A stretch of DNA of 64,000 bases from Kiritimatiellia bacterium. Lineage in GTDB: Bacteria; Verrucomicrobiota; Kiritimatiellia; CAIQIC01; Lenti-01. The notes beneath the pieces were generated by a model that was given only the letters and a program-made list of their open reading frames with translations, did not search any database and had not been told where the DNA came from. Position numbers and translations under genes: made by a program. The stretch is from NCBI GenBank assembly GCA_028681135.1, contig JAQUJC010000004.1, positions 8,107 through 72,106 of the forward strand, read 5' to 3'. Positions 1-64,000 of this stretch are shown in pieces. Numbering within the stretch: position 1 is the first letter of the stretch; each line of letters opens with the position of its first letter.

Positions 1-438
1 GCCCATCACCTTTTCCACCCCGGCGCGGTTGTACCAACTGCGATCAAAAAGCACCATTTCGCCCGCCGTCGGCAACTGCATCACATAACGCTCGAAATAC
101 CACTGTGATTTTTGCTTGTCCGTCGGGGTGCCCAACGCCACCACGCGGCACACGCGTGGATTCAACCGCTGGGTGATGCGTTTAATAACTCCGCCCTTGC
201 CCGCCGCGTCGCGCCCCTCGAAAATCACCACCACCTTGAGCCCCTTGGCCTTGATCCATTCCTGCAGCTTCACCAGCTCCACCTGCAGCTTGGCCAGTTC
301 TTTATTATACTTCCAGGTCTTCTTCGGCTTCGATGGTTTCTTGGATTCCTGCTTCGCAGCCTTGGCCGCCTTGGAGGCGGAGGGTGATTTTCTTGCCCCT
401 TTGGCTGCTGTTGCCTTCTTTGCCTTCATGCCCACTCC
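1..438 (-). CDS. ppk2: Polyphosphate kinase 2 (PPK2), N-terminal part. The gene continues beyond the window's left edge, so its 3' end is missing.
   Basis: The reverse-strand translation from the ATG at 436-438 reads [143 protein letters not shown]. It contains the PPK2 Walker-A-like motif (GRDAAGKGG) and the YFERY and DRSWYNR motifs. The gene is missing from the ORF track because it is truncated by the window edge. Confidence 0.85.
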
Positions 439-512
439 TTTCGGCCACGGCGACCCCGGCCATATCTTTAGCGTACCCTGCCCCCCTCCCCCCCGCCAAG
501 CTTCTTTTGATC

Positions 513-569
513 GCAACTTTCAAGATTCAAGGGCTGACCCCCAACTTTCAAGATTCAAGGGCTGACCCC
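513..569. repeat. Tandem direct repeat of a 28-29 bp unit (caactttcaagattcaagggctgacccc), two copies.
   Basis: The two copies sit at 513-541 and 542-569 and are visible directly in the sequence. They share the motif aagggctgacccc with the adjacent palindrome. Confidence 0.8.
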
Positions 570-580
570 ACTGAAGTGTA

Positions 581-631
581 ATGTTGTATGTGAAGGGCTG
601 ACCCCCGGGGTCAGCCCTTCACATACAACAT
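581..631. terminator. Perfect 25-bp-arm inverted repeat (atgttgtatgtgaagggctgacccc / ggggtcagcccttcacatacaacat). It is a putative transcription terminator or structured element, 8 bp after the pbpC stop.
   Basis: The palindrome is perfect with a single central nucleotide. It lies immediately 3' of the minus-strand pbpC stop at 640-642. No canonical U-tract follows it on the minus strand, so terminator function is uncertain. Confidence 0.5.
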
Positions 632-639
632 TTCAGACT

Positions 640-2973
640 TCATTCCACCACGATTTGAACCCCATCGCTAAGGCCGCGGGCGCTGGCGCAGACGATCTGG
701 TGGTGGCCGCGTTCGAGGGGCCAGAAGAGCGGTTGTCCCGAGCGGGACTGTCCCACGGGGCGGTCGTCGATGAACCAATGCAGTGTCTCGTCGGCGCGGT
801 CGGTGGCGGCTTCGAGCGCTAGTTGTTGGCAGAGGGTCTCGTGGCTGGGCATCTGCCGATAGACGCTATCCCGCGCCGGGGTGAGAATCCGCAGTGCGGC
901 CATGGGCGACTCACTGGCCGGTGTCATGCGGCGGTTGAGGAACGACGCGACCGCGGCGGGCCAAACGGCCTCGGGCCCCGTCCGATGCACGGGGCAAGTC
1001 GTATGGCGCGACACCTGGGCAATGCTCCAGTCCTCGATGTGCTGCGTGCAATGCGGTCCCGGTACGCCTCCGCTGACGGCGCATACCGTTCGCAATTCCA
1101 CGCCCGCCGGACGAGCAAAGGCCGGCCCGGTATTATCCGGATAGAGTTGGCGCACCATATCCCATGCGATCGGGGTTGCCGCCAGGCGCCCGACCAGGGT
1201 GTCCGATCCGCTGCCATCGGCATTCCCCACCCAGACCCCCACGACGATGTCCGGATTCCAGGCGACGGTCCACGCATCGCGCAGCCCCGCCGAGGTTCCC
1301 GTCTTCCAGGCCATCGGCGGCAGCCGTACATCCGCCAGATGCCCCGTTGCATCCATTGCACGCTCGTTGCCCGAGAGCATCTCGCTCACCAGCCAGCAGG
1401 CTTCGGGCGAGAACACCGGCTTGAGCGTCAGCGCCGCGGTGGACTCCAGCACCCGCACGGGTGCCCATTGGCCACCCCGCGCCAGACAGGCATAGGCATT
1501 CGCCAGTTCCAGCAGCCGCACCTCCGCGCCGCCCAGCACCAGCCCCAGCCCATAATGCTCCGCGGGGTGCGTCAGGGTCGTCAATCCCACCTCGCATAAC
1601 GTGGCATGGAAGCGCGCCGGTCCCGTCCGGCGCACCACGTCAATGGCCGGTAAATTCAGCGACAAAACCAGCGCCTCCCTCGCGCTGACCACACCGCGAA
1701 ACTCAGGCGAATAATTTTGTGGATCAAAGTCGCGAAATCGCATGGGCACATCGGCCAACATCGTGGCGGGAGTGATGAGGCCCCGGTCGAACGCCAGCGC
1801 ATAGGCAAAGGGCTTGAGGGTAGAGCCGGCGGCGCGGGCCGCGGTAGCACCATTCACCTGCCCGGCCCGCGGCGCGAAATAATCCGGCGAGCCCACCAGC
1901 GCGCGCACTGCGCCAGTCTGCACGTCGAGCACCACAATCGCCCCACTGGTGGCCGCGTTGTCGTTCAGCCGCCGCCGCAAGACGCCCTCCGCTATGCGCT
2001 GCCACTCGGCATCGAGGGTGGTTGTGATCAGGCCCTTTTCACGCGGGGATGTCGGCACCCCGACCCAATCGCAGAAATGTGGCGCGCGGAAGGGATAGCG
2101 CCCCGGACGCAGAGATAGCGGCTGCGCCAGCGCGTCGGCCCGCTGTTGGGGTGTAATCTGTCCGCACGCCTCCATCCGTTCCAGCACATAGGCCTGGCGG
2201 ACGTTGGCCCGCTCGGGGTGCCGATCGGGCCGCAGCCGCGAGGGCGACTGCGGCAACCCGGCCAGCAGGGCGGCTTCGGCCAAACTGAGGTGCGCCGGTC
2301 GCTTCCCAAAATAGCGCTGTGCGGCCGCCTCGATGCCTACGATGTTGCCGCCAAACGGCGCGCGGTCCAGATAATGGGCCAATATCTCGCGCTTATCACA
2401 GCGCCGTTCCAGTTGCAGCGCGCGGAAGGCCTCGATGGCCTTGGTCAGGAGCGTACGCCGCCGGGGGTGGGCCATTCGGATTACCTGAGTGGAGATTGTG
2501 GAGGCCCCCGACACCCGACGCCCCGACCCGATATTCTGTCCGATGGCCCGCACCAGCGCGAGCGGGTCAATCCCGCCATGCTGCCAAAACCGCTGGTCTT
2601 CCGCCGCGACAATCGCCTGGTCAATCCAATGCGATGGATCGGGCTGATACCCCGCTCGGCAATCGAATCCGCCCGCCCCCAGCCGGATCCGCAGGGGGGC
2701 CCCGTGGCGATCCGCCACGACGACCGCCCGCGGCAGGTGATTCAGCGCCGCCTCTGGGAATGGCACCACATGCAATGCAAGCCAGATCGCGGCGGGCACC
2801 AGCAAAACCAAACCCCATACCACGAGACGGCCGTGGCCTGCGGGTAGGGCGAGGCCTCCCCGCCGAGCCGCTTGAATGGATCGGCTCACCGGGACGGTTC
2901 GCCCTACCCCATTTCTGGCTGTCTCGACGCCCCCGTCGGGGGGATGCCGTCTCTTTTGCCGTGGATTCTTCAC
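640..2973 (-). CDS. pbpC: Penicillin-binding protein 1C. It is a bifunctional class A PBP with GT51 transglycosylase and transpeptidase domains.
   Basis: GT51 motifs are present (EDQRFWQHGGIDPLALVRA and GASTISTQV). The transpeptidase STLKPF (SxxK) motif and a C-terminal PbpC-type domain are also present. The start overlaps the stop of the upstream A2M gene by 4 nt at 2970-2973. A2M-pbpC synteny is conserved in E. coli. Confidence 0.85.
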   Translation of the reverse strand: MKNPRQKRRHPPDGGVETARNGVGRTVPVSRSIQAARRGGLALPAGHGRLVVWGLVLLVPAAIWLALHVVPFPEAALNHLPRAVVVADRHGAPLRIRLGAGGFDCRAGYQPDPSHWIDQAIVAAEDQRFWQHGGIDPLALVRAIGQNIGSGRRVSGASTISTQVIRMAHPRRRTLLTKAIEAFRALQLERRCDKREILAHYLDRAPFGGNIVGIEAAAQRYFGKRPAHLSLAEAALLAGLPQSPSRLRPDRHPERANVRQAYVLERMEACGQITPQQRADALAQPLSLRPGRYPFRAPHFCDWVGVPTSPREKGLITTTLDAEWQRIAEGVLRRRLNDNAATSGAIVVLDVQTGAVRALVGSPDYFAPRAGQVNGATAARAAGSTLKPFAYALAFDRGLITPATMLADVPMRFRDFDPQNYSPEFRGVVSAREALVLSLNLPAIDVVRRTGPARFHATLCEVGLTTLTHPAEHYGLGLVLGGAEVRLLELANAYACLARGGQWAPVRVLESTAALTLKPVFSPEACWLVSEMLSGNERAMDATGHLADVRLPPMAWKTGTSAGLRDAWTVAWNPDIVVGVWVGNADGSGSDTLVGRLAATPIAWDMVRQLYPDNTGPAFARPAGVELRTVCAVSGGVPGPHCTQHIEDWSIAQVSRHTTCPVHRTGPEAVWPAAVASFLNRRMTPASESPMAALRILTPARDSVYRQMPSHETLCQQLALEAATDRADETLHWFIDDRPVGQSRSGQPLFWPLERGHHQIVCASARGLSDGVQIVVE

Positions 2974-5900
2974 GGTACGACGTGCACTTCTCCACCGCCG
3001 CCCACGCCGCGGATATCCGGCTCATACATGCCCGAGACCACCACCGGCGGCAGGACATATACCCCCGGCGTCACCGCGCGCACGGCGTAATGGAACTGGG
3101 CCGGTTTCCAAATGGCCCCGGTGAAGATCAGCATCCGGTCATCCCGGGCATCGCGATACTGATCGCCTTCTTTCTTCTGTTTCAACCAGGGCACCTGCTG
3201 GGACGCCGCAAAATTGGGATTTTCGATCTCGAGCCCCGCCGGCAGCAAATCCTCGATCACCAGTTGATCGAGACGATTACCCAGCGGGTCCACGGTCAAC
3301 CGCACCACCCGTAACGCCCCTTGCGGCAGCGCCGTCATGTCGGCCGCATTCCCGGAGAGGTCCAGGAATTCACGCTGAATGGCGACGCCATTGCTCGTCG
3401 CCGTCTCGGGTGTCATTGCGACGCCCTCATGGCGCGCCCACAGGTAGAGTTTGCCGGGGCCGTCATTCTGAACGCGCAGGGGCGCCACCGCACCGGGCCC
3501 CGCCGACCACGTAACATCGTTGGTGGGGCCCACAGTCATGGTGCGGCCATCGGGGAGCGTCACCACGGCAGAAAAGGGTTCTTCCGTATCGGGCAGATAG
3601 CGCGCCAGCTTACCAACGGCCAGCAGCGCGAGTGCATTATCCTGGGTGTTGCCCCAATGCCCATCCCGCTGCCGGTCGCGCAAGGCCTGAGCCAATCGCG
3701 CGACGGCGGCATTATCTGGATCCACCTCCAGCCACGCCGAGAGCAGCAAGGCGGCGTCGCGCACATCACTATCCAAGAGCCGTCCGGGGGTGCGGGTACG
3801 CGACACCGGCAGCGCCAACGTCTCCATCAGTGCCACCGCCTGGCGCGGCTCGCCCGCCAGAATCAGCGCCGCGGCCGTCTGGGCTTTGGCGGCAAAACTG
3901 AGCTGATCGGCCTGCTCGCGCAACCGCGCATTCCAGCCAGCATCCGGCCGTCCCGCCAGCGCCAACACCTGGCAATAGTATGCGCGCATGCCCATCTCGG
4001 TGCGCCAAGTTTCCGGGCTGGCGCCAGGCGGAACTGCGCGATCAAGACGCCCGCGCACCCAGGCCAGGCCCGCCTCGAGTGGGCCCTCCGGCACCGTAAA
4101 CCCGGCAGCTTTGGCCTCGACCAGAAAGTGAATCGTATAGATGGATTCCTCCACAGCGGTTCCTCGCAAGAACGGCCAGAGCGCAAAGCCGCCATTCTCC
4201 TGCTGCATGGACAGCGCCCGCGCAATGGCCTGCGACACGATCATGTCGCAGTCACCCACGGCACGTTTCCCGGGCAGCAGACGCTCCACCCAGTCCTCGG
4301 CGTAGAGCAGCGGGAACGCCTCCGACACCGTCTGTTCGAGACAGCCATAGGGATAGTGAATCAGGTAGTCCAGCGCCCGCCCCACCTGGGCCGAGGGCAG
4401 CGACGACAGCGCACCCGACGCAAACAGCGATTCCGGCAACCAGTCGGCCGGTGCCTCGACATCCAGCGACTCGCCCGGCTTGAGCACCTGGAGGGTCGTC
4501 GCCACGCGAGTGCCAGCCGCGGGCCGCACCGCCAGCTCGATCGTCTCCCGATAGGTTTCGGTGCCCGCCACGATCTCGAGGGTACACAATGCTTTTCCAG
4601 GCCCCGGCCCGGCCGTCAGCGAGAGGGGCAGATGGGCCGCCTCCCCCGCCGCCAAGGTCACGGTCTGCTCGGCCTGCGCGACCTGCAACGGCCCGCCGCA
4701 CGTCACGCGCACGGTGGCCGACTTCGCCTCATCGCTGATATTATGCAACGCCACCGATGCCTCGGCCCGGTCGCCCAGCGCCAGGAACCGCGGCAGCGCG
4801 GGCTGGATCACGACCTCGCGCCGCACCACGACCGCGGTCGAGGTGGACCCGCACTGCGTCGTATTAAATGCGACCGCCATCACTCGCAGTTCGCCGCTGA
4901 ATTCGGGCAGGTCTATCTGAAAGTCTGCGTGTCCCTCCGCATCCAGCGGCACGTCGGCCACCCACAAGGCCAGGGGCTTAAAGCGATTGGCCTTGATGGG
5001 ATTCAGCCGCTTACGCAAAGCGCCCGCCCCATCGCCCCCCGCCGCGGGTGTGCTCACCAGCTCCTCCTCCAGGATCGGCATCAACTCGCTATACAGGTCA
5101 TAAGCCGACGACATCAACGCGCGCTGGGCGGTAAAGAGTTGCAGGGGGTCCGGGGTCTGGAACACCGTCAACAGGCAGATCGCCTCGTCCACGGCCATCA
5201 CGGTTACCCGCCCCGCCGCCGGCGCCCCCGTGGAAGTGCAAACCGTCACAGACCCTGTCAATGGTGCCTGCGGATGCGTCGTTTGGGGTGCATCAATGGT
5301 CACGCGCAACTCCCGCTGGGGCTGCTCCACCGGCAACGCAATAGTCCCGATGGCCCGGTGCGCGCTCCAGACCGCCTCCGCCGTTGCCGGACGAATCAGG
5401 GTCAACGTACACCAGGCGTTGGGCGCGTACAGCGCCTCCACGGGCACCTCGATCTCGGCGGTATTCTTCTCCAGGATGACCACCCGGGCTTCGTGTACGT
5501 GGTCCGTTTCGACCGTCAGCAATGCCCGGCCGGTAAAGGGTGCGCGCACCTGTAAGCGAGCGGTCTCGCCCGCGCGAAACTGCGGCCTGTCCCACGACAA
5601 GTCGATGTGGCCTGGCTTTTCCCGGCTCCAGGCCGCCCACGCCGGATCCGCCGATGCCACCCAAAACGTCAGCCGCGCGGCGGCGCCCGACGCCGGTTCC
5701 ACCGCGGCCAGCATGTACTCACCCGGGGCATCCACGGCAAAGCTCCAGTCCCGCGGCTCGCCCCCCGCTGCGAGGGTATCCTGATGAATCTCGATAACCT
5801 GCCGTTCCGATTTCCATTCATAGAGCCCGACCCGGTTGCGGCGCAGCACCGAACTCCAGGTCACTCGCGACACGGTCAGGACCAGCGGCTTGTCAGCCGT

Positions 5901-6446
5901 GACCGGCGTGCCATCCGGCTGAACCTCGACCACAGCCACGCGTTGGGTCACGCCCACCCGCGGCGCCCGGCCCCACGAGGGTTTCAGGCCCACATAAAAC
6001 GGATACGCATCAACCCGCGCCGACCCATAGGCGGTTACGGCACGCCCGCTGGACTCCATCACGGTGGCACCCAACACCACGCTCAATGCTGCGGGGGGGC
6101 GCCAGGCCTTGCGTGTATCCACCACAAACTGCCCCGCGCCTTCGGCATCAAGGTGCCCCGCGCCAATTTTCCGATGGATGGGGGCAAATTCTTTTTCCGG
6201 ATCGCCGAAAGTCCACCCCGGCCAATTGGAGGGGGAGAATGGGGCCGGCGCGACTGTTGCCATGGCTGTCACCTTGAGACCCGCCGCCGGGGCTCCGAAC
6301 AAATGCTCGCCGTGCGCGTTAAAGGTCAGCACATCGCCCGCCGCGGCCCGCCCCGGCGGTGACTCCACCTCGACACGAATTTGCGGCGGAACAAAGTCTT
6401 CGAGTGCCACCGCGGTCTGCCCCAGCACCGTATGGGTACCCGGCAT
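2970..6446 (-). CDS. Alpha-2-macroglobulin family protein, C-terminal 1158-aa portion. It carries a thioester-type CLEQ motif.
   Basis: The translation shows MG-domain-like repeats, the GCLEQTVSEAFPLLY thioester region, and an alpha-helical TED-like region. It lies in the same reading frame as the upstream ORF 6453..8381, separated from it only by a TAA stop and two codons. Confidence 0.8.
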   Translation of the reverse strand: MPGTHTVLGQTAVALEDFVPPQIRVEVESPPGRAAAGDVLTFNAHGEHLFGAPAAGLKVTAMATVAPAPFSPSNWPGWTFGDPEKEFAPIHRKIGAGHLDAEGAGQFVVDTRKAWRPPAALSVVLGATVMESSGRAVTAYGSARVDAYPFYVGLKPSWGRAPRVGVTQRVAVVEVQPDGTPVTADKPLVLTVSRVTWSSVLRRNRVGLYEWKSERQVIEIHQDTLAAGGEPRDWSFAVDAPGEYMLAAVEPASGAAARLTFWVASADPAWAAWSREKPGHIDLSWDRPQFRAGETARLQVRAPFTGRALLTVETDHVHEARVVILEKNTAEIEVPVEALYAPNAWCTLTLIRPATAEAVWSAHRAIGTIALPVEQPQRELRVTIDAPQTTHPQAPLTGSVTVCTSTGAPAAGRVTVMAVDEAICLLTVFQTPDPLQLFTAQRALMSSAYDLYSELMPILEEELVSTPAAGGDGAGALRKRLNPIKANRFKPLALWVADVPLDAEGHADFQIDLPEFSGELRVMAVAFNTTQCGSTSTAVVVRREVVIQPALPRFLALGDRAEASVALHNISDEAKSATVRVTCGGPLQVAQAEQTVTLAAGEAAHLPLSLTAGPGPGKALCTLEIVAGTETYRETIELAVRPAAGTRVATTLQVLKPGESLDVEAPADWLPESLFASGALSSLPSAQVGRALDYLIHYPYGCLEQTVSEAFPLLYAEDWVERLLPGKRAVGDCDMIVSQAIARALSMQQENGGFALWPFLRGTAVEESIYTIHFLVEAKAAGFTVPEGPLEAGLAWVRGRLDRAVPPGASPETWRTEMGMRAYYCQVLALAGRPDAGWNARLREQADQLSFAAKAQTAAALILAGEPRQAVALMETLALPVSRTRTPGRLLDSDVRDAALLLSAWLEVDPDNAAVARLAQALRDRQRDGHWGNTQDNALALLAVGKLARYLPDTEEPFSAVVTLPDGRTMTVGPTNDVTWSAGPGAVAPLRVQNDGPGKLYLWARHEGVAMTPETATSNGVAIQREFLDLSGNAADMTALPQGALRVVRLTVDPLGNRLDQLVIEDLLPAGLEIENPNFAASQQVPWLKQKKEGDQYRDARDDRMLIFTGAIWKPAQFHYAVRAVTPGVYVLPPVVVSGMYEPDIRGVGGGGEVHVVP

Positions 6447-6452
6447 GGCCAG

Positions 6453-8381
6453 TTAAAAGCGATAGCGCCCCGTCGGCAGATAATCCGGCAAGGTCACCTC
6501 GCAGGTAGCCGACCCCATATCATCCAGCTCAACTGTGATATCCCGGAACAGGTTTCCATCCGGCCGCCAGACGCGCATCAGCGCCGGGAACGGCGCGGGG
6601 GCGCGCATCTGATCGTCACGCGCCAAGACCTGCACAAACACATTTTCGCCCGGACGATAAATGCCGCGTTCGGTAAAGACAGCCGCCTCAAGCTGGCCCG
6701 GTTGCAGATAGGCCCGCCCCCCCGTCCCGGCCGCGGCAGCGACACCGGTGCGCTCCAGGTCAATATAGGTCAAGTCCCCTTCGGTCTCAGCCACCACCAC
6801 AAACGGCGTCTCGCCCTCGGGCAGTACCATACGCGCCAGCCCCTGTTCATCCGTGGCCCCCCGCGCGATGACCTGATTATTGCGGGCATAGACCGTCACC
6901 GCGGCATCGGCAACGGGTTCGGCACTTCCCAGGCGATTGACCCAAGCCAGGACACGCCCTTCGGACACCCGCGTCGCGAGCCCCAAGTCCGTCACAACCA
7001 GCAAACGCCCATCGCCCCGCGCATGTTCCTCGCCCACCTCCAGCCAATAGATGCCGCGCGGCTCGCCTGCCGTCAGCCGCCGCAATTCCACCCGACTGCG
7101 CACGGGCGCCCCATCCGTTGCCGGTGCCAGCGTATTGGTAATCGCGCTGCCGGACCCGGTCAAATCGTCAGCGGTTTTCCCATAATAGCGATATCGTCTG
7201 GTTTCTCTAAGCGCCAATTGCACGAGGTTATTCGCGAAGACGGGACTTAACCGCGCCACATACTGCTCCAAATTCGCCGCCAGCACCGGCACGCACAAGG
7301 CCCCCCCCGGTGCCAGATAGCGCCCCGGCGAATCAACCCGCACGGCTTTTTTACGCGGGGGAAACTGAATCTTGCGGGACAGGGTCTGCGGCAGGCTCGA
7401 CCCATTGGCCGCTGGCAAGCCCTCTTTGAACGTGATGTCATAAATCGCGCCCGGCTGGAAATCGCCCCGCACCAGCAGTCCCTTCCACCAGTATGCATTC
7501 ACCGACTCCACCGTAAACGCCACCGCGGGATCAACCGTCACATACTCCTTGATCTCATTCCACTCTGGCCGGGCCGTAAAATCAGCCCGTAGAACCAGCG
7601 AATCGAACGCCGGGCTTTCCACCTCCACATTACGCAACAACATATTCATTTCCATCTTGAGCGACCCCTTCTTGCGGCGGTCGGTCGGCTGGGAATCGCT
7701 TGCGGAAGGCAACCCTGCCTCCAGCACATACTCCAGTTTCTCGCCCAGCACCGGGCGGGTTTGCAGCAGCAAGACATTGGGTTCCGGCGTCCTGTTCAGT
7801 TGATACGCCACCTCGCCCTGCCCCGGCACCGACAGCGTCAGGAACCGTGTCATCTGGGCGCGGTCAGGCTGGTCACTGAAAGTCAGACGCACGATCAGCT
7901 CACGCTCCGGCGACACATCAACCTGTTCCACCTTTCGCAGCCGCAGAATACGCTTCACCACGGGCGCCGACTTTTCCGTGGTCTTGGGCGCTGCCGCCCC
8001 CGCCAACTCCATCCGCGTCAGATGATCTGTCACGCGCCACACGCCATAGCCATTCACCAGCAGGAAGGCCAGCGCCAGGGCGAACCACCGCCCCGCCCGG
8101 CTTCGGTTCAGGTCCTGCCCGGCCATCACCGCCCCGCCCACGGCCACCTCGGCCGCGGCTTCGGCGAAGGTCTCCGGCGGGTCCATTTCCGCCAAAATAT
8201 GCTCGATGGTTTCCAGGCCCTCTTCGCCCCGCGCGGCAGCCCGGCGCCAGGCCTCGGCAATATGGTCCCGTAGCCCCGCCACTACCTCGTGACGCACCGC
8301 CGGGGGCTTGTGCGCCAAATGACGCTCCACCTCATGCAGATACGCCTCCACCCGCTGAACGACCGCTTTGTTATTCTTCAT
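6453..8381 (-). CDS. Alpha-2-macroglobulin N-terminal portion. It is fused to an N-terminal cytoplasmic DUF1700/HAAS-like helical domain and a single TM anchor. The C-terminal portion is separated by an in-frame TAA.
   Basis: The N-terminus reads MKNNKAVVQRVEAYLHEVERHLAHKPPAVRHEVVAGLRDHIAEAWRRAAARGEEGLETIEHILAEMDPPETFAE, which has the DUF1700/HAAS pattern. A TM helix (WFALALAFLLVNGYGVW) follows. After that come A2M-type MG domains (GIYWLEV..LLVVTDLGLATR and RGIYRPGENVFVQVLARD). The ATG at 8379-8381 overlaps the PadR stop at 8378-8380 (ATGA coupling). The longer track ORF starting at 8540 would overlap PadR by 160 nt and is rejected. Confidence 0.75.
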   Translation of the reverse strand: MKNNKAVVQRVEAYLHEVERHLAHKPPAVRHEVVAGLRDHIAEAWRRAAARGEEGLETIEHILAEMDPPETFAEAAAEVAVGGAVMAGQDLNRSRAGRWFALALAFLLVNGYGVWRVTDHLTRMELAGAAAPKTTEKSAPVVKRILRLRKVEQVDVSPERELIVRLTFSDQPDRAQMTRFLTLSVPGQGEVAYQLNRTPEPNVLLLQTRPVLGEKLEYVLEAGLPSASDSQPTDRRKKGSLKMEMNMLLRNVEVESPAFDSLVLRADFTARPEWNEIKEYVTVDPAVAFTVESVNAYWWKGLLVRGDFQPGAIYDITFKEGLPAANGSSLPQTLSRKIQFPPRKKAVRVDSPGRYLAPGGALCVPVLAANLEQYVARLSPVFANNLVQLALRETRRYRYYGKTADDLTGSGSAITNTLAPATDGAPVRSRVELRRLTAGEPRGIYWLEVGEEHARGDGRLLVVTDLGLATRVSEGRVLAWVNRLGSAEPVADAAVTVYARNNQVIARGATDEQGLARMVLPEGETPFVVVAETEGDLTYIDLERTGVAAAAGTGGRAYLQPGQLEAAVFTERGIYRPGENVFVQVLARDDQMRAPAPFPALMRVWRPDGNLFRDITVELDDMGSATCEVTLPDYLPTGRYRF

Positions 8382-8719
8382 GTCCCGGATTCCTTGTCCT
8401 GCTTCAATTGCTCCATCGCTGCCACCAACATCGGCCAATAGGCATTCATTTCCGCCAGGCGCACCTTGCCCCGCGGCGTCAACGTGAAATAGCGCCGCGG
8501 CGGCCCCGACCCCGATGGCACGTCGCGCGACTTCAGACACCCCTCCGAGCGCAGCCGTCCCAAAATCGGATACACGGTGCTCTCCGAGACCGACAAATCC
8601 TCGATCCGCTTCAGAGCCTGGACGATCTCATAGCCATAGTTCTCCCCCCGCCGCAGCACCAGCAGCACACAGTACTCCAGCAACCCCTTGCGTAATTGGG
8701 TGATCCACCCTTCGATCAT
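8378..8719 (-). CDS. PadR-family transcriptional regulator.
   Basis: The 113-aa product (GLLEYCVLLVLRRGENYGYEIVQALKRIEDLSVSESTVYPILGRLRSEGCLKS) is a typical PadR winged-HTH. Its stop overlaps the start codon of the downstream HAAS-domain gene. Confidence 0.85.
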   Translation of the reverse strand: MIEGWITQLRKGLLEYCVLLVLRRGENYGYEIVQALKRIEDLSVSESTVYPILGRLRSEGCLKSRDVPSGSGPPRRYFTLTPRGKVRLAEMNAYWPMLVAAMEQLKQDKESGT

Positions 8720-8815
8720 GAGCTACTCCGCATCATGTATTACGTAATACATACTACCGGGTCAGCCGTCAAGCCCCTTTCCAATAATTAGAGTCTTGGG
8801 TCTCCCATTGCGCGG

Positions 8816-8927
8816 TTTTCCATAGCGTGGAAAAATCACGAAAAAGTTTTCCATAGCGTGGAAAATTCGCCCAAACGTTTTCCATAGCGTGGAAAAAACG
8901 CAAAAAAGTTTTCCATAGCGTGGAAAA
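8816..8927. promoter_or_regulatory. Array of four identical 19-bp palindromes (TTTTCCATAGCGTGGAAAA) at an exact 31-bp period, lying in the divergent PadR / Ser-Thr-kinase intergenic region. It is a putative multi-site operator.
   Basis: The units start at 8816, 8847, 8878 and 8909. The palindrome is perfectly conserved while the 12-bp A-rich spacers diverge. The 31-bp period is about three helical turns. Confidence 0.7.
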
Positions 8928-9093
8928 CCGGCGCGATACCAAGGGGCCCATGAGACCGTCTGAAAGGGCTACGGGCCGACCCCTTTCCTCCAGGCCCCCA
9001 GTCCTTATTCATCGCCCTGATTCAGGATTTAGTTCCATCGCAATGCAATTTAGCAGTTTGCTTTCCTGTGCGTTTGAAGCAAAATGGCGCTTT

Positions 9094-11394
9094 ATGGAAA
9101 CTGACACTCGGTCATCTGCTCACCCCGACCTTCCGGGCTATGAGATTCAGCAGCGTCTGGGCACTGGGGGTACGGCCACGGTCTGGCTGGCCCGACAGAT
9201 ATCCCTTGATCGCGTCGTGGCCATCAAGGTGCTGTCCCCCAAACTGCTAACCGACCAGGACGCCCGAACTCAATTCCAGGAAGAAGCGCGCGCGGCCGCC
9301 AAAATTTCGCAAGCGGCCATTGTCAGTATTCTGGATTTTGGGGAACACGACGGCCGCCTGTACTATGTCATGGAATATGTGGCCGGCACCAACCTCGCCG
9401 AATGGATACAGCAAAATCAGCGCATGGCCCACGGCCAGGTGCTCAAACTCGCTGAGATCATCGCCAACGCGCTCGACGCGGTGTGGCGCGAGACCTCCCT
9501 GATCCACTGCGACATCAAACCCGGCAACATCTTGCTCGGTGCCGATGGGGCGGTCAAGCTGACCGACCTGGGACTCGCCCGCATTGCCGGCTCCGCCGCC
9601 ACCCGCAGCGTCTCCGAAAATATTGAGGGGACCCCCTCGTACATTGCGCCCGAACAAATCGAAGGCCTCGAGCCCGACTGTCGCTCCGACATCTATTCGC
9701 TGGGCCTCAGCCTCTACCATCTTCTTACCGGCAACCCGCCCTTTGCCGATCGTGCCCTTCAGGATATTCTCGACGCCCAACAATCCGATTATCTCCCCGA
9801 TCCCTGCGACCTACTGCCGCGCCTGCCGGTCTCCTACGGGTGGTTATTGGCCAAAATGACCGCCAAAAACCCCGCCAAACGCCCGCAAAATTGGAGCGAA
9901 GTGCTCAAGGACCTCCACCAGATCAAGACTGGCAAATCGCCCCTGCCGCCCTATCCCGGCGAAGACGAAAGCACTATCCTGCTCAATCCCCGCCATCGCC
10001 CCGCCGCGCGCGCCAATACCATCAACCTATCCGCCGCCGGCAAAAAGGCCATCACGGTCTCCGCGTCCCACAACGCCCTCATCAGCCAACAGAAGCGCGG
10101 CTCTGCTTCCGCGCGGGCATCTTCCGGCGGGGGCTGTCTCCGCTTCCTGTTCTTTTTGATATTTTTGGCTGCCGTTCTGGGGGGCATCTGGCTATTGGCC
10201 TTCAGGAACCACCCCGAGCGCGTGGCGCAGCTAAAGGCCGTCCTCCAAGGCCACCCCCCACCCCCCCCCGCCCAGGCACCCGAACTGCAGCAACGCGACT
10301 CTGACCCGCCCCCCCCCGCTCCCGCGCCGGTCGAGTCGGTCGAGGAGGGGCCAGCCGCGGAACCCGAATCGTTGTCCGCCAGTACCGGCACCGTCACCCC
10401 CGGTGCCTGGAACCATCCCGGGTTCATCCAGGCCGCCAATCTCTTCAACGAAACTCTCACCCAATATCAGCAGCACCTGAAAAAGCCCGATCCCGCCAAT
10501 CCGGCCCTGCCTGGTCTGATCGCCGATGCCCAATATGCGGCCTTGCTGTTTGAAACCATCCGCGCCGACGCCCCCGACTCCGTGCCCGTCACCCACTATG
10601 CCAACCAGTGCTATCAACTGGTCAACGATCTGCGCCGCGCGCGCATGACGCTGGATGCCAAGCGCAATCGGCATGATCTGGCCCCCAAAAAACGTCATCC
10701 CGAGCTAGCCCCCTACCCCCTCCCCGAGGGTGACTCCACCGACCCCTTTGCGATGCACCACGGGCAATACGGCTATGCCTGGGATACCCTGCCCGCCCCG
10801 ATTGATCGTCCGGAGACGACCGAATTTATTTTGCTGCTCTCCGCCATTGCCACCCCCTCCCCCGACACCCGCATCCAATCCGGGTCGTATTTGCATGGCC
10901 CCTTGCGCGGCCTTGTGAGCCTGGAGGAGGCCCGTCGCCTCTTGAAGGTGCCCCCCGAACCCCGGACCCCCATCGAAGGCGCCCCCTTCCCCTATGGTGG
11001 ATTCTTCCAGACCACCTACCCCGCCAGCAAGCTCGGCTCCATCGGCCCCGGACAGCCGACCTATCCGCATATCCGGTTGATTACCGACGCAGAAGACCAA
11101 CTCGTCGCAGTTCAGCTCATTGATGAACACCCCGCCCCTCCCCTGCAAACGTCTCCGATGGCCTTTTCCACGGCCTCCCAGATCATGGACTTTGTCACCG
11201 GCCGCACGCTGCCCTCGAAGGGCGACATTCGCGCCCACCACAACACCCTGCGCGGCACCGGCACCTTACGCATTGACTCCGAAGTCGCCGATTTTGCCTC
11301 AGAATCCGATCCCACGCCAGTATTCCGCTCTGTGCTGCTGCTGCCCCAGCCCGTCGCCAACAATTTATTGTATCATCTGATGGGCACTCGCTAA
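9094..11394 (+). CDS. Hanks-type serine/threonine protein kinase. It has one TM helix and a ~380-aa C-terminal extracytoplasmic domain of unknown type.
   Basis: Kinase motifs are present: GTGGTATVW (glycine loop), AIK, HCDIKPGNILL, DLGLAR and GTPSYIAPE. A TM helix (LRFLFFLIFLAAVLGGIWLLAF) and a Pro-rich linker follow. The start is placed at the METDTR ATG (9094) because the track start at 8920 would lie inside the operator array. An alternative start is at 9042. Confidence 0.8.
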   Translation: METDTRSSAHPDLPGYEIQQRLGTGGTATVWLARQISLDRVVAIKVLSPKLLTDQDARTQFQEEARAAAKISQAAIVSILDFGEHDGRLYYVMEYVAGTNLAEWIQQNQRMAHGQVLKLAEIIANALDAVWRETSLIHCDIKPGNILLGADGAVKLTDLGLARIAGSAATRSVSENIEGTPSYIAPEQIEGLEPDCRSDIYSLGLSLYHLLTGNPPFADRALQDILDAQQSDYLPDPCDLLPRLPVSYGWLLAKMTAKNPAKRPQNWSEVLKDLHQIKTGKSPLPPYPGEDESTILLNPRHRPAARANTINLSAAGKKAITVSASHNALISQQKRGSASARASSGGGCLRFLFFLIFLAAVLGGIWLLAFRNHPERVAQLKAVLQGHPPPPPAQAPELQQRDSDPPPPAPAPVESVEEGPAAEPESLSASTGTVTPGAWNHPGFIQAANLFNETLTQYQQHLKKPDPANPALPGLIADAQYAALLFETIRADAPDSVPVTHYANQCYQLVNDLRRARMTLDAKRNRHDLAPKKRHPELAPYPLPEGDSTDPFAMHHGQYGYAWDTLPAPIDRPETTEFILLLSAIATPSPDTRIQSGSYLHGPLRGLVSLEEARRLLKVPPEPRTPIEGAPFPYGGFFQTTYPASKLGSIGPGQPTYPHIRLITDAEDQLVAVQLIDEHPAPPLQTSPMAFSTASQIMDFVTGRTLPSKGDIRAHHNTLRGTGTLRIDSEVADFASESDPTPVFRSVLLLPQPVANNLLYHLMGTR

Positions 11395-11409
11395 TACGGG
11401 AGCGCGACC

Positions 11410-12135
11410 ATGACCATTTTGGAGCATTTAATATCCACCCTCGACCTCGATGCCCCCGTCCGCGCCATCCGCCTGGGGATGTTTCACACCGCCGTGCTGA
11501 CCCGCCGCTGCGGACTCGCCGCCAGCCTGCCACGCGATGCCCTGCGCCAGAGCCCGCCGATGGTCCGCAACCCCGGCCAGCTTCTCGATTGGAGCGCGGC
11601 GGCCCTGGTTGGCTTGGCCCATTCAGAGCACCTGCTCGAAGCCGCCATCGGCATGGCCACCCTCAACTCCCTGCTGGAGGTGGACGAAAGCGCCTGCCAG
11701 GAACTCAATGCCTCCAACTACATCCTGGAAAAAGGGCGTGACCGCAATGTCGTGGTCGTCGGTCATTTTCCGTTCCTGCCCACTATCCGCGACGTCGCCC
11801 GCAATCTCTGGGTGCTGGAAAAGAATCCCCGTTCAGGCGATCACCCCGCCGAGCAAGCCGGGGAGCTGGTCCCGCAAGCCGATGTCGTGGCCATCACCGG
11901 CACCACCCTCACCAACCACACCCTGGAATCCCTGCTGCCCCTGTGTCGGCCAGACGCTTTTGTGATTCTGCTCGGCGACACGGCCCCCCTTTCCCCCGTC
12001 CTATTCGATTACGGCGTCTCCGCTGTTGCCGGCACCGTTGCCAACCAGCCCGAGGTCGTCCTGCGCCACATCTCCCAAGGCGCCACCTACCGCCAAATCC
12101 GCGGCATCCGCCGCCTCACCCTCCTCAAACCCTGA
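11410..12135 (+). CDS. DUF364/DUF4213-like Rossmann-fold protein (putative heavy-metal chelation domain family), probably in an operon with the kinase.
   Basis: The 241-aa ORF begins 15 nt after the kinase stop. The family assignment comes from overall pattern recognition only (RNVVVVGHFPFL ... DVVAITGTTLTNHT). No catalytic motif was identified. Confidence 0.45.
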   Translation: MTILEHLISTLDLDAPVRAIRLGMFHTAVLTRRCGLAASLPRDALRQSPPMVRNPGQLLDWSAAALVGLAHSEHLLEAAIGMATLNSLLEVDESACQELNASNYILEKGRDRNVVVVGHFPFLPTIRDVARNLWVLEKNPRSGDHPAEQAGELVPQADVVAITGTTLTNHTLESLLPLCRPDAFVILLGDTAPLSPVLFDYGVSAVAGTVANQPEVVLRHISQGATYRQIRGIRRLTLLKP

Positions 12136-12654
12136 CGGTCGTCGGGACTGGCAGGGGTGCGATTGGATATTGATTTGATGACGCAGCACAAATGGCCATG
12201 CCGCCATTACGGTCTTTCCCTTTGAACCGGGACCGGGAAGGGTATCAGACAGCTACGGATTTCGCGGATGAAAAATGGGGGGACCAGACCGGGACGGGGT
12301 CGTCCCGGCTCCATTCCAATCGTTTTTGGAGCCCCTGACGACCTCGTCGGAGGATGATCCCGGACGGCATGCGGCTCCGCCATCGCCGACAGGCTGTCCC
12401 TCACAAAATCGTATTTGTGTCCATCGGTGTTCATTCGTGGTTGGGTTGTCCCCCCCCCTTCCAGTCATGGTGAGCGCAGTCGAACCATCGCGGAGATTCC
12501 TCGACCGGCTCCATGCTATGGAAACCCCGGCTCTCGTAGCGTGGACCTCCCGGTCCGCGCCTCTTCCCGTTCCGTTGCGCGGCTTCTTCTGTTCGGCGCG
12601 GACCAGTGGTCCATGCTACGGGGAGCCCCTTCCCTGTTTTCATATAATCCATAT

Positions 12655-12760
12655 GACTGCCCATCCACCGGGCTTGTACCGGTGTGCTTAAGGTTGTGCA
12701 GCCATAATAACTGCCCCGCCAACCTAACCATCCCCGGGACAAGCCCGGGGGATTTTCCCA
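12655..12760. repeat. Dispersed structured element, family B, copy 1. Two copies of the hairpin CCGGGCTTGT(A/C)CCGG in opposite orientation bracket a conserved ~50-nt loop.
   Basis: The copy is near-identical to the one at 50208..50310. It reads gactgcc(c/t)atccaccgggcttgt(a/c)ccggtgtgcttaagg...aaccatcccc(g)gGacaagcccggggg. The outer stems are mutually complementary over ~15 nt. Confidence 0.6.
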
Positions 12761-12899
12761 ATCCTGCACAATCCTGTTAATTGCCACTCCGTTCGCAACG
12801 CTCACTCGTTCGCTCCGTCAGCGGAGCGCTATAGACTTCGCGTTCGCCCTGCGTCCGGCTGGTGCCGGACTTGAGCTCGGCACTCAGCTATTCTGTCTA

Positions 12900-13070
12900 A
12901 ACTGGCTGCCCCCTTCCCTCCCCCTTTGCGTCTTCGCGTCTTTGCGTGAGACAGCTGTTTATTGAACGCGGGCAGGACGGAGCCTGCCCCTCCAGAAATC
13001 TCATTCGTGTGATTCGTAGTTTCTCTTCTCCGTTGTTCTTTCCTGAGTTCATGAGTTCAAATTCATTCCC
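12900..13070. repeat. Dispersed intergenic element, family A, copy 1 (gcgtctttgcgtgagac ... cattcgtgtNattNgtagt ... TTCCTGAGTTCATGAGTTCA(A/G)ATTCA).
   Basis: The same composite motif recurs at 46100..46260 and 50380..50545. A short variant sits at 50313..50337. Confidence 0.6.
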
Positions 13071-13087
13071 CTCTGGAAGTGGACAAA

Positions 13088-13120
13088 AAAACGCCGCGGA
13101 TTTCTCCGCGGCGAGTTTTC
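13088..13120 (-). terminator. Rho-independent terminator closing the ~19-kb minus-strand operon.
   Basis: The minus-strand RNA would read cgccgcggagaaauccgcggcg followed by UUUUUUU. This is a 9-bp GC stem with a 4-nt loop and a run of seven T residues. It lies 14 nt after the lipoprotein stop. Confidence 0.75.
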
Positions 13121-13133
13121 CGGCAGATGGATG

Positions 13134-14114
13134 CTACCCAGGTTCTTCGGCCCCTTCTTCACCGCCTCCACTGACGACTGGAACAGAGGTCGTCTGGCCA
13201 GAGATGTTGCCCGTCTTGCCGCCAATCTCGATCCAGTTACCATTGAGGGTGCGCCCAGTAAAGACCCTGGCCGCCACCGTTCCTTGCAACGTACCCACAA
13301 TCTTGACGTTCACACCCGCCTTGCTGATACCCTCGCATTCAAAGGATGCCACGATGCTATCCCCATCCGTTGGCAAGGGGCTTTCCTGATACGTGTACTT
13401 GGCGGACTTATCATTGCCCTCTTCATCGGCCCCCACCTGGGTGATGTCCGTGTTTTGACTGCCGGATGCCGACTGCATCTTCTTGATCCGACCGCTATAG
13501 GTGGCGCCATTGTTGTCGGTGAACGTCAGGTGCTGCCCTTGATGCATAATATTGAATGAATAGATACTGAACCGGGTTGATCCGGGTCTGGCACCGCTCC
13601 CAGAAGCCCCCTCGTTGGACACTTCATATGAATAGCTCGCACGAACAATGCCGTTAAAGACCGGCCCGATCACACCTGGATTCAGGGAATAGGTCCACGT
13701 TCCAGCCACATAAGAAATGGTTCCAGACCCCTGCCCTCCGCTCAGGAGACCGTTCCCATCGTCCGAGATACTATCCCACAGCACACCCGAACTATTGCTA
13801 AAGTCGATTTTCACGGATCCGGCAGAAATGTTGCCCTTCGTGAGCTTGCCCGAAAAAACAGTCTGCCCTCCCGAAAACCCTGGCTGGCTTTCATTTGAAA
13901 CCGAGAGAATGTTTGTGCTGCCAGGCGTGGCAGGCGTGGTGGTGTAATCGGTCACCAGAAAACCACCAGCCGCACTACGGTACACCCCGCTGAAGTTGAC
14001 CCAATCATAGGAGGAACTCCAGCTTTCGCCGTCACTGGTTGACGTCCACTCGCATCCCATGAGACCCAGCGCCGCTATTGCTGCGCACATACCGATTAAT
14101 ATAATCCGTTTCAT
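13134..14114 (-). CDS. Putative lipoprotein of unknown function, rich in Ser/Gly/Thr. It is the last gene of the giant-protein operon.
   Basis: The signal peptide plus lipobox reads MKRIILIGMCAAIAALGLMGC. No catalytic motifs are evident. GC content is lower than in neighbouring genes. Confidence 0.6.
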   Translation of the reverse strand: MKRIILIGMCAAIAALGLMGCEWTSTSDGESWSSSYDWVNFSGVYRSAAGGFLVTDYTTTPATPGSTNILSVSNESQPGFSGGQTVFSGKLTKGNISAGSVKIDFSNSSGVLWDSISDDGNGLLSGGQGSGTISYVAGTWTYSLNPGVIGPVFNGIVRASYSYEVSNEGASGSGARPGSTRFSIYSFNIMHQGQHLTFTDNNGATYSGRIKKMQSASGSQNTDITQVGADEEGNDKSAKYTYQESPLPTDGDSIVASFECEGISKAGVNVKIVGTLQGTVAARVFTGRTLNGNWIEIGGKTGNISGQTTSVPVVSGGGEEGAEEPG

Positions 14115-14222
14115 CCTGTCCCGTCTCCTTGCTAGATGCTACAACATTTGCTTACTTTAAACTGTTTATTCATCTGGCGTCAACGCCATTTGCTGGAGGC
14201 GACTAGTCGCCCCCGGCCAACG

Positions 14223-17200
14223 CTACTCCACGTACCGAATACGGAAGAACTTGGTGCCCCGACCGGGTGCGGGCGACACCGTGTTAGTATAAACCCCAGG
14301 CTGGGTGACCGCCGCCCGGAATTCCTCTTTCCACCCGCCTGGGGCCAGATTGGTGGCCGATTGGACCACGACGACTTTAGGCATGAGGCCAAGCACCTCG
14401 TAGGTCAACAAGAGCTGCTCTCCACTCTTCACCAGTGGTCCAACTGTCAGTTTAGGAATAGCCAGGGGCGCTGGATAGGTTTGGGTGGGATCTCTTCCCT
14501 GCGCAAAATTATCAATGTCTTTCCAGCCATCGCCACTCAAGTTGGACTGACCGTTCATGGTGGTGAGATTGCCCGCATAGCGATATTCATACGAGTCGAC
14601 GATTCCATCGTTATCGGTATCGGCATCGTAGATGACCAGATCGTTACCTGAATATTCGGCTAAGTTCCTGATCTTTATCCGTTTTTCAGCATAATCCACG
14701 CTATAGATAGTTGGGGTGTCAACGGTCCGGTCGTCCCGGCTGCCCTTGACCAACCCCCAGTTCTCGCCTTCATCCAGCACGCCATTGTTGTTTCGGTCGT
14801 AGAAGGCACGGACATGGAAATCACCAATCTCAACCCCCATCAGACTATACTCCCAATAGCCCGACCGGGGAATGGCCAACGCCTTGATCAAGACGCCGTT
14901 GCCGGAATACGCTTCGGCCACGATCTGAGCGTTAGATTCCCATCCATAGTAGTAAATGCGCCCCTTAATCATGGCGGCCCCGCCCTTTGCCGGCGGCTTG
15001 AAGCTCACCGCGAAATTCACCCAGTCGCTGGTGACGGATGCGCGCGGGTTGTAAGCCCGGACCTGGATGCGATACTGGCCATTCGTGAGAGCTCCGAAGC
15101 CAGCCAGCAACGGCAAATCAATTTCCGCATTCCCATCCAGGTTCACATAAGGCCGGTATTGGGTGGTGTTCAACACCGTCTGACCCGTTGCCGCATTCTG
15201 GATTTGAATCTGAATCCTGGTGGTATTAGGGTCCAGTTTCATGCGCAGTTTTTCGCGGGCAAAAATAAGATTGCCCGTCGGATATTCAACCACCGGCTTC
15301 GCTAGGGAGGACGGATAGGCGATCGCATTGGTCCCGCTGGCGAACACAACGCCATCGACAGTTCCAACCGTCCACTCATAGGAGCCGTACATCGGCTCGA
15401 TACCGCCCAGTTTCAGATCCATTTCCATAATGTTCGGGCGGCCCAGCGACTCAAGGTTGCGGGTGGTCGAGTAGATGATCGGTTTGCCCGCCTCGCTCAG
15501 CGCTTTGATCGCGACCCGGTAGGTGGTTCCAGCGACGTGCGCGATCGCCTCTTGAATCGCACCCATCTGCTGTTCCCAGGAGAAACGAATATATCCGGCG
15601 GGCTTGTCAGTTAGAGGAATCTTGATGTTCACTGCACCCAACTGGATGTCTTCTATACCGCTCTCGCTAAAGCCGAGCCACTCACCTGCATTCCACTTGC
15701 CATCGGCATTCATATCGATAAACGCCATGAAAATATTGGGACCTTTGTGTACATGGCCAATCGACCATTCAGTGACAGTTGCCATCGTTCCACTTTCAAA
15801 GACGCTTTGGACGGGAATCAGGACTTGAGCGTCTGGTGCCTGCATTTCAAGATCGGAAAAGGCCCACACAATCAAAGCCACAGCATCCGGCTCCAGATAA
15901 CCATCATCTGATATCTCAAATTCGGTAGCCACTACATATTCAAGAGCTTGGCCATAAAAATTGAACTTAAACTGGGGCAAAGGAAACGATTTTCCATCGT
16001 CTGGCCTTGTCGGGGATACAATGGTTCTATCCACAATTTCCCATTGGACATCCCAAGTTTGATTGCTTGCTATCCAGTTTGATACTGCTTGATAGCTATA
16101 ATCAACACCGGTTCCCAGATACTCGGACAAGTTATCCCAGCCATCGTTATCTGGATCGAGGTTGGGATCGTATCGCCGCGGGCTGCAGGCTAGCGGGAAG
16201 ATCGACTCCCAGGCATCGGGCATTTTGTCGGTATCCGTGTGCAGGGTGCCATAGGTCGCACCAGTGGTGGGGCTGTCATAGTCGCCTCGACCATCGCCAT
16301 CGGAATCGAATCGATTGGGATCAGTTCCGGCCTGCAATTCCGCCCAGTTGTTCAGACCGTCGTGGTCTGGGTCGCCCCAGGCACCAAAAGTGAAGTCGGC
16401 CGGGTCGTAGACATAGCCGACCTCGTCGCCAGGCGAGCTATTCCCATCGGGGTCCATGCCATTCAAGATATCCCACCAGTTGGGAATGCCATCGTAGTTG
16501 TTGTCTTCCTGGAAGGGATATTCGGCCGGATCCAACTCTACGAACTGGACATCGCTGATCATTTGACCGGCATAATCCCAATCCAATGGATTCTGGTAAT
16601 CTTCCAGAGTGAACCCGCCATCATCCGCCGGATAATAGCCGGCTAAGGCCAACCGATAGATCTGGATGGGATCCGTGAGGATCGAGGGATAATCGCCGGT
16701 CTCCATGCGCATGGCCGGAAAAATATACACTCCCGGTTCCTCTGCGTTGTCCTTTACTATTGCGCGATCTTCCGCCAACTCGCTGCGCTGGAAGTCAAAG
16801 TTGAAGTAGGTGATCAAACCGGGTTCGTTGCCGTACAGGCTTTGCTTGTTATAGAGGTTCAGCTCTCCGCGGGACAAACCGCGATTCCAGACCCGGACTT
16901 CGTCGGCATCGGCCGCAAGCTGATGGCCAATCGAGAGCGGACCTGCCAGGCTGCGAACCCCCCAGTTCACAATTTTCTCTCCCAAGGGCACCAGGGTAGG
17001 ATCCTGGACGGCATCGATGATTCCATCTACATATAAGGCCGCCTTGTTGGCATCACGCACATAGGCGACATGATGCCACTCCCCATCATTAATGGGCATG
17101 GCCCCGACGATATTATTGACGGTGGGATTCAAGATGACCTCAGACTCATCGATCACACCTTCTTCCCCTTCTTCCTCCTTGGTATAGGCGAGCACCCAGC

Positions 17201-20200
17201 GTCCGATCAGGGTGCCATCGGATTGCATGCCGAGATAATAGTTAAAATCCTCGCCGCCGAGATCGGTACCGGTATTCCAGCGGGCGATAATCGTTCCAGG
17301 CGACTGGCTCGTTGTTTTCACCCAGGCTTCCAGCGTCCAAGTGTCCAGGGAATCGATTGTAATGCCGGTAACGGGGTCCGCCGTCAAGCAGTTCTGCCGC
17401 AAATGATCATTGCCGCCGGTGGTGCGCAGGACGGCTGGATCCAAGGCGCCGTAGCCCAGGAACAGGTTGCGGCCCTTGAAGGCGGCAATTTCGGCATCCG
17501 AGCGGGAAATGGCCCAAACGCGGATTTCCTTGAGGTCGCCTACATATCCATTACCACCGAACACGAGGTCGCCAGGGCCTTGGGCCGGGACCAGTGTGGC
17601 GGGGCCATAGTTATTCCGCTTGCCATCCACAAACAGCGACAACACGCCCGTCGCCAAATCAAAACGAGCCGCCACATGGGTCCATTCGGAGAGCGCCAGG
17701 GGCGTCAACCCAACGATTTCCTTGATGACTCCGCCCGCGCCGCTTTGGAAGCGCACATAGGGCATGGCGTTGGTAGTCAATCCCAGTTCATAGTTGATCC
17801 GGCCTGTGGCTTGAACCTGGCGCGAGACCAAAGAAACGCGAGTGGCCGGATAGGCGGCCGGGCGAACCAGCGCTTCGATCGTCCAGTTGGTCAAGCTGTG
17901 GCGTTCGGTCTCTTCCAAGCCGATCTTGTCGCTAACCACCACCTGCCCGACACCCCCGCCATCGCCAAATCGCAGCGCCCGGAAAATCATCGGGCTGTAG
18001 GAACGCCTTGGATCACTTTCCCGATTATCTACCCCACGGACTTCGTCCCCATCGTTAATTTCATCGTCATCGGTATCCATTCTGGTGGGATCCGTGAAAT
18101 AGATATTCAACTCGTCATAGTTGGACAGGTCATCGCCATCGGAATCCCAATCGGCGTCGGAGATAATGCCGGCGGGATCGAGTGAGAACTCGTTGAACGG
18201 ATCGACCCCCAGTCTGTAGGACCAATAGTTGTTGATGCCGTTCCCGTTGGGATCCAGGTTGGCAATGGAGTCACCCAACGGATCGTACCCGTATTGCTGG
18301 TACCACCAATCGGGAATGCCATCGCCATTGGAGTCATAGACTGTGTTGGTTCCCGGTCCGGCCCCATCCCACAATTCAACAACGGAGTCGATGCGCGCAA
18401 AACGCAACGGCAGCAAGTCATTGAACAATGGCGACTGGGTGGCGGGGTCGAATGCCCGAGCGACCGGATACACATCGGGGTGGCGCTCCATCCGGTAAAA
18501 ATTGGCATGATAGTAGCCAAGGTTGTAAGGGTTAGCGGTATTCGGGAAGGAGCGGGTCAGGGTGTTGTCTGCCAGCGAATAGGTGGAGGTATGGTAGGGA
18601 GAATCGGCGGGAGGATCGAGCGGCAGCCGGGCGACAAGGTTAACGATCCAAGGAACATACAGGTAGTTGTTGTACACCAGTGACCGATCGGCGGCCGTAC
18701 CCCACCACGGAACATGGGGATAGGAACCATCGTTCGGGCGTCCATTTAGAAGATCAAATCCAACCGGAAGAATGCCCTCGCTTGAGGGGTCCAGCAGGTT
18801 GTCGAAGTTATAGAGATACTTGAGTTCGGGCGTGGCATTGGTGGACAGCAGCGGACGTTGGTACGTCTTGACATCGGCCATGCGCAACTTGCGAGACATG
18901 TCGCGTTGCACTTCTGTCATGGTTTTTGCGCCATTCCAAATTCGAACTTCATCCACCCACCCTACAAGGAAGCTGTGCAGATCCGGGGCCGTGAAGGTGG
19001 TTCCCGCCTGAGATCCGACCCAGACCGGCTGGCCATTGACCCGGCCGACGGGATTGCGGTCGGCAGCGCCGACCACGAGCGGGGCATCAAACGTGAAGCC
19101 AGGATTGACATCCAGATAAATCGGATCCGGCGTGGACCAGCCATTGGCAGGACGCTCGGCGGAAGCAATACTCGCACGCATTTCGCCGTTCACATAGAGG
19201 AACAATTTCTTTTGGGCACCATCGTAGACCCCGGAGAGGTGCTGCCACCGGTCGGCTTCCAGCGGGTGGATGCTTTTGGCGATGACATCCTGATACTCGA
19301 GTCCGTCAAAGCCCGCACCTGTATAGGAAACCAAAGGTCGTCCATCGGCATCGATCGCCAGCCGGAAGTTGCGGCGAATGCCTTCCGGAAAACTCATGAC
19401 GTTTCCATCGGGAATCCAGACTGGGCGTTCAACCACGACTTGGAGCGCGCCGGAGGCGGGCTCCACAGGCTTGACCCACGCCTCGACCGTGAATTCGGTC
19501 AGATCGTTCAAGCCATGCAGGAAACTGCCCCGGGTACGAGCGGCGGCATCGCCGTTGAGGTACAAAGCACGGCGGCGCGGTGGTGCCTCCGAACTCAACG
19601 GATCAGTGCTGCCCGGACTTGCTTGCGAATCCACGAGTTCGGCCCGGTCGCCCAGCATGTCGGCATCAGTGTCGAAACCTTCGGAATTTTCGAACGAGAA
19701 CAGATAACTGGGCGGTGTCCAGCCCGAAGGGCCGTAGTACCATCCGGGTGCCAACAAGGCTAGAGAACCCAGGTCGTAGTACAGGTTTACAAAGCTACTC
19801 TGATAGCTGGGGTCGGTGATCCAGGAAGGGGATGGGTCCGTATGATAATACTTGGGCGGGGGCGCATTGGGTTGAAGCGATTCCTCCCAGTTGGGCAATC
19901 CGTCCTGGTCAGGATCGGCAAAGGGCGACCCCGCAACATAGGGGGCCACACGGATGTCAAAGGTGGGGGGCATCCCCGCCAAGACCGTTGCGCCCAAAAC
20001 CATGGAGTTGTGCACATCCAGTACGCCAAACATAGGATTGAGACCGTGGTAGATCTCCCAATAGTCATCCATGCCGTCGAGATCGGTGTCGAGAAGCCGA
20101 GGATTCGTCGAGGTGTAGCGGCTGTTAACGGGTGGGATGAAGAAGAACGGCACCGTATTGACATTGAGGTGCCAATCCCAGGCGAAAGGAGTCCCGGTGA

Positions 20201-22268
20201 AAAAGGCGAATGGATCGTAACCGCCGAGGGGCTGGCCAGGGACCCATTCGGTGTAGCGCCAGTGGTGAACGGCTCCAGACAGATACTCCTGATAATTGAC
20301 CAATCCGTCTTCATCATAGTCGCGGGCGGCATCCTTGACCGTACCATCCATGCCATTGCGCAGATTCTGGTCCGCCAGATCATAGATACGCGAACGGTGC
20401 GCTGTAATCGCTTCCCAGTGGTCGGGAATGGCATCGCCGTCGGTATCGACGGAAGTGGGATTCAATCCGCCGCCGACATAGCAGCTTCCGTTCCATTCCA
20501 CGGTTCCTCCGGCATACTTCAAGACCGCCAAACCGCCGGACACATCTTCGCCCTCCACGACGTCCAAATCCTTGTATCCGCCTTCGGCGCCGTCCACCAC
20601 GCTATCGCCGTCGGTGTCGTCCACGTTGGGATCGGTGGGCCACACCTTGTTGAGCCAAGCGGGATCGAAATGGGTGCGGCCGTTCGGCCACGACGCACCC
20701 CGAATCAGATTGATGTCGTACGCACTGAATTCCATGAAATTGTTCAAGCCATCGTTATCCCCATCCTCCTGGGCGTCGTCCTTGTTCAGGGGATCCAGAC
20801 CCACATAGAGTTCCCACCCGTCGAAAATTCCGTCGCCATCCGAGTCGATAATCATGGGATCCAAGGCATAGCTGTTGAAATTATCGCAGTCCAGCACGCC
20901 CTTAATGAACCCAAGGTACAGCGACGCCAAGAACTTTTCACGACTGGTGAAGGGAATGGTGTTCTCCTGCCCCTTGAGTTCCCGGGTGCTTCCTTTCCCT
21001 AGATAGTTTTCGCCCCACGCGGTGCGCGGATCATACCCCAGGTCGGCATAGACTTGGCCGTGGCGACGTTCTGCCCCGGCACCATCGTCGGTATAGGCCA
21101 TGTAATCATCGGACGGACTACCACCCGCATCCTCCGGGTCAATGGGGTTGAGTCCCTTCCGGATTTCATAGCCATCGGACATTTCATCTGCGTCGGTGTC
21201 CCAATGGAAGGGATCGGTGCCTGCGATGAATTCATCCAAGAAGAAAGCACAATCGGCGTCGAGGTCACCGCTGGCATCGACAGTCAGTTCCGCGCCAAAA
21301 ATCGCCAGCATGTCATTCGCGGGAATGGGCAACACCGGAATATCCCAGTTCACCGTGGGATCAAACGAGGCCAAGTCCAAGGCGACGCCCTCAAAGGGGG
21401 GCGTGGGCACATTCACCAGCGTGCCATAGAAATAGTATTTCCAGCCATCGGATATTCCATCGCCCGCAGTGCTGATCAGAGTGGGATCGGTACCCGGATC
21501 GTCATTGATCCCGGTCAGCGAATTCAGCCCATACCAGCCATCGAACCCGCGCGCCTGGAACCAGTTATTAAACGGGATCACGCCGATATAATACTGGGGC
21601 GGACGCACGCCCGTGGTTGGGAAACGATAGGGCCAATCGGTGTTCAGACCCGCCAGTGCGGCAGGATAATTTCCCGACGAGAATACATTCATCGCACCGG
21701 GTTCCCACCCGCCTGGCATTTTGTCATCCGTCGGATTGCCAGTTGCGCCATTGTCACCCGTCGGATCTTCCGGGTCCAATCCATACGTGACTTCCCATAC
21801 ATCGGGCAGACCGTCCAGGTCCAGGTCTCCCACCCCCTCACCGGCTTGATACTCATGGCTTAAGAGCAGCTCGATTTCCTTGTCTTCCCCACCTACACTT
21901 AGCGTGATTGATACGGGATGGGGTGGTTTTCTATCTACGTATGATTCGGGGACATCACCTAGCCATTTGTATACAAAGCTATCCCGCCCACCCACCGGCA
22001 CAGGGTTCGCAGTGATTTTCAACACGGCATTGCTGGGCACCGACATAAATGCAGGATTTCCCGTCATCGTAGGGCCAGCCGGGAGTAGCTGCTCAATGGT
22101 AATCGTCCCCCCACCTAGTCCCGTCAACCCTTCATAATAATCCAGGGCGCTGACAACAATCACATTGTCTTGGGCAACGGCCACAGAGCCCACCAGAAGC
22201 GTGCCCGCTAAAACACCCAACAAACAAAAATGGAATGACTTCTTCATTTTATTCTCCTGCTTCGCCAA
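14223..22268 (-). CDS. Giant secreted protein (2681 aa). It contains multiple LamG/concanavalin-A-like domains, many thrombospondin-type-3-like Ca-binding Asp-rich repeats, and a C-terminal ~60-aa module shared with the downstream giant paralog.
   Basis: There is an N-terminal signal peptide (MKKSFHFCLLGVLAGTLLVGSVAVAQ). Repeated DxDxDGxxDxxE motifs occur (DSDGDGIFDGWE, DTDGDAIPDHWE, DGDNDGLNNFMEF). LamG-type signatures are present (FTVEAWVKP, WTIEALVRPAA, WTLEAWVKTTS). The C-terminus reads ...YEVLGLMPKVVVVQSATNLAPGGWKEE...GVYTNTVSPAPGRGTKFFRIRYVE. Confidence 0.8.
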   Translation of the reverse strand: MAKQENKMKKSFHFCLLGVLAGTLLVGSVAVAQDNVIVVSALDYYEGLTGLGGGTITIEQLLPAGPTMTGNPAFMSVPSNAVLKITANPVPVGGRDSFVYKWLGDVPESYVDRKPPHPVSITLSVGGEDKEIELLLSHEYQAGEGVGDLDLDGLPDVWEVTYGLDPEDPTGDNGATGNPTDDKMPGGWEPGAMNVFSSGNYPAALAGLNTDWPYRFPTTGVRPPQYYIGVIPFNNWFQARGFDGWYGLNSLTGINDDPGTDPTLISTAGDGISDGWKYYFYGTLVNVPTPPFEGVALDLASFDPTVNWDIPVLPIPANDMLAIFGAELTVDASGDLDADCAFFLDEFIAGTDPFHWDTDADEMSDGYEIRKGLNPIDPEDAGGSPSDDYMAYTDDGAGAERRHGQVYADLGYDPRTAWGENYLGKGSTRELKGQENTIPFTSREKFLASLYLGFIKGVLDCDNFNSYALDPMIIDSDGDGIFDGWELYVGLDPLNKDDAQEDGDNDGLNNFMEFSAYDINLIRGASWPNGRTHFDPAWLNKVWPTDPNVDDTDGDSVVDGAEGGYKDLDVVEGEDVSGGLAVLKYAGGTVEWNGSCYVGGGLNPTSVDTDGDAIPDHWEAITAHRSRIYDLADQNLRNGMDGTVKDAARDYDEDGLVNYQEYLSGAVHHWRYTEWVPGQPLGGYDPFAFFTGTPFAWDWHLNVNTVPFFFIPPVNSRYTSTNPRLLDTDLDGMDDYWEIYHGLNPMFGVLDVHNSMVLGATVLAGMPPTFDIRVAPYVAGSPFADPDQDGLPNWEESLQPNAPPPKYYHTDPSPSWITDPSYQSSFVNLYYDLGSLALLAPGWYYGPSGWTPPSYLFSFENSEGFDTDADMLGDRAELVDSQASPGSTDPLSSEAPPRRRALYLNGDAAARTRGSFLHGLNDLTEFTVEAWVKPVEPASGALQVVVERPVWIPDGNVMSFPEGIRRNFRLAIDADGRPLVSYTGAGFDGLEYQDVIAKSIHPLEADRWQHLSGVYDGAQKKLFLYVNGEMRASIASAERPANGWSTPDPIYLDVNPGFTFDAPLVVGAADRNPVGRVNGQPVWVGSQAGTTFTAPDLHSFLVGWVDEVRIWNGAKTMTEVQRDMSRKLRMADVKTYQRPLLSTNATPELKYLYNFDNLLDPSSEGILPVGFDLLNGRPNDGSYPHVPWWGTAADRSLVYNNYLYVPWIVNLVARLPLDPPADSPYHTSTYSLADNTLTRSFPNTANPYNLGYYHANFYRMERHPDVYPVARAFDPATQSPLFNDLLPLRFARIDSVVELWDGAGPGTNTVYDSNGDGIPDWWYQQYGYDPLGDSIANLDPNGNGINNYWSYRLGVDPFNEFSLDPAGIISDADWDSDGDDLSNYDELNIYFTDPTRMDTDDDEINDGDEVRGVDNRESDPRRSYSPMIFRALRFGDGGGVGQVVVSDKIGLEETERHSLTNWTIEALVRPAAYPATRVSLVSRQVQATGRINYELGLTTNAMPYVRFQSGAGGVIKEIVGLTPLALSEWTHVAARFDLATGVLSLFVDGKRNNYGPATLVPAQGPGDLVFGGNGYVGDLKEIRVWAISRSDAEIAAFKGRNLFLGYGALDPAVLRTTGGNDHLRQNCLTADPVTGITIDSLDTWTLEAWVKTTSQSPGTIIARWNTGTDLGGEDFNYYLGMQSDGTLIGRWVLAYTKEEEGEEGVIDESEVILNPTVNNIVGAMPINDGEWHHVAYVRDANKAALYVDGIIDAVQDPTLVPLGEKIVNWGVRSLAGPLSIGHQLAADADEVRVWNRGLSRGELNLYNKQSLYGNEPGLITYFNFDFQRSELAEDRAIVKDNAEEPGVYIFPAMRMETGDYPSILTDPIQIYRLALAGYYPADDGGFTLEDYQNPLDWDYAGQMISDVQFVELDPAEYPFQEDNNYDGIPNWWDILNGMDPDGNSSPGDEVGYVYDPADFTFGAWGDPDHDGLNNWAELQAGTDPNRFDSDGDGRGDYDSPTTGATYGTLHTDTDKMPDAWESIFPLACSPRRYDPNLDPDNDGWDNLSEYLGTGVDYSYQAVSNWIASNQTWDVQWEIVDRTIVSPTRPDDGKSFPLPQFKFNFYGQALEYVVATEFEISDDGYLEPDAVALIVWAFSDLEMQAPDAQVLIPVQSVFESGTMATVTEWSIGHVHKGPNIFMAFIDMNADGKWNAGEWLGFSESGIEDIQLGAVNIKIPLTDKPAGYIRFSWEQQMGAIQEAIAHVAGTTYRVAIKALSEAGKPIIYSTTRNLESLGRPNIMEMDLKLGGIEPMYGSYEWTVGTVDGVVFASGTNAIAYPSSLAKPVVEYPTGNLIFAREKLRMKLDPNTTRIQIQIQNAATGQTVLNTTQYRPYVNLDGNAEIDLPLLAGFGALTNGQYRIQVRAYNPRASVTSDWVNFAVSFKPPAKGGAAMIKGRIYYYGWESNAQIVAEAYSGNGVLIKALAIPRSGYWEYSLMGVEIGDFHVRAFYDRNNNGVLDEGENWGLVKGSRDDRTVDTPTIYSVDYAEKRIKIRNLAEYSGNDLVIYDADTDNDGIVDSYEYRYAGNLTTMNGQSNLSGDGWKDIDNFAQGRDPTQTYPAPLAIPKLTVGPLVKSGEQLLLTYEVLGLMPKVVVVQSATNLAPGGWKEEFRAAVTQPGVYTNTVSPAPGRGTKFFRIRYVE

Positions 22269-22327
22269 CGATCCTGATGGTGCCGATCCCGTTACGATCC
22301 TTGTCGTTCAAAATCTGCTTTCCGGCG

Positions 22328-22888
22328 CTACTCGCGCCCCATTTCTTGACTGCTGCTCCCGGACCCAGAGGCCCCTTCACTCAATAAAGCCCTGATTTGC
22401 TCCATCAAATCGGCACGCCGGCTGCCAAGGGCTCGATATTCTTCTGACTCATTCAGCAGCGTGAGGCGGGCGACCACCTTCATTTTTCGCTGCTCGCGCA
22501 ATTCCGATATCTGAGCGTTCCATTCATCGGACTTTGCAGGCGTTTGCTCCAATTGCTCAATCAAATCTCCAATCTGCCGACTGATTTGCTTGATTTCAGC
22601 CGTCAGCTCCTTAAGCGGTCCCGCTTGCGCCGCTTGGGTCTCAAACTGATGCATTTCTCGTTTGTTTTGCATGAATTCTGTACGTAATTCCGCCATACCG
22701 GATTGCGCGACTTGCTCCGTTATCACGACCACCGCCTCAGCAGCGGCAGGTTCCGTCGCCGAAATGTCGCCAAAAGCCCCCCGGGGAAATACAGCCAACA
22801 CCACCGTCAGTGCCATCCCCATGGCACTCAGCAAGACACGCCAGGGGGCTACGCCCAACTGCGTGGTGTAAGTAATTGCCTCAATCAT
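22328..22888 (-). CDS. Small signal-anchored coiled-coil protein (186 aa), encoded immediately upstream of giant protein 1.
   Basis: An N-terminal hydrophobic segment (VLLSAMGMALTVVLAVFP) is followed by ~130 aa of heptad-like Glu/Gln/Arg/Leu-rich sequence. It has the same architecture as the ORF 31911..32489. Confidence 0.65.
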   Translation of the reverse strand: MIEAITYTTQLGVAPWRVLLSAMGMALTVVLAVFPRGAFGDISATEPAAAEAVVVITEQVAQSGMAELRTEFMQNKREMHQFETQAAQAGPLKELTAEIKQISRQIGDLIEQLEQTPAKSDEWNAQISELREQRKMKVVARLTLLNESEEYRALGSRRADLMEQIRALLSEGASGSGSSSQEMGRE

Positions 22889-22983
22889 TCGATGTAACCT
22901 ATTGTATTACCATTCTTCTTGTCAATGCTATCCACCCTCTCGCCTTTAGCCTTGTAGGTCGATCCACTCATGGTCCGCCCTGC

Positions 22984-25900
22984 TCATGGAATCCTGACCG
23001 GACGGAAGAACTGGAGAGGCTCGTCCATGGTGTTGGTATAGCCCATCACCCCGTCCACCGTCGCTGTGAAGACCGCTCCCGGCACAGCACCCCACTCCCC
23101 GGAAGGTAAATTTGAGGAAGACTGCACGGTATAGATTGCGCCAGCCCTTCCCAGCCATCTGACCGAGAAGGGAGTGCTGGACGACACATTTGCCACGAAC
23201 GGACCGACGGCCGGATCCGTGGGATCACCGCTGTGCGCCACTTCCTGGCCGTCATCCCAGCCATCGCCGTCCGTATCCGGATTCTGCGGATCGGTCTGGA
23301 GGCGGAATTCGCCAATATTCAAGAGCCCATCGCCATCGTCATCCAGCAGGGCATCGAGCGGGTTGGTAGGATCCAATCCATTGAGCACTTCCCACGCATC
23401 GTCCATGCCATCACCATCGCCGTCCACGGTCGCCTCCAATTTCTGCAAGCGATTATTCCACGTGTCCGCCACAATGATCGAGGACGACATCAAGGACGGT
23501 GCCGCATCATGGGGAAAGCTGACCTGTCCATCGCCGCCCCCTTGCTGTCCCAAACTTCCCACATGGGCTCTGGACGAGTCCAGCACCTGAATCCGGTGGT
23601 TGGAAGTGTCCGCCACAAAGAGACGATTACCCAAGCCGATCTGAATGCTCATGGGTTTGTTGAACTGCCCCGCACCGGTACCAAACGAGCCGGTCTTCCA
23701 TAGGAATGTGCCGCCGCTCGTAAAGCCTTGTAAGCGGTTGTTTTCGGTGTCCGCCACATAGACAATTCCGTGCTCGTCCACCGTGATCCCCTGGGGAGAG
23801 TTCATCTGACCATTGGCGGTTCCAAAGACACCGAAGGAGAACAACTGGACGCCATTCGGGTCGAAGACCTGAACGCGGTGGTTGTCCTTGTCCGCGACGT
23901 AGAACCGCCCCAACGGCCCAATGGCCACATCACGCGGATTATTGAACTGGCCCACCGCGGACCCGTACGACCCGAATTGGCGTTCAAAGACCACCGCCCC
24001 GGTCGTCGGATTGAAGGTGAACACCTGAATGCGGTGATTGGCCGAATCAGCCACGGCGAAACGGTCGGCATTCGGCGCCTTGCCCAAGCCGTAGGGCGTG
24101 GCGAACTGGCCCGCGTTCGTGCCATCCGAGCCGTAGGTTAGCACATGGGTGAGCGTCGTGCGGTCCCAAACCGAAACCCGGTTGTTCTGGCGGTCCAGCA
24201 CAAATACAAATTGATTGGTCAGGAACAAGCGCGTCGGAAAATGGAATTGGTTGGTCTCGCTGCCAATTGTTCCTGCCACCTGCTCTAGGGTCCACTCCGC
24301 TTCCAAGGGGACAATCGGCGCGCGTGGATCCATCCCGTTCAGAATGCAGTAGCCGTCGGGAATGGAATCGCCATTACTATCCCGCACCGTGGCAAGGGAA
24401 CCGGGGTATCCCAATACTTGGTCGACCACCCACGTTCCAAAATCGTGGGTCTCGTTCGCGGATAGATCCAGCGCATATACCCCCGAGTCGCCATACGCCA
24501 CGGAACCCTCGAATGTCGCCGCATCCCAGGCGCGGACATAGACGTTGCGGACCGGGGTGGTTTCCATAAAGTCGTGATGGAAAATTTCATCAAATCGACC
24601 CAGTTCGGGCAACCATTCATAACCCACGCCGATCCGTCCATGATTCTTATTGAAGGGGAAGGTGAACAGCACGGTGTCATCGCCCGTGGTGCTGCCATCC
24701 GAAGCGGGCAGATTGACAACTCCATCGGGACCGGCGTACACGAGCTGGAATAGGCTGGCTTCGGCCCCACCCGTTCCCGACAGGAACTGGTTCATCCAGT
24801 TCTTCACGCCTGTGCTGGATTGTACACGCAGGGTGGGTTGAACCACATTGAAGGTAACCGGAATCGCTTGAACAACCGCCCCGGGATAATTGCCGCGAAT
24901 GATGAGCACCGCCTCGTGGAGGCCAATCGTCAGGCCCGCCGATTCAGCCTTGAGTGTGACCGGCAGCTCGCTGTTGTCCACACTGGCGCTGACGGGCGAG
25001 GCATTCAACCACGGGACCGCCTCCAGCAACTCGTTTTCGACCAGCCCCCGCAAGACATCCTGCCAGGCACCCCTGGTTTGCCATTCGGCGGCATCCTGGT
25101 TTCCGTTCCAAAGAATCACCACGCCGCCGGTGCCGGTTTCGCGGCGCATCAGCTTGCTGGCCCCTTCCACCCCGAAGTACACCGCCGGAGCTTCATTGGT
25201 ATCGACCGTGGCTTCATCATAGGCCATGGAGGTGACCGCCACATGATCACCGGGCTGAATGTCGACCCAGAACGGGTCGATCGGCAGCGCCTGGACCAGT
25301 TCCGCCATGTCTTCCGCCTCCGGCGCGCGGTCCAGCGAGTCGGACCCGACCAGATCGCGCAGACGCCGATCATCCGGACGGGACAATACATGGGCACCGA
25401 CCACGATGAGCTTGCCGCCCTGATTCAGATAGGTCTGGAGCAGCGATTCTTCGGCCACCGACAGCAAGCGGCCCGTGCCAGCGGTTCCGCCCAGATCCAG
25501 AATCACGAGATCCTGCGGCAAAATAGCCTCCGGATCAGTGCTATGCCTTCCTGTCAGCACGCCCTCCACTGTGACCAGATTGTTGGACCACATCGATACG
25601 GTCCAGCCCGCTTGCTCCAGCACCGGCTGGACGAGTGCCAAGGCATTCCGGTCGGAAATCAAGGCAATCTTGCGCGGTTGGGCGGTGAGGATATCGAACT
25701 CAAATTCATCAACAGACAGATTGGAAAACAGCAGTGTTTGTTCCTGATCCTGTCCGGCCTGGGCCGCAAATACCATCTGCGTGGCCCCAAAGGCGATTTC
25801 GGGACGGCGCAAAGAGAAGTCTGCGATTTGGTTGCCGCCGACAAGGGTCCGAATGGTCGCCGGCGGGGTTTCGTGACTTTCGCCCAGTACGCGGAACCGA

Positions 25901-28900
25901 TAAGTACCGTCTTCCAATCCGTCGATGCGATAGGATCCATTGCTTTCCGTCAGGACTCGGCCACTGGATGCCCCCCAGTATTCAACCGTCAAGCCGGCCA
26001 GGCCGGCCGCTGTCAGCGCATCGCGCACCGTTCCGGAAATGGTCTGTCGCGGGGCCACCGGAAGGGTGAACGGCAAGACTCCATTCGCCAGAGTCAGGGT
26101 GAAATCCACGTCGCCGGTTGCATTCGGCAGGGTAACGCGGAAGCCCGCGAGGTTGACCTGCTGGTCGCCGCTGGAAATGCCCGGCCAGGTGGCCGTTCCC
26201 TGCACGATGGTCACGCCCGGCGTGGTGCTGGTCAGTGTGCCGGTCGGACTCATATAGAGAGCTGAGCCATCGTTGAGCAGACGAATGAACAGGTCCACGG
26301 TCTCGGCGGGTTCGGCGTGGCGGTCGCCGTCGCCGGTCGCCTGATCATCCACTGCGACGTCCGTAATCACAGGAACTGGGGCCGGGGCCACGTTCACGGT
26401 CACCGGAATCGACAGCTCATTGGCTCCGCCGCGCACGACGATATGGGCGATATAGCTCCCAGCGGGCAGTTGACCGCCCGCGTTGATGGTGACGCCGACC
26501 GAGAGCGTATCCAGCGACACGATGTTGGCTCTGTGGGTATCCACCTGTAGCCAGAATGCCTGGATGTGTTCCAGCGCTGCCGCCGCATCCAAATGGCCCG
26601 CCGAGGACACCACGCCTTCCAGGACGGGGTCGCGGCGTGCGCCCAGCATGATGGCGTCGCGCAGCATGTCATAGGTCGCCCAGGGTGCCACGGATTTCAA
26701 CAGGCCCGCCACGCCGGCGACATGAGGGGCGGCCATCGATGTGCCGCTGAGTCGCTCGTAGGCATCAAGCGTTCCGTACATATAGGTGCTGAGGATATCC
26801 ACGCCCGGCGCGGCAATATCCACGGACTGCGCGCCGTAGTTGGAGAAGTCAGCCAAGGCTCCATCATGGTCCGTGGCTGCCACGGAAATGATGTTGTCGA
26901 GATTGTACGAGGCCGGATACGACCGGTACGGCTGATCGTCGTCGTTGTTCACCGCCTCGTTGCCCGCGGCAGCAACGAACAGATGCTCGTTCGCCATGGC
27001 GTATTCGATCATTTCATATTCCACTCCGCTGAAATAGTAACCCCCGTAACTGTGATTGCTGATTTTCACGCCGTTGTCGACGGCATATTCCAAGGCGGCC
27101 AGAATGGCGTCGGAGGACAGCACGGCCTCTTCGATGCCCAACTCATTCACCCCCACGGTCGCCACCTTCAACGGCATGATTTTGGAATGCCAATTGACGC
27201 CCGCCACCCCGATGCCGTTGCCGCCGGAGGCCCCCACCGTACCCGCCACATGGGTGCCGTGCTCGACGCCAGCCACCGGGTCAGGCGACGGATCGGGGTC
27301 GTCATCGCCGAAATCGTAGCCGGCAACCAGATTGTCTGCCAGATCGACATGGTCGAGTTTCACGCCGGTATCCATCACCGCAATGACCACATTGGTGTTG
27401 CCCACCGTGGTGTCCCAGGCTTCCTGAGCCCGGATATCCTCCGCGAGGGTTCCACCCGTCTGGCGGGTGTTGTCCAGTCCGTACATCTGCGAATAGAGCG
27501 CATCGTTGGGCACGGCGAACACCTCCCGCCGATAGTTAGGCTCCACGTAGCGAATGGCGGCATCCGTCGTGAGCGTGTTCGCCACCCATTCCATGGATAG
27601 ATTGCCAGGAACCCGGACGTGCGCAGCCGACACCCCGTGGTAGCGGCGCAGAACCTGGCCGCCCACCGCGGCCAACGCGCTCGCCTGCGCTTGAATAGCG
27701 GAGCCATCTTCAAACCGAACGAGCAGCTCCTGCTCCACCGCCTCGGAGGGCAGCGCGGTCCAATCGATCTCCGGCAGATCCAAGCTCCCAATTCGGTCAT
27801 GGGGAACACCCTGTACCAATTCCAATCCGATTTCGACAAATCCAGCGTAGGGGCCGTCATTGGTGAGGTCCAACGTCAGATTAGTTTCCACGCCCTCCGG
27901 CAGATTAACAACGATGTTGGTAGGCAGGGCGGAAATGCCCCATGCCGCCACCTCAAAGTCCACATTTTCAGCATTGGCGGAGGCAATCACCACGTTCGAC
28001 GAGGGCGGCGCGCCATAGGGCGCGGGCGGCAGCACATAGACGTCGTAGGTGTTGTTGGTCAGGCCAAACAGGCTGTAGTCGCCCGCGGCATCGGTGAGGG
28101 TCTGCACAGTACCTCGGTCGCTGACGGCCTTGACGACCGCGCCTTCCACAGGATCGGTGGTGTCCAGGTCGGTGACCTGTCCGGAGATGGCGTAGCGTAC
28201 CGTCACCGTCAGATCAAAGGTATGGGTGGTGACCCGGGCATCCGCATCGGTGACCTCTAGTGAAAACGGCAGTACATCGCCCTCCCCGGCCAGCGGATCG
28301 ATCTGGATCTGAGGATATTCCGCCAACGGCGGATCCAGCACTGGGCCTTCCACGCCGCCGGGCAGGACATGGGCCCAGGACGCATTGGGTTGCGTCACCG
28401 TTGTGGCATCAGCCCCCGTATAGCTGAGGACTCCTTCCAGCGACAACGCCAAAAGACTGCCCGAATTACCCAGCATGATATCCATATCTACGGCTTCGCC
28501 CGGTTCTGCAAAGGCGTCGCCATCGCCGCCGGTGACTCGCACGCCATACACGTACAGAGTGGGGCTCGCCATTACGGTCAAACTTGCTGGAATCAAAATA
28601 TCCTCGCCGCCCGCGTCATTGCTCATCAAACGGATAACGGCTTCATAGGGCTGCTCCGAGGCGGCCAGCGCCGAGGCATCGGCGGTCAGGGCAACCGGCG
28701 CACCCGCGCCGACGGGAACCACGCCTGCGGACGGATCCGTCGTCAGCCAGATGGGGACTTCCGTCATGGCCGGATGTGCCGCAACGTCCACCACGATCTC
28801 GTATGACAAAGGCAGGTCCCCCGCCGCATTATCCAGACTCAGAGTGTCCAGCGCGCTTTCGCCTTCGTTCACTTCCCACTCATATATCAACGGAGCCGCA

Positions 28901-31900
28901 TTGGCCCAGGCTGTCCCCAAGCCGAAGTTGGCCATGGATGGCCCCGTCGCCGTGATTACGTCGCTGGGTGAATACTCGCCAGGCTTTAGCGCCTGAATAT
29001 CGTAGGCCACACCGGGAACCAGGCCATGCAACCCGTAGGAGCCATCGGCTTCAGATGTCGCCATGACATCCGGATACCCCGACGCCTGCCCGCGAATCAA
29101 GGCCTCTTCGATGGGTGCGCCGGTGAACAGATTGGTCACGAGACCATATACGCTTTCCCGCGTCGCGATTTCCAGGGTCAACATATCGGGATACGGCCCC
29201 AGACCGCCATCGGCGGTGGCGCTGTGGAAAACAGTGAAAGGCGTTTCCTGGGGAATATCCACCTCCGTCGACAGCGCCAATTGCGTCCCGCTCAAGGCCG
29301 AATCCCCTGGTTGCAGATCCCCGTAGAGAACATACGAAGTCGCAGGCGTCAAGGTCACCTCGGGCGTCGGCACGGTGACCGATGCCTGCACGTTGCTGAA
29401 GATCTGGGTCTGCATGGAATTGAAGACTTCCAAATTTAAGAAAAAGCTCTCACCTGGTTCGGCATGCCCATCGCCGTCCCCGCCGGCTGCGTCATCGATC
29501 TCATAACCGATGATATTGATGCCCGGCGGCAACACATTGGAGATGCGGACATCGTCAATATACCAGCCCGCCGCCACACCCTCATCGCCGGACTCAATAC
29601 GGAACCGCACCCGGATCGTTTGATTGGCGAACCCGGGCAGGTCGAGGCTCACCGCCTGCCAGCCCGCAGAGGAGCCGGTGACCAGCTCCGTGACGTTGAC
29701 CCAACCGGAGCCCCCGTTGACCTCGATGACGCCAAAATCGCTTTCCGCAAACTGATGCCACGACTGGAACTCAAGGCGGGGGCTCAACTTGACGGCCACC
29801 GGCGTGCTGACCAGCGATGCCAGGGCCAGAAGCGGATAATTGCCATCCAGAACGGTGCCCCAGAGCCGTTCGCCCGAGGTGGCGCCCGGAGGACCGTAGG
29901 ACGGCATGCCGTATTCCCAGCAGGTCACGTCGTTCAGGTTGGTGAACGTCCAACCGGCTTCGCCCGATTCCATGTCGTTTTCATAGACCGTGCGGCGGAC
30001 GGGGGTGATGAAGGTCAAGTAGTCCTCTTCGTTCGTGGAGGTCAGATCCGTCGGCGCCGAGGCCTTGTTCCCCGCGTAGTCCTCTGACAAAACGGCCATG
30101 ACGTATTTCGTCGAGCCTTCCACCGGGACCGTCACCGTATGCACGTATTGCGTCGTGGCGCCGATCACGGTCGGTGTGCTGACATAGGTGCCGCCGCCGA
30201 TTTCCGGCAGCAGCGCATCCAGCCCCCCGGGCGGAATTTCTGTCGTGAGGATGTAGCGGGAATCCGCCGGCTCATCCGTCGACCAGCCGACCGTCGCAAA
30301 ATCCTCCGCCACGTCCACCATCTGCACGTCGCTGATGACCGGCGGTGTATCGTCGATCAGGACTGAAATAGAGGCCGTTTTGAGACTCGGACTTTCATAG
30401 GTGACGGTCAGGGTGTCGTCCTCCACCGCCGTTGTGCCGCTGACCAGGTCAAACGAATTCGTGAATGTGGTTTCATCGACGCCGACCGTCAACAACGTCT
30501 CCGTGCTGGCCCACCGCACGACATCCAAGGGGTCCACGACTTCCACGGCCACGTCCACATCCGTCGGCAGAGGAGCAATCAACGTGGGGTCGTTCACCGT
30601 GACCTCGACCGTGGCGTCCGAACGATAAGCCTGGCGATCCAACGTGAGTTGCGGCCCCAGAGCAGCGATCGCGGCAAACAGGTCCAGTTCGCCGCCGGTG
30701 ACGGACTTGCCATCCAATGCCGGATTGGGCGCCACACTCTCCAAAATCGCGTCCCGGATCTCCTGATAGGTATAATCCGGATTGAGACTCCACAACAAGG
30801 CCGCCGCGCCCGCCACGTGCGGGCAGGCCATGGAGGTTCCTTGATACGAATCAAACTGATCGCCGGCCCCGCCGGGGACCGTGCTCAGAATATCCACGCC
30901 CGGCGCCGCCAAATCCACGCTTTCAAGCCCATAATTGGAAAATTCGGCCAGCGAACCGCCTTCCGCGATAGCCGCCACCGAGATGATGTTAGGCAAGTCG
31001 TAGCTGGCCGGATAGGCCGGGGTTTCGTCGTTGTCGTCACCCACTCCGTCAAAACCGCCGTTGCCCGCCGCCGCAATAAATAGCTGCCCGTACGTCTCCC
31101 CGGCCACTTTGATGGCATCATACAAGCCCTGGCTGGCACCGCCACCGCCCCAACTGTTGTTGGTGATCTTGATCTTCAGGGCCGTGTTGGTGGCCGCGTA
31201 TTCCACCGCGCGAATGGCATCGTCCGTACTGCCGTACGGATCCAGGAACTTCAGGCTGATCATCTTGACGTTCCAGTTCACGCCGACCACGCCGAACGTG
31301 TTGTTGCCGACCGCGCCAATGGTGCCGGCCACATGCGTGCCATGTCCGGCGTTATCCCGTTGATCAGCGGTGTTGTTGGCGAAATCATAGCTGCCCGGCG
31401 CGATATTGGCAGAAAGATCCTGATGCGTGGTAAGAATGCCCGTATCGATGACCCCGACGACAATCTCTGGGCTGCCAACGGAGATATCCCACGCTTCGGG
31501 CGCGCGGATGCGATCCATACCCCACAAATCGCCATCGACATAGGAAGGATCATCCGGGGTCGTCGCGTAGGCCCGCACGATGTAGTTGGGCTCGACATAC
31601 GCCACCGCCGGATGGGCCATGTATTGTTTGGCCACCTGGGCCATTGAAAGCCGCTGCGACAGCTTCACGTGGACAACCGGGGTGATCGAAAACTGCCCGA
31701 TCACCTGTGCGCCAAGCTGTTGATGAAGGGCATGGATGCTGGCCGCTGCCACACCCGGCTTGAAGCCGATCAGCAATTCGCCCGGGACATAGTCCTCGGT
31801 GAAAACCGGGCGGTTCCAATCCACCCCCGCTGGAGGGGCGGCCCACCCCATGCTGGCCATGAATAGGCTGCCCAGGAGCAGCCAAAATCCGCAACGTGCT

Positions 31901-31914
31901 CGATTGGTTTTCAT
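22984..31914 (-). CDS. Giant secreted multidomain protein (2976 aa). It has two complete inhibitor-I9 + subtilisin (S8) protease units, CARDB-like and carboxypeptidase-regulatory-like beta-sandwich domains, a six-repeat NHL beta-propeller, thrombospondin-type-3-like repeats, and the shared C-terminal module.
   Basis: A signal peptide is present. S8 unit 1 has the catalytic residues in VGVIDTG, HGTHVAG and GTSMACPHVAG, around nt 31530-30650. S8 unit 2 has them in IAVMDTG, HGTHVAGTVGA and SGTSMAAPHVAG, around nt 27560-26500. Both units are preceded by an I9-like propeptide. NHL repeats (NHRIQVF, NHRVQVFDPNG, NNRLQGF, NHRIQVLD, NNRLQKLE) lie around nt 24050-23270. Asp-rich repeats follow (DGDGDGMDDAWE, DDDGDGLLN, DTDGDGWDDGQE). 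The C-terminus reads ...YTVQSSSNLPSGEWGAV...GYTNTMDEPLQFFRPVRIP. Confidence 0.85.
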   Translation of the reverse strand: MKTNRARCGFWLLLGSLFMASMGWAAPPAGVDWNRPVFTEDYVPGELLIGFKPGVAAASIHALHQQLGAQVIGQFSITPVVHVKLSQRLSMAQVAKQYMAHPAVAYVEPNYIVRAYATTPDDPSYVDGDLWGMDRIRAPEAWDISVGSPEIVVGVIDTGILTTHQDLSANIAPGSYDFANNTADQRDNAGHGTHVAGTIGAVGNNTFGVVGVNWNVKMISLKFLDPYGSTDDAIRAVEYAATNTALKIKITNNSWGGGGASQGLYDAIKVAGETYGQLFIAAAGNGGFDGVGDDNDETPAYPASYDLPNIISVAAIAEGGSLAEFSNYGLESVDLAAPGVDILSTVPGGAGDQFDSYQGTSMACPHVAGAAALLWSLNPDYTYQEIRDAILESVAPNPALDGKSVTGGELDLFAAIAALGPQLTLDRQAYRSDATVEVTVNDPTLIAPLPTDVDVAVEVVDPLDVVRWASTETLLTVGVDETTFTNSFDLVSGTTAVEDDTLTVTYESPSLKTASISVLIDDTPPVISDVQMVDVAEDFATVGWSTDEPADSRYILTTEIPPGGLDALLPEIGGGTYVSTPTVIGATTQYVHTVTVPVEGSTKYVMAVLSEDYAGNKASAPTDLTSTNEEDYLTFITPVRRTVYENDMESGEAGWTFTNLNDVTCWEYGMPSYGPPGATSGERLWGTVLDGNYPLLALASLVSTPVAVKLSPRLEFQSWHQFAESDFGVIEVNGGSGWVNVTELVTGSSAGWQAVSLDLPGFANQTIRVRFRIESGDEGVAAGWYIDDVRISNVLPPGINIIGYEIDDAAGGDGDGHAEPGESFFLNLEVFNSMQTQIFSNVQASVTVPTPEVTLTPATSYVLYGDLQPGDSALSGTQLALSTEVDIPQETPFTVFHSATADGGLGPYPDMLTLEIATRESVYGLVTNLFTGAPIEEALIRGQASGYPDVMATSEADGSYGLHGLVPGVAYDIQALKPGEYSPSDVITATGPSMANFGLGTAWANAAPLIYEWEVNEGESALDTLSLDNAAGDLPLSYEIVVDVAAHPAMTEVPIWLTTDPSAGVVPVGAGAPVALTADASALAASEQPYEAVIRLMSNDAGGEDILIPASLTVMASPTLYVYGVRVTGGDGDAFAEPGEAVDMDIMLGNSGSLLALSLEGVLSYTGADATTVTQPNASWAHVLPGGVEGPVLDPPLAEYPQIQIDPLAGEGDVLPFSLEVTDADARVTTHTFDLTVTVRYAISGQVTDLDTTDPVEGAVVKAVSDRGTVQTLTDAAGDYSLFGLTNNTYDVYVLPPAPYGAPPSSNVVIASANAENVDFEVAAWGISALPTNIVVNLPEGVETNLTLDLTNDGPYAGFVEIGLELVQGVPHDRIGSLDLPEIDWTALPSEAVEQELLVRFEDGSAIQAQASALAAVGGQVLRRYHGVSAAHVRVPGNLSMEWVANTLTTDAAIRYVEPNYRREVFAVPNDALYSQMYGLDNTRQTGGTLAEDIRAQEAWDTTVGNTNVVIAVMDTGVKLDHVDLADNLVAGYDFGDDDPDPSPDPVAGVEHGTHVAGTVGASGGNGIGVAGVNWHSKIMPLKVATVGVNELGIEEAVLSSDAILAALEYAVDNGVKISNHSYGGYYFSGVEYEMIEYAMANEHLFVAAAGNEAVNNDDDQPYRSYPASYNLDNIISVAATDHDGALADFSNYGAQSVDIAAPGVDILSTYMYGTLDAYERLSGTSMAAPHVAGVAGLLKSVAPWATYDMLRDAIMLGARRDPVLEGVVSSAGHLDAAAALEHIQAFWLQVDTHRANIVSLDTLSVGVTINAGGQLPAGSYIAHIVVRGGANELSIPVTVNVAPAPVPVITDVAVDDQATGDGDRHAEPAETVDLFIRLLNDGSALYMSPTGTLTSTTPGVTIVQGTATWPGISSGDQQVNLAGFRVTLPNATGDVDFTLTLANGVLPFTLPVAPRQTISGTVRDALTAAGLAGLTVEYWGASSGRVLTESNGSYRIDGLEDGTYRFRVLGESHETPPATIRTLVGGNQIADFSLRRPEIAFGATQMVFAAQAGQDQEQTLLFSNLSVDEFEFDILTAQPRKIALISDRNALALVQPVLEQAGWTVSMWSNNLVTVEGVLTGRHSTDPEAILPQDLVILDLGGTAGTGRLLSVAEESLLQTYLNQGGKLIVVGAHVLSRPDDRRLRDLVGSDSLDRAPEAEDMAELVQALPIDPFWVDIQPGDHVAVTSMAYDEATVDTNEAPAVYFGVEGASKLMRRETGTGGVVILWNGNQDAAEWQTRGAWQDVLRGLVENELLEAVPWLNASPVSASVDNSELPVTLKAESAGLTIGLHEAVLIIRGNYPGAVVQAIPVTFNVVQPTLRVQSSTGVKNWMNQFLSGTGGAEASLFQLVYAGPDGVVNLPASDGSTTGDDTVLFTFPFNKNHGRIGVGYEWLPELGRFDEIFHHDFMETTPVRNVYVRAWDAATFEGSVAYGDSGVYALDLSANETHDFGTWVVDQVLGYPGSLATVRDSNGDSIPDGYCILNGMDPRAPIVPLEAEWTLEQVAGTIGSETNQFHFPTRLFLTNQFVFVLDRQNNRVSVWDRTTLTHVLTYGSDGTNAGQFATPYGLGKAPNADRFAVADSANHRIQVFTFNPTTGAVVFERQFGSYGSAVGQFNNPRDVAIGPLGRFYVADKDNHRVQVFDPNGVQLFSFGVFGTANGQMNSPQGITVDEHGIVYVADTENNRLQGFTSGGTFLWKTGSFGTGAGQFNKPMSIQIGLGNRLFVADTSNHRIQVLDSSRAHVGSLGQQGGGDGQVSFPHDAAPSLMSSSIIVADTWNNRLQKLEATVDGDGDGMDDAWEVLNGLDPTNPLDALLDDDGDGLLNIGEFRLQTDPQNPDTDGDGWDDGQEVAHSGDPTDPAVGPFVANVSSSTPFSVRWLGRAGAIYTVQSSSNLPSGEWGAVPGAVFTATVDGVMGYTNTMDEPLQFFRPVRIP

Positions 31915-32489
31915 AATTGATCGGACTCCTCCGCCGAGCGGGTCGCACCCGCTTCCTCGAGTTCAGGCGCGGCATCCTCGGCCATGTCCGCCTGTTTCTT
32001 TTCCAACGCCTGCAGTTCAAGCTGGACCCGGACCCGGTCGTTGGCCAGTTTCATGGTCTCGCGCCTGATCTCACTTGAACGCCCGACAACGACGGTTTGT
32101 CGGGAGGTGAACGCCACATAATTGGTATGTTCTGACATGCGTTGCGCCAGTGCTTCTTGCTGGGCATGCAAATCGCGCTGCATCGCTTCGATTTGCTCCA
32201 CCATTTCCCGTAATTCTTCGTCGGTATCCAATAGGTGCTGGCGAAGTTCAAACTGTTCGCGCTGTGCCTCGCGCGCCTGCGTCATCAACCCCTTTTTTTC
32301 GTCGTCAAGCACAGCCATCTGGCTATCAATCCGCTCGACCCGATTCCGAGCCTCGTGAATCTGTTCTTCCAATTCTTCCGCCGTTGGCATGAACGCCCCA
32401 GTCTGAGTTTCGTTCGCCAAGCCTACGAACGGAAATACTGCGATCAAGACCGCAAGAAAAGCAACTGAATAGACACGGCAAAACAACAT
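31911..32489 (-). CDS. Small signal-anchored coiled-coil protein (192 aa). It is translationally coupled to giant protein 2 by a 4-nt overlap.
   Basis: A preferred start gives MLFCRVYSVAFLAVLIAVFPFVGLANE..., a signal or TM segment followed by a long coiled coil (EELEEQIHEARNRVERIDSQMAVLDDEKKGLMTQAREAQREQFELRQ...). The stop overlaps the ATG of the giant gene. The architecture is paralogous to 22328..22888. Confidence 0.65.
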   Translation of the reverse strand: MLFCRVYSVAFLAVLIAVFPFVGLANETQTGAFMPTAEELEEQIHEARNRVERIDSQMAVLDDEKKGLMTQAREAQREQFELRQHLLDTDEELREMVEQIEAMQRDLHAQQEALAQRMSEHTNYVAFTSRQTVVVGRSSEIRRETMKLANDRVRVQLELQALEKKQADMAEDAAPELEEAGATRSAEESDQL

Positions 32490-32806
32490 GCTTAACCTCT
32501 CCTTCTCGATGCGCCACAAAATGGGCCCAGTCAGCCCAATCCTGCAGAAAGTGCGGGTTCTTTTGCATGGCCTACGCACAACCCGCACCTGCTTTATTCA
32601 TCATGCGTTGTTCCTTCACTGCCAAGAGATAGGCCTCATGCCCTATTTACGGTGAGTAGACCGCAAAAATGAGGGGCTGGCAATCAAAAAAATGCCGCAG
32701 CGCCTTGCGGAGCTTCTACGATTGGATAGAGGGGTCAGCGGAGACGCCGCCAGACAGCGGGGGCGATGGTTGGTAGAGCTAAAAATCGGCGATGCAGTTG
32801 CCGACG

Positions 32807-33691
32807 CTACACCGTATCCATGAAAGTCCGCTCCACGCGGTTAAAAACCGCCATGCCCAGCAGCAGCAGCAGCACCGTAAATCCCCCTGAATAGGCCAAA
32901 TAAGCCCACGAAAACACCCCCGTGCCGAAAAATCCGTAGCGGAACGTCTCGACAATGGCCGTCAGCGGATTGGCGGCAATGATCCAACGGTAGTGGTCTG
33001 GCATGGTCGACAGCGGATAAATCACCGGCGTGGCATACATCCATAACTGCACCCCGAAGCCCACCAACACTTGTAAATCACGGTATTTTGTCGTCAGCGA
33101 TGAAATAATCACCCCGAAGCCCAAGCCCAAGCCCGCCATCATCAGCAGCAGCAGCGGCAGCAGCCCCACCGCCCAATTGGGCTGAATTGGCGCGCCTTTT
33201 GCCCAAAACAGGCCATATACGAACAGAAAAAACGTAAATTGAATGGAAAAAGCGATCAATTGCGACATCACGACGGAAACCGGCACCACCATGCGCGGAA
33301 AATACACCTTCCCGAAAATTCCCGCGTTGGCAATAAAGGTGTTGGAGGTGCGCGTCAGACAGTTGGCAAAGTAGCTCCAGACCGTTGTCCCGGCCATATA
33401 AAAGACGAATTGCGGCACTTTGTCAGTCGGCAGCCCCGCAATGCGCCCAAACACCACCGTAAACATCAGCGTGGTCAGCAACGGTTGGATAATGTGCCAC
33501 AGGGGTCCCAGAATGGTCTGCTTGTACGACGCCACGAAATCGCGGCGCACAAACAGCCCCATCAGGTCGCGATAACGCCACAAATCCTTAAAATGCAGGT
33601 CAAACCAGCCCTTGGGCGGCTCGATGACCAAATCCCAACCGTTTGCGTCTGTCTGGAGTGCCATAGCCGGAAAATATCCCAAAGCCCCCAC
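32807..33691 (-). CDS. ABC-2 type polysaccharide/O-antigen export permease (Wzm/KpsM/TagG family). No cognate ATPase gene is adjacent.
   Basis: The 294-aa product has six predicted TM helices and the ABC-2 signature region (FVRRDFVASYKQTILGPLWHIIQPLLTTLMFTVVFGRIA). An alternative start is at 33664. Confidence 0.75.
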   Translation of the reverse strand: MGALGYFPAMALQTDANGWDLVIEPPKGWFDLHFKDLWRYRDLMGLFVRRDFVASYKQTILGPLWHIIQPLLTTLMFTVVFGRIAGLPTDKVPQFVFYMAGTTVWSYFANCLTRTSNTFIANAGIFGKVYFPRMVVPVSVVMSQLIAFSIQFTFFLFVYGLFWAKGAPIQPNWAVGLLPLLLLMMAGLGLGFGVIISSLTTKYRDLQVLVGFGVQLWMYATPVIYPLSTMPDHYRWIIAANPLTAIVETFRYGFFGTGVFSWAYLAYSGGFTVLLLLLGMAVFNRVERTFMDTV

Positions 33692-33721
33692 GGGAAGTCA
33701 ATCGCAGACGCCACAGCGCGA

Positions 33722-34214
33722 AGATGGATACCTTTGGAGAATGCTTCGGGAAAGCAGGAAGGCCGGAAAAAGCAGTTTTGGGACCGATTTTGATGGTTTT
33801 TGGGGATGAAAATGCGCAAAATCGGACAAAACACCAGGAAAACCGCTCTTTTTAGCCCATTTTAGCCTCAATGGGGCAAAAATCTCTATTTTGAGCATAT
33901 TTCGCGCCGTTTTTTCCTGCAATGCCCGCCAGCGGGCTCTCTGCTGTGGAAAACGCCGACATAGACGCCCCTCCCCTTGTTCAATTTCCCTGTTCACACC
34001 TTGTCTCGGTTATTATTATATGTGAGACAAGCTGGAAATTGAGTTCACCTATCTACATGGTGGGCAGGATAATAGATGGCAGTCTCGGTTATTATTATAT
34101 GTGAGACTCGGGGGCTCATATGGCGATTGGGACACACGTTGCCCCGTCTATTTTGTTTGCGGTTCCAATCAGGTGATTATGGAATGAGTGTCTTGTTTCG
34201 GACGTCAGGCAGCT
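33722..34214. repeat. Copy 1 of a ~492-bp segmental direct repeat. It is upstream of the Wzm gene and downstream of the GT-C gene.
   Basis: It is ~97-99% identical to 35938..36428. It contains a ~150-bp low-GC tract and two 26-bp AT-rich palindromes. Confidence 0.85.
34003..34107. promoter_or_regulatory. Pair of 26-bp AT-rich palindrome-ended motifs (GTCTCGGTTATTATTATATGTGAGAC), 79 bp apart, inside repeat copy 1.
   Basis: The motifs sit at 34003-34028 and 34082-34107. The same pair recurs at 36217-36242 and 36296-36321. Each has GTCTC/GAGAC inverted ends around a 16-bp AT-only core, in a GC-rich genome. Confidence 0.55.
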
Positions 34215-34322
34215 GTCCGCCCGTGGAGGAAATGGCATGGCTGGGCCCCCTTTGGAGAATGCATCTGGAAATCAGGAAAAGGAGACACAGTCGAGCGGCC
34301 ATTTTTTGAAAGGATTAACCGG

Positions 34323-35612
34323 CTATTGGGCTATTCCGACTGACGGGGCTTGGTCGGCATGAGAGCGGCGCACCTCCCGGGCGGCCACCGCCCACAAGCC
34401 CACCAGCGCCAGGCGTCCCGCCCACCGCACCGCATGCGCCCAGGGCGCGTCCGGAATATAGAAGGGGTCCGAAAGAGCCAGTCCCAGCACGGTGCCCAGC
34501 ACCAAGCCGCCGACCGCCCATCCGCGGTGGCGTGGGGACGCGACCGCCTGGCTGGCAAACCATACCAACGCAAAGGCCAGCAAGACAAAATCGTGCCGTT
34601 CATGATACGTCCATGCCAGATTAGCCAGGCTCAGCAGAACAAAATGCGCCTCCCAGCGGGCCCGACGGTAGCGCCAACACCAGAGGCCGACAAGCACCCA
34701 GATGCCCAGGACTACCGCCATGGCCTGAGCCGTGTTTTCCCATCCCAGTGCATTCAACACTTCCTGGATCGTGAAAGCCCCTTGCAACACATAGCGGCAC
34801 AGGTCCATCCACTGGCCAATCAACACCCAGGGCCATTCCCATAGCCAAATCGCCGGTAGAATCGTCAGCACCAGCCCGGCCACAAAGGCGGTCCAGATCG
34901 GAACCCATTTCCAGCGAATCAGTGGGATAAAAAAGAATAACAGGACTAGCGACGGCTTGATCAGCGCCGCCAAAAACAACCAGCCAGCCACCACCGGCCG
35001 CCGCTCAATCTCACGCACCGCCAGCCAGGCACACAGCAGCGAGACCAGCCCCGCCTGCCCATTTTGAATCACATATTGCAGCGGCGGCCACCAGAGACAC
35101 ACGACGGCCACGGCCCCCCCGGCCGCCGCACGCGGCCAGCGGGTTTCCGTCTGGAACCAGTTTCCCAATTGCCACAGCAGCAGCAGCAACACCGCCAGAT
35201 TCGCGCTGGTATAGACCGGTAGCAACAGCCATTCTGGTAGGAACCCGAGCGTGGGCATCAGCATGGACATGGTGGAGGGCGGGTACGTCGCCTCGGGCGG
35301 CGGCTGACCCGGCAGCATGCCCGGGGTGTCGGGAGTCCAATCGGCACTGGAGATCGAATAGATGCGCTGCTCTTTCAGCCGCACCCGGTCGCTGCCGGTC
35401 ACCGGGCCAAAGGTGTCATGCAGCAGCCGCTGCGCCAATTCATAGGGATTGATGCGCGCGCGCACATATTGGCAGACCACCCATTGCCGCGACGCATCGG
35501 ACCAGCCCCGCATGGTCCAACCCCGCTGAGCGCTATAGCCCGTATATAGCAAACCGAGAGCCAGGGCCAGCACCCCCACACCCTGCCGCATCTTTTTTGC
35601 CCGTGTACTCAT
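34323..35612 (-). CDS. GT-C fold integral membrane glycosyltransferase (DUF2029/GT87-like). It is flanked by the ~492-bp direct repeats.
   Basis: The product is multi-TM with ALIKPSLVLLFFFIPLIRWKW and WLWEWPW motifs typical of DUF2029/PimE-like mannosyltransferases. The preferred start is MSTRAKKMRQG (35612). The track ORF extends to 35774. Confidence 0.55.
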   Translation of the reverse strand: MSTRAKKMRQGVGVLALALGLLYTGYSAQRGWTMRGWSDASRQWVVCQYVRARINPYELAQRLLHDTFGPVTGSDRVRLKEQRIYSISSADWTPDTPGMLPGQPPPEATYPPSTMSMLMPTLGFLPEWLLLPVYTSANLAVLLLLLWQLGNWFQTETRWPRAAAGGAVAVVCLWWPPLQYVIQNGQAGLVSLLCAWLAVREIERRPVVAGWLFLAALIKPSLVLLFFFIPLIRWKWVPIWTAFVAGLVLTILPAIWLWEWPWVLIGQWMDLCRYVLQGAFTIQEVLNALGWENTAQAMAVVLGIWVLVGLWCWRYRRARWEAHFVLLSLANLAWTYHERHDFVLLAFALVWFASQAVASPRHRGWAVGGLVLGTVLGLALSDPFYIPDAPWAHAVRWAGRLALVGLWAVAAREVRRSHADQAPSVGIAQ

Positions 35613-35937
35613 GGCGGGATGTTTACCAAACTCGCGCCCCCCTGACCACGCGATTTTTGTAAGGGCTGGTGGTGGGTGGTCCGTGGTTTTGGAATTGCGC
35701 GCCCAATGACAACTTAGACAGTGTCCGCTCGAGCGGCCGGGCCCAGCGCAGACTGTTTGGAAATACACACGCAAAAACCAGGCTCTGCACGATAAAGTCG
35801 GCCTGGATCAGCATGCGCCATGCCCATGCCGGACACACTAGCCTGCATTATTCAGGCTAGGTGCGCCCCTGGGCGCGCCAGATCGGGGGCAAATCGTACA
35901 GCCGCCGCGCTCATCGAGCCCAGCACCATGGCCCGAA

Positions 35938-36428
35938 GACGGAAACCTTTGGAGAATGCTTCGGGAAAGCAGGAAGGCCGGAAAAAGCAGTTTTTGGGCC
36001 GATTTTGATGGTTTTTGGGGATGAAAATGCGTAAAATCGGACAAAACACCAGGAAAAACGCTCTTTTTAGCCCATTTTAGCCTCAATGGGGCAAAATCTC
36101 TATTTTGAGCATATTTCGCGCCGTTTTTTCCTGCGATGCCCGCCAGCGGGCTCTCTGCTGTGGAAAACCCCGACATAGACGCCCCTCCCCTTGTTTGATT
36201 TCCCTGTTCACACCTTGTCTCGGTTATTATTATATGTGAGACAAACTGGAAATTGAGTCCATTTATCTAACTGGTGGGCAAGATAATAGATGGCAGTCTC
36301 GGTTATTATTATATGTGAGACTCGGGGGCTCATATGGCGATTGGGACACACGTTGCCCCGTCTATTTTGTTTGCGGTTCCAATCAGGTGATTATGGGATG
36401 AGTGTCTTGTTTCGGACGTCAGGCAGCT
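35938..36428. repeat. Copy 2 of the ~492-bp segmental direct repeat, lying between the divergent GT-C and GT2 genes.
   Basis: See copy 1. It contains the palindromes at 36217-36242 and 36296-36321. Confidence 0.85.
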
Positions 36429-36747
36429 AACGATCTACTGGTTTTGAGCAAACAAATAGTCGTGGTCTTCAAGTCTTTCGACTAGGCAATAGCCGAAATC
36501 TGCCAGTATGGACCACCGCTTCGTGCCGTGTTGCAATAATCGTCTGAATATAGTCTTCACCGGCGTTTGGCGCATATATTTTCGCCACCTCCCCATTTGT
36601 CATTTTCTGGGCGCTTGTAAGCTGAAAAATGAAATCTGGGGCGCTTTGGGAAAGGATGATTTGGTTAGTCAATGGATTTTGGGCTGGCGTCGAGGTGGCG
36701 TCGAGGCAAATGGACATTGGTCATGGGGGATGGTACACTTTCTGGCC

Positions 36748-37737
36748 ATGTCGAAAACACCTCACCTAACGATCATTGTACCGGCCTACAATGCGGCGAA
36801 GGATTTACCAGCGTGCCTGGAATCGCTTTATGCACAGACGGTGGCAATTCGCATTCTGATTGCGAATGACGGGTCCACGGACGATACTGCGGCGGTTGCC
36901 GATGCGGCGGCACGGTTGGAGATCGTGAGGGTGCTCCATCTCCCCCATTCGGGTGCCAATGCTGCTCGTCAAGCCGCCTTAGAGGCCGTTGATACCCCCT
37001 ATTTTGCTTTTGTTGATGCAGATGATGCATTGGAGCCGACCTTTGCTGAGGAGATGATCGAAGCCGCGGTGCGGCATAAGGCTGATTTGGTGTTCTGTCC
37101 GTACATTTGCGTGTATGACCGCGTTGAGCGGCACGTGTCGTATGGCGGAGAAGGAGACGCCTTCGCACGAGATGCTCACCCCCTTCGCAAAACACCTAAT
37201 TTGCTAGTGTCCGTTCCCGTCTTTTTTTGGGGAAAGCTGTTTCGCACTGAGTATGTTCGACCCCACATAGATTTTGCCCCTAAGGAATGCGCCCCGATGG
37301 AAGACATTCCGACGATCATTCCGCTTTTGATTGACATGCCGCGTATGGCCAAGGTTGCGACGCCGCTATATCGCTATGCTATTTCATCCGATTCTATGTG
37401 TCGGGTTTCCAAGCAGGAGCTTACCCGTATAGTGGCATTGCGCACATTGCATGAGCGTCTGGAGGCGATCGGGGCACTGCCGACGTTTTTGCCGCAATTG
37501 TATGCAATTAATCGGTGCTATCTTTTCGACCAACTGGAAAAATTGCGAGGGTATTGCGACCCGGCACATCAGCACCGCGTGATACGTGACTATTTCCGGC
37601 ATTTGGAAGGCACGCTGCCTGGCTGGCGCCCGCATCCGTTCCATCCGACGTTCTACGCAGCCTATTGGCATGGAGTCGTGGCGTGGAATACGTTGCGGAA
37701 TAGATTCACCCGACGGGGCAAGGATGGCGAAGACTAG
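36748..37737 (+). CDS. Family 2 glycosyltransferase (GT-A fold).
   Basis: The start at MSKTPHLTIIVPAYNAAKDLPACLESL is followed by ANDGSTDDT and a DADD (DxD) motif. The track ORF from 36508 has an implausible N-terminal extension. Confidence 0.75.
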   Translation: MSKTPHLTIIVPAYNAAKDLPACLESLYAQTVAIRILIANDGSTDDTAAVADAAARLEIVRVLHLPHSGANAARQAALEAVDTPYFAFVDADDALEPTFAEEMIEAAVRHKADLVFCPYICVYDRVERHVSYGGEGDAFARDAHPLRKTPNLLVSVPVFFWGKLFRTEYVRPHIDFAPKECAPMEDIPTIIPLLIDMPRMAKVATPLYRYAISSDSMCRVSKQELTRIVALRTLHERLEAIGALPTFLPQLYAINRCYLFDQLEKLRGYCDPAHQHRVIRDYFRHLEGTLPGWRPHPFHPTFYAAYWHGVVAWNTLRNRFTRRGKDGED

Positions 37738-37929
37738 CGAAGGGCATGATGGGGCTCACGTTGAGGGAAAGCGGTGGCGATGGCCGTCGTATCAACCGAA
37801 GGAATTTTGCAAGAGGCTCTCCTCATTGCCTTTTCTGGCACCAGCCGTGAACCAGGTACCCATGGCAACCGCCAGCCGTGGGGTGCCAACGCGGGGATGG
37901 ACGATCCTTTGCTACCGCAAGGAGCGCCC

Positions 37930-39063
37930 TCATGGGGTTGCCGTCTTTGGTGCTCCTTTCAGTCGATCATACAACCCGGCAAAGGCGGCCAGCACGGCAT
38001 CCGGCGCGTGGTGGTGCCGAACCTGTTCGCGCCCGTTGGAGCCCCAAATCGCGGCCGCGGCCGGCGTGTTCAGCATTTCGATCCAGACTGCTGCTAGGTC
38101 GGCAGCCGAAGCCGTCAACGGCAGTAGGCATCCCGTCTCGCCATCGCGCACCAGTTCGCGATTGCCGCCGCAATCGGTGGCCAGCACCGGCAAGCTCGCC
38201 GCCATATACTCCAGAATGGTGTTGGACAGCCCTTCGTTGCGGTTGGGTACCAGCGCGCCAACCTCGCACTGGCGCAGCAACGACGGCACGTCCAGCACCT
38301 CGCCCAAGAAACAGACGGCCTCCGCCACGCCCAAGGCGGCCGCTTGCGCGCGCAACGCCGGCAGTTCCCGCCCCTCCCCCGCGACGATTAGAACCGCCGC
38401 GGGCACCACCTGACGCACCTGCACCAGGGCGTCGATTAGCAACCCTGTATTTTTTTCGGGGTCCAGTCGATTCACCACCACCAGACGGCGGCCCGCCGGA
38501 AGCGCCGCCGCCGCCGAAAACGGTTCGCTCGCCCGGGCATCGAATTCGTCCAGGTCGACTAGATTAGGCCGTACCACGACTTTCTCTGCGGGCAAACCCT
38601 GGGCCAGAAAATGCTCCCGCACCGCTTCGGCATTGGCGACCACGCTAACGGCGGCCCGGTCGGCGCGACGCATCATGGCCAACTTCCATTTCGGATAAAT
38701 CTGTCCCAGATCGCGGCGGCTGGTCATGAACTTCACGTCTGCCCACTGCGCCGCAAACTGGCCAAAAATCGCCGCATCGGCATCCCACGCATGCAAAACA
38801 TCAATTTTTTCGTTGCGCAGCCAGGCGGCCAGCCGTCGGATCTCCCGCACCGTGGCCACCCGCGCCAAATGGCGGATGCGCACTTCATGCACCGGGCCGC
38901 AGGCGGCCTCGACCGCTTCGCGGAAGAAGCCCCGCTTATGAAACACCGCTACTCGGTGCGACAGCCCCCGCTGCGCCAGCCCCATGGCTACCCGTGCGCA
39001 TTGGCCTTCGGTTCCGCCGCGAATCAGATCAAAAACGAGATGGGCGACCTTGGGCGTGCTCAT
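37930..39063 (-). CDS. Family 4 glycosyltransferase (GT-B fold, glycosyl transferase group 1).
   Basis: The 377-aa product has an N-terminal HLVFDLIRGGTEGQ region and a C-terminal EGLSNTILEYMAASLPVLATD region with the E-x7-E-like GT4 pattern. Confidence 0.75.
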   Translation of the reverse strand: MSTPKVAHLVFDLIRGGTEGQCARVAMGLAQRGLSHRVAVFHKRGFFREAVEAACGPVHEVRIRHLARVATVREIRRLAAWLRNEKIDVLHAWDADAAIFGQFAAQWADVKFMTSRRDLGQIYPKWKLAMMRRADRAAVSVVANAEAVREHFLAQGLPAEKVVVRPNLVDLDEFDARASEPFSAAAALPAGRRLVVVNRLDPEKNTGLLIDALVQVRQVVPAAVLIVAGEGRELPALRAQAAALGVAEAVCFLGEVLDVPSLLRQCEVGALVPNRNEGLSNTILEYMAASLPVLATDCGGNRELVRDGETGCLLPLTASAADLAAVWIEMLNTPAAAAIWGSNGREQVRHHHAPDAVLAAFAGLYDRLKGAPKTATP

Positions 39064-39168
39064 GGGTGGCCCTTACTGAATGGCCGACGAGCAAAAACCG
39101 CCCGACGGGGTCGTCGGGTCTCCATGGAAAACAAAAACCACCGAATTGGAGCTGGAACAGCGGGACCT

Positions 39169-39619
39169 CGTGGCGGTCTTCGGCTCACCCGGAGGGTTCG
39201 CCCTACCTGGGGCAAAGTCCGGCTTTGGGTAGTGACGCCGCACTGTCGGTGTCCGTATAAATTGCCAACCTGACCGCCCGGTCGGCACGGAGGTCGCCCC
39301 TCTAGACCCCCTAATCTGTGTCCATTTGTGTTCATCCGTGGTTCACCTGTCCGAAACTGGAGCCGACACGATCCCGTGGCGGTCTTCGGCTCACCCGGAG
39401 GGTTCGCCCTACCTGGGGCAAAGTCCGGCTTTGGGTAGTGACGCCGCACCGTCGGTGTCCGTATAAATTGCCAACCTGACCGCCCGGTCGGCACGGAGGT
39501 CGCCCCTCTAGACCCCCTAATCTGTGTCCATTTGTGTTCATCCGTGGTTCACCTGTCCAAAACTGGAGCCGGCACGATCCCGTGGCGGTCTTCGGCTCAC
39601 CCGGAGGGTTCGCCCTACC
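39169..39619. repeat. Tandem repeat with a 206-bp unit. There are two near-identical full copies (39169-39374 and 39375-39580) and a ~39-bp partial third copy. Each unit contains a family-C hairpin arm (cggctcacccggagggttcgccctacc...gggtag).
   Basis: Landmarks cgtggcggtcttcgg sit at 39169, 39375 and 39581. Landmarks ctaatctgtg sit at 39311 and 39517. There are only ~3 mismatches between the full copies. A degenerate partial copy also precedes position 39169. Confidence 0.9.
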
Positions 39620-39662
39620 GCAGACAACATCTGGAACATTTGGAATTGCGTCAGAGGGATGT

Positions 39663-40892
39663 TCATTTCACCAACGGCTCCACTTCGCGCCACAGTTCTT
39701 CGGCTGCGAGGCGGATGCCCGCATCGTTCCAATGGGTGTCATCGCGCCAGTAGAGCCGCTGTCCCCGGGCTGTCGCCGCCTCAAAGACGGGCAGGAGATT
39801 CACAGTCGGGATGCCATTCGAGGTTAGCCCTGCGGTAATGGCGGCCAATAATTCTGGACCGCGTGCCAGGGCCTGCTGCTGTTCGAGCGGTAGCGCGCGC
39901 GCATGAATTTGTTCTTTTTCGGGAACCAGCAGAACTACCAAGGTTATGCCACGATCGCGCAGCCCCTCCGCCACGGAGGCCACGGTCTGCACGATGGGCG
40001 GGGCATCTGCTTCGGGCGTCAGCAGCGGCAACACGCGCAGGTTTTCCCCGTAAAACAGCATGGGCCCAAATTGGGGGTCGTCCGCCCCCAGTACGTCGCT
40101 CGGCCATTCCCGAAAGACCTGCCATTCGATGTGTCGCCAGGCCTGCCGTGCGGCATAGGCTGTCAACGAGGTATTGGGCCAGGCGTTGCGCAGCACGGCG
40201 GGAGCCAGATGATCCCATAAAATGCGCGAGGCTGCTGCGCTGGGCTGTGCATCCACGGCTAACGTTCGGTCAAACCAAGCCTGGACCGCCTGTCGCTGGA
40301 AAAGCGGCGCGCCCAATTCCCGCGCGGTCAGGTTCCACACCACGACTCGCGGCGGCGGATCAAAGCGGTCGGCCGCCAAAAATCGGCGCAGTTCCAAAAA
40401 GGGCCCCGAGCCACGACGGGCATGATTGTAAACGCCGATGTGTCCGATATCGGCCACGACCTGGGCCACCGTTTGTGTGCCCAGTGACACCATGAAGCTA
40501 TCGCCGACCATCAGGACCGAACACATCCCGGTCGCCATCGCGGACGAATTGACATAGCCCCAGGCATCAAACGGCAACACAATTTCCGGATGGAACTCCG
40601 CATAGCGGGCCGCGAGCGACGATCCCGGCAGCATCTGGGTCAACCCGGCTCCCGTCTGGGCCGGGATGAGTTGACTGCGTGCCGCCGCCGCCCCTGTGCC
40701 CACCGATGTCGCCGGGCGACCTGTCGGCAGCCACTGGTCTTGCCATCGAAATAGCCTCAGCCGCGCCACCCAATCACCGGCTACCATCAACAGCCAGGCC
40801 GTCAGCAAAATGCTCACCCACCCCCTCAGCCATCGGGGCCGCGCGGACTCAAATTCCGTCCGTAGGTCAGGTTGGGGGATGTGGTCGTTCAT
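39663..40892 (-). CDS. AlgX/AlgJ-like SGNH-hydrolase-fold protein, the periplasmic partner of an MBOAT O-acyltransferase. It is predicted to be a polysaccharide O-acetylation component.
   Basis: There is an N-terminal TM anchor. The C-terminal RDDTHWN motif is characteristic of AlgJ/AlgX. The gene begins 7 nt after the MBOAT stop. Confidence 0.6.
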   Translation of the reverse strand: MNDHIPQPDLRTEFESARPRWLRGWVSILLTAWLLMVAGDWVARLRLFRWQDQWLPTGRPATSVGTGAAAARSQLIPAQTGAGLTQMLPGSSLAARYAEFHPEIVLPFDAWGYVNSSAMATGMCSVLMVGDSFMVSLGTQTVAQVVADIGHIGVYNHARRGSGPFLELRRFLAADRFDPPPRVVVWNLTARELGAPLFQRQAVQAWFDRTLAVDAQPSAAASRILWDHLAPAVLRNAWPNTSLTAYAARQAWRHIEWQVFREWPSDVLGADDPQFGPMLFYGENLRVLPLLTPEADAPPIVQTVASVAEGLRDRGITLVVLLVPEKEQIHARALPLEQQQALARGPELLAAITAGLTSNGIPTVNLLPVFEAATARGQRLYWRDDTHWNDAGIRLAAEELWREVEPLVK

Positions 40893-40898
40893 ATTGGC

Positions 40899-42299
40899 TC
40901 AAAATTGAAAATACAGGAATGGTGAACTTGTATTGACCAGGAAAGTCGCCACACACAGCACAAACAGCGCCAACAACACCGTCGCCAGCCAGATGCTCGG
41001 CCGCCAGCGGATTTCCCACGTGTTGCGGGCGGCAAAGACCATCCCCAGACAGATTATCAGCGCTGTCCAATTCAAGGCCCCGGTCCCGGACAGCGGATAG
41101 GTCGCCCCCCAGCCATTGACCCCGACGAGCCCTTTGGCCATGCGGACGACTCCGGCCAGCGTCGGCGAGCGAAACAACACCCAGCCCACCATCACCAGCA
41201 CAAAGGTGAACACCCTCTGGACGGGCGCGGGAAATCGCCAGACAAAACCACGCTTGCCGCCCATCCGTTCGAGGGCCAGCAACGTCCCATGATAGGCGCC
41301 CCAGAGCACAAAAGTCCAACTGGCCCCATGCCACAACCCGCCCAGTAGCATCGTCAGGAACAGGTTGATATAGGTGCGCACCGGCCCCTTGCGATTGCCG
41401 CCCAGCGGCACGTACAGGTAGTCCCGCAACCACGATGAGAGCGAGATGTGCCAGCGCCGCCAGAAGTCTGTGATCGAAAGCGATTTGTAGGGCGAATTAA
41501 AATTTTGAGGAAACTGGAAACCCAGCAGCAGCCCGAGGCCCACCGCCATATCCGAATAACCGCTGAAGTCGAAATATATTTGCACGGTATAAGCCAGCAG
41601 GCTGCTCCAGGCCCCGGCCCATCCCAGCACGGCCTGGGAAAACCCCCAATCGGCCATGGGTGCGACGGCATCGGCCAGCAGCACCTTTTTGGACAAGCCC
41701 AACACGAAGAGCGTGATTCCCGCGCCCGCCTTGGCCCAGGTGTGACTGCGCTGCCGCAGTTGATTATCTAGCTCGCGGTAGCGCACGATTGGCCCCGCCA
41801 CCAATTGCGGAAACAGCGATACATAACAGGCAAAATCAATAAAACTCCGCGCTGGGCGCGCCTGTCCCCGGTAGATGTCGATCGTGTAGCTCATCGCCTG
41901 GAAGGTGTAGAACGAAATGCCCACCGGCAGCACCAGGTGCAGCAAGGGGACCCCGCCGGATGCCGCACCCAGCCACTGCGTTAATGCGTTCACGGTCTCC
42001 GCGCCCAAATCATAGTATTTGAAGAACCCCAGAATGGCCAAATCCGCACTCACCGCCACGGTCAGCCAGCGCTTTTTGGAGGCCGGCGCGCGCGCCGCCG
42101 CGATCCGTCCGCCGGCGATATAGTCGATGGTGGTCGTCAGCAGCAGCAATCCGCAAAAGCGATAATCCCACCAGCCATAGAACACGTAACTGGCCAACGC
42201 CAACCAGCCGTGGCGCCAGCGCCGCGGCAACAGCAGGTAGTAGCCGGCCAAGACAGCCGGCAACAGCAAAAAGATGAATTCGTAGGAATTGAACAACAT
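40899..42299 (-). CDS. MBOAT-family membrane-bound O-acyltransferase (AlgI/DltB-like).
   Basis: The 466-aa product is multi-TM, begins MLFNSYEFIFLLLPAVLAGYY, and has the conserved His-containing MBOAT core (..WRRWHISLSSWLRDYLYVPLGG..). Confidence 0.8.
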   Translation of the reverse strand: MLFNSYEFIFLLLPAVLAGYYLLLPRRWRHGWLALASYVFYGWWDYRFCGLLLLTTTIDYIAGGRIAAARAPASKKRWLTVAVSADLAILGFFKYYDLGAETVNALTQWLGAASGGVPLLHLVLPVGISFYTFQAMSYTIDIYRGQARPARSFIDFACYVSLFPQLVAGPIVRYRELDNQLRQRSHTWAKAGAGITLFVLGLSKKVLLADAVAPMADWGFSQAVLGWAGAWSSLLAYTVQIYFDFSGYSDMAVGLGLLLGFQFPQNFNSPYKSLSITDFWRRWHISLSSWLRDYLYVPLGGNRKGPVRTYINLFLTMLLGGLWHGASWTFVLWGAYHGTLLALERMGGKRGFVWRFPAPVQRVFTFVLVMVGWVLFRSPTLAGVVRMAKGLVGVNGWGATYPLSGTGALNWTALIICLGMVFAARNTWEIRWRPSIWLATVLLALFVLCVATFLVNTSSPFLYFQF

Positions 42300-42303
42300 G
42301 GCG

Positions 42304-43650
42304 CTATCCGCCCGCCATCTGAATCATCTTGGCATCGCGTTCCGCCCGCAGAATTCCCATCAGTGCCGATACAGAACCCGCCAGAATCATCATCGGCGGA
42401 TGCCACGGCAAGGGGCTGAAAAATCCGCCCACCGCGATGGCCACAGCCTGAAGCTGAAACGTCCAGCCCAAATCCCGGACGGCCGGCCAATGCGCCGCAT
42501 TTTGCCGCACCCAATTGCCTCCAAAGAAAATCAACCCGACGAAACCCACATATAGCCCCATCCCGATCACTCCCATTTGCCGCCCTGCCATCAGGATTTC
42601 ACAGTGCACCTGTCCGCTGGCCATGGGGAAGCGATCCTCATATTGGGATGCATTGGGATTAACACCTACTCCAAACAAGGGGTAGGTCTTGATTAAGGCC
42701 CACGTGTCCCGATTCTTGGCCTGGCGCTCATCAGCGCTCTGTTCATCCTGGGACATTGGGCCCGTGCGTTCCGTATCTCCGCCGCCCAAAAAGGCGGCGA
42801 TCGATTGGGGAATCGTACGGAAGCGTTCCTTATTTTTTTCGCCCGTCAACGGAAACAGTAAAACAAGCGCAATGCCGACGCCCACCAAGGTTTTCCAGCG
42901 GTGCCGGCCATAGTGAGGCAGCAGAAAAATTCCCAAGACGATCAGCGTCACCAAGCCCGTCCGGCTGCCCGTTTCGAATATGATCCAGACCGCCGCCAGG
43001 GCGCAGGCGAGAAAGCCCCAGCGCACCCATGGGCGGGTCGCTCGCTGATAGGCATACAGATACAGCGGCAAAAACACACACATCATGTAGGCGAATCCAT
43101 TCGGATTTTCGATCATGGATACTGCCGCTCCCATTAAACGATCCCCCGAATAGGTCGCCCCCAGGGCTGACAACCTCAATCCAGCCTTCACCCACCACAG
43201 CGTTGCAATCAACATCGTTATCTGCACCGCCCAGACCCGCTCCACCGTTGTGGCCAATGCTGCAATCATGATCAATAGAAGGGCATTTTTAATGAGGATA
43301 TCCAGATAAGGATTCCAGGCCGGAGAAATCTGATAGATACCAACATGCTGCGAAAGCGTAGCAAACAGCATGAGCGCAATGGCCAATATCGTTCCCAGCC
43401 CCAGACGCAGCAGAGACCGTCGTCCCTCCAGGCAGGAAACAATATGTAACCCAACACCGATGATAAATGCCAAATTAGCAATCCGTAATGGCCACAAAAA
43501 CGTGAACCGGTTTTGCGGCTGCACAAACAGGATGCAGATATACCACAATATAAACCGAAAGGCCCAAAGGTTCATGCCGATGGCCTCCATTGGAGCCACT
43601 GACGATTGCGTTGGCAAGATGGCGCGGGAAAAACCATGACAATGAGGCAC
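42304..43650 (-). CDS. O-antigen ligase / Wzy-like polymerase family membrane protein.
   Basis: There are ~10-12 predicted TM helices with a large periplasmic loop, in a polysaccharide-locus context. The true start may be 43590 or 43575. Confidence 0.5.
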   Translation of the reverse strand: MPHCHGFSRAILPTQSSVAPMEAIGMNLWAFRFILWYICILFVQPQNRFTFLWPLRIANLAFIIGVGLHIVSCLEGRRSLLRLGLGTILAIALMLFATLSQHVGIYQISPAWNPYLDILIKNALLLIMIAALATTVERVWAVQITMLIATLWWVKAGLRLSALGATYSGDRLMGAAVSMIENPNGFAYMMCVFLPLYLYAYQRATRPWVRWGFLACALAAVWIIFETGSRTGLVTLIVLGIFLLPHYGRHRWKTLVGVGIALVLLFPLTGEKNKERFRTIPQSIAAFLGGGDTERTGPMSQDEQSADERQAKNRDTWALIKTYPLFGVGVNPNASQYEDRFPMASGQVHCEILMAGRQMGVIGMGLYVGFVGLIFFGGNWVRQNAAHWPAVRDLGWTFQLQAVAIAVGGFFSPLPWHPPMMILAGSVSALMGILRAERDAKMIQMAGG

Positions 43651-43842
43651 TATAGGGGCCGCCCCTCCTTACCGCAACGGATTTCAGCCCGATTCCCAGC
43701 CAACATGGGCCCCTCAGCCTTCACCTTTCAGCCCTCATCCCCCATCTTCCCTCCCCTTTGAACGGGTGGGCTCCTCTTGCGCCCTTTGCGCCCCTTGCAT
43801 TACACTGACAGCCGCGGCCCTCCCATCAGTCTCTTTTTCTCA

Positions 43843-44544
43843 CTATTGCCGCAGGTGCTGGCCGCCATCCACGAACAGAATCTGGCCGGTAATGGATTGG
43901 GATTTGCACAAAAACACGACAGCCTGCGCCACATCCTCGACCGTCGGCCGCCGCCCCAGCGGCAGTTCTCCGGCGGCTTCGCGCACACCCTCCGGCACCA
44001 GCACCGGCCCCGGCGCCACCCCATTTACCCGCACCCGCGGTGCCCACGCCCGCGCCAGCGACACCACCGACTCCGCTACCTCCCGTTTCGTGGCCGTATA
44101 CGTTTGGAACTCCCCGGTCGCGGGCCAGGCAATACGGCTATCCAGCATCTGCACCACACACCCGCCTGTCGGCTGATCGGCCAGCATCCGGGCCAGGTGC
44201 TGCGGTGCCGCCACATTCACCGCCTGCAGTTCTGCCAGGTCCATCTGCCCATCGCGCCCAAACACCGCCGCATTATTGACCAAGATATCCACCCGCCCCA
44301 TCCAATCGGCCGCCTCACGAAACACCCACTCGCAGCCCTGCGGTGTGGACAAGTCCCCACGCACGGAAAATACCCCCTGGCCCAGTGTGTGGTTCATCCC
44401 GATGGACTCTTTTTCGGAATGGAGATACTGCACCACGACACTGGCACCCTGTGCCGCCAGCTCGCGGCAAATGGCTGCTCCGATGCGCCGCGCCCCCCCC
44501 GTCACCAATGCCACCCGCCCCTGCAAATTACCTCTCGCGCTCAT
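43843..44544 (-). CDS. SDR-family NAD(P)-dependent oxidoreductase.
   Basis: The N-terminal TGGARRIGAAI (TGxxxGIG) cofactor motif and SDR length (233 aa) fit the family. Confidence 0.75.
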   Translation of the reverse strand: MSARGNLQGRVALVTGGARRIGAAICRELAAQGASVVVQYLHSEKESIGMNHTLGQGVFSVRGDLSTPQGCEWVFREAADWMGRVDILVNNAAVFGRDGQMDLAELQAVNVAAPQHLARMLADQPTGGCVVQMLDSRIAWPATGEFQTYTATKREVAESVVSLARAWAPRVRVNGVAPGPVLVPEGVREAAGELPLGRRPTVEDVAQAVVFLCKSQSITGQILFVDGGQHLRQ

Positions 44545-44560
44545 GACACCACCCGATGGA

Positions 44561-45895
44561 TCAGCCTTTGGTGCGCGTATCGATCACTCGCACCGCTTTG
44601 CCTTCTGACCGCGGTGTACGGCCGGGTTCCACCAGACGCACTTTGGCATGCACCGCCAGCGCCGTCTCCAGGGTGCGCTCAATGTTGTTCTTCATCGCCT
44701 GCTGCTTGGTCATTTCGTCAAAGAAGAGCGCCTCCGTAACCTCCACCAGCACCTCCAGCACGTCCAGGGCCCCCTCGCGGCTCACCACGATCTGGTAATG
44801 CGGTGCCACGCCATCAATCGACAGCAACGCTTTCTCGACCTGCTGCGGATACACATTCACGCCCCGGATGATCAACATGTCGTCGCTGCGGGCCGACACC
44901 TTGCTCATGCGCCGTCCCGTCCGCCCGCAGGGGCACTCATCTGCCAGGAATCGACACAAGTCGTGCGTTCGATAGCGCACCACGGGAATGGCCTCTTTAG
45001 TCAGCGTGGTCAGGACCATTTCGCCGCCCTCGCCATACGGGTCTGCCACGGGCACGCCGGTCGTTGGGTCAATCAATTCCGGCAGAAAATGATCTTCGGC
45101 AATATGCATGCCCTGTTGCTCGATACACTCGCATGACACCCCCGGGCCCATCACCTCGCTCAATCCATAGTTGTCGGTGGCAAACACGCCCAGGCTCTTT
45201 TCCAGTGCCCGGCGCATCTCATCGCTCCACGCCTCGCCCCCAAACAACCCCAGTCGCAGCCGAAGGTCGCTGGCGGACCCCGTTTTCTGGATCAACTCGG
45301 CCAAATACATGCCGTAGGACGGCGTGCAAATCAGCACTGTGGAGCCGTAATCCTTCATGATCTGGATTTGGCGCTCGCTTTTACCCGAGGAGATGGGCAA
45401 CACCGCCGCGCCTATTTTTTCAAGGCCATAGTGATGTCCGATGCCGCCAGTAAAGAAGCCATAACCGAAGGCAACCTGCACAATGTCACAATTTGTCAGA
45501 CCCGCGGCGGTATGCAGGCGCGCCATCAGCTCCGACCACGTGTCGAGATCCTGCGTAGTATAGCCCACCACGGTCGCTTGGCCGGTCGTCCCTGACGACG
45601 CATGAATGCGCACGACCTCCTCCATCGGCACCGCGAATGCTTGATAGGGAAAACACCCCCGCAGATCATCCTTGGTTGTGAAGGGCAGCTTCGCCACATC
45701 CGCCAGGGAGCGGATATCCGTGGGCGTGACCCCCGCCGCCTCCATTTTGGCCCGGTAGTAGCCCACTTTCTCCCATGCGGCCTGCACGATGCCCTGCAAT
45801 CGCTTCAGTTGCAGCGCTTCCAGCTCCCCTCGGGGCATGCACTCGCACGCCGGGTTCCATATGCGATTAGCGGGCTTCTTGGAGGTAGTCATCAT
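44561..45895 (-). CDS. Phenylacetate-CoA ligase-like adenylate-forming enzyme (PaaK/CapK/coenzyme F390 synthetase family).
   Basis: The sequence reads ...ASSGTTGQATVVGYTTQD...YGLSEVMGPGVS.... The family is recognised by its overall pattern, and CapK-like members are common in capsule loci. The start is at the MMTTSKKP ATG (45895). Confidence 0.65.
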   Translation of the reverse strand: MMTTSKKPANRIWNPACECMPRGELEALQLKRLQGIVQAAWEKVGYYRAKMEAAGVTPTDIRSLADVAKLPFTTKDDLRGCFPYQAFAVPMEEVVRIHASSGTTGQATVVGYTTQDLDTWSELMARLHTAAGLTNCDIVQVAFGYGFFTGGIGHHYGLEKIGAAVLPISSGKSERQIQIMKDYGSTVLICTPSYGMYLAELIQKTGSASDLRLRLGLFGGEAWSDEMRRALEKSLGVFATDNYGLSEVMGPGVSCECIEQQGMHIAEDHFLPELIDPTTGVPVADPYGEGGEMVLTTLTKEAIPVVRYRTHDLCRFLADECPCGRTGRRMSKVSARSDDMLIIRGVNVYPQQVEKALLSIDGVAPHYQIVVSREGALDVLEVLVEVTEALFFDEMTKQQAMKNNIERTLETALAVHAKVRLVEPGRTPRSEGKAVRVIDTRTKG

Positions 45896-46099
45896 CCGCT
45901 CACTGTAATCCCCCCCCGCACCCGGTTCAATCCCGAATCCCGGTGGATGCTGGTCGTTGGTCAATCCAAATCCGTTTATGCCACAGAGGGCCACCGAGAT
46001 TCACAGAGAGGAGCCAAATTCCCTTTCCCACCGCATGTCGTAATTTTCGTGAATTTCGTAGTTTGGCTTTTCCGATCCCTCTTCCCCTTATTCGGACCA

Positions 46100-46260
46100 T
46101 TCGTGTCATTTGTAGTAAAACTGCTTTCCCTCCGTGTCTCCGTGCCTCTGTGAGAACCCGGCTGTTTCCCTAAGTTCATGAGTTCAGATTCACCCGCCTC
46201 CCCTCTGACATTGGATGTTAAGTTCCAAAACTCATTCGCGTCTTGGCGTGAGACCGGCTG
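46100..46260. repeat. Dispersed intergenic element, family A, copy 2.
   Basis: It reads cattcgtgtcatttgtagt...ccctaagttcatgagttcagattcacc...cgcgtcttggcgtgagaccggctgg. It matches 12900..13070 and 50380..50545. Confidence 0.6.
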
Positions 46261-46453
46261 GTCCGAGCGCTCCCCTAAAGACTAAACATAACCCTCCCCC
46301 CCCCCATTGACACGCCGCATGGAACAGCCTATTCTTCCCACTGTCATTGCCAGTTCAGCCGCACCTGTGGCGCGACCGATGGGACTGGCCAAGGCCAATT
46401 AAAGGAATTTATCCGCGCAACATCCTGCTACCGCCGGACGACTCCGCCGCCCC

Positions 46454-47185
46454 GTGAAAATACCCTCTCTGCCTGCCCCGGATTCCAAATGGATTCCGTT
46501 GGTGCTTCCACCCCAGCCCACCGACACCTCGTGCGGACCCACCTGTCTCCACGGACTCTATCACTTCTATGGCCATGATCTACCCCTCGCCCAGATCATT
46601 AAAGAAATTGAATCGGTTCCCGGAGGCGGCACCTTCGGCGTACTGCTGGGCAACCATGCCCTCTCGCGTGGATTCGCCGTGCGCCTACTGACGTGGAACC
46701 TGCGGGTCTTCGACCCCACCTGGTTCCCCGGCACACCCGCTGACCTCGCCGCCAAACTTAAGGCCAGCTTGCCACTGCGCAAAACGCCCAAACTCCGCCA
46801 AGCCATTCGGGCCTATATCCGCTTCTGCGAATGGGGCGGCGAGATTTCCATGGAAGTCCTTAACGCGGCCCTACTCCGTCGGTATCTGCGCCAGAACCAC
46901 CCCATTCTCACCGGACTCAGCTCCACATTCCTCTATCGGGACTCGCGGTCCAACCCCGCCACCCATGCCGACGACGACCTCGGCGGCGAGGCCGAGGGCC
47001 ACTTCGTCCTGCTCACTGGCTATGATCGCCAAGCCCGCATTGTACACATTGCCGACCCGTATGCGGAAAATCCCATTACTAATCAGTCCCGCTACGCGGT
47101 GCCGCTGGACCGCCTGATCAACGCGGTTTTGCTGGGCATACTCACCTACGACGCCAACCTACTCATTATTATTCCAAAATCATGA
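46454..47185 (+). CDS. Papain-like cysteine peptidase of the C39-like type (243 aa), the first gene of a three-gene ligase operon.
   Basis: The PQPTDTSCGPTCLHGLY region fits the C39 Q-x5-D-x-CG-x-x-CL catalytic-Cys motif. The GHFVLLTGYD region fits the catalytic His motif. The stop overlaps the start of the ATP-grasp gene by 4 nt. Confidence 0.55.
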   Translation: MKIPSLPAPDSKWIPLVLPPQPTDTSCGPTCLHGLYHFYGHDLPLAQIIKEIESVPGGGTFGVLLGNHALSRGFAVRLLTWNLRVFDPTWFPGTPADLAAKLKASLPLRKTPKLRQAIRAYIRFCEWGGEISMEVLNAALLRRYLRQNHPILTGLSSTFLYRDSRSNPATHADDDLGGEAEGHFVLLTGYDRQARIVHIADPYAENPITNQSRYAVPLDRLINAVLLGILTYDANLLIIIPKS

Positions 47186-48645
47186 ACCATATTCTCCTGG
47201 TCACTGACAACCCAGACCGCTGGAGTTTCGACATTCCGTCCGTAACCGTCGTCACCGCCCGGCAATATCTTACCGACCCACAAATCCAGCGCCTGCGTAA
47301 CTGCCGCGTTTTCAATCTATGCCGTCACTACCGCTACCAGTCCGCCGGCTATTATGTCTCGCTCCTGGCCGAAGCCCGGCGCCACCGCCCCCTCCCCAAG
47401 ATCACCACCCTCCAAGACCTCAAAACCTCGTCTATTTTCCGCGACATCCCCCCCGATCTCGACGAGATCGTTCAGAAATCCCTCGCCCCCCTACAGTCCG
47501 ACACCTTCACCCTCTCAATCTACTTCGCTCAGAATACCGCCAAGCGCTACGAACGCCTCGCCCGCCAACTCTTCAATTTATACCCCGCCCCCCTGCTGCG
47601 CGCCGAATTTAAGCGCGACACCGAAATGCGCTGGAGCCTAACCAACATCAGCCCCATCTCCGGTGCCGCTGTCCCCGCAGAACATCAGGAGATGGTTGAA
47701 CACTTTGCTCGCGACTACTTTTCGCGGAGCAACCGTCGTATCCGCCGCCGGGTCCCCGCGCGCTTCTCCATGGCCATCCTCGCCGATCCCGGCGATCCCG
47801 ATCTGCCCTCCGACCCCAAGGCACTCCAGCGCTTCATCCGCGCCGCCGAGAATCAATCCATCGAAGCCGAACTCATCACCCGCGATGACTACGGCACCCT
47901 TGCTGAATATGACGCGCTTTTCATCCGCAGCACCACCATCGTCAATAATTATACCTTCCGCTTCTCCCGCCGCGCTCAGTCCGAAGGCATCGTGGTGATT
48001 GATGACCCCGACTCCATCATCCGCTGCGCCAACAAGGTTTTCCTTGCCGAAGCGTTTGAACGCAACCACATCCCCGCCCCTAAGACGGTCATCGTCCACA
48101 AGGACAACAAAAATCTCGTCCTGATGCAGCTTGGGCTACCCTGCATCCTCAAGCAACCCGACTCCTCCTTCTCTAAAGGCGTTGTCAAGGTCAAGACACA
48201 GGAAGAATACACGACCGCCATCGATGCTCTCCTCGAAAAATCCGACCTCATCATCGCCCAGGAATATGTTCCCACCGAGTTCGACTGGCGCATTGGTGTG
48301 ATCGACCGTACCCCCCTATACGCCTGTCGCTACTACATGGCCCACGGCCACTGGCAAATCTATGACCACACCAAGAAGGGCAATGCCCGCTTCGGCCGTT
48401 GCGACACCCTGGCCCTTGCGGATGTCCCCGACGAGATCATACAGACGGCGCTCAAGGCCGCCAATACTATCGGCGATGGCCTCTACGGCGTCGACGTCAA
48501 GATGATCAGCGAACGGCCTGTCGTCATCGAGGTCAACGACAACCCCAGCATTGAATCCGGCATCGAAGACCATGTCCTTAAGGATGGCCTCTACGATACC
48601 ATCATGGCCTCCTTCCGTCGCCGCCTCGAAACCATCGGGAAATAG
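47182..48645 (+). CDS. RimK-type ATP-grasp ligase (alpha-L-glutamate ligase-like) with a ~200-aa N-terminal domain of unknown function.
   Basis: The C-terminal ATP-grasp region is LAEAFERNHIPAPKT...ILKQPDSSFSKGVVKV...IAQEYVP...DWRIGVID...GVDVKMISERPVVIEVNDNPSIESG, which is RimK-like. Confidence 0.75.
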   Translation: MNHILLVTDNPDRWSFDIPSVTVVTARQYLTDPQIQRLRNCRVFNLCRHYRYQSAGYYVSLLAEARRHRPLPKITTLQDLKTSSIFRDIPPDLDEIVQKSLAPLQSDTFTLSIYFAQNTAKRYERLARQLFNLYPAPLLRAEFKRDTEMRWSLTNISPISGAAVPAEHQEMVEHFARDYFSRSNRRIRRRVPARFSMAILADPGDPDLPSDPKALQRFIRAAENQSIEAELITRDDYGTLAEYDALFIRSTTIVNNYTFRFSRRAQSEGIVVIDDPDSIIRCANKVFLAEAFERNHIPAPKTVIVHKDNKNLVLMQLGLPCILKQPDSSFSKGVVKVKTQEEYTTAIDALLEKSDLIIAQEYVPTEFDWRIGVIDRTPLYACRYYMAHGHWQIYDHTKKGNARFGRCDTLALADVPDEIIQTALKAANTIGDGLYGVDVKMISERPVVIEVNDNPSIESGIEDHVLKDGLYDTIMASFRRRLETIGK

Positions 48646-48649
48646 CCCT

Positions 48650-49894
48650 GTGCCCCGCGCCCCCTTCCACCTCTTCGAGCGCTTCGGTGTCGAACTCGAA
48701 TACATGATTGTCGACAGCGATACCCTCGATGTCCGCCCCATTACCGACCGCCTCATCCATTCCGTCGGCTCCGCCCGCAAAAACGAGGTCCGTCACGGCG
48801 CTGTGCGCTGGTCCAACGAACTGGTGCTGCATGTCATCGAGATGAAGACCGACGGACCGGCCCCCGCCCTCACGGGATTGGCCGAGCTCTTCCAGGCAGA
48901 CATTCGCGCTCTAAACGAGATGCTCCGCGACCACAACGCCCGCCTGCTGCCCGCTGCCATGCACCCCTGGATGAACCCCCATCGTGAAACGTGCCTGTGG
49001 CCCCACGGCGACAAGACCATCTACGAGACGTTTGATCGCATCTTCGACTGCCGCGGCCACGGCTGGTCCAACCTTCAGTCCACCCACCTCAATCTCCCCT
49101 TCTGCGGCGACGACGAATTTAACCGCCTGCACACTGCCATTCGCCTGCTGCTCCCCCTCCTGCCCGCACTCGCCGCCAGCTCACCGTTTGCCGAAGGCCG
49201 ACGCACCCCATTCCTCGATATGCGCCTCGAAGCCTATCGCCACAATTGCGACCGCATCCCCGTGCTCACCGGCCACGTGGTCCCCGAATGGATCGCCAGC
49301 GAACAACGCTACCACGCCGGCATCTTCGAGCGCATCGCCCGCGCTCTCGCCCCCCTCGACCCCAACGGCATCCTCGAACCCGAATGGGCCAACGCCCGTG
49401 GTGCCATCGCCCGCTTTTCACGCGCTACCATCGAAATCCGTGTTCTTGATATCCAGGAATGCCCCGCTGCCGACCTCGCTATTCTCCAGTTCATCGTGGC
49501 CATCATCCAACACCTCGTCGATGAATCTATCGCCCCGCGCACGCTCCAGAAAAATCAGCGCGTAGCCGCTCTCGCCACCCTCTTCCTCGATGCAGTGAAA
49601 AATGCTGAGCAGTCGGTCATTCGCGATCGCCGCTATCTCGCCGCTCTTGGATTGGACACGTTACGCCGCGCCACCGCCCGCGACGTCCTGCACGCTCTAC
49701 TTGACCGCGTCGCCCCCCCCGATGCCCCCTGGCGCCCCACCATCGATTTCATCCTGCGCCAGGGCACCCTCGCCCGCCGCATCATCCAACACGCTGGCCA
49801 CCGCCCCTCCCGCCAACAATTGCGCGAGACCTATCAGCAGCTAGCCGACTGCCTCCACAACGGCCAGCTATTCCTCGGCCCCCCCGCCCCCTGA
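48650..49894 (+). CDS. GCS2-family carboxylate-amine ligase (YbdK-like glutamate-cysteine ligase family 2).
   Basis: The GCS2 motif FGVELEYMIVD is near the N-terminus. A GTG start at 48650 lies 4 nt after the ATP-grasp stop. The ORF-track ATG at 48551 would overlap the upstream gene by 95 nt. Confidence 0.7.
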   Translation: MPRAPFHLFERFGVELEYMIVDSDTLDVRPITDRLIHSVGSARKNEVRHGAVRWSNELVLHVIEMKTDGPAPALTGLAELFQADIRALNEMLRDHNARLLPAAMHPWMNPHRETCLWPHGDKTIYETFDRIFDCRGHGWSNLQSTHLNLPFCGDDEFNRLHTAIRLLLPLLPALAASSPFAEGRRTPFLDMRLEAYRHNCDRIPVLTGHVVPEWIASEQRYHAGIFERIARALAPLDPNGILEPEWANARGAIARFSRATIEIRVLDIQECPAADLAILQFIVAIIQHLVDESIAPRTLQKNQRVAALATLFLDAVKNAEQSVIRDRRYLAALGLDTLRRATARDVLHALLDRVAPPDAPWRPTIDFILRQGTLARRIIQHAGHRPSRQQLRETYQQLADCLHNGQLFLGPPAP

Positions 49895-49944
49895 CCAGAA
49901 CCGGATACGTCCGGATTCCCCCAGCCAAAATCGTTCACCACCCG

Positions 49945-50030
49945 CCCCGCTCAAGACTATAGTTATTGCAGTGTGTGTACTATAGATATTGCACTACATA
50001 TAGTATAGTTGTTGCAACAACTATAGTCTT
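49945..50030. promoter_or_regulatory. AT-rich nested inverted repeat (aagactatagttattgca ... tgcaacaactatagtctt) with five ACTATAG-like cores.
   Basis: The outer arms are complementary at 18 of 20 positions. The internal TACTATAGATAT / ATATAGTATAG arms are partly complementary. It is a roughly 30% GC island in a ~63% GC genome. Confidence 0.5.
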
Positions 50031-50085
50031 AGTTTTGAAAGACGCATCTGTGATTCAGTACAAGATTATTTGCCAGGCTCAAAGC

Positions 50086-50160
50086 TCGGCTCACCGAGGA
50101 CGGTTCGCCCTGCCGGGGGCGGGAATGCGCGTCATGGGTAGGGCGAATCGTCCCGATGAG
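50086..50160. repeat. Family-C long imperfect hairpin element (cggctcacc..ggttcgccct.cc ... gggtagggcgaa..gtccc.atgagccg).
   Basis: The arms are complementary with compensatory-like changes. Related copies sit at 39181-39235 and tandem, and at 63484-63575. Confidence 0.55.
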
Positions 50161-50207
50161 CCGCCCCTGAGGCCATGTTTTCATGATTTTCGCGATTTTC
50201 GCAGTTC

Positions 50208-50310
50208 GACTGCCTATCCACCGGGCTTGTCCCGGTGTGCTTAAGGCTGCGTGCAACCATTCAAGCGACGAAGCCAACTCAACCATCCCCGAGACAAGCC
50301 CGGGGGGATT
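50208..50310. repeat. Family-B structured element, copy 2.
   Basis: See 12655..12760. Confidence 0.6.
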
Positions 50311-50379
50311 CCTTTCCTGAGTTCCAGATTCATTTTCCTTCTATCTCCAGTCCCTGGCTGCTTGCGCGCCGTAGCCTTG

Positions 50380-50545
50380 GCGAAGGTGGGTCAATTGAAA
50401 CCTTCTCCCGTTCCCCCTTCTCCCCCTTTGCAGCTTGGCGTCTTTGCGTGAGATGCCTTCCCTCTTCTCTGAACATCTGTGTTCTCTGTGGTAAAATTCA
50501 GCTTCCCGGCTATTCTTTCCTGAGTTCATGAGTTCAGATTCATTT
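50380..50545. repeat. Dispersed intergenic element, family A, copy 3. A short variant sits at 50313..50337.
   Basis: It reads gcagcttggcgtctttgcgtgagatgcc...ttcctgagttcatgagttcagattcatttg. Confidence 0.6.
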
Positions 50546-50704
50546 GAAATTGGAAATTGATATTGGATATTGTACCTGTCTCTGTGACTTCCGACCTCCG
50601 ACCTCGGCCCCCCCCCCAGTTCTTTTTCGCGTTCTTCGCGCCTTTCGTAGTTTCTCCGTCGAGTTCTGGCTTGTCCCGATTTTCGACTGTTTCCACCGGG
50701 CGGT

Positions 50705-51718
50705 TTGCCGCATACTGCTTCTCCAGTGAATGTTCCGCCCACCATTTTGACCAACATGGCATTTCGGCAAAGCCGCCTCTGGCGCGAGGCCACCACCACC
50801 ATCTGCCGCACGCACGAATCGCCCGACGCCCTATGCCCGCTGCGCCAGGCATTGCGCCTGTTGCGCCGCCGGGCAGATTACGATGTCATCGTCACCATGG
50901 GCGCCCGCGCCTCCCTAGCCTATGGCCTGCTCTGCGCGCTACTACGCAAGCCCTCCAAGCAGATCATGACGGAAGTCTTTCTCGACCCGCCGCGCCCCGC
51001 CTGCCCCCTGTGGCGGTTGAAAACCGCCTGCTTCCGCTGGAGCGCCCGCCGCGCGTACGGCATCCTGACCAACAGCTCCGGCGAAGTCGATCTCATTGCC
51101 CGCCGCTTTGATCTCCCAGAAGACAAGCTGCGCTTTGTGCCCATGTACACGACCGTTGAGAATCCGGGGTTGCGAGAAGAAAACGACGGCTCGGTCGTCT
51201 CCATCGGCCGCACCCTGCGGGACTTGTCCACGCTCCTTGCTGCGGCCCCCGCAATTGCCGCCCCCATCACGATTGTGGCGGCCCGGCACGATCACATCCC
51301 AACCCCACTACCCGCCAACGTTGAGATACTCCGTGAGATTCCGCTGGAGCAAACCTATGGCCTGCTGTCCCGCGCGGCGGTGGCCGTCGTCCCCCTGCTG
51401 CCGGCTGAACGCTCGACCGGGCAGGTGTTTTTTTTCGAGGCCATGGCCATGGGCAAGCCCGTGGTCGCCACCCGCTCCATTGGCACCAGCGACTATCTGC
51501 GCGATAACGAAAATGCCCTGCTCGTCGACCCCACCCATCCCCAGGCTCTGGCGGCCGCCGTCAACCGGCTCCTTGCCGACCCCGCGCTGGCCGCCCGCCT
51601 CGCCGCCCGCGCCCTAGAGGAGTGCCAAAGCGACTGGACCCCCAACGCCCACGCCCGCCACAAACTCCAGGCCATCGCGGAACTGTGGGAACGGTCTACG
51701 TTGATCCCGATTTCTTGA
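50705..51718 (+). CDS. Glycosyltransferase, GT4-like (glycosyl transferase group 1 C-terminal domain).
   Basis: The C-terminal region VFFFEAMAMGKPVVATRSIGTSDYLRDNENALLVDP is typical of GT-B group 1 enzymes. The N-terminal boundary is uncertain. The 3' end overlaps a convergent GT2 gene by 23 nt. Confidence 0.6.
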   Translation: MPHTASPVNVPPTILTNMAFRQSRLWREATTTICRTHESPDALCPLRQALRLLRRRADYDVIVTMGARASLAYGLLCALLRKPSKQIMTEVFLDPPRPACPLWRLKTACFRWSARRAYGILTNSSGEVDLIARRFDLPEDKLRFVPMYTTVENPGLREENDGSVVSIGRTLRDLSTLLAAAPAIAAPITIVAARHDHIPTPLPANVEILREIPLEQTYGLLSRAAVAVVPLLPAERSTGQVFFFEAMAMGKPVVATRSIGTSDYLRDNENALLVDPTHPQALAAAVNRLLADPALAARLAARALEECQSDWTPNAHARHKLQAIAELWERSTLIPIS

Positions 51719-52433
51719 AAAACCGATAGTAAATCAGGTTGCCCAGGAATTCGAAAATGGCGGAAATCGGCACAAAGGTTCCCCGTCTTTCATTTCGGTA
51801 GAACACGGTGGACACCTCCCCCACCGACAGATCATGCCGCAACGCTTCAATCATGATTTCGGCATCTGTAAACCAATCGTTGGAAACGAGATGTATCTTG
51901 TCGTAGGCTTCCCGGGTCATGACCTTGGGCTTGGAATTGATGTCCCGGAACACGTGAGCCGCCGGATAGAGCAGACGAAACAGAAAATTATAGAACCCGG
52001 AAATGGTCCGGCGGTAGACGCCATCCTGCCGTTGCGCCCGAAAGGTCTTGACCAGGTCGTACCGGCCCACCTGCAAGACGCGGTAGACCTTGATCACATC
52101 ACTCATGGGCATTTGGCCGTCCCCATCGATCACGGCAATGTGCCGTCCTTTCGCCGCCTCCAGCCCCAGGCGCATGTCCCAGCCCATCATGCCTTGTTTT
52201 TCACGGGCCACTACCGTAAACCGAGGCTTGCTCTCGGCCAGTTCCTTCAATACCTCGGGCGTGCGATCCTTGGTGTCCCCGGGCAGATAGTTGCCCACCA
52301 AAACCAGTTCATAGTCGATACGGGCCTCTTCCATCTCCCGCTCCACCTGGGCCACTAGGTCGCGTACCACATCGGCCGAATGATAGCACAGAATCACCAC
52401 GGACAGTTCAGGAATGGACTGATTTTTGCTCAT
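51696..52433 (-). CDS. Family 2 glycosyltransferase of the polyprenol-phosphate glycosyltransferase type (DPM1/ArnC-like).
   Basis: The product begins LSVVILCYHSADVVRDLV and contains IAVIDGDGQ (a DxD-like motif). At 245 aa it is soluble-GT2 sized. It lies next to an ArnT-like GT-C gene, which matches the usual pairing. Confidence 0.7.
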   Translation of the reverse strand: MSKNQSIPELSVVILCYHSADVVRDLVAQVEREMEEARIDYELVLVGNYLPGDTKDRTPEVLKELAESKPRFTVVAREKQGMMGWDMRLGLEAAKGRHIAVIDGDGQMPMSDVIKVYRVLQVGRYDLVKTFRAQRQDGVYRRTISGFYNFLFRLLYPAAHVFRDINSKPKVMTREAYDKIHLVSNDWFTDAEIMIEALRHDLSVGEVSTVFYRNERRGTFVPISAIFEFLGNLIYYRFFKKSGST

Positions 52434-52441
52434 ATCTTCTC

Positions 52442-53173
52442 CTAGCGGCGCAATGGGCGGGTCACGCGCTCAAACCACCAATCCGGCATCCAGGCACCGA
52501 AACGCGCAACTGCTCCAACCGTCCAGGGATAATAGTATCGGAATCGATGCGAGGGAAGCACCGTCTTGGCCAGGAAGCGCGCGACCTCCTGCGGGGTTGC
52601 CACACCCCGCGGGGCCGCCCCGCCCCCGGCAAAACGGGGATTGATGGACGTATGAACCGGTCCGAGACATACCTCTTTGAAGGCGACCGGGTCATGGCTG
52701 TAGCGCAAACGAAGTGCTCGCATCGCCATGGACAGCGCCGCCTTGCTGGCGGCATACGCTGGGCAATCCGGATCGGGCCACTGCGCAAACAAACTCGACA
52801 TGGCAATGAACTGTACCGGCCTCCGCGGCGCCCCATCCATCCAGTGGGAGACCCAATAGAGCGCCCCCTCCACATTGGTGCGCCAAACCGCTTGCATGGG
52901 GTGCCATTCCAAAGACGCATGCGATTCTTCATATTCAATGGCGGCATTCAGAAATACGGCGTCCGGGACAAAGCCAGCCGCATCCATCTGCTCGGCGGCG
53001 TCATCCCGGGATTCACCCTCGGCCACGTCGCACACCACATGGCGGAATTGACCTTCTTGTGCCCCGACGGGAACGGTCCGGGAAAGCCCCCACACCGTAT
53101 GGCCGCGCCGAACCAATTCCGTCGCCAAAGCACCACCAATGCCCCGGGATACGCCTGTCACCATACATTTCAT
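52442..53173 (-). CDS. SDR-family oxidoreductase.
   Basis: The product begins MVTGVSRGIGGALATEL and is 243 aa long. It overlaps the upstream gene by 4 nt. Confidence 0.7.
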   Translation of the reverse strand: MKCMVTGVSRGIGGALATELVRRGHTVWGLSRTVPVGAQEGQFRHVVCDVAEGESRDDAAEQMDAAGFVPDAVFLNAAIEYEESHASLEWHPMQAVWRTNVEGALYWVSHWMDGAPRRPVQFIAMSSLFAQWPDPDCPAYAASKAALSMAMRALRLRYSHDPVAFKEVCLGPVHTSINPRFAGGGAAPRGVATPQEVARFLAKTVLPSHRFRYYYPWTVGAVARFGAWMPDWWFERVTRPLRR

Positions 53174-55227
53174 TCTTCGTGCATCCGGATATCCGCCCGA
53201 ACATAGCCCATCGTGAGCCGTAGCGGTTGCGCCAACGGCTTAGAAGAGCGTAAAATAAAGCGAAGACGATCAATCTCCAGCGGCCCTTCAACCTTTACAT
53301 ACTGTGGTTCAGTAATCTCCCGGAGGGGGACCGAAAACATATCCGTCGCTCCACTCCGCACCTCCAGAACCACATCCCCGACCTCCGGAGATATATCCAA
53401 CAGATAAAAAGAGAGGTCAGCAGCAACCACCGGGTCTGCCGCAACAATCCAGTCCGCCTTCGTCTCGCTGCGCTTGGCGTCCATCTCCAACACAACTTCG
53501 AACGGCTGATACGCCCCGGGCCGGACCTGGACCCCTTGTGACAGCTCCCACCCGGGCTGAACATTGCGGTAGAACAGATGCGCGGGCAGATAATGAACAA
53601 CTGCCGTCAAGAAAAGGAGGATTACAGCAACGGCCCCCGACACAAGCATGGCACGAACGAATATTGCTTTCCATGAAAGCGGTTGATCCCCGGCATTCAG
53701 CCGCGAATCCGGACGGGTGACAAACGCCATGGCTCCCGCCAGCGCCAGGAAGGGTTGGCAGAAAATGGAGTAGCGCGGGGAGGTTTCACCGAAAAACACA
53801 TACGCCCCCCACGTCACCAGCGGGGCCAGAACCACCGGCAGCCATCGCCCCTGGCGGCCAGGATTACGGGCCAGAACCAGACAGCCCCAAAACGCCATGC
53901 CCAGGAAAAGCGGAGAGGCGGCCCACCGCATGCCCCGCACAACGGGCAGCCACCGTGACCGTGTAGCAGCCAAACTCTCTTCTAAGTTGGAGGCATAGCC
54001 CACGAGAAACAGCTTGGCGGTCTTCACCAGCGGGAAGCGGGCACAAACCACTTCGGGATTGTGACGGATCTGGGAGCCAACCAGCCGGAACATAGCGGTG
54101 GATTTATCCGGCCAGGGCGTGACCCGGTCCAATTGTTCATATCTTCCGCAATATTCTCCGGCGCTTTCCGGACACCATCCCCGCGCCATAAACGCCGGCA
54201 GCACTGAGTTCAATCGGTGGTCATCATGCCGAGCCAACCAGCTGTCGTAGCTCCGGGCCAACGGAACGGAACCAACCAGAGGAATCAGGATGGCAAACAG
54301 TCCCACCTTTGCCCAGCGCCGCCAACCGGCACCGGCTAACCCGGTCCACCCCCACACGAATACCCAGACCGCCAAGGCAATCCAATGCGTCCCGCGCTGC
54401 CACATCATCAGCAGCAGGCACGCCACCGCGCCCAGCGACAGGCCGAAGCTCCGTCCGAGAGCCGGGGACGAGTAGACCAATTCCCACACGCACCACAAGC
54501 CGGCCAGGAAATAAAAAGAAGAAAAAAGGTGGTGGGTATAATCGGTGACCACCATCGTTTGAAACGGCAGCACCACCAGCAGAAAGACCGCCCATTTGCG
54601 TTTTCCGGCCGGAAGCAACCGTCGGGACCATCCATAGGTGACCCCCAGAATAGCGGAGGAAAGCCCCACATTGAACAGACGAACCCACAACAGATCATGA
54701 GAACCGGCCAGCAGGCGAACCGCGTAATGAAACGGCAGCACGCGACCCGCCCAGACCGGATAGTCGTAAATCCGGCTCAGGCCCCGCATGGCGTCAGGAG
54801 CCAGGCGGGTGTCCGCCATGGTGCGGACAAACATGTGAAACAACTCCTGGTCGGCCAGAATCGGCAACTGTGCCGCCCAGGCAACGACTCCCAGCTTGAT
54901 GATGGCGCTGAAAGCAATGAGTACCCCCACCACGTTGTGCTCAGGGAATCCTCTAGATCGGTGAACCAGAGTTGCCAACCCACCGACACCCAGTGCATAT
55001 CCCACGGCTCCGAAGACCCAAACCGCCCCCTCCCCCGCAAGCCACTTGACAAACGGCACGCCCAGGGCGGTCACAAAAGAGATGAACAAAACAATCGCCA
55101 GAGCAACCGGCGGAATGGAGGCAACAAAGGCAACGAAACGGGAAATCACTTCCCAAACACCGCCGTGGGATCCGATCCATGCCGCGTTATGGAGGTTTTG
55201 ATCACCATTCGCGCTCATCCCCGGCAT
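53170..55227 (-). CDS. GT-C fold membrane glycosyltransferase (ArnT/PMT-like, GT83/GT39-like) with a C-terminal periplasmic domain.
   Basis: The product has ~12 TM helices in its N-terminal two thirds and a soluble C-terminal domain of ~200 aa. It sits in an operon with a DPM1-like GT2. The start is placed at the MPGMSANG ATG. The track ORF extends to 55407. Confidence 0.5.
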   Translation of the reverse strand: MPGMSANGDQNLHNAAWIGSHGGVWEVISRFVAFVASIPPVALAIVLFISFVTALGVPFVKWLAGEGAVWVFGAVGYALGVGGLATLVHRSRGFPEHNVVGVLIAFSAIIKLGVVAWAAQLPILADQELFHMFVRTMADTRLAPDAMRGLSRIYDYPVWAGRVLPFHYAVRLLAGSHDLLWVRLFNVGLSSAILGVTYGWSRRLLPAGKRKWAVFLLVVLPFQTMVVTDYTHHLFSSFYFLAGLWCVWELVYSSPALGRSFGLSLGAVACLLLMMWQRGTHWIALAVWVFVWGWTGLAGAGWRRWAKVGLFAILIPLVGSVPLARSYDSWLARHDDHRLNSVLPAFMARGWCPESAGEYCGRYEQLDRVTPWPDKSTAMFRLVGSQIRHNPEVVCARFPLVKTAKLFLVGYASNLEESLAATRSRWLPVVRGMRWAASPLFLGMAFWGCLVLARNPGRQGRWLPVVLAPLVTWGAYVFFGETSPRYSIFCQPFLALAGAMAFVTRPDSRLNAGDQPLSWKAIFVRAMLVSGAVAVILLFLTAVVHYLPAHLFYRNVQPGWELSQGVQVRPGAYQPFEVVLEMDAKRSETKADWIVAADPVVAADLSFYLLDISPEVGDVVLEVRSGATDMFSVPLREITEPQYVKVEGPLEIDRLRFILRSSKPLAQPLRLTMGYVRADIRMHEE

Positions 55228-55573
55228 CGTTACGGAAGCCAGAGTGAAGGGCAAGCCCAAACAGCCGAAACGTAACGGCCCGAACAGTAATCTGAGTCGC
55301 TTGCTACAACAGTCACCCCTACTGGATCGAACAGGTGATCCCCGCACACGACGACTGATCTCGCGCCGGTAAAGGGGCAAATGAGGGCCGCCCGTGAATT
55401 GTAGCAATCGGGCTATGGCTCATGCCTGAATTCTTCATCAATTGGATTCGCAATTCCCGCAATTCCGCAATTCCACAGTTGCCCCACCCCACGTCATGCG
55501 CTAAGGTGTGAGGTTTTCTGATCATTCGACCATAGACGGGCGCGTTTGCCAGCGCTTACAGGAGACCATTGTC

Positions 55574-56446
55574 ATGAGTTTAATCAAACTGGGTCTGCCC
55601 AAGGGCAGTCTGCAAGACAGCACGTTTGCGCTGATGCGCAAGGCCGGCTGGACGTTCCGCGTCGGCTCGCGCTCGTATGTGCCCTCGGTCAACGATCCCG
55701 ATATCGCGGCGCGCCTCATCCGCCCGCAGGAAATCGCCCGCTACGTCGAACTCGGCCTGCTGGATGCTGGCCTCACCGGCTACGACTGGATCTATGAAAA
55801 CGGCGCCGATGTCGTCGAAATCGCCGAACTGTGCTATTCCAAGGCCACCAGCAACCCCGTGCGCTGGGTCGTCGCCGTCCCCAACGACTCGCCCATTCAG
55901 TCGGTCAAGGACCTCCAAGACAAACGCATCGCCACGGAAGCCGTCGGCCTGACCACGCGCTATCTGGCCGATCACGGCGTCACCGCCAACATCGAATTTT
56001 CCTGGGGCGCCACCGAGGTCAAGGCACCCGAACTGGTCGATGCCATCGTCGAATTGACCGAAACCGGTTCCTCCCTGCGCGCCAACCAATTGCGCATCAT
56101 CGACACCGTCTTGACCTCCACCACCCGCCTCATCGCCAACAAAGAGGCCTGGGCGGATACGGCCAAGCGAACCAAAATTGAGCAACTGGCGCTTTTGCTT
56201 CAGGGCGCACTCAATGCCGGCAACAAGGTGGTCCTCAAATTGAATGCCCGCAAGGGCGACATGGCGGCCATCAGCGAGGTTCTGCCCGCCCTGCACGCGC
56301 CCACCATCAATACCTTGAGCGATCCCAGTTGGGTCGCCATCGAGGCCGTGGTTGAGGAAACGATCGTCCGCGAAATCATCCCTGCGCTCAAGGCTGCCGG
56401 CGCGTCGGGTATTATTGAACTTGCATTGAATAAGGTGGTGCCGTAA
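55574..56446 (+). CDS. hisG: ATP phosphoribosyltransferase, long form.
   Basis: The sequence reads [25 protein letters not shown]...[28 protein letters not shown]..., which is the HisG catalytic domain, and includes a C-terminal regulatory domain. The ATG at 55574 is preferred over the track start at 55508. Confidence 0.85.
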
Positions 56447-56489
56447 AAGCATCCCGCATTCTACCAGTGTGATTCAGAAGGAGTGAAGA

Positions 56490-56579
56490 ATGGGTACCGT
56501 CAAAAAGAAACGTCGCGTCAAAATGGCCAAGCACAAACGCCGGAAGCGTTTGCGCGCCGATCGCCACAAGAAGAAATAA
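56490..56579 (+). CDS. Small basic ribosomal protein bS22-like (29 aa), a homolog of the AURKAIP1/mS38 family. It is absent from the ORF track.
   Basis: The sequence is MGTVKKKRRVKMAKHKRRKRLRADRHKKK, with a Shine-Dalgarno AAGGAGTG 6 nt upstream. It closely parallels mycobacterial bS22 ([25 protein letters not shown]...). Confidence 0.7.
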   Translation: MGTVKKKRRVKMAKHKRRKRLRADRHKKK

Positions 56580-56593
56580 GACGGCACGGCACC

Positions 56594-58513
56594 ATGTCCG
56601 AGACGTGCCGCTATCGGCTGTTACTCGGCCTGCTTTGGATAGGTGTCTCTGCTGGCTGTCGATCTTTACCTAGCCCTCCGTCTATGCTCGACGGAGGGCT
56701 CGTTGTGTCTTCACCGTTACCCGAGGATCGCGAACGCATTGCCCAGGCCCACGCCCTCTACTCGCTGGGCATTCACCACGAAACCGCCGATCAATATGAT
56801 CTGGCCTGCAACGCCTATCGCCGTGCCAGCGAACTCGACCCCACCAACGAGCGCCCCGTCCTGCGCATGGCCACCACTCTGGTGCTCCAACGCAAGACCG
56901 AGGACGCTCTGCGCGCCGTAGAAGAGTTTGTCGCCCGCCAGCCGTCCTCCGAGAAAGCCCTCGCCTGGCTGGCCACCTTCTATGGCACCACTGGCGACCA
57001 GCAGCGTGTGCAGCAATTGTACCGCCAGATGACCCGTCAATTCCCGCACAATCCGGTCGGCTGGCTCCAACTCGCCAACGCCACCGCGCACCAGGAGCCT
57101 GACCATTCCGAGGCGGTCATTCAGATTCTGGAAGCGGGCCTCTCCAAGGCCCGCCCCCCCACCGCCCTCTACCAGGAACTGGTCCGGATTCAACTGGCCA
57201 AAATGAAGGCCGCGACCGATGACGCCGCCCGGCGTGGTGCCCGCCAACAGGCCATCGCCTATCTGCGCGACGTCGCCGACGACCTGCCCGGCGACAGGGA
57301 AACGCTCTATGCCCTCGGCGATTTGCTCGTGCACGATGAGCAGTTTGAAGAGGCCATTCTCGTCTATGAAAAAATCGAGCGCCTGCAACCCGCCGACCTT
57401 CAGATCAAGCAGCGCCTGGCCCGCACCTTCCTGGCGATGGATGACCAGGCCAAAGCCATCGCCATACTGGAAACCCTCGCCGAGCGCGATGCCAGCTCCG
57501 CCAATGTCCATTACTATCTGGGCGAATTATACCTGCAATCAGGCGACACCCCCCATGCCATTACCCAGTTCCGCGCGGCGGCCACGGCATCACCCAACGA
57601 TCCCGCTCCGTGGCTGCGGCTGGCGGCACTCCAAGCGGATCAGGACAGCAAGCAAGCCACGGCCACCCTCAAAGAAGCCCTCGCCATCATGCCCGGCAAT
57701 CCCAAGTTGCTGGAAGTTCTGGCGCTCATTCGTCTGGGACAAAACCAATATACCAAAGCCGAGCGGCTTCTCGCCCAGGTCTGGCAAGCGGTCAGCGATG
57801 ACGATCCCGACGCCATGCCCTCCAATATTTTCTTCTACAACTACGCCACAGTCTGCACCCATTTGCGCCGCGTGCCCCAGGCCGCGGACTGGCTCGAACG
57901 GGCCCTCGCCCAGGAGCCGGCCCTGCTCGACCTCTATATGCAGCGCGCCATGACCGGCACGCCCACCTTCCGTAAAACCGCCACGAGCGTCCTGCGCAAT
58001 CTGGCGCGCCGCAACACTCCGGTCGCCGCCGCCATCCACGCCAATCTCGCCACACTCTATCTGGTCCGCGAAAGCCCCCAACGCGCCGTCAAGGAGTTCG
58101 AAAAGGCCCTAGCCATCATCGACGCCCACCCGTTGCAGGCCGATGTCCTCACCCCGCGCTTCTACTTCTGGCACGGCGTGGCGCTGGATCAAACCAAGCA
58201 ACCCTTGCGCGCCATTACCTTGTTCGAAACTGCCATCGACCTGGACCCCGCCTACACCGATGCCCTCAACTATCTCGCTTATCTATGGGCCGTGCGCGGC
58301 GAACGCCTAGACGAAGCCCTGCGCCACATCCAAACCGCCCTCAACCTCGCTCCCGACAACTCCGCCTATCTCGATACCCTCGGCTGGATTTACTATCAAC
58401 TGGGCCGTTATGAGGACGCCCTGGACCTGCTTCAACAAGCCAACGAACTCCGCCCCAACGATCCCGAAATCCTCGAGCATATCGAAAAAACATTGGAAAA
58501 ACTCGGACGCTAA
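56594..58513 (+). CDS. TPR-repeat lipoprotein.
   Basis: The product starts MSETCRYRLLLGLLWIGVSAGC (signal plus lipobox). At least 10 TPR-like repeats follow (AxxxYxxAxxLDP.. patterns). Confidence 0.75.
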   Translation: MSETCRYRLLLGLLWIGVSAGCRSLPSPPSMLDGGLVVSSPLPEDRERIAQAHALYSLGIHHETADQYDLACNAYRRASELDPTNERPVLRMATTLVLQRKTEDALRAVEEFVARQPSSEKALAWLATFYGTTGDQQRVQQLYRQMTRQFPHNPVGWLQLANATAHQEPDHSEAVIQILEAGLSKARPPTALYQELVRIQLAKMKAATDDAARRGARQQAIAYLRDVADDLPGDRETLYALGDLLVHDEQFEEAILVYEKIERLQPADLQIKQRLARTFLAMDDQAKAIAILETLAERDASSANVHYYLGELYLQSGDTPHAITQFRAAATASPNDPAPWLRLAALQADQDSKQATATLKEALAIMPGNPKLLEVLALIRLGQNQYTKAERLLAQVWQAVSDDDPDAMPSNIFFYNYATVCTHLRRVPQAADWLERALAQEPALLDLYMQRAMTGTPTFRKTATSVLRNLARRNTPVAAAIHANLATLYLVRESPQRAVKEFEKALAIIDAHPLQADVLTPRFYFWHGVALDQTKQPLRAITLFETAIDLDPAYTDALNYLAYLWAVRGERLDEALRHIQTALNLAPDNSAYLDTLGWIYYQLGRYEDALDLLQQANELRPNDPEILEHIEKTLEKLGR

Positions 58514-58714
58514 TTGTGGGGCGTTGGTTGTGGGGCGTTGATCGTGGGTCGAAACAATCTATCTGTGAAATCGGCAGCTATCCTCTGTGCCGTGAGATGA
58601 ATTCGGCCGTTCTTTTCTCCCGCGATAGCCCCGAAAATAGCCCCGAAATGATTTGCCCTCGGCGACCCGTTTCCGCTAGTCTCTGGTTTTGTTGAACATA
58701 CAAAGGAGTCTACT

Positions 58715-59743
58715 ATGTCTCGTTGGATCATAACCTTGATTTGTCTGCTGGCCCTCGCGGCTAGCGCCTCTGCCCAAGTCGATGACCTGGATGCCCTGCT
58801 CGCAGGCCTGGGCGATGAACCCGTCGCGGAAGACGCTCTCGCCGAGGTGGAGCCCCCGGCTGATGCACCCGCGCCTAGTGCAGAGGTTGCGGAACCTGCC
58901 GTGGATGACCCCTTTGCTGACTTGCTCGGCGATATGCCCGCCGAAGACAGCGAACCGGCCGAGGCCCTTGACGAGCCCGTGGAAGATATCGCCGAAGAAC
59001 TGCCCGCTGACGTAACCGCCGATGACCCCTTTGCTGACTTGCTCGGTGATATGCCCGCCGAAGACAGCGAACCAGCCGAGGCCCTTGACGAGCCCGTGGA
59101 AGACATCGCCGAAGAACTGCCCGCTGACGTAACCGCCGATGATCCCTTTGCCGACTTGCTCGGTGATATGCCCGCCGAAGACAGCGAACCGGCCGAGGCC
59201 CTTGACGAGCCCGTGGAAGACATCGCCGAAGAACTGCCTGCTGACGTAACCGCCGATGACCCCTTTGCTGACTTGCTCGGCGATATGCCCGCTGACGAGC
59301 CTGCGGATGCCGAAGAGGTCGCCGAAGAACTCTTTCCTGAAGAAACCGTCTCGGAGGATATCGAGGAAGCCATCGAGGAAACCGATCCGCTTGCCGATCT
59401 GCTCGGGGATGAGTCTGCTGACACCGACGAGGCTATGGCTGGTGCTGAAGAAGCCACCCCCGAGATGGTCATCGATGAAGAAACCGCCCCTGAGGTAGTC
59501 GTCGAGGAAGAGGCCATCGAAGAGGAAGCGGCTCCTGAGGTCATCGATGAAGAAGAGGCCATTGAAGAGGACGCTGCCCCTGACGTAGCCATCGAAGAAG
59601 CCGACGCCGAGGACGAGGTTGTTCAAGAAGCAGCGGAAGTCGAAGAAGCCAAGGACAAGAAGGACACCCAAAAGCCCAAGCGTAAGCTCAAGCCCAAGGT
59701 TGCCGACAAGTCCCCCGAGTGGAACGATCCCGTTAGTTGGTAG
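58715..59743 (+). CDS. Secreted, highly acidic tandem-repeat protein (342 aa).
   Basis: A Shine-Dalgarno AAAGGAG precedes the ATG. The signal peptide is MSRWIITLICLLALAASASAQ. There are three exact 39-aa repeats (DDPFADLLGDMPAEDSEPAEALDEPVEDIAEELPADVTA) and then a Glu-rich tail ending in a basic KKDTQKPKRKLKPK segment. The opposite-strand ORFs at 58510..59592 and 58676..59752 are rejected. Confidence 0.7.
   Translation: MSRWIITLICLLALAASASAQVDDLDALLAGLGDEPVAEDALAEVEPPADAPAPSAEVAEPAVDDPFADLLGDMPAEDSEPAEALDEPVEDIAEELPADVTADDPFADLLGDMPAEDSEPAEALDEPVEDIAEELPADVTADDPFADLLGDMPAEDSEPAEALDEPVEDIAEELPADVTADDPFADLLGDMPADEPADAEEVAEELFPEETVSEDIEEAIEETDPLADLLGDESADTDEAMAGAEEATPEMVIDEETAPEVVVEEEAIEEEAAPEVIDEEEAIEEDAAPDVAIEEADAEDEVVQEAAEVEEAKDKKDTQKPKRKLKPKVADKSPEWNDPVSW
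58904..59290 (+). repeat. 117-bp coding tandem repeat, three perfect copies plus a partial diverged fourth.
   Basis: Units begin at 58904, 59021 and 59138. They differ only at synonymous positions. Confidence 0.9.
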
Positions 59744-59926
59744 GCACCCCACCCCCCCACATCGCAGGCGCTTCGGAACTCAGACCCCCGCGACCTTGTG
59801 TCGCGGGTGAATCCGGTTTAAGAAATACCGCGATGGCTGCTTTTCTTCAGCGGTTTGCTCCTGCCGGACAAGCCGGCAGGGGGAGCGAAGACGACATGGA
59901 ACTTCTGGGGCCGCACACTAGCCGGG

Positions 59927-60502
59927 CTAATTCATCAACGCCGCCCAGTCGTGGGGGGTGTTGATGTTGCGCAAAATGGCAGCATCATCGACATCCAATT
60001 CCTGAGCCAACGGCTTCGCCCACTCATCCACCCGCGCATCCTCCGGCAGCCGCTGCAACTCCCCCTCTCGCACACGCGGCACCCAAAGCACATGGCCGGT
60101 AACACCGCCGTGAACCGGACGCCACACATGCAAGGGCTCGGCTTCCGCCGCCGCTAGCACTGCCTCGATCGTCGTCGCTTTCACCCCCACCGCATCCACC
60201 GGCAAAAACAATACCCCATCTGCCGTGGGAAAGGCCCCGGCTCCCGCCTGCAAGGACGTCGCCCGCCCCTGGGCCCAGCGCGGATTGTCCACTGTCGCCA
60301 ATCCGTCCGGCAATGCGGCGCGGACGCGCGCGGCCTCCGCCCCCACCACGACAGCCACCCACGCGCAACCGCCGCGTCGCAACACATCCGCTTGGCGGGC
60401 CGCCAGTGGCACTCCATCCGATCCACACAACAACGCCTTGGGGTGGCCCATCCGCTGCGACGCCCCCGCCGCCAGGACAATACCCGCTGTGCTCATGCCC
60501 AT
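59927..60502 (-). CDS. MobA/MocA-like nucleotidyltransferase (molybdenum cofactor nucleotidyltransferase family).
   Basis: The N-terminal GIVLAAGASQRMGHPKALL matches the MobA GxxLAGGxSxRMGxDKALL motif. The product is 191 aa. Confidence 0.65.
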   Translation of the reverse strand: MGMSTAGIVLAAGASQRMGHPKALLCGSDGVPLAARQADVLRRGGCAWVAVVVGAEAARVRAALPDGLATVDNPRWAQGRATSLQAGAGAFPTADGVLFLPVDAVGVKATTIEAVLAAAEAEPLHVWRPVHGGVTGHVLWVPRVREGELQRLPEDARVDEWAKPLAQELDVDDAAILRNINTPHDWAALMN

Positions 60503-60506
60503 CGGC

Positions 60507-62027
60507 TTACTGCCACCCGACTCGTTTCAGCGCCACGCGCCGGTAAATATCCAGATACCGATTGGCGGACATCTCCCAGTCGAAGCGGACCTTCATGGCC
60601 TGCTCGCGCATCTGCGTGATATGACTCGGGCGCGTCTCCCAGGTCTGCACCGCCCAGGCCATCGTCTCCTGGAAGGTCGGCGCATCGGGGGTATAGAATT
60701 TGAACCCTGTCCCCGTGCCTTCACCCGGATTATACTGCTCGATGGTATCCTCCAACCCGCCCGTGGCATGGACCACCGGCAGCGCGGCATAGCGCAACGC
60801 ATACATCTGCGCCAGCCCACACGGCTCAAACAGCGACGGCATCAAAAAGAAGTCCGCGCCCGCCTGAATGCGGTGGGCCAGGTCATCGGAATAGCCGATC
60901 GTCACCCCCACCCGCCCGGGATACGCCGCCGCCAACCAGCGGAAAAATTCTTCATCGGCCGCCTCCCCCGTCCCGAGCACCACCAGTTGCATGTTCAGGC
61001 TGTCCAGCGCCAACGGCAACGCGGCGCGCATCAGACCCATCCCTTTTTGCGATGTCAAGCGCGACACAATGCCAAACAGCGGCACCACCCCATCCTGCTG
61101 CAAGCCCATCTGCGACTGCAACTCCTGCTTGCACTGCCCCTTGCCAATCAACGAGTCCGCGCGATAATTCGCGGGGATGAGACGGTCTGTCTCTGGATCC
61201 CACACGCCGTAATCCGCTCCGTTGAGAATGCCCTCAAAATCGCGCTGACGGGCCTGCATGTACTCAGCCAGCCCATTGCCGCCCGCCTCCGTCAGGATTT
61301 CTTTGGCATAGCTGGGTGACACCGTCGTGATGGCATCCGCCATCACAATCCCGCCCTTGAGTAAATTGACTTGTCCCCACGCCTCCAAGATTTCCGGCGT
61401 GAAATAGTCCGGCCCCAGTCCCAGATACCCCAACGCCGATGCGTGGGAATACCCCTGATACGCCTGGTTATGGATGGTCAAGACGCTGCCCGCCCAGCCC
61501 AGCGGCGCGCCCGCCTTGCGCCACGCATCCAGCAGCACCGGCATAATCGCGGTGGGCCAGTCGTGACTATGCACCACATCCGGAATCCACTGCCGGTCGC
61601 GACACACCTGTTCCGCCGCCATGCACAGCAGTCCAAAGCGGAACGCATTGTCGCCAAACTCAACCCCGTTGTCGTCGTAGATGCCCCCGCGGTCAAAATA
61701 CCGATCATGCTCGATGAACCACATCGGCACATCCCCATCCGCAACGCCCCCCCACACCCCGCAGCCATTCACTTCCCCCCCGCCGCAATTCACCAGACAC
61801 GACGGCTCCTCGACCAGCCCAAAAGTCTCACGCGAAATGGTGCCATACAAAGGAATCAGCACCCGCACATCCACCCCCAGTTTGCGCAGCGCTTTCGGCA
61901 AACTCGCCACCACGTCGCCCAACCCGCCGCATTTGGCATACGGCGCGCACTCCGAGGCGACGAACAACACCCGCAACGACCGCTCCGGCACAATCGTCGG
62001 CTCCTTTTTTCGCAAGGCTTTCTTCAT
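60507..62027 (-). CDS. glgA: Glycogen (starch) synthase, GT5.
   Basis: The N-terminal LFVASECAPYAKCGGLGDVVASLPKAL is the GlgA K-x-GGL motif region. The start at the MKKALRKKEP ATG (62027) is preferred over the track start at 62093. Confidence 0.85.
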   Translation of the reverse strand: MKKALRKKEPTIVPERSLRVLFVASECAPYAKCGGLGDVVASLPKALRKLGVDVRVLIPLYGTISRETFGLVEEPSCLVNCGGGEVNGCGVWGGVADGDVPMWFIEHDRYFDRGGIYDDNGVEFGDNAFRFGLLCMAAEQVCRDRQWIPDVVHSHDWPTAIMPVLLDAWRKAGAPLGWAGSVLTIHNQAYQGYSHASALGYLGLGPDYFTPEILEAWGQVNLLKGGIVMADAITTVSPSYAKEILTEAGGNGLAEYMQARQRDFEGILNGADYGVWDPETDRLIPANYRADSLIGKGQCKQELQSQMGLQQDGVVPLFGIVSRLTSQKGMGLMRAALPLALDSLNMQLVVLGTGEAADEEFFRWLAAAYPGRVGVTIGYSDDLAHRIQAGADFFLMPSLFEPCGLAQMYALRYAALPVVHATGGLEDTIEQYNPGEGTGTGFKFYTPDAPTFQETMAWAVQTWETRPSHITQMREQAMKVRFDWEMSANRYLDIYRRVALKRVGWQ

Positions 62028-62165
62028 GCACCAAGTATAGCCCCGCCCCACCCCCCCACTCAATCTGATTTTGTGAACGTAAATATTGGACATTGAAATC
62101 TCCCCGCGCCTCCCATACCCTACCCCCCCATTACATCATCACCCAAAGCAACACCCCCCCTCACT

Positions 62166-63431
62166 ATGAATAGCAAAACATTCCCCCTCTCACGCGAGCA
62201 AACCGACCGTATTTCCCGCGACTATCCCACCCCCTTCCACCTCTACGACGAGGCGGCCATCCGCGATAACGCCCGCCGCCTCACCCAAGCCTTTTCCACC
62301 CTCCCGGGCTTTCGTGAGTATTTTGCCGTCAAGGCCACCCCCAACCCCTTCCTGCTGCGCATTCTCGCCGACGAAGGATTTGGTGCCGACTGCTCCAGCC
62401 TTGCCGAACTGCGTCTCTGCGAGACGGTCGGCCTCACCGGCGAACGCATCATGTTCACCTCCAACGAAACCCCCGACAACGAATTTCGCGAAGCCCGCCG
62501 CCTCGGGGCCATCATCAACCTCGACGACATCACGCTCATTGATGCGCTGATCGCGGCCACCGGCTCGCTCCCCGACACCCTCTGCTTCCGCTATAATCCC
62601 GGTGCCGCTAAAGCCGGCAACACCATCATCGGCCGCCCCGAAGAAGCCAAGTACGGCCTGACCCGCGACCAGCTTTTCGAGGCCTACGCCCGCGCCCGCG
62701 ATCTCGGCGTCAAGACCTTCGGCCTGCACACCATGGTCGTCTCCAACGAACTCGACGAGCAATACCACATCGAAACCGCCCGGATGCTCTTCGAACTCGC
62801 CGTCGAGTTGAAGGACCGCCTCGGCATCCGCCTCGCCTTTATCAATACCGGCGGCGGCATTGGCATCCCCTATCGCCCCGAAGAAAAGCCCCTCGATTAC
62901 CCCACCCTCGCCCGCGGTGCCCGCGCCGCTTATGATCAGGTGATTGTCCCTGCCGGGCTTGATCCCCTCTCCTACCATATGGAATGCGGACGCGCCATCA
63001 CCGGCCCTTATGGCTGGCTGGTCACCCGCGCCTTCCGCCACAAGGAAACCTACCGCTCCTATATCGGCGTCGATGCCTCCATGGCCGACCTCATGCGCCC
63101 CGGCATGTATGGCGCCTACCACCATCTGACCGTCCTCGGTAAAGAAAAGGCCCCCGCCACCCACACCTACGATGTCGTCGGCTCGCTGTGCGAAAATTCC
63201 GACAAGTTCGCCATTCAGCGCCCCCTCCCCGAAATCGAGATGGGCGATCTTCTTGTCATCCACGACACCGGCGCCCACGGCCACGCCATGGGCTATAACT
63301 ACAACGGCAAGACCCGCTCCGCCGAGCTGCTCCTGCGCCCCGATGACTCCATCGTCCAAATCCGCCGCGCGGAAACCCTCGACGATCTTTTCGCCACCCT
63401 CGACCTCCCCGCCGCCCAATCGTTTAAGTAA
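62166..63431 (+). CDS. lysA: PLP-dependent Orn/DAP/Arg decarboxylase family protein, most likely diaminopimelate decarboxylase.
   Basis: The PLP-binding region is FAVKATPN (lysine). The glycine-rich GGGIGIPY and ECGRAITGP (EPGR-like) motifs are present. The product is 421 aa. Confidence 0.65.
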   Translation: MNSKTFPLSREQTDRISRDYPTPFHLYDEAAIRDNARRLTQAFSTLPGFREYFAVKATPNPFLLRILADEGFGADCSSLAELRLCETVGLTGERIMFTSNETPDNEFREARRLGAIINLDDITLIDALIAATGSLPDTLCFRYNPGAAKAGNTIIGRPEEAKYGLTRDQLFEAYARARDLGVKTFGLHTMVVSNELDEQYHIETARMLFELAVELKDRLGIRLAFINTGGGIGIPYRPEEKPLDYPTLARGARAAYDQVIVPAGLDPLSYHMECGRAITGPYGWLVTRAFRHKETYRSYIGVDASMADLMRPGMYGAYHHLTVLGKEKAPATHTYDVVGSLCENSDKFAIQRPLPEIEMGDLLVIHDTGAHGHAMGYNYNGKTRSAELLLRPDDSIVQIRRAETLDDLFATLDLPAAQSFK

Positions 63432-63483
63432 GAACTCGCGTGTTTAAAAATATTGCACGGCCATGGCCTAACTCTAAACAGCT

Positions 63484-63575
63484 GCGGCTCACCCAGAGGG
63501 TTCGCCCTACCAAAAGCTTGCGATTCTGGCTTTGGGTAGGGCGAGGCGTCCCTGCCGAGCCGGGCTGTTTTGCTC
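63484..63575. terminator. Family-C long hairpin element between the convergent lysA and membrane-protein genes. It probably acts as a bidirectional terminator.
   Basis: The left arm cggctcacccagagggttcgccctacc pairs with the right arm ggtagggcgaggcgtccctgccgagccg. The element is followed by gggctgttttgctcttt. Confidence 0.55.
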
Positions 63576-63623
63576 TTTAAGACCGGCTGCGCAATATCTT
63601 AACTGTGCTGCCGCCCCTCTGCT

Positions 63624-63995
63624 CTACGCCTGGGTCGGCTCCGCCGGCGGCACATCCATTACGGGTACATCCGCCACGGGCACCGGCTCCGCCGTCACGC
63701 CCTCGAACAGATGGCGATACGCCACCACGCTCAGAATAGCGCCAAACGGTGCCGTCAAAATCACGCCCACCCCGCACAACAGCAGGCCCAGGCTTGAAAT
63801 CAGACTGCCCAGCAACGTGATCACCAGCAGCGAGACATAGTCCTCTTTGGCCTTCTCATAACTCGCCTGAATCGCCGGCCAGAACTCCTGCTTCTGGTCC
63901 ACAATCAAGGGCATTGCGAACATCACCAGCGGCGCAATCAGCAACCCCGCCACTCCGCCAATGACGGGAAGAAAGCTCAAGACCCCATAGGCCAC
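63624..63995 (-). CDS. Small integral membrane protein of unknown function (123 aa).
   Basis: The product has three predicted TM helices (VLSFLPVIGGVAGLLIAPLVMFAMPLI and LLVITLLGSLISSLGLLLCGVGVILTAPFGAIL). No motif was identified. Confidence 0.5.
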   Translation of the reverse strand: MAYGVLSFLPVIGGVAGLLIAPLVMFAMPLIVDQKQEFWPAIQASYEKAKEDYVSLLVITLLGSLISSLGLLLCGVGVILTAPFGAILSVVAYRHLFEGVTAEPVPVADVPVMDVPPAEPTQA

Positions 63996-64000
63996 CGCCA

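What the first reader, a model, noticed from the sequence alone, without database searches (positions are those of the whole stretch)
22984..31914. A single 2976-aa polypeptide with two complete I9-propeptide plus S8 subtilase units and a C-terminal NHL beta-propeller
Both subtilase units retain intact Asp-His-Ser triads (DTG, HGTHVAG and GTSM(A)(C/A)PHVAG). Each is preceded by its own inhibitor-I9-like propeptide, as if two pro-subtilases were fused. CARDB-like, carboxypeptidase-regulatory-like and amidotransferase-like modules sit between them. Six NHL repeats and Asp-rich Ca-binding repeats follow. Tandem active subtilases on one chain, plus a propeller for substrate or ligand binding, is an unusual organisation. 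It suggests a processive or dual-specificity surface protease, possibly one that matures the neighbouring giant paralog.
Basis: seen in the sequence. Interest (0 to 1): 0.5.

Follow-up and report, generated by a model that had tools for sequence, protein, structure and literature searches.

The report
Two-headed giant secreted subtilase, PVC bacteria
This gene really does encode one 2976-residue exported protein with two complete, apparently active subtilisin-type protease units; it belongs to a small, undescribed family in Kiritimatiellia and related bacteria whose members swap the first protease for other protease types and nearly always sit next to a giant lectin-like protein.

Summary
Window 22984..31914 (-) is one unbroken 2976-aa ORF. 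It has a signal peptide and two prodomain+S8 units, with Asp/His/Asn/Ser intact in both (D157/H191/N285/S361 and D1515/H1552/N1652/S1726). A six-bladed NHL propeller, TSP3-type Asp-rich repeats and a ~75-aa C-terminal domain follow.

- The prodomains match Pfam Fervidolysin_NPro-like, not I9.
- CARDB is not supported.
- The amidotransferase-like module lies after the second S8 and lacks any conserved Cys or His.
- The neighbour is not a protease paralog. It is a LamG/TSP3 giant that shares only TSP3 repeats and the C-terminal domain.

The gene is not an assembly chimera. More than 50 full-length homologs from independent assemblies keep both units, and 51 of 52 keep both sets of catalytic residues.

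Family-level findings:
- The N-terminal head is S8, M4, M36, C25 or C1 in two-headed members, and S8, M4, M6 or M36 in one-headed members. The internal pro-S8 is constant.
- A four-gene cassette (small coiled-coil protein, protease giant, small coiled-coil protein, LamG giant) recurs across PVC metagenome-assembled genomes (MAGs).

Best reading: an exported multi-zymogen that cuts itself at the internal prodomain junction and acts as a broad-specificity extracellular protease together with its LamG partner. Function is inferred, not shown. I class it as a new variant of a known kind, of moderate interest.

The parts
22984..31914 (-). Gene for the 2976-aa two-headed subtilase precursor
   Evidence: Single ORF. 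100% identical over 88% of its length to an NCBI record 'MAG: S8 family serine peptidase, partial [Kiritimatiellia bacterium]'.
31840..31914 (-). Sec-type signal peptide, aa 1-25 (MKTNRARCGFWLLLGSLFMASMGWA)
   Evidence: Read directly from the sequence: a basic n-region, a hydrophobic core and a small-residue cleavage site. No predictor was run.
31585..31803 (-). Prodomain 1, aa 38-110
   Evidence: Pfam PF22148 Fervidolysin_NPro-like, E 4.6e-18.
30655..31557 (-). S8 catalytic unit 1 (S8a), aa 120-420; D157, H191, N285, S361
   Evidence: Pfam PF00082, E 3e-58. Matches deseasin MCP-01 (3vv3) at E 1.4e-67. Catalytic residues.
29815..30654 (-). Beta-rich spacer L1, aa 421-700 (weak Big_3_4 match)
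   Evidence: Conserved across the family.
29515..29814 (-). MAM / Reelin-B / choice-of-anchor-J-like module, aa 701-800
   Evidence: Sub-threshold Pfam and NCBIfam matches. Present in one- and two-headed relatives.
29155..29514 (-). GDGDGxAEPGE beta-sandwich module 1, aa 801-920
   Evidence: Homologous to modules 2 and 3 (BLASTP E 1e-5 to 5e-10). No Pfam hit; CARDB not supported.
28960..29154 (-). CarboxypepD_reg-like domain 1, aa 921-985
   Evidence: Pfam PF13620, E 2.2e-5, below the gathering score.
28195..28584 (-). GDGDGxAEPGE module 2, aa 1111-1240
27952..28188 (-). CarboxypepD_reg domain 2, aa 1243-1321
   Evidence: Pfam PF13620, E 2.5e-10.
27511..27744 (-). Internal prodomain 2, aa 1391-1468. 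The predicted autocleavage junction is near ...VEPNYRREVFA|VPNDALY (aa ~1465-1468).
   Evidence: It is the second PF22148 stretch and aligns with prodomain 1. The junction is inferred from the first residues of the deseasin chain 3vv3, which align to VPNDALY. Cleavage itself is not shown.
26545..27510 (-). S8 catalytic unit 2 (S8b), aa 1469-1790; D1515, H1552, N1652, S1726
   Evidence: Pfam PF00082, E 7e-52. Matches 3vv3 at E 3.6e-47. Catalytic residues.
26050..26379 (-). GDGDGxAEPGE module 3, aa 1846-1955
25807..26043 (-). CarboxypepD_reg domain 3, aa 1958-2036
   Evidence: Pfam PF13620, E 3.7e-9.
25027..25671 (-). GATase1/ThuA-like alpha/beta domain, aa ~2082-2296; non-catalytic
24355..24846 (-). 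Family-signature 'X' beta-sandwich, aa 2357-2520
23425..24219 (-). Six-bladed NHL beta-propeller, aa 2566-2830
   Evidence: Pfam PF01436, E 8e-37. Blades listed.
23215..23424 (-). TSP3-type Asp-rich (Ca-binding type) repeats, aa 2831-2900
   Evidence: Pfam PF18884, 24.7 bits against a cut-off of 25. BLASTP matches to TSP3 regions of the neighbour.
22987..23214 (-). C-terminal ~75-aa domain ending FFRPVRIP, shared with the neighbouring giant protein
   Evidence: An HMM built from homolog C-termini hits this ORF (E 4e-28) and the neighbour's C-terminus (E 6.7e-5), and nothing else in the window. No Pfam or NCBIfam family.
31911..32489 (-). Upstream 192-aa signal-peptide + coiled-coil protein. 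Its stop overlaps the giant's ATG (ATGA).
   Evidence: 51% identical ortholog at the same position in L001. A similarly sized gene is called there in other loci.
22328..22888 (-). Downstream 186-aa signal/TM + coiled-coil protein
   Evidence: Positional ortholog in L001 (E 1e-14). A small ORF sits at this position in most loci.
14223..22268 (-). Giant LamG/TSP3 partner protein (2681 aa from TTG; more likely 2674 aa from the ATG at 22247, which has an AGGAG upstream)
   Evidence: Pfam Laminin_G_3 three times, E 1.7e-46. Shares the C-terminal domain. A giant LamG ORF follows the protease gene in about 21 of 24 informative loci.

Best explanation
The gene encodes a Sec-exported multi-zymogen. Each protease unit is made with its own fervidolysin-type prodomain.

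By analogy with all studied bacterial subtilases, each prodomain would fold its catalytic domain, be cut off autocatalytically at its C-terminal end, and then be degraded.

The second prodomain is internal (aa 1391-1468), so this step would split the chain near aa 1465-1468 into two pieces:
- an N-terminal piece: S8a plus beta-sandwich spacers;
- a C-terminal piece: S8b, GATase1-like domain, X domain, NHL propeller, TSP3 repeats and C-terminal domain.

The two pieces could stay together through the prodomain:S8b contact until the prodomain is destroyed, possibly by the head protease.

The mature product would be a broad-specificity extracellular or cell-surface protease. The non-catalytic GATase1-like, X, NHL and Ca-binding modules would hold it to a ligand or partner.

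It works as part of a conserved four-gene cassette with a giant LamG lectin-like protein that carries the same C-terminal domain. Each giant gene is preceded by a small exported coiled-coil protein, which may be a chaperone or anchor.

Shown:
- the domain anatomy;
- intact catalytic residues conserved in both units across the family;
- head swapping;
- the synteny.

Inferred:
- export route;
- autoprocessing and chain splitting;
- extracellular digestive role;
- cooperation with the LamG protein.
For: - Two S8 units with intact D/H/N/S residues. In 51 of 52 two-S8 homologs both units keep all four residues.
- The units are positional orthologs across the family, so the duplication is old and both copies were kept.
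- S8a, S8b and X are the most conserved segments.
- Both prodomains match PF22148 and align with each other. The 'VEPNY' end is conserved, and the start of the mature deseasin chain aligns just after it.
- Heads from six peptidase families sit on the same scaffold, all of them proteases with their own propeptides: S8, M4, M36, C25 and C1 in two-headed members; S8, M4, M6 and M36 in one-headed members.
- The cassette is conserved.
- The two giants share a C-terminal domain (also flagged on the LamG partners of L004 and L005).
- A signal peptide is present.
- The translationally coupled upstream gene and the flanking terminator-like sites fit one operon.
Against: - No experiment exists for any member.
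- Autocleavage at the internal junction is by analogy only.
- No cleavage-site motif was tested, and I could not inspect model coordinates.
- The secretion route and final location are unknown. The C-terminal domain matches no known sorting signal.
- Apparent 'S8b-only' half proteins lack signal peptides and are probably fragments, so they do not show that the halves can work apart.
- Terminator and promoter counts in the region are no higher than in shuffled sequence.
- Substrates are unknown.
Confidence: 0.5

Rival explanations
1. The chain stays intact. Two active subtilase sites tethered on one ~310-kDa surface polypeptide act together, processively or with dual specificity, on a substrate held by the NHL propeller.
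For: Both triads are intact and conserved. Long beta-sandwich spacers lie between the units. An NHL propeller and other binding-type modules are present.
Against: The second unit has a full, conserved prodomain directly in front of it. In studied subtilases that domain blocks the active site until it is cleaved off and degraded, which breaks the chain here. The S1-bottom residues are small in both units (Ala and Ser, read from the alignment), so there is no sign of distinct specificities.
Confidence: 0.2
2. The protein is a dedicated maturase that cuts the neighbouring giant LamG protein (or itself and that protein) into functional pieces. Digestion of outside substrates is not its role.
For: Tight, widely conserved linkage to the LamG giant gene. 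A C-terminal domain is shared, which suggests a common destination. Some LamG partners carry their own M10 or S8 domain.
Against: The head is exchangeable among serine, metallo- and cysteine peptidases with very different cleavage rules (S8, M4, M6, M36, C25, C1). That is hard to reconcile with cutting a conserved site in one partner. The neighbour is not a paralog.
Confidence: 0.15
3. It is mainly a structural or adhesive cell-surface protein (S-layer-like or fibre-like). The protease units serve only for self-processing during assembly.
For: Most of the mass is beta-sandwich, propeller and Ca-binding repeats. There is a weak NCBIfam match to an anammox S-layer glycoprotein over one CarboxypepD_reg domain. 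Exopolysaccharide and glycan genes lie next door.
Against: The catalytic domains are the most conserved parts. Heads are swapped for other complete proteases rather than lost. The S-layer match is far below its cut-off (29 against 1400 bits).
Confidence: 0.1
4. The two-unit gene is an artefact: a chimeric assembly or a fusion of two adjacent genes by a sequencing error.
For: None found.
Against: The same collinear architecture occurs in more than 50 full-length homologs at 36-87% identity. They come from ENA, JGI, NCBI and Logan assemblies, on contigs up to 309 kb. Base composition is even across the gene.
Confidence: 0.01

Closest known systems
Deseasin MCP-01 (Pseudoalteromonas sp., PDB 3vv3), an S8A subtilase
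   Same: It is the closest solved catalytic domain to both units (E 1.4e-67 and 3.6e-47). Same Asp-His-Ser order and motifs. The first residues of the solved chain align just after the target's internal prodomain.
   Different: The solved chain shows a single catalytic unit. The target has two units, lacks the long Asp-to-His insertion seen in 3vv3, and carries about 2000 residues of other modules.
Fervidolysin (Fervidobacterium pennivorans, PDB 1r6v)
   Same: The prodomain family is the same (PF22148). The layout is the same: prodomain, S8 domain, then beta-sandwich domains. The sequence match is E 2.3e-34 and runs from the prodomain end into the catalytic domain.
   Different: Fervidolysin is a 671-residue chain with one protease unit, against two units in a 2976-aa protein. 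It has no NHL, GATase1-like or X domain.
CspBA of Clostridioides difficile (two subtilase-like units on one chain)
   Same: Two S8-type units are translated as one polypeptide, and from my own knowledge the chain is later cut between them. NCBIfam NF040809 gives a weak match.
   Different: The score is 41 bits against a cut-off of 1250, so the target is not a member. From my own knowledge, CspA is a pseudoprotease, the protein acts inside spores, and it has no signal peptide. Here both units keep their catalytic residues and the protein is exported.
Gingipain polyproteins (RgpA/Kgp, peptidase C25) of Porphyromonas
   Same: From my own knowledge, these are large exported protease-plus-binding-domain precursors. 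They are processed into pieces that stay associated and are sorted by a C-terminal domain. Some family members here carry a C25 head on the same scaffold.
   Different: The target itself has no C25 domain. Its C-terminal domain matches no type IX secretion model.
Other multi-S8 giant proteins (for example a partial triple-S8 protein from Okeania sp., P0093, and P0083-P0097, P0107, P0119)
   Same: Several complete prodomain+S8 units with intact D/H/N/S on one chain.
   Different: The accessory domains differ (fibronectin-III, PKD and others). They have no GATase1-like, X, NHL or C-terminal core, and similarity is limited to the S8 units (13-20% query coverage).

Membership tests
Peptidase family S8, subfamily A (subtilisin type) | Catalytic Asp, His, Ser in that order, plus the oxyanion-hole Asn | tested here: met
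   Unit 1 has D157/H191/N285/S361 and unit 2 has D1515/H1552/N1652/S1726. Motifs DTG, HGTHVAG and GTSMA(C/A)PHVAG are visible.
Peptidase family S8, subfamily A (subtilisin type) | Significant match to the family profile above the curated threshold | tested here: met
   PF00082 scores 197.7 and 177 bits for the two fragments against a cut-off of 21.8.
Peptidase family S8, subfamily A (subtilisin type) | Proteolytic activity and autocatalytic prodomain removal | not testable with these tools
   Needs recombinant protein.
Inhibitor I9 propeptide (PF05922) | Match to the I9 profile | tested here: not met
   No PF05922 hit at E<=0.1. Both prodomains match the related PF22148 Fervidolysin_NPro-like instead, at 96 bits for the whole protein against a cut-off of 21.
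CARDB domain (PF07705) | Match to the CARDB profile | tested here: not met
   The three GDGDGxAEPGE modules have no Pfam hit even at E<=5. PF07705 appears only in the precomputed list of one distant homolog, P0051.
Class I glutamine amidotransferase | GATase1 alpha/beta fold | tested here: met
Class I glutamine amidotransferase | Catalytic Cys-His-Glu triad | tested here: not met
   No column with a conserved Cys anywhere, and no conserved His in the GATase-like part, in a 21-sequence family alignment.
NHL-repeat six-bladed beta-propeller | Six NHL repeats | tested here: met
   PF01436, E 8e-37. Five blades found by motif plus a first, degenerate blade at aa ~2566-2595.
Bacterial TSP3 (thrombospondin type 3-like) Ca-binding repeats | Match to PF18884 and Asp-rich DxDxDGxxDxxE motifs | tested here: inconclusive
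   24.7 bits against a cut-off of 25. The motifs are visible at aa 2833-2900. Ca binding was not tested.
CspBA germination protease (NF040809) | Score above the curated cut-off | tested here: not met
   41 bits against 1250.
Type VII secretion mycosin (TIGR03921) | Score above the curated cut-off | tested here: not met
   275 bits summed over two units against 278.75. No type VII secretion genes appear among the neighbouring genes scanned.
Known C-terminal sorting domains (type IX CTD, PEP-CTERM and others) | Match of the last ~75-110 residues to a curated sorting-signal model | tested here: not met
   No Pfam hit at E<=5. The only NCBIfam hit is to the TSP3 part.

The most novel reading that the evidence does not exclude
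The cassette (small coiled-coil protein, protease-headed X/NHL giant, small coiled-coil protein, LamG giant) is a so-far undescribed extracellular machine specific to the PVC superphylum. A modular carrier would present interchangeable protease 'warheads' from six peptidase families next to a giant lectin-like partner. Both giants would be routed or anchored through a shared, uncharacterised C-terminal domain and dedicated coiled-coil helpers. Its role might be attack on glycoprotein-rich substrates or on other cells.
Probability: 0.3. Interest if true: 0.7.

Novelty: new variant of a known kind. Interest (0 to 1): 0.5.

Why it matters
Kiritimatiellia, Lentisphaeria and their relatives are mostly uncultured degraders of complex glycans and glycoproteins, and how they handle the protein part of such substrates is unknown.

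This family shows a recurrent design. A fixed binding and anchoring scaffold carries one or two exchangeable protease zymogens and is always paired with a giant lectin-like protein. If the internal prodomain is cut as predicted, the gene is a bacterial protease polyprotein, with a possible built-in activation step in which the head destroys the inhibitor of the second unit.

The family also defines three uncharacterised modules: the X domain, the C-terminal domain and a triad-less GATase1-like domain. It offers a possible entry point for experiments if cultured Victivallis vadensis strains carry the member seen in a MAG assigned to that species.

Tried and rejected
1. Assembly chimera: rejected. 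The same architecture occurs in many independent assemblies.
2. Neighbour as a paralog: rejected. It has no S8 domain and shares only the TSP3 repeats and the C-terminal domain.
3. CARDB and I9 labels: not reproduced.
4. Active amidotransferase: rejected, because there is no conserved Cys or His.
5. Stand-alone 'pro2-S8b' half proteins as evidence for a fusion origin: dropped. P0081, P0085, P0088 and P0104 have no signal peptide and look like fragments.
7. Known sorting signal for the C-terminal domain, and a known family for the two small coiled-coil proteins: only noise-level coiled-coil matches.
8. Literature: four full-text searches and two papers read found no description of this architecture or cassette. 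The only related idea is that S8 domains may self-cleave giant Omnitrophota proteins.
10. Promoter and terminator scan: counts equal chance. Only the strong hairpin at 13113..13092 (-) is worth noting.

Full report

Yes. Window 22984..31914 on the minus strand is one ATG-to-stop ORF of 2976 aa, and base composition is even across it.

Pfam places the following domains:
- Two Peptidase_S8 domains, at aa ~150-394 and ~1507-1760. Fragment E-values are 3e-58 and 7e-52.
- A Fervidolysin_NPro-like prodomain in front of each, at aa 38-110 and ~1391-1460.
- Three CarboxypepD_reg-like domains.
- An NHL array (E 8e-37).
- A borderline TSP3_bac repeat.

The catalytic residues and oxyanion Asn are:
- Unit 1: D157, H191, N285, S361.
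- Unit 2: D1515, H1552, N1652, S1726.

These come, and the codons were re-read. The two units, prodomains included, are 43% identical to each other. Six NHL blades can be read in aa 2566-2830.

**2.

- The prodomains match PF22148 rather than Inhibitor_I9.
- No CARDB match appears even at E<=5.
- The amidotransferase-like module is not between the two proteases. It lies after the second one, at aa ~2082-2296.
  - Pfam finds nothing in aa 2080-2500.
  - An AlphaFold model of aa 2040-2560 built on 21 family sequences has pLDDT 90.
  - The family alignment has no conserved Cys, and no conserved His in that part, so it cannot be an amidotransferase.
- The last ~75 residues form a domain ending FFRPVRIP that matches nothing in Pfam or NCBIfam.

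**3. Not a chimera, and not alone**

A search of 5.8 billion proteins returned a 100%-identical partial NCBI entry, 'MAG: S8 family serine peptidase, partial [Kiritimatiellia bacterium]'. It also returned more than 50 full-length, collinear homologs of ~3000 aa at 36-87% identity, from ENA, JGI, NCBI and Logan assemblies.

Mapping sixteen segments of the target onto the best 120 hits shows one scaffold:

head, L1, MAM-like, L2, CarboxypepD_reg, prodomain+S8b, L4, CarboxypepD_reg, GATase1-like, X, NHL, TSP3, C-terminal domain.

Evidence that both protease units are maintained:
- In every two-S8 member but one, both units keep D/H/N/S. The exception is P0058, whose unit 2 reads D-Y-N-T.
- The target's first unit is closer to the N-terminal unit of all 52 two-S8 homologs. 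Its second unit is closer to their internal unit in 49 of 52. The duplication therefore predates the family's radiation, and both copies have been kept.
- Among 19 orthologs, S8a (78.6%), S8b (79.0%) and X (78.3%) are the most conserved segments. The C-terminal domain (52.6%) is the least conserved.

**4. The unexpected part: exchangeable heads**

On the same scaffold the N-terminal pro-S8 is replaced in some members by another protease:
- thermolysin-type M4 with its FTP propeptide (P0023, P0034, P0061);
- fungalysin M36 (P0037, P0064);
- gingipain-type C25 (P0040, P0042, P0049, P0063 and others);
- papain-type C1 (P0057).

Gene-level Pfam listings confirm the C25 and M4 heads.

Shorter one-headed relatives (~1650-2150 aa) have head, MAM-like, X, NHL, TSP3 and the C-terminal domain. 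Their heads are S8, M4, M6 or M36. Every head is a protease. The internal pro-S8b is constant in the two-headed forms.

A profile of the X domain finds 709 representatives at E<=1e-3, 228 at <=1e-10 and 106 at <=1e-30 among 1.84 billion cluster representatives. This is a small family.

In species-representative genomes, 22 of the 24 confirmed loci are titled as Verrucomicrobiota, Kiritimatiellia, Lentisphaerae, Victivallales, Spartobacteria or 'PVC group' MAGs, and two carry no phylum name. One is assigned to Victivallis vadensis.

**5. Genomic context**

- Upstream of the target is a 192-aa signal-peptide plus coiled-coil protein. Its stop overlaps the target's ATG (ATGA) and it has a GGAG ribosome-binding site.
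- Downstream come a 186-aa signal/TM plus coiled-coil protein, and then the 2681-aa ORF at 14223..22268.
- That ORF has three Laminin_G_3 domains and TSP3 repeats but no S8.
- It shares with the target only the TSP3 repeats and the C-terminal domain. An HMM of homolog C-termini hits exactly these two ORFs in the window, at E 4e-28 and 6.7e-5.
- The same order recurs around homologs at 71%, 47%, 43%, 41% and 38% identity, including M4- and C25-headed ones. Some LamG partners carry VWA, M10 or S8 domains.
- In my ORF scan, about 21 of the 24 loci with enough downstream sequence show the same small-ORF-then-LamG-giant order. This includes the one-headed relatives.
- The small proteins evolve fast but are positional orthologs.
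- A strong hairpin plus T-run at 13113..13092 (-) follows the next gene, a 326-aa lipoprotein-like ORF. Another terminator-like site at 32710..32695 (-) precedes the cassette. Overall terminator counts are no higher than in shuffled sequence.

**6. How it most likely works**

Shown:
- an exported precursor with two zymogen-type protease units, both under purifying selection;
- non-catalytic binding-type modules;
- a conserved partnership with a LamG giant.

Inferred from established subtilase biology:
- Each prodomain folds its catalytic domain, is cleaved at its own C-terminal end, and inhibits the enzyme until it is degraded.
- Prodomain 2 is internal, so this cleavage would cut the chain. 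The likely site is near ...VEPNYRREVFA|VPNDALY, because the first residues of the deseasin chain align there.
- The gene would then be a protease polyprotein giving two pieces: an S8a-plus-spacer piece, and an S8b/GATase1-like/X/NHL/TSP3/C-terminal piece.
- The head might remove the inhibitor of the second unit. This is speculation.

The heads come from peptidase families with very different cleavage rules. For that reason I favour broad extracellular proteolysis, of glycoprotein-rich material or surfaces held by the LamG partner, over site-specific maturation of the neighbour.

The export route is unknown. Kiritimatiella is reported to have Sec, Tat and type II secretion (PMC5148204).

Rivals are an uncleaved tethered dual protease, a dedicated maturase of the LamG protein, and a mainly structural surface protein. 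They are listed with their tests.

**7. Comparison with what is known**

- The catalytic units are ordinary S8A subtilases, closest to deseasin MCP-01 and, for the prodomain type, to fervidolysin.
- Two S8 units on one chain are known from CspBA of Clostridioides difficile (my own knowledge). The target fails that family's cut-off by a wide margin, and unlike CspBA it keeps both triads.
- Unrelated triple-S8 giants exist in other lineages, including a partial protein from the cyanobacterium Okeania (P0093).
- Four full-text searches and two papers found no description of this architecture or cassette. A preprint on giant Omnitrophota genes raises the general idea that S8 domains may self-cleave giant proteins.

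**8. Verdict**

The protein is a new architectural variant of a known enzyme kind. It belongs to a small, conserved and uncharacterised PVC family with exchangeable protease heads and a fixed LamG partner.

Interest is moderate (0.5). The single protein is not very surprising to a protease specialist. The head swapping and the conserved cassette are new leads and can be tested.

Noticed in passing
window 2970..8540 (-), junction at ~6447-6452: A bacterial alpha-2-macroglobulin is split into two ORFs by an in-frame TAA. ORF 6453..8540 has MG2 and MG3 domains. ORF 2970..6446 has MG5, MG6, the bait region, A2M and MG10, with an intact CLEQ thioester motif. The split could be a nonsense mutation, a pseudogene or a sequencing error. 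A PBP1C-type penicillin-binding protein (640..2973) follows directly, which is the classic A2M-PbpC pairing. This protease inhibitor gene lies about 15 kb from the giant protease.
   Followed up: partly
window 32807..45994 (mostly minus strand): A surface-glycan or exopolysaccharide gene cluster lies immediately upstream of the cassette. It includes an ABC-2 transporter, GT87, GT2 and GT4 glycosyltransferases, an AlgX-like SGNH domain plus MBOAT (an O-acetylation pair), a Wzy_C ligase/polymerase and an AMP-binding enzyme.
   Followed up: no
window 13134..14114 (-): A 326-aa Gly/Ser-rich ORF with a lipoprotein-type signal (…LGLMGC) has no Pfam hit. It sits just after the LamG giant and is followed by the strongest terminator-like hairpin in the region, at 13113..13092. 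It may be the last gene of the operon. It is not seen at this position in L004 or L005.
   Followed up: partly
P0058 (Lentisphaerae MAG; locus L018): This is the only two-S8 homolog among 52 whose second unit has lost catalytic residues (D-Y-N-T instead of D-H-N-S). It is a natural pseudoprotease variant of the internal unit.
   Followed up: no
P0202-P0235 and similar: Small proteins of 170-500 aa carry the X domain right after a probable signal peptide (profile E 1e-18 to 1e-24). The signature domain therefore also exists on its own.
   Followed up: no
P0083, P0086-P0097, P0107, P0119: Unrelated giant proteins of ~3000-4900 aa carry three complete S8 units, all with intact D/H/N/S. One is a partial protein from the cyanobacterium Okeania sp. 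Multi-subtilase chains have therefore arisen more than once.
   Followed up: partly
L004 1..38 and L005 2130..6630: A GspD-type secretin gene (L004) and three T2SS-E/MshE-type ATPase genes (L005) lie within 10 kb upstream of family members. This may be a hint about the export route. No such genes were found in the parts of the window that I scanned.
   Followed up: no
window 8920..11394 (+) and 53170..55407 (-): An 824-aa Ser/Thr protein kinase lies between the A2M genes and the cassette. Separately, a 745-aa ORF has no Pfam match.
   Followed up: no

What the first reader, a model, noticed from the sequence alone, without database searches (positions are those of the whole stretch)
33722..36428. 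A ~492-bp near-identical direct repeat flanks the GT-C glycosyltransferase gene and supplies the upstream region of both the Wzm gene and the GT-C gene
Copies at 33722..34214 and 35938..36428 are ~98% identical. Flanking identity stops abruptly at both ends. One copy lies 5' of the Wzm permease gene. The other lies 5' of the DUF2029 GT-C gene, divergently facing the GT2 gene. Each contains a low-GC ~150-bp tract and two AT-rich palindromes. Three readings are possible. It could be a duplicated promoter or regulatory cassette co-regulating two envelope genes. It could be homology arms allowing recombinational excision of the GT-C gene, which would be phase-variable glycosylation. It could be a relic of an insertion event.
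Basis: seen in the sequence. Interest (0 to 1): 0.55.

Follow-up and report, generated by a model that had tools for sequence, protein, structure and literature searches.

The report
Duplicated non-coding spacer flanking a glycosyltransferase gene
A real 0.5-kb AT-rich non-coding segment sits on both sides of a glycosyltransferase gene in an uncultured Kiritimatiellia bacterium; it is a species-specific by-product of local gene-cluster reshuffling that probably now carries the promoters of the neighbouring genes, which makes it ordinary.

Summary
The repeat is real. Copy A is 33716-34214 and copy B is 35931-36428, in direct orientation. They differ by 19 substitutions and 1 indel, so identity is 96%, not 98%. 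Independent contigs from other samples confirm both copies and their junctions. The unit is non-coding, with no Rfam hit, terminal inverted repeats or target duplications. It contains 13 A/T tracts phased at about 10 bp and two identical 26-bp boxes (GTCTC-N16-GAGAC around TATAAT). A third, decayed stub lies at 34249-34305. The unit was not found outside this species. Relatives have GT87 and Wzm 15-166 nt apart, so copy A is an insertion. Copy B lies between two truncated methyltransferase genes, and its right edge falls exactly on an inversion breakpoint. The real GT2 start is 36730, and GT2's ancestral promoter region is deleted. My best reading is a locally duplicated junction segment that now supplies promoter and operator DNA to genes cut off from their old operon. 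No tool could test promoter activity here. I saw no GT87-deletion variant, but short contigs could not show one. Interest is low to moderate.

The parts
33716..34214 (.). Copy A of the 499-nt unit (U_A). It lies between the GT87 stop (34323) and the Wzm start (33664), and its left edge is 52 nt upstream of the Wzm ATG.
   Evidence: It is identical in NCBI MAG contig L001. Homology with relative L051 upstream of Wzm stops at 33702, 14 nt from the unit's edge.
35931..36428 (.). Copy B of the unit (U_B), 498 nt. It lies between a methyltransferase pseudogene remnant plus GT87 on the left and an FkbM-methyltransferase pseudogene remnant plus GT2 on the right.
   Evidence: Logan contig L043 spans it with both flanks. 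Homology to sister-species contig L044 begins exactly at 36429.
34249..34305 (.). u', a decayed third partial copy that aligns to unit positions about 16-76. The first 30 nt match 27/30 and the following roughly 27 nt match weakly. It lies 34 nt from copy A and 17 nt from the GT87 stop.
   Evidence: The local alignment scores 50, against a shuffle maximum of 34. It is also present in strain contigs L004 and L005.
34003..34028 (.). 26-nt box 1 of copy A, GTCTCGGTTATTATTATATGTGAGAC. It has 5-bp inverted arms around an AT-rich core, and the minus strand reads GTCTCACATATAATAATAACCGAGAC.
   Evidence: 4 matches in the window, 0.05 expected for GTCTC-N16-GAGAC.
34082..34107 (.). 26-nt box 2 of copy A, identical to box 1 and 79 nt from it start to start.
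36217..36242 (.). 26-nt box 1 of copy B.
   Evidence: It is identical in L043.
36296..36321 (.). 26-nt box 2 of copy B.
   Evidence: It is identical in L043.
33767..33915 (.). Array of 13 A4-6/T4-6 tracts in copy A, with centres 8.5-12 nt apart (about 10.2 nt on average). This predicts intrinsically curved DNA.
   Evidence: AA/TT power peaks at 10.0-10.5 nt, and 0 of 2000 shuffles reach it; it is the strongest 10-nt periodicity in the whole window.
35982..36129 (.). The same phased A/T-tract array in copy B.
33731..33760 (.). 30-nt motif CCTTTGGAGAATGCTTCGGGAAAGCAGGAA at the Wzm-proximal end of copy A. The same motif lies at 35946-35975 in copy B and, with 3 mismatches, in u'.
   Evidence: It has no matches in metagenome or viral contigs.
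34323..35612 (-). GT87 (DUF2029, GT-C fold) glycosyltransferase gene, 429 aa, enclosed by the two copies.
   Evidence: Pfam PF09594. The start was chosen by comparison with homologues of 422-445 aa. Strain differences fall 17:2:54 across codon positions, so the gene is under purifying selection.
32807..33664 (-). Wzm-type ABC-2 permease gene, 285 aa, downstream of copy A.
   Evidence: Pfam PF01061. The exact protein is on record with this start.
35689..35838 (-). Remnant holding the last ~50 codons of a class-I SAM-dependent methyltransferase gene, inside the 318-nt spacer between copy B and GT87.
   Evidence: tblastn gives 50% identity over 50 aa to L009 18490-19419, E = 3e-6. The L009 protein is Methyltransf_25/12/11.
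36433..36669 (-). Remnant of an FkbM-type (Methyltransf_21) methyltransferase gene, made of two pieces with a ~508-nt internal deletion and loss of the 5' end. It abuts copy B's right edge.
   Evidence: blastn to L044 4994-5073 (87.5%) and 5582-5727 (82%). Alignment. tblastn gives 86% over 50 aa. Pfam assignment of the L044 gene.
36730..37737 (+). GT2 glycosyltransferase gene with its corrected start (335 aa). The ATG conserved with the sister species (36710) is out of frame. The annotated 409-aa ORF from 36508 runs through the pseudogene remnant.
   Evidence: Homologues are 320-336 aa and cover 77-80% of the long ORF.
33673..33701 (-). Sigma-70-like site TTGACT-N17-(TG)GATATT just outside copy A. 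It ends 9 nt before the Wzm ATG and could be Wzm's own promoter.
   Evidence: The TTGACT is conserved in L051, but the -10 hexamer is not.

Best explanation
**What it is.** The unit is an AT-rich (about 47% GC against 60% for the window), non-coding 0.5-kb segment specific to this lineage. It was copied locally at least three times while the envelope-polysaccharide locus of this Kiritimatiellia species was being reshuffled. Two full copies and one decayed stub survive within 2.7 kb.

**Shown steps.**

1. The FkbM-methyltransferase/GT2 block was inverted relative to Wzy_C-MBOAT-AlgX-GT4.
2. Two methyltransferase genes were truncated.
3. The ancestral promoter-bearing spacer between the FkbM methyltransferase and GT2 was deleted.
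4. The formerly tight GT87-Wzm pair was split by about 0.55 kb of inserted sequence (copy A plus the stub).
5. Copy B occupies the rearrangement junction itself.

**Inferred step.** GT2 now converges on GT4, and truncated genes lie upstream of GT87. Read-through from the old operon can therefore no longer reach GT87 and Wzm. GT87 is intact and under purifying selection, so it must be transcribed from somewhere in 35613-36428, and the AT-rich copy B is the most likely place. Copy A would then carry the same signals in front of Wzm. On the other strand, copy B is also the only long non-coding DNA upstream of GT2. The curved A/T-tract array and the two identical palindromic boxes containing TATAAT would be the promoter and operator elements.

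**Origin and side effect.** The copies most likely arose by tandem duplication followed by deletion, or by microhomology-mediated copying. The same locus holds a second non-coding duplication (206 nt x 2.2). The direct-repeat geometry incidentally makes GT87 deletable by RecA-mediated recombination, but that is a side effect and not a demonstrated switch.
For: **Anatomy.**

- The repeat is real and is confirmed in independent assemblies.
- It has no conserved ORF: a 1-nt indel shifts the frame. There is no Pfam hit in any frame and no Rfam hit.
- There are 13 phased A/T tracts, the strongest 10-nt periodicity in the 64 kb.
- Four identical 26-nt boxes occur in the window, with 0.05 expected. 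They are also identical in strain contig L043, while the 53-nt spacer between them differs at 7-8 sites per pairwise comparison.

**Comparative evidence.**

- GT87 and Wzm are adjacent with 15-166 nt spacers in L006, L016, L017 and L051, and none has the unit or the box.
- Wzm is mid-operon in about 15 related loci.
- Sister-species contig L044 shows GT4, then the FkbM methyltransferase on the opposite strand, then GT2. In the window that block is inverted, and homology resumes exactly at copy B's right edge.
- The methyltransferase is reduced to two fragments, and the 162-nt spacer between it and GT2 is deleted.
- A class-I methyltransferase stub lies between copy B and GT87.

**Gene function and local habit.**

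- GT87 is under purifying selection.
- No intrinsic terminator is predicted on the minus strand between GT87 and Wzm.
- A second local non-coding duplication (206 nt x 2.2) is a single partial copy in the sister species.
- The pattern fits the published class of duplicated upstream regions in front of non-homologous genes (PMC3488235).
Against: - No transcription data exist.
- The sigma-70 consensus scan finds only weak sites (9 of 12 matches) and no enrichment (4 found, 1.9 expected).
- No -35 element partners the TATAAT in the boxes (my own reading of the sequence).
- The distances to the two start codons differ (52 nt and 318 nt).
- Wzm has a separate promoter-like site outside the unit (33701-33673).
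- In relative L051, the region upstream of GT87 is GC-rich and nothing like the unit. AT-richness is therefore not the clade's usual promoter signature.
- Evidence for selective constraint is weak. Conservation of the right-hand 147 nt in L043 is explained by a recombination breakpoint at 36281/36282, and strain L004 has 2 differences in 40 nt there. For box 1 alone, I estimate about 2 substitutions would be expected against 0 seen, which is not significant.
- The exact duplication mechanism is not recoverable from the sequence.
Confidence: 0.45

Rival explanations
1. Functionless scar. The copies are neutral debris of segmental duplication, deletion and inversion in a fast-evolving polysaccharide locus. 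The genes would be transcribed from other signals, such as the TTGACT-N17-GATATT site in front of Wzm or cryptic promoters in the pseudogene remnants.
For: - Copy B sits exactly at a synteny breakpoint between two truncated genes.
- A decayed stub, u', shows that copies do decay.
- Between strains, the left two-thirds of copy B and the adjoining spacer diverge by 4.3% (29 of 667), with 18 of 351 inside copy B itself. That is much faster than the flanking genes (0 of 1831), as expected for unconstrained DNA or a recombined tract.
- There is no promoter enrichment and no covariation.
Against: - GT87 is intact, under purifying selection, and has no other evident upstream non-coding DNA.
- All six box copies seen are identical, although the spacer between them is about 13% diverged.
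- The highly ordered 13-tract phasing is unlikely in random debris.
- Both copies are retained in strains about 1.6% diverged in their non-coding flanks.
Confidence: 0.25
2. Non-autonomous mobile element. This would be MITE-like or a fragment of an insertion sequence or integrative element that inserted at two or three nearby sites, caused the adjacent deletions and inversion, and has further copies elsewhere in the genome.
For: - The borders are sharp and the composition is AT-rich and foreign-looking.
- It is inserted into a formerly compact gene pair.
- It is associated with truncated genes and an inversion, which are classic side-effects of insertion sequences.
- It is restricted to one species.
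Against: - There are no terminal inverted repeats (local score 5-8, shuffle mean about 7) and no target-site duplications.
- The 64-kb window holds no transposase or integrase, and the unit holds no coding remnant.
- There are no other copies in the 64-kb window.
- There are no matches in plasmids, phages, IMG/VR, GTDB representative genomes or JGI metagenomes.
- All copies are clustered and in the same orientation, which fits local duplication better.
Confidence: 0.12
3. Programmed on/off switch for GT87. The 0.5-kb direct repeats would serve as homology arms for RecA-mediated (or box-directed, site-specific) excision and re-acquisition of the GT87 cassette, giving variable surface glycosylation.
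For: - The geometry fits: about 500-nt direct repeats at 96% identity, with identical runs up to 115 nt, bracket a single surface-glycan gene.
- In relatives GT87 is present or absent next to Wzm, and it occupies another slot in L007.
- The segment from roughly 34600 to 36281 is a population diversity hot-spot with recombination breakpoints, one of them inside copy B.
- The NCBI MAG failed to assemble 34552-36568.
Against: - No deletion or circle junction was seen in any contig.
- All independent contigs agree with the full arrangement.
- The two copies have diverged by 4% and keep copy-specific sites in another strain, 11 of 20 diagnostic sites. They are therefore not being homogenised by frequent exchange.
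- The window has no recombinase gene.
- Loss by homologous recombination would be irreversible without re-import.
Confidence: 0.08
4. Structured RNA. The unit would encode a small RNA or a long regulatory leader transcribed with Wzm and GT87.
For: The sense-strand fold of copy A plus the Wzm leader has a z-score of -3.15, against -1.85 for the other strand of copy B. The boxes can form hairpins.
Against: - There is no Rfam match, even at E <= 1.
- An alignment of three versions gives a covariation term of +0.57, one compensatory pair and several broken pairs.
- Palindromes and A/T tracts alone can account for the z-score.
Confidence: 0.05
5. Assembly artefact: a collapsed or chimeric join of strain variants that creates a false duplication.
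For: The source is evidently a metagenome-derived genome, and the population is mosaic in this region.
Against: Each copy is spanned with unique flanks by an independent contig from another project (L001 for copy A, L043 for copy B). L004 and L005 enter both copies from the GT87 side.
Confidence: 0.01

Closest known systems
Putative mobile promoters (PMPs), also called promoter propagation (Matus-Garcia, Nijveen & van Passel, NAR 2012; PMC3488235)
   Same: PMPs are highly similar non-coding DNA found upstream of non-homologous genes in one genome. Most families have two members, with about 92% mean identity. They are proposed to rewire transcription after rearrangement or gene acquisition.
   Different: This unit is much longer (499 nt, against a mean of 66 nt). 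Only the Wzm copy lies within the 150 nt upstream of a start codon, which is the PMP criterion. The two copies are adjacent and flank one gene. Promoter activity is untested.
Direct-repeat-mediated deletion or duplication of surface-polysaccharide genes by RecA-dependent recombination between flanking repeats, for example the IS1016-flanked cap locus of Haemophilus influenzae type b. This comparison is from my own knowledge and was not checked here.
   Same: Long direct repeats bracket a surface-glycan gene, so the gene can be lost or amplified by unequal crossing-over.
   Different: The repeats here are not insertion sequences. No variant lacking or amplifying GT87 was observed, and no reversibility mechanism is evident.
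MITEs carrying promoters or IHF sites, such as the Correia/NEMIS elements of Neisseria. This comparison is from my own knowledge.
   Same: These are short, AT-rich, non-coding repeats inserted next to genes, which can supply promoters and bent-DNA protein sites.
   Different: There are no terminal inverted repeats and no target-site duplication. The unit is about 3-4 times longer. Only a local cluster of copies is known.
Curved-DNA (phased A-tract) upstream activating regions of bacterial promoters. This comparison is from my own knowledge.
   Same: About 150 bp carries A/T tracts in helical phase. On the plus strand it lies about 90-240 bp upstream of the boxes, pointing towards GT2.
   Different: On the strand of GT87 and Wzm the array lies downstream of the TATAAT boxes. 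No transcription start is known on either strand.

Membership tests
Putative mobile promoter (PMC3488235) | At least 50 nt at 80% identity or more between non-coding regions of one genome | tested here: met
   499 nt at 96.0% identity.
Putative mobile promoter (PMC3488235) | [quoted passage not shown] | tested here: inconclusive
   This is met for Wzm, where the unit ends 52 nt upstream. It is not met for GT87 (318 nt upstream) or GT2 (301 nt upstream).
Putative mobile promoter (PMC3488235) | The downstream coding sequences are not homologous | tested here: met
   The genes are ABC2_membrane and GT87.
Putative mobile promoter (PMC3488235) | Actual promoter activity | not testable with these tools
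   Only a consensus scan is available: 4 sites found against 1.9 expected, none strong.
MITE / non-autonomous insertion-sequence derivative | Terminal inverted repeats | tested here: not met
   The end-to-end local alignment scores 5-8, within the shuffle range (mean ~7, maximum 13). No terminal inverted-repeat pair appears.
MITE / non-autonomous insertion-sequence derivative | Target-site duplication flanking each copy | tested here: not met
   The flanks are ATCGCAGACGCCACA|...|GTCCGCCCGTGGAGG and GAGCCCAGCACCATG|...|AACGATCTACTGGTT, which share no k-mer.
MITE / non-autonomous insertion-sequence derivative | Many dispersed copies in the genome | tested here: inconclusive
   Only the local cluster occurs in the 64-kb window. 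The rest of the genome is not available: the box and motif give 0 hits in genome, metagenome and viral collections.
Known RNA family (Rfam 15) | A covariance-model match at or near the gathering score | tested here: not met
   There is no match in either copy at E <= 1 and none in the window at gathering thresholds.
Mini-CRISPR array | At least 2 repeats of 23-47 nt with unique spacers, usually near cas genes | tested here: not met
   Each copy has only two 26-nt boxes. The same 53-nt 'spacer' is present (87% identical) in both copies. No cas domains occur in the window's ORFs.
Invertible-promoter phase switch (fim or Bacteroides capsule type) | Inverted repeats flanking a promoter segment, plus a nearby site-specific recombinase | tested here: not met
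   The boxes are direct repeats. No recombinase or integrase domain occurs in the 64 kb. All versions of the inter-box segment are colinear.
Direct-repeat excision (deletion) switch | Direct repeats long and similar enough for homologous recombination | tested here: met
   About 499 nt at 96% identity, with a longest identical run of 115 nt.
Direct-repeat excision (deletion) switch | Population variants that lack the enclosed segment, with one hybrid repeat | tested here: inconclusive
   None was seen among L001-L005, L043 and L052. However, short-read contigs break at the repeat and cannot reveal such variants.
JUMPstart/ops leader of polysaccharide operons (RfaH-dependent) | The ops element GGCGGTAG in the leader | tested here: not met
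   It is absent from both intergenic regions on both strands.

The most novel reading that the evidence does not exclude
The unit would be a portable, bidirectional regulatory cassette: a curved-DNA array plus a pair of identical 26-bp palindromic operators. It would have been recruited to re-wire GT87, Wzm and GT2 after an inversion broke their operon. Its direct-repeat arrangement would also let the population lose or swap GT87 alleles by homologous recombination. That would amount to a combined co-regulation and cassette-exchange device for surface-glycan variation in Kiritimatiellota, a phylum with no described gene-regulation or phase-variation systems.
Probability: 0.1. Interest if true: 0.5.

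Novelty: new member of a known kind. Interest (0 to 1): 0.3.

Why it matters
If the copies do carry promoters, this locus would be a clean natural example of operon repair by promoter duplication after an inversion, in a poorly studied phylum. The ancestral state is recoverable from sister-species contigs.

The flanking repeats also mark GT87 as a gene that recombination can delete or exchange. That bears on strain-level surface-glycan diversity and on phage or predator escape.

Practically, the work corrects three annotations:

- the GT2 start;
- two unrecognised methyltransferase pseudogenes;
- the GT87 start.

It also explains why short-read assemblies of this species break here. Beyond that it is a local, species-specific feature with no evidence of a new mechanism.

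Tried and rejected
**Looking for more copies.**

- The exact 26-nt box gave 0 hits in GTDB species-representative genomes and JGI metagenomes.
- A degenerate box and the degenerate 30-nt motif gave 0 hits in metagenome and viral contigs.
- Distant-mode blastn of the unit gave 0 hits in plasmids and phages.
- I queried a concatenated six-frame translation of the unit against the 5.8-billion-protein set, hoping to catch spurious genes called on other copies. It gave 0 hits.
- blastn and tblastx against about 50 fetched related loci gave nothing significant.

**Testing other identities.**

- Coding: there is no conserved ORF and no Pfam hit in any frame.
- RNA: there is no Rfam hit and no covariation. 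I treat the fold z-score of -3.15 as non-diagnostic.
- Mobile element: there are no terminal inverted repeats or target duplications.
- ops/JUMPstart: absent.
- A box-type operator shared with other promoters: GTCTC-N16-GAGAC occurs nowhere else in the window or in related loci.

**An inference I withdrew.** I first read the nearly invariant right-hand 147 nt as evidence of selective constraint. I dropped this once L043 proved identical to the window for 1.8 kb starting at that point, which indicates a recombination breakpoint.

**Lookups that failed.** Exact-protein look-ups of GT87 with two different start codons found nothing.


Full report
**1.

The repeat finder, MAFFT and blastn all recover a direct repeat at 33716-34214 and 35931-36428. 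The copies are 499 and 498 nt long and differ by 19 substitutions and one 1-nt indel. Identity is therefore 96.0%, not the ~98% reported. The right border is abrupt. The left border frays over 15 nt. Nothing else in the 64-kb window resembles the unit.

- an ABC-2 (Wzm) permease at 32807-33664 on the minus strand;
- a GT87/DUF2029 GT-C glycosyltransferase at 34323-35612 on the minus strand;
- a GT2 glycosyltransferase on the plus strand.

The organism is an uncultured Kiritimatiellia (PVC) bacterium. NCBI MAG GCA_028704045.1 is essentially the same strain.

**2. It is not an assembly artefact**

- Contig L001 of that MAG spans copy A with unique flanks on both sides.
- Logan contig L043 (SRR8925751) spans copy B with both flanks.
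- Logan contigs L004 and L005 (ERR13763415/4) come from a strain 94% identical over this stretch. They carry the GT87 segment and run 40-63 nt into both copies.
- L002 stops exactly where a k=31 graph should branch for a two-copy repeat.

**3. Anatomy of the unit**

The unit is 47% GC, against 60% for the window. It has four parts.
- A 30-nt motif sits at the Wzm-proximal end.
- A ~150-nt array holds 13 A4-6/T4-6 tracts whose centres are about 10.2 nt apart. Its AA/TT periodicity exceeds all 2000 shuffles and is the strongest in the window.
- A short GC hairpin follows (seen in the sequence and in the fold).
- Two identical 26-nt boxes, GTCTCGGTTATTATTATATGTGAGAC, lie 79 nt apart, followed by 107 further nt. 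The boxes have 5-bp inverted arms, and the minus strand reads ...CACATATAATAATAACC....

What the unit lacks:
- It has no conserved reading frame, because the indel shifts the frame, and no Pfam signal in any frame.
- It has no Rfam match.
- Three versions of the unit show no covariation.
- It has no terminal inverted repeats, target-site duplications or ops element.

It aligns to unit positions 16-76: 27/30 matches, then weak similarity. The alignment scores 50, against a shuffle maximum of 34. It is also present in the L004 strain.

**4. Distribution**

I found the unit only in this species.
- The box and the motif have no exact or degenerate matches in GTDB representative genomes, JGI metagenomes or IMG/VR.
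- The unit has no blastn match in plasmids or phages.
- A six-frame protein probe found no gene called on it anywhere.
- None of about 20 related Kiritimatiellia or Verrucomicrobia loci contains it or any GTCTC-N16-GAGAC box.
- The genome-wide copy number in the source organism could not be determined.

**5. Comparative context, which decides the interpretation**

(a) *GT87 and Wzm.* In relatives L006, L016, L017 and L051, GT87 is followed directly by Wzm, with spacers of 15-166 nt of GC-rich DNA. In about 15 related loci Wzm is a mid-operon gene. Homology between the window and L051 upstream of Wzm ends at 33702, 14 nt from copy A's edge. Copy A plus the stub is therefore an insertion of about 0.55 kb into a formerly tight gene pair.

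(b) *The GT2 side.* Sister-species contigs L044-L047 (about 85% DNA identity) show the order Wzy_C, MBOAT, AlgX and GT4 on one strand, then an FkbM methyltransferase on the other strand, then GT2. In the window, the methyltransferase-GT2 block is inverted relative to GT4.
- The methyltransferase survives only as two fragments (36433-36512 and 36520-36669).
- The 162-nt divergent spacer that must have held the GT2 promoter is gone.
- Homology to L044 begins at base 36429, immediately after copy B ends.

(c) *The GT2 start.* The real start is ATG 36730, giving 335 aa like its 320-336-aa homologues. The start codon conserved with the sister species (36710) is out of frame. The 409-aa ORF from 36508 is an artefact that reads through the pseudogene.

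(d) *The GT87 side.* The 318 nt between copy B and the GT87 start contain the last ~50 codons of a class-I SAM methyltransferase, 50% identical to an L009 gene at E = 3e-6. Copy B therefore lies between two truncated genes, at a rearrangement junction.

(e) *A second duplication.* The same locus holds another non-coding duplication: 206 nt x 2.2 at 39169-39619. It is a single partial copy in the sister species and one copy shorter in the NCBI MAG. Local non-coding duplication appears to be a habit of this lineage.

**6. Population data**

- L043 is identical to the window over 36282-38112 (0 differences in 1831 nt). It differs at 29 of 667 positions across 35615-36281, so a recombination breakpoint lies inside copy B.
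- L004 differs from the window at 9% of sites in the central 700 nt of GT87, mostly at third codon positions. Its non-coding flanks differ by only about 1.6%.
- The NCBI MAG failed to assemble 34552-36568.
- GT87 and its upstream region are therefore a strain-level diversity island.
- At the 20 sites that distinguish copy A from copy B, L043's copy B keeps the B state at 11 and shows the A state at 8. The copies are old enough to predate strain divergence, and they are not being homogenised.
- No contig shows a GT87 deletion. Contigs that break at the repeat could not show one.

**7. Interpretation**

*Shown:* the unit is a species-specific, non-coding segment that was copied locally during a burst of rearrangements. 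The rearrangements inverted GT2, destroyed two methyltransferase genes and split GT87 from Wzm.

*Inferred:* those events cut GT87 and Wzm off from upstream operon transcription and deleted GT2's old promoter. GT87 is intact and under purifying selection (codon-position differences 17:2:54). Promoters must therefore lie in the remaining non-coding DNA, and the AT-rich unit is the most likely place. Copy B would serve GT87 and, on the other strand, GT2. Copy A would serve Wzm. This matches the published category of duplicated upstream regions in front of non-homologous genes (PMC3488235).

The evidence for function is weak:
- The six boxes seen are identical although the spacer between them is ~13% diverged, and the A-tract phasing is conspicuous.
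- Against that, the consensus promoter scan is not enriched.
- Wzm also has its own promoter-like site outside the unit.
- Relatives' upstream regions are GC-rich.

I give the duplicated-promoter reading 0.45. The rivals are a functionless scar (0.25), a mobile element with unseen copies (0.12), a programmed excision switch (0.08), a structured RNA (0.05) and an artefact (0.01).

**8. Verdict**

- "Relic of an insertion or rearrangement" is demonstrated.
- "Regulatory cassette" is plausible but untested.
- "Excision arms" is only a geometric possibility.

This is a new member of a known kind and of low-to-moderate interest. Read-level structural-variant analysis, a whole-genome copy count and transcription-start mapping would settle it.

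Noticed in passing
window 8815-8927: Four perfect copies of the 19-nt near-palindrome TTTTCCATAGCGTGGAAAA occur at exactly 31-nt spacing (TRF period 31, 3.6 copies). They lie in the divergent gap between a bacterial alpha-2-macroglobulin/HAAS ORF (6453-8540, minus strand) and a Ser/Thr kinase ORF (8920-11394, plus strand). They look like an operator or iteron array. A similar half-site (GTTTTCCACAGC) occurs once inside the 499-nt unit.
   Followed up: partly
window 39169-39619: A 206-nt non-coding tandem repeat (2.2 copies, 98% identical) lies between the AlgX-like SGNH gene and the GT4 gene. The NCBI MAG of the same strain (L052) has exactly one copy fewer, and the sister species (L044 3634-3716) has a single 83-nt homologous piece. 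This is either a copy-number polymorphism or an assembly collapse.
   Followed up: partly
window 34694-35393 (inside GT87): Compared with strain contigs L004 and L005, the central 700 nt of GT87 is 9% diverged, mostly at third codon positions. Its non-coding flanks are only about 1.6% diverged. This is a mosaic, imported allele in a surface-glycan gene.
   Followed up: yes
window 36281/36282 (inside copy B), compared with L043: There is a sharp recombination breakpoint. L043 has 0 differences over 36282-38112 and 29 differences over 35615-36281.
   Followed up: yes
window 36433-36729: The annotated 409-aa GT2 ORF (from 36508) reads through an FkbM-methyltransferase pseudogene. The true start is ATG 36730, and the ATG conserved with the sister species (36710) is out of frame. 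An 11-nt tandem duplication (TGGCGTCGAGG x2, 36685-36706) marks the deletion scar of the old promoter region.
   Followed up: yes
window 31911-33664 and 22984-31914: Wzm has no Wzt ATPase partner nearby. Downstream lie a 225-aa ORF, which I take to be coiled-coil from its weak Pfam hits, and a 2976-aa ORF. The product of that ORF in MAG contig L001 carries S8 peptidase and fervidolysin-like domains. In relatives (L006, L048, L050) Wzt lies two genes after Wzm. Either Wzt is elsewhere in the genome or this Wzm is orphaned.
   Followed up: partly
L007 3645-5701, compared with window ~55407-55508: In GCA_030153545.1 a GT87 homologue (67% identical) and a Methyltransf_21 gene sit beside hisG. That position is syntenic with window ~55.45 kb, where the window has neither gene. 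GT87 therefore occupies different slots in related genomes.
   Followed up: partly
window 58904-59292 and 59446-59600: Coding tandem repeats (117 nt x 3.3 at 96% identity, and 45 nt x 2.9) lie inside the unannotated ORF 58510-59592 on the minus strand. They encode an acidic, repetitive protein with no Pfam match.
   Followed up: no
window 14223-22268 and 22984-31914: Two giant minus-strand ORFs (2681 and 2976 aa) lie back to back. Neither window ORF was scanned against Pfam; the S8 peptidase, fervidolysin-like and CarboxypepD_reg domains of the second come from the precomputed annotation of its L001 counterpart.
   Followed up: no
L044 7120-7166; window ~50470-50495 and ~39310-39345: Short GC-rich motifs of the CACAGAGG/CCTCTGTG type occur at sister-species contig ends and in window intergenic regions. 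This suggests the clade carries a family of small dispersed repeats that break short-read assemblies.
   Followed up: no

Follow-up and report, generated by a model that had tools for sequence, protein, structure and literature searches.

A 26-nt sequence, GTCTCGGTTATTATTATATGTGAGAC, occurs as exactly four exact matches in the window (the whole 64-kb stretch of Kiritimatiellia DNA that was analysed), all on the + strand (starting at positions 34003, 34082, 36217 and 36296) and arranged as two pairs, one in each copy of a duplicated non-coding cassette of about 498 bp that lies on both sides of a single GT87-family glycosyltransferase gene. The feature is non-random and mildly conserved, and it is more elaborate than the first-pass annotation of this DNA had recognised, consisting of a module with bent DNA in two copies, one on each side of a single gene. 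The 26-mers are tentatively read here as sites bound by a protein and as part of a cis-regulatory module that is portable, a reading preferred at well short of even confidence. The parts of the locus are as follows (positions in the window, with the strand where one applies).

32807..33664, - strand: wzm, gene for an ABC-2 permease (Pfam PF01061), downstream of cassette A
33673..33701, - strand: wzm promoter, TTGACT-17-(TGG)GATATT, ending 8 nt before the ATG and independent of the cassette
33719..34217: cassette A, non-coding, from the GT87 stop codon to the wzm promoter; 100% identical in contig L002 and 93-97% identical in contigs L049/L061
33719..34002: phased A/T-tract segment of cassette A, intrinsically bent DNA
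34003..34028, + strand: 26-mer, cassette A copy 1; exact match with extended arms TTGTCTC/GAGACAA, unchanged in 4/5 cassette copies and with one substitution in cassette A of L061
34029..34081 (cassette A) and 36243-36295 (cassette B): 53-bp spacer, the most variable part of the cassette
34082..34107, + strand: 26-mer, cassette A copy 2; exact match, unchanged in 5/5 cassette copies
34108..34217 (cassette A) and 36322-36431 (cassette B): 110-bp arm beyond the pair, within the duplicated unit; 9 of 107 columns vary
34249..34278: partial third copy (30 bp, 90% identical) of the cassette end motif CCTTTGGAGAATGC.TC.GGAAA.CAGGAA, conserved in contigs L039, L049 and L061
34323..35612, - strand: gene for a GT87-family glycosyltransferase (Pfam PF09594), flanked on both sides by cassettes
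35934..36431: cassette B, in the divergent GT87/GT2 intergenic region (1.1 kb); present in L061, with about 67 bp left in L049
35934..36216: phased A/T-tract segment of cassette B, intrinsically bent DNA
36217..36242, + strand: 26-mer, cassette B copy 1; exact match
36296..36321, + strand: 26-mer, cassette B copy 2; exact match
36751..37737, + strand: gene for a GT2 glycosyltransferase, divergent from GT87 and with its own promoter at 36711-36739

Sequence and architecture of the duplicated cassette

No match to GTCTCGGTTATTATTATATGTGAGAC with three or fewer mismatches was obtained in 100 shuffles of the window, and a scan of the window at up to 10 mismatches gave no fifth 26-mer above the shuffle background. 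The first-pass annotation had listed four copies, including those at 36217-36242 and 36296-36321, and had placed two in each of two duplicated cassettes, 79 bp apart (79/10.5 = 7.5 helical turns); exact matching and the recovery of two cassette copies of about 498 bp (33719-34217 and 35934-36431) confirmed all of this, and its remark that the sequence between the paired 26-mers is AT-rich also held (43% GC for the 53-bp spacer against 59.9% for the window, with 35% for the 26-mer itself). Its description of a 16-bp stretch of pure A/T was wrong, since the 16 nt between GTCTC and GAGAC read GG-TTATTATTATAT-GT and the pure A/T run within them is only 12 nt, and its figure of more than 60% for the GC content of the genome is to be set against the 59.9% measured for the window. 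Direct inspection shows an imperfect palindrome: 9 of the 13 position pairs of the 26-mer are self-complementary about a dyad that falls between positions 13 and 14, the arms lie 21 bp apart from centre to centre, and the first 26-mer of each pair extends to TTGTCTC...GAGACAA. The sequences bordering the two 26-mers of a pair are mutually dissimilar, though the 26-mers are identical.

Cassettes A and B are direct repeats that share about 96% identity, and both have the same orientation relative to their downstream genes (wzm and GT87, respectively). Full copies of the end motif are found at 33731-33760 and 35946-35975. Neither the cassette ends (AGCTGCC... and ...TCTTCG) nor the ends of the 105-bp unit formed by two 26-mers and the spacer showed terminal inverted repeats or target-site duplications. 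The spacers of A and B are homologous (87% identical, 53 bp each), and this homology, together with the lack of cas genes, led to the rejection of a CRISPR mini-array as an explanation.

On one side of each pair, 284 bp contain 13-14 tracts (14 in cassette A) of four or more A or four or more T, phased at 10.2-10.4 bp (R about 0.9, p<0.001 vs random placement), and in a sliding scan of the 64 kb the cassettes were the only strongly phased A/T-tract regions. The phased segment of cassette A stops 18 bp upstream of the -35 hexamer of wzm, and that of cassette B lies about 290 bp from the nearest promoter. The adjoining phased bent DNA fits the idea of a nucleoprotein or nucleoid-protein site. 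Distant relatives give similar phasing scores where the GT2 gene preceding GT87 encodes its Phe-rich C-terminal membrane domain (phased T-tracts). The cassette was also considered as a pseudogene relic of this GT2 domain, and this was rejected: an nhmmer profile built from seven relatives gave no cassette match at E up to 10, and the pairwise similarity between the cassette and the GT2 C-terminal coding region is compositional.

Conservation was assessed in an alignment of five cassette copies from three closely related strains (93-97% identical). The 26-mers had 1 variable column of 52 (0/26 and 1/26), the spacer 11 of 53 and the flanks 40 of 392 (9/107 and 31/285), which corresponds to Fisher p values of about 0.03 for the 26-mers vs the rest (51/445), 0.07 for the 26-mers vs the flanks and 0.04 for the spacer vs the flanks. 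No indel was found in the 105-bp unit in the five copies, so that the 79-bp spacing is invariant, and indels occur elsewhere in the cassette. The sites and their spacing appear preferentially conserved; the constraint on the 26-mers appears real but weak, with marginal p values (0.03-0.07) from closely related sequences. The A and B copies of L061 share variants (columns 87-100), and variants common to A and B within one genome indicate gene conversion.

The genes wzm, GT87 and GT2 each have a proximal promoter of their own, and the flanking genes therefore need no promoter from the cassette. The wzm promoter is kept in about 10 relatives that lack the cassette, the GT2 promoter (TGGACA-17-(TGG)TACACT, followed by 8 nt and the ATG) has the same layout as that of wzm, and a similar proximal promoter was recognised by eye for GT87. 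A group promoter pattern (TTGACT-N17 with TGn, GAnnnT, 8 nt, ATG) derived here recovers the wzm and GT2 promoters; the 26-mer was examined as a promoter and rejected, as it misses this pattern. Distances from the 26-mers to the start codon are about 340-445 bp for wzm and about 605-710 bp for GT87. The spacer holds a sigma-70-like sequence, TTCACC-18-GATAAT, on the + strand (34044-34073), of which the -10 hexamer GATAAT is retained in 5/5 copies and the -35 hexamer is variable, within the most variable part of the cassette. Inspection of the 26-mer by eye gave no sigma-54 match, and a search by eye for Fur/PerR-type 7-1-7 boxes, DnaA boxes and the IHF consensus gave only one weak, non-significant IHF-like match (34167-34179). 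Pfam domains of the approximately 38 ORFs of the window included no regulator-type DNA-binding gene, and no recombinase or transposase gene, Y1 transposase included, was found in the 64 kb.

Coding and RNA functions were examined in the same sequences. No ORF is common to the cassette copies, a 1-nt T-run indel disrupting ORFs of 36 aa and 99 aa; the 99-aa ORF of cassette A had no homologue among 5.8 billion proteins, and an 18-aa ORF after copy 2 accumulates non-synonymous changes. Rfam gave no match at the gathering threshold, the cassettes stayed without a match when E was relaxed to 5, and no tRNA or tmRNA genes and no convincing terminator were found. Folding of the minus strand gave moderate z values of -3.35 for a 121-nt region and -3.2 for the whole cassette, and each 26-mer can form a weak hairpin (-3.7 to -6.2 kcal/mol; stems of 5-6 bp, loops of 14-16 nt). 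RNAalifold on the five copies gave 0 compensatory pairs, a positive covariation term and several broken stems; a conserved RNA structure was rejected, and two seemingly wobble-preserving changes in L049 failed in L061.

Distribution of the cassette and a palindrome pair in a sister lineage

Strain variants of the locus were fetched via the members of the GT87 protein cluster, of which a 429-aa member is annotated at NCBI as Kiritimatiellae bacterium; relatives of wzm at 76-89% amino-acid identity are in Verrucomicrobiota and Kiritimatiellia MAGs. In the near-identical MAG GCA_028704045.1 (contig L002), cassette A is unchanged and the contigs break on both sides of the interval comprising GT87 and cassette B, and contigs L039 and L040 terminate inside both cassettes. 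A JGI contig, L061, carries both cassettes, with three exact 26-mers and one with a single substitution. In contigs L049 and L050, cassette A is 93% identical and its two 26-mers are exact, and of cassette B only the last 67 bp or so are present, so that L049 keeps GT87 without a 26-mer pair upstream of it. The cassette is absent from two sister lineages (GT87 at about 87-89% nucleotide identity), which have different neighbour genes. In distant relatives GT2, GT87 and wzm are contiguous, with a gap between GT87 and wzm of 14 bp in L042, 33 bp in L012/L013 and 166 bp in L041, from which it follows that the cassette is a recent insertion into a formerly compact operon. To judge from these contigs, the cassette appears to be carried by a narrow strain group only, and the locus appears to be a recombination mosaic in which the neighbours of GT87 differ in each sister lineage. 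Other small insertions were seen nearby, namely a 19-bp palindrome and, in L049, a 195-bp segment with inverted ends.

Outside the flanks of GT87, neither the 26-mer nor the cassette was found in the window or in 70 fetched loci, and no match to either was found in genome, metagenome, viral, plasmid and phage collections, which largely lack this organism (the metagenome set misses the known positive L061). The first-pass annotation had named two observations that would speak against a regulatory site, a motif confined to the duplicated cassette with no effect on expression, and a match to the end of an IS or MITE. The motif is confined to the cassette in everything searched, with collections that largely lack the organism, which agrees with one half of the first of these observations, and the ends of known IS or MITE elements gave no match.

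In three contigs of a sister lineage (L051, L053 and L060), a perfect palindrome, CGGTGTTTATAAACACCG, occurs twice, 143 bp apart, in the corresponding place downstream of GT87, with a short phased A-tract stretch after it. The same palindrome is present on 11 metagenome contigs (L062-L072), usually paired at a distance of 87-145 bp around unrelated A/T-rich spacers. At least four of its loci share nothing else with L051, their neighbours being genes for RecN/SMC-like proteins, RpiB/DeoC, an acyl-ligase/acyltransferase and CinA, and loci other than those of L051, L053 and L060 are without bent DNA. Because it stands beside unrelated genes, CGGTGTTTATAAACACCG behaves as a dispersed repeat and not like part of a glycan regulon. 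No homology of the cassette or the 26-mer to the L051 non-coding region or to CGGTGTTTATAAACACCG was demonstrated, the alignments falling within the range of shuffled controls. Both arrangements consist of two identical A/T-centred palindromes in direct orientation around a variable A/T-rich spacer; they differ in that CGGTGTTTATAAACACCG is a perfect palindrome of 18-24 bp, of unlike sequence and with no significant alignment to the 26-mer. By analogy, the dispersed CGGTGTTTATAAACACCG pairs favour a repeat element over an operator specific to glycan genes.

Candidate roles of the 26-mers

In the reading that we tentatively prefer, a dimeric sequence-specific protein would occupy each 26-mer, with the half-sites GTCTC and GAGAC two helical turns apart on either side of a flexible A/T centre. 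The pair of sites at its constant 79-bp separation, together with the adjoining 280 bp or so of bent DNA, would give a nucleoprotein complex, and this complex, lying upstream of the flanking genes' own promoters, would tune their transcription. The fourfold exact repeat, the dyad symmetry, the conservation of sites and spacing, the adjoining bent DNA, the consistent orientation and the GATAAT of the spacer all speak for protein binding, and the RNA and coding alternatives found no support. Against it stand the own proximal promoters of the genes, the L049 GT87 gene without an upstream pair, the marginal conservation, the lack of a regulator gene in the 64 kb and of further sites in the searched data, the dispersed CGGTGTTTATAAACACCG analogue and the separation of 79 bp, which at 7.5 turns is a half-integral number and unsuited to simple looping. 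No relevant publication on a GTCTC/GAGAC operator emerged from a literature search. The proposal of the first-pass annotation, a site for a dimeric or looping regulator or for a nucleoid protein that would control envelope polysaccharide genes, is partly supported: the 26-mers and their spacing are the best-conserved parts of the cassette in the five copies and bent DNA adjoins them. It is weakened by the half-integral number of turns and the absence of a regulator gene from the window, and its part on the polysaccharide genes by their own promoters and by the L049 GT87 gene.

The close rival is a small repeat or mobile element, non-autonomous and REP/BIME, IS200/IS605-type or Neisseria dRS3/NIME-like, that would consist either of two 26-mers with the 53 bp between them or of the entire 0.5-kb cassette, an account that is possible and to which we give a little over a quarter of our belief. 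Such an element would have entered the glycan operon before being copied, its 26-mers would serve as recognition hairpins or sites of a transposase or recombinase whose gene lies elsewhere, an influence on regulation would be a by-product, and the direct 0.5-kb repeats would leave GT87 prone to loss or exchange by recombination. It agrees with the cassette being an insertion (GT87 abuts wzm in L042, L012/L013 and L041), with the presence of two full copies besides a partial one of 30 bp and a truncated one of 67 bp, with the breaks of short-read assemblies in or near the cassettes, and with the mosaic locus, in which the GT87 flanks differ per sister lineage and other small insertions (the 19-bp palindrome and the 195-bp L049 segment) lie nearby; the CGGTGTTTATAAACACCG pairs, found at the same position in a sister lineage and at no fewer than four other loci by unrelated genes, have the spacer as the variable part, as the cassette does. 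It is opposed by the lack of terminal inverted repeats and target-site duplications on the cassette or the 105-bp unit, of a transposase or recombinase in the window, of copies beyond the GT87 flanks in the window, the 70 loci and the collections (which largely lack the organism), and of demonstrated sequence homology to CGGTGTTTATAAACACCG, and for the REP/BIME or IS200/IS605 type in particular by a hairpin of just -3.7 to -6.2 kcal/mol and by the failure to find a Y1 transposase in the window or any other copy. Both readings may be right in part, since a copied module could have 26-mers that bind a protein. A broader proposal, which we consider unlikely, would unite the 26-mer pair with the CGGTGTTTATAAACACCG pairs in a class of Kiritimatiellia elements not yet described, in which two identical direct A/T-centred palindromes enclose short, variable, promoter-like A/T-rich cargo. 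Such elements would move from one intergenic site to another and bring in promoters and operators or rewire them; here one such element would have seeded a bent-DNA cassette that was later copied around the glycan gene.

The remaining accounts are given less weight than the repeat element. That the 26-mers have no function, being the neutral relic of a local 26-bp duplication that was copied with the cassette and kept identical by recency and gene conversion, is doubtful, at roughly one chance in seven in our judgement; it is in keeping with the A/B variants common within one genome, the marginal conservation excess and the closeness of the compared strains (93-97% identical), and it is opposed by the invariant spacing, by a spacer diverged at 21% of its columns and by the dissimilar flanks of the paired 26-mers, which imply an exact duplication or a total decay of the flanks that spared the 26-mers. 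It is improbable, in our estimate, that the 26-mers are core sites of a site-specific recombinase (10-6-10 or 12-2-12), at which recombination of A with B would excise or reinsert a 2.2-kb GT87 segment and switch a glycan modification on or off. A 26-bp imperfect palindrome with the asymmetric A/T centre TTATTA has the typical geometry of a core site, the direct repeats surround a single surface-glycan gene, the adjoining bent DNA resembles the accessory sequences of res, cer and attP, and MAG assemblies lose precisely the interval of GT87 and cassette B; yet no recombinase gene is present in the 64 kb, the five cassette copies are collinear with no excised or inverted junction in any strain contig, the repeat alone explains the contig breaks, and the palindrome extends to just 9 of 13 positions. 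Least credible of all is a role in RNA, as two 26-nt hairpins and the intervening region in a 5' leader or in a small RNA from the cassette: the minus-strand z values (-3.35 and -3.2) and the possible weak hairpin per 26-mer favour it, against which stand the absence of any Rfam match even at E up to 5, the RNAalifold result on the five copies (no compensatory pairs, positive covariation term, broken stems), and stems of 5-6 bp with loops of 14-16 nt and no convincing terminator.

If the 26-mers are operators, they would provide a first handle on the regulation of a highly mosaic surface-glycan locus in an uncultured Kiritimatiellia lineage, and the 26-mer would serve as a defined bait with which to isolate the regulator. 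If they belong to a repeat or recombination module, they would help to explain the shuffling, loss and re-promotion of single glycosyltransferase genes between strains. The practical consequence is modest either way, the element being confined, as it seems, to a narrow strain group.

Comparison with known systems

Among known recombinase core sites (hix, 26 bp; res site I, 28 bp; dif, 28 bp; loxP, 34 bp), the 26-mer finds its likeness in length, imperfect dyad, asymmetric A/T-rich centre and arrangement as direct repeats bracketing a gene; it differs in that no recombinase gene is present in the window, no recombination product was seen in the strain contigs and there is no sequence similarity. 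The Neisseria dRS3/NIMEs are 20-bp repeats with inverted ends that flank variable segments of 50-150 bp near surface-antigen genes, and they, like the REP/BIME families, reach tens to hundreds of genomic copies. The cassette shares with them short inverted-end repeats around a variable segment, an intergenic position, a surface-structure locus and a mosaic gene content, whereas only two cassette-borne pairs were seen here and the sequences are not similar.

Upstream curved DNA made of phased A-tracts stimulates bacterial promoters or recruits nucleoid proteins (H-NS), as in the case of C. perfringens plc; to our knowledge, no nucleoid protein is known for this phylum. The cassette segment is far longer than the classic examples, and that of cassette B is about 290 bp from the nearest promoter, but the 13-14 tracts at 10.2-10.4 bp over about 280 bp, ending in cassette A 18 bp upstream of a -35 hexamer, are of the same kind. 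Paired (auxiliary) operators of looping repressors and activators are known for GalR (OE/OI), LacI (O1/O3) and NagC/Mlc. Unlike these, the 26-mers are half-integral turns apart (79 bp), lie 340-710 bp from the nearest start codons of genes with their own promoters, and have half-sites two turns apart rather than one. In common with operators of the GalR, LacI and NagC type, they are near-identical, partly palindromic, A/T-centred sites placed tens of bp apart, at a fixed spacing, around a promoter-like A/T-rich stretch.

Surroundings of the GT87 gene

By comparison with locus L043, the sister lineage (L051) and a strain variant (L061), the GT87 gene was delimited as a conserved island (window 34329 and about 35660). 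Homology to the sister lineages ends no more than about 10 bp past the GT87 stop codon on one side and about 46 bp ahead of the GT87 start on the other, and the genes outside the island vary by lineage, being GT4, methyltransferases, wzm, or a block of 326-aa, DUF364 and kinase genes, the last of these neighbour types being located at 9-14 kb in the window. No wzt ATPase gene was found after wzm in the window; one is present in the relative L042. Two giant ORFs lie downstream of wzm:

14223-22268 (-), giant ORF, 2681 aa
22984-31914 (-), giant ORF, 2976 aa

The gene call covering the 2976-aa ORF in L002, a contig of the near-identical MAG, carries Peptidase_S8/fervidolysin-like and CarboxypepD_reg domains.

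Small insertions were also observed. Relative to strains L039 and L040, 19 bp are inserted at window 35838-35861, making a perfect hairpin, CTAGCCTG-AATAAT-GCAGGCTAG, with GC arms, an A/T loop and flanking CTAG; this is a small palindromic indel polymorphism. In one strain, an insertion of about 195 bp (L049:2553-2748) lies between cassette A, one of the duplicated non-coding modules, and the wzm promoter, with imperfect inverted ends of 21 bp and a duplicated sequence of about 10 bp, TCCG.CTTCG, on its flanks.

Promoter layout of the glycan genes

In this group, promoters apparently have their extended -10 element, TGn with a hexamer of the form GAnnnT or TAnnnT, 8-10 nt upstream of the ATG, and a Shine-Dalgarno sequence is absent:

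33673-33701 (-), window, extended -10 promoter
36711-36739 (+), window, extended -10 promoter
Relatives L005-L013 and L041, extended -10 promoters upstream of wzm

This spacing, together with the missing Shine-Dalgarno sequence, suggests that the glycan-gene mRNAs are leaderless or near-leaderless.

Repeats in intergenic DNA

A 206-bp unit is repeated in tandem (2.2 to nearly 3 copies, 98% identical) at window 39164-39634, between the GT4 and AlgX-like genes, and the array is one unit shorter in L001, a contig of the near-identical MAG. Directly upstream of a Ser/Thr protein kinase gene, the 31-bp unit GTTTTCCATAGCGTGGAAAAATCGCAAAAAA, which includes the inverted repeat TTTTCCA-N5-TGGAAAA, occurs 3.6 times (window 8815-8927); L043 keeps part of this repeat, and it looks like an operator array. 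Tandem heptamer arrays (GAGACTN, CAACCTG, CCAATAT, GGACCTC) are frequent in intergenic DNA of the group, GAGAC/GTCTC being a recurring building block:

L012:7664-7753, 10866-10950 and 12178-12287, heptamer arrays
L013:11877-11988, heptamer array
L009:8841-8901, heptamer array
Window 50542-50605, heptamer array

A complementary array often follows, so that a long hairpin could form.

Palindrome pairs of the sister lineage and metagenome contigs

The sequence (GTA)CGGTGTTTATAAACACCG(ATA) is a perfect palindrome, paired in direct orientation 87-145 bp apart:

L051:5971-6157, sister lineage, palindrome pair
L062-L072, metagenome contigs, palindrome pairs (examples L067:2732-2841, L065:1545-1686, L068:107-215)

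The spacers are A/T-rich and mutually unrelated, and the pairs are carried at several unrelated intergenic loci, the host metagenome contigs having 54-67% GC. The pairs look like a dispersed palindrome-pair repeat of a kind previously undescribed.
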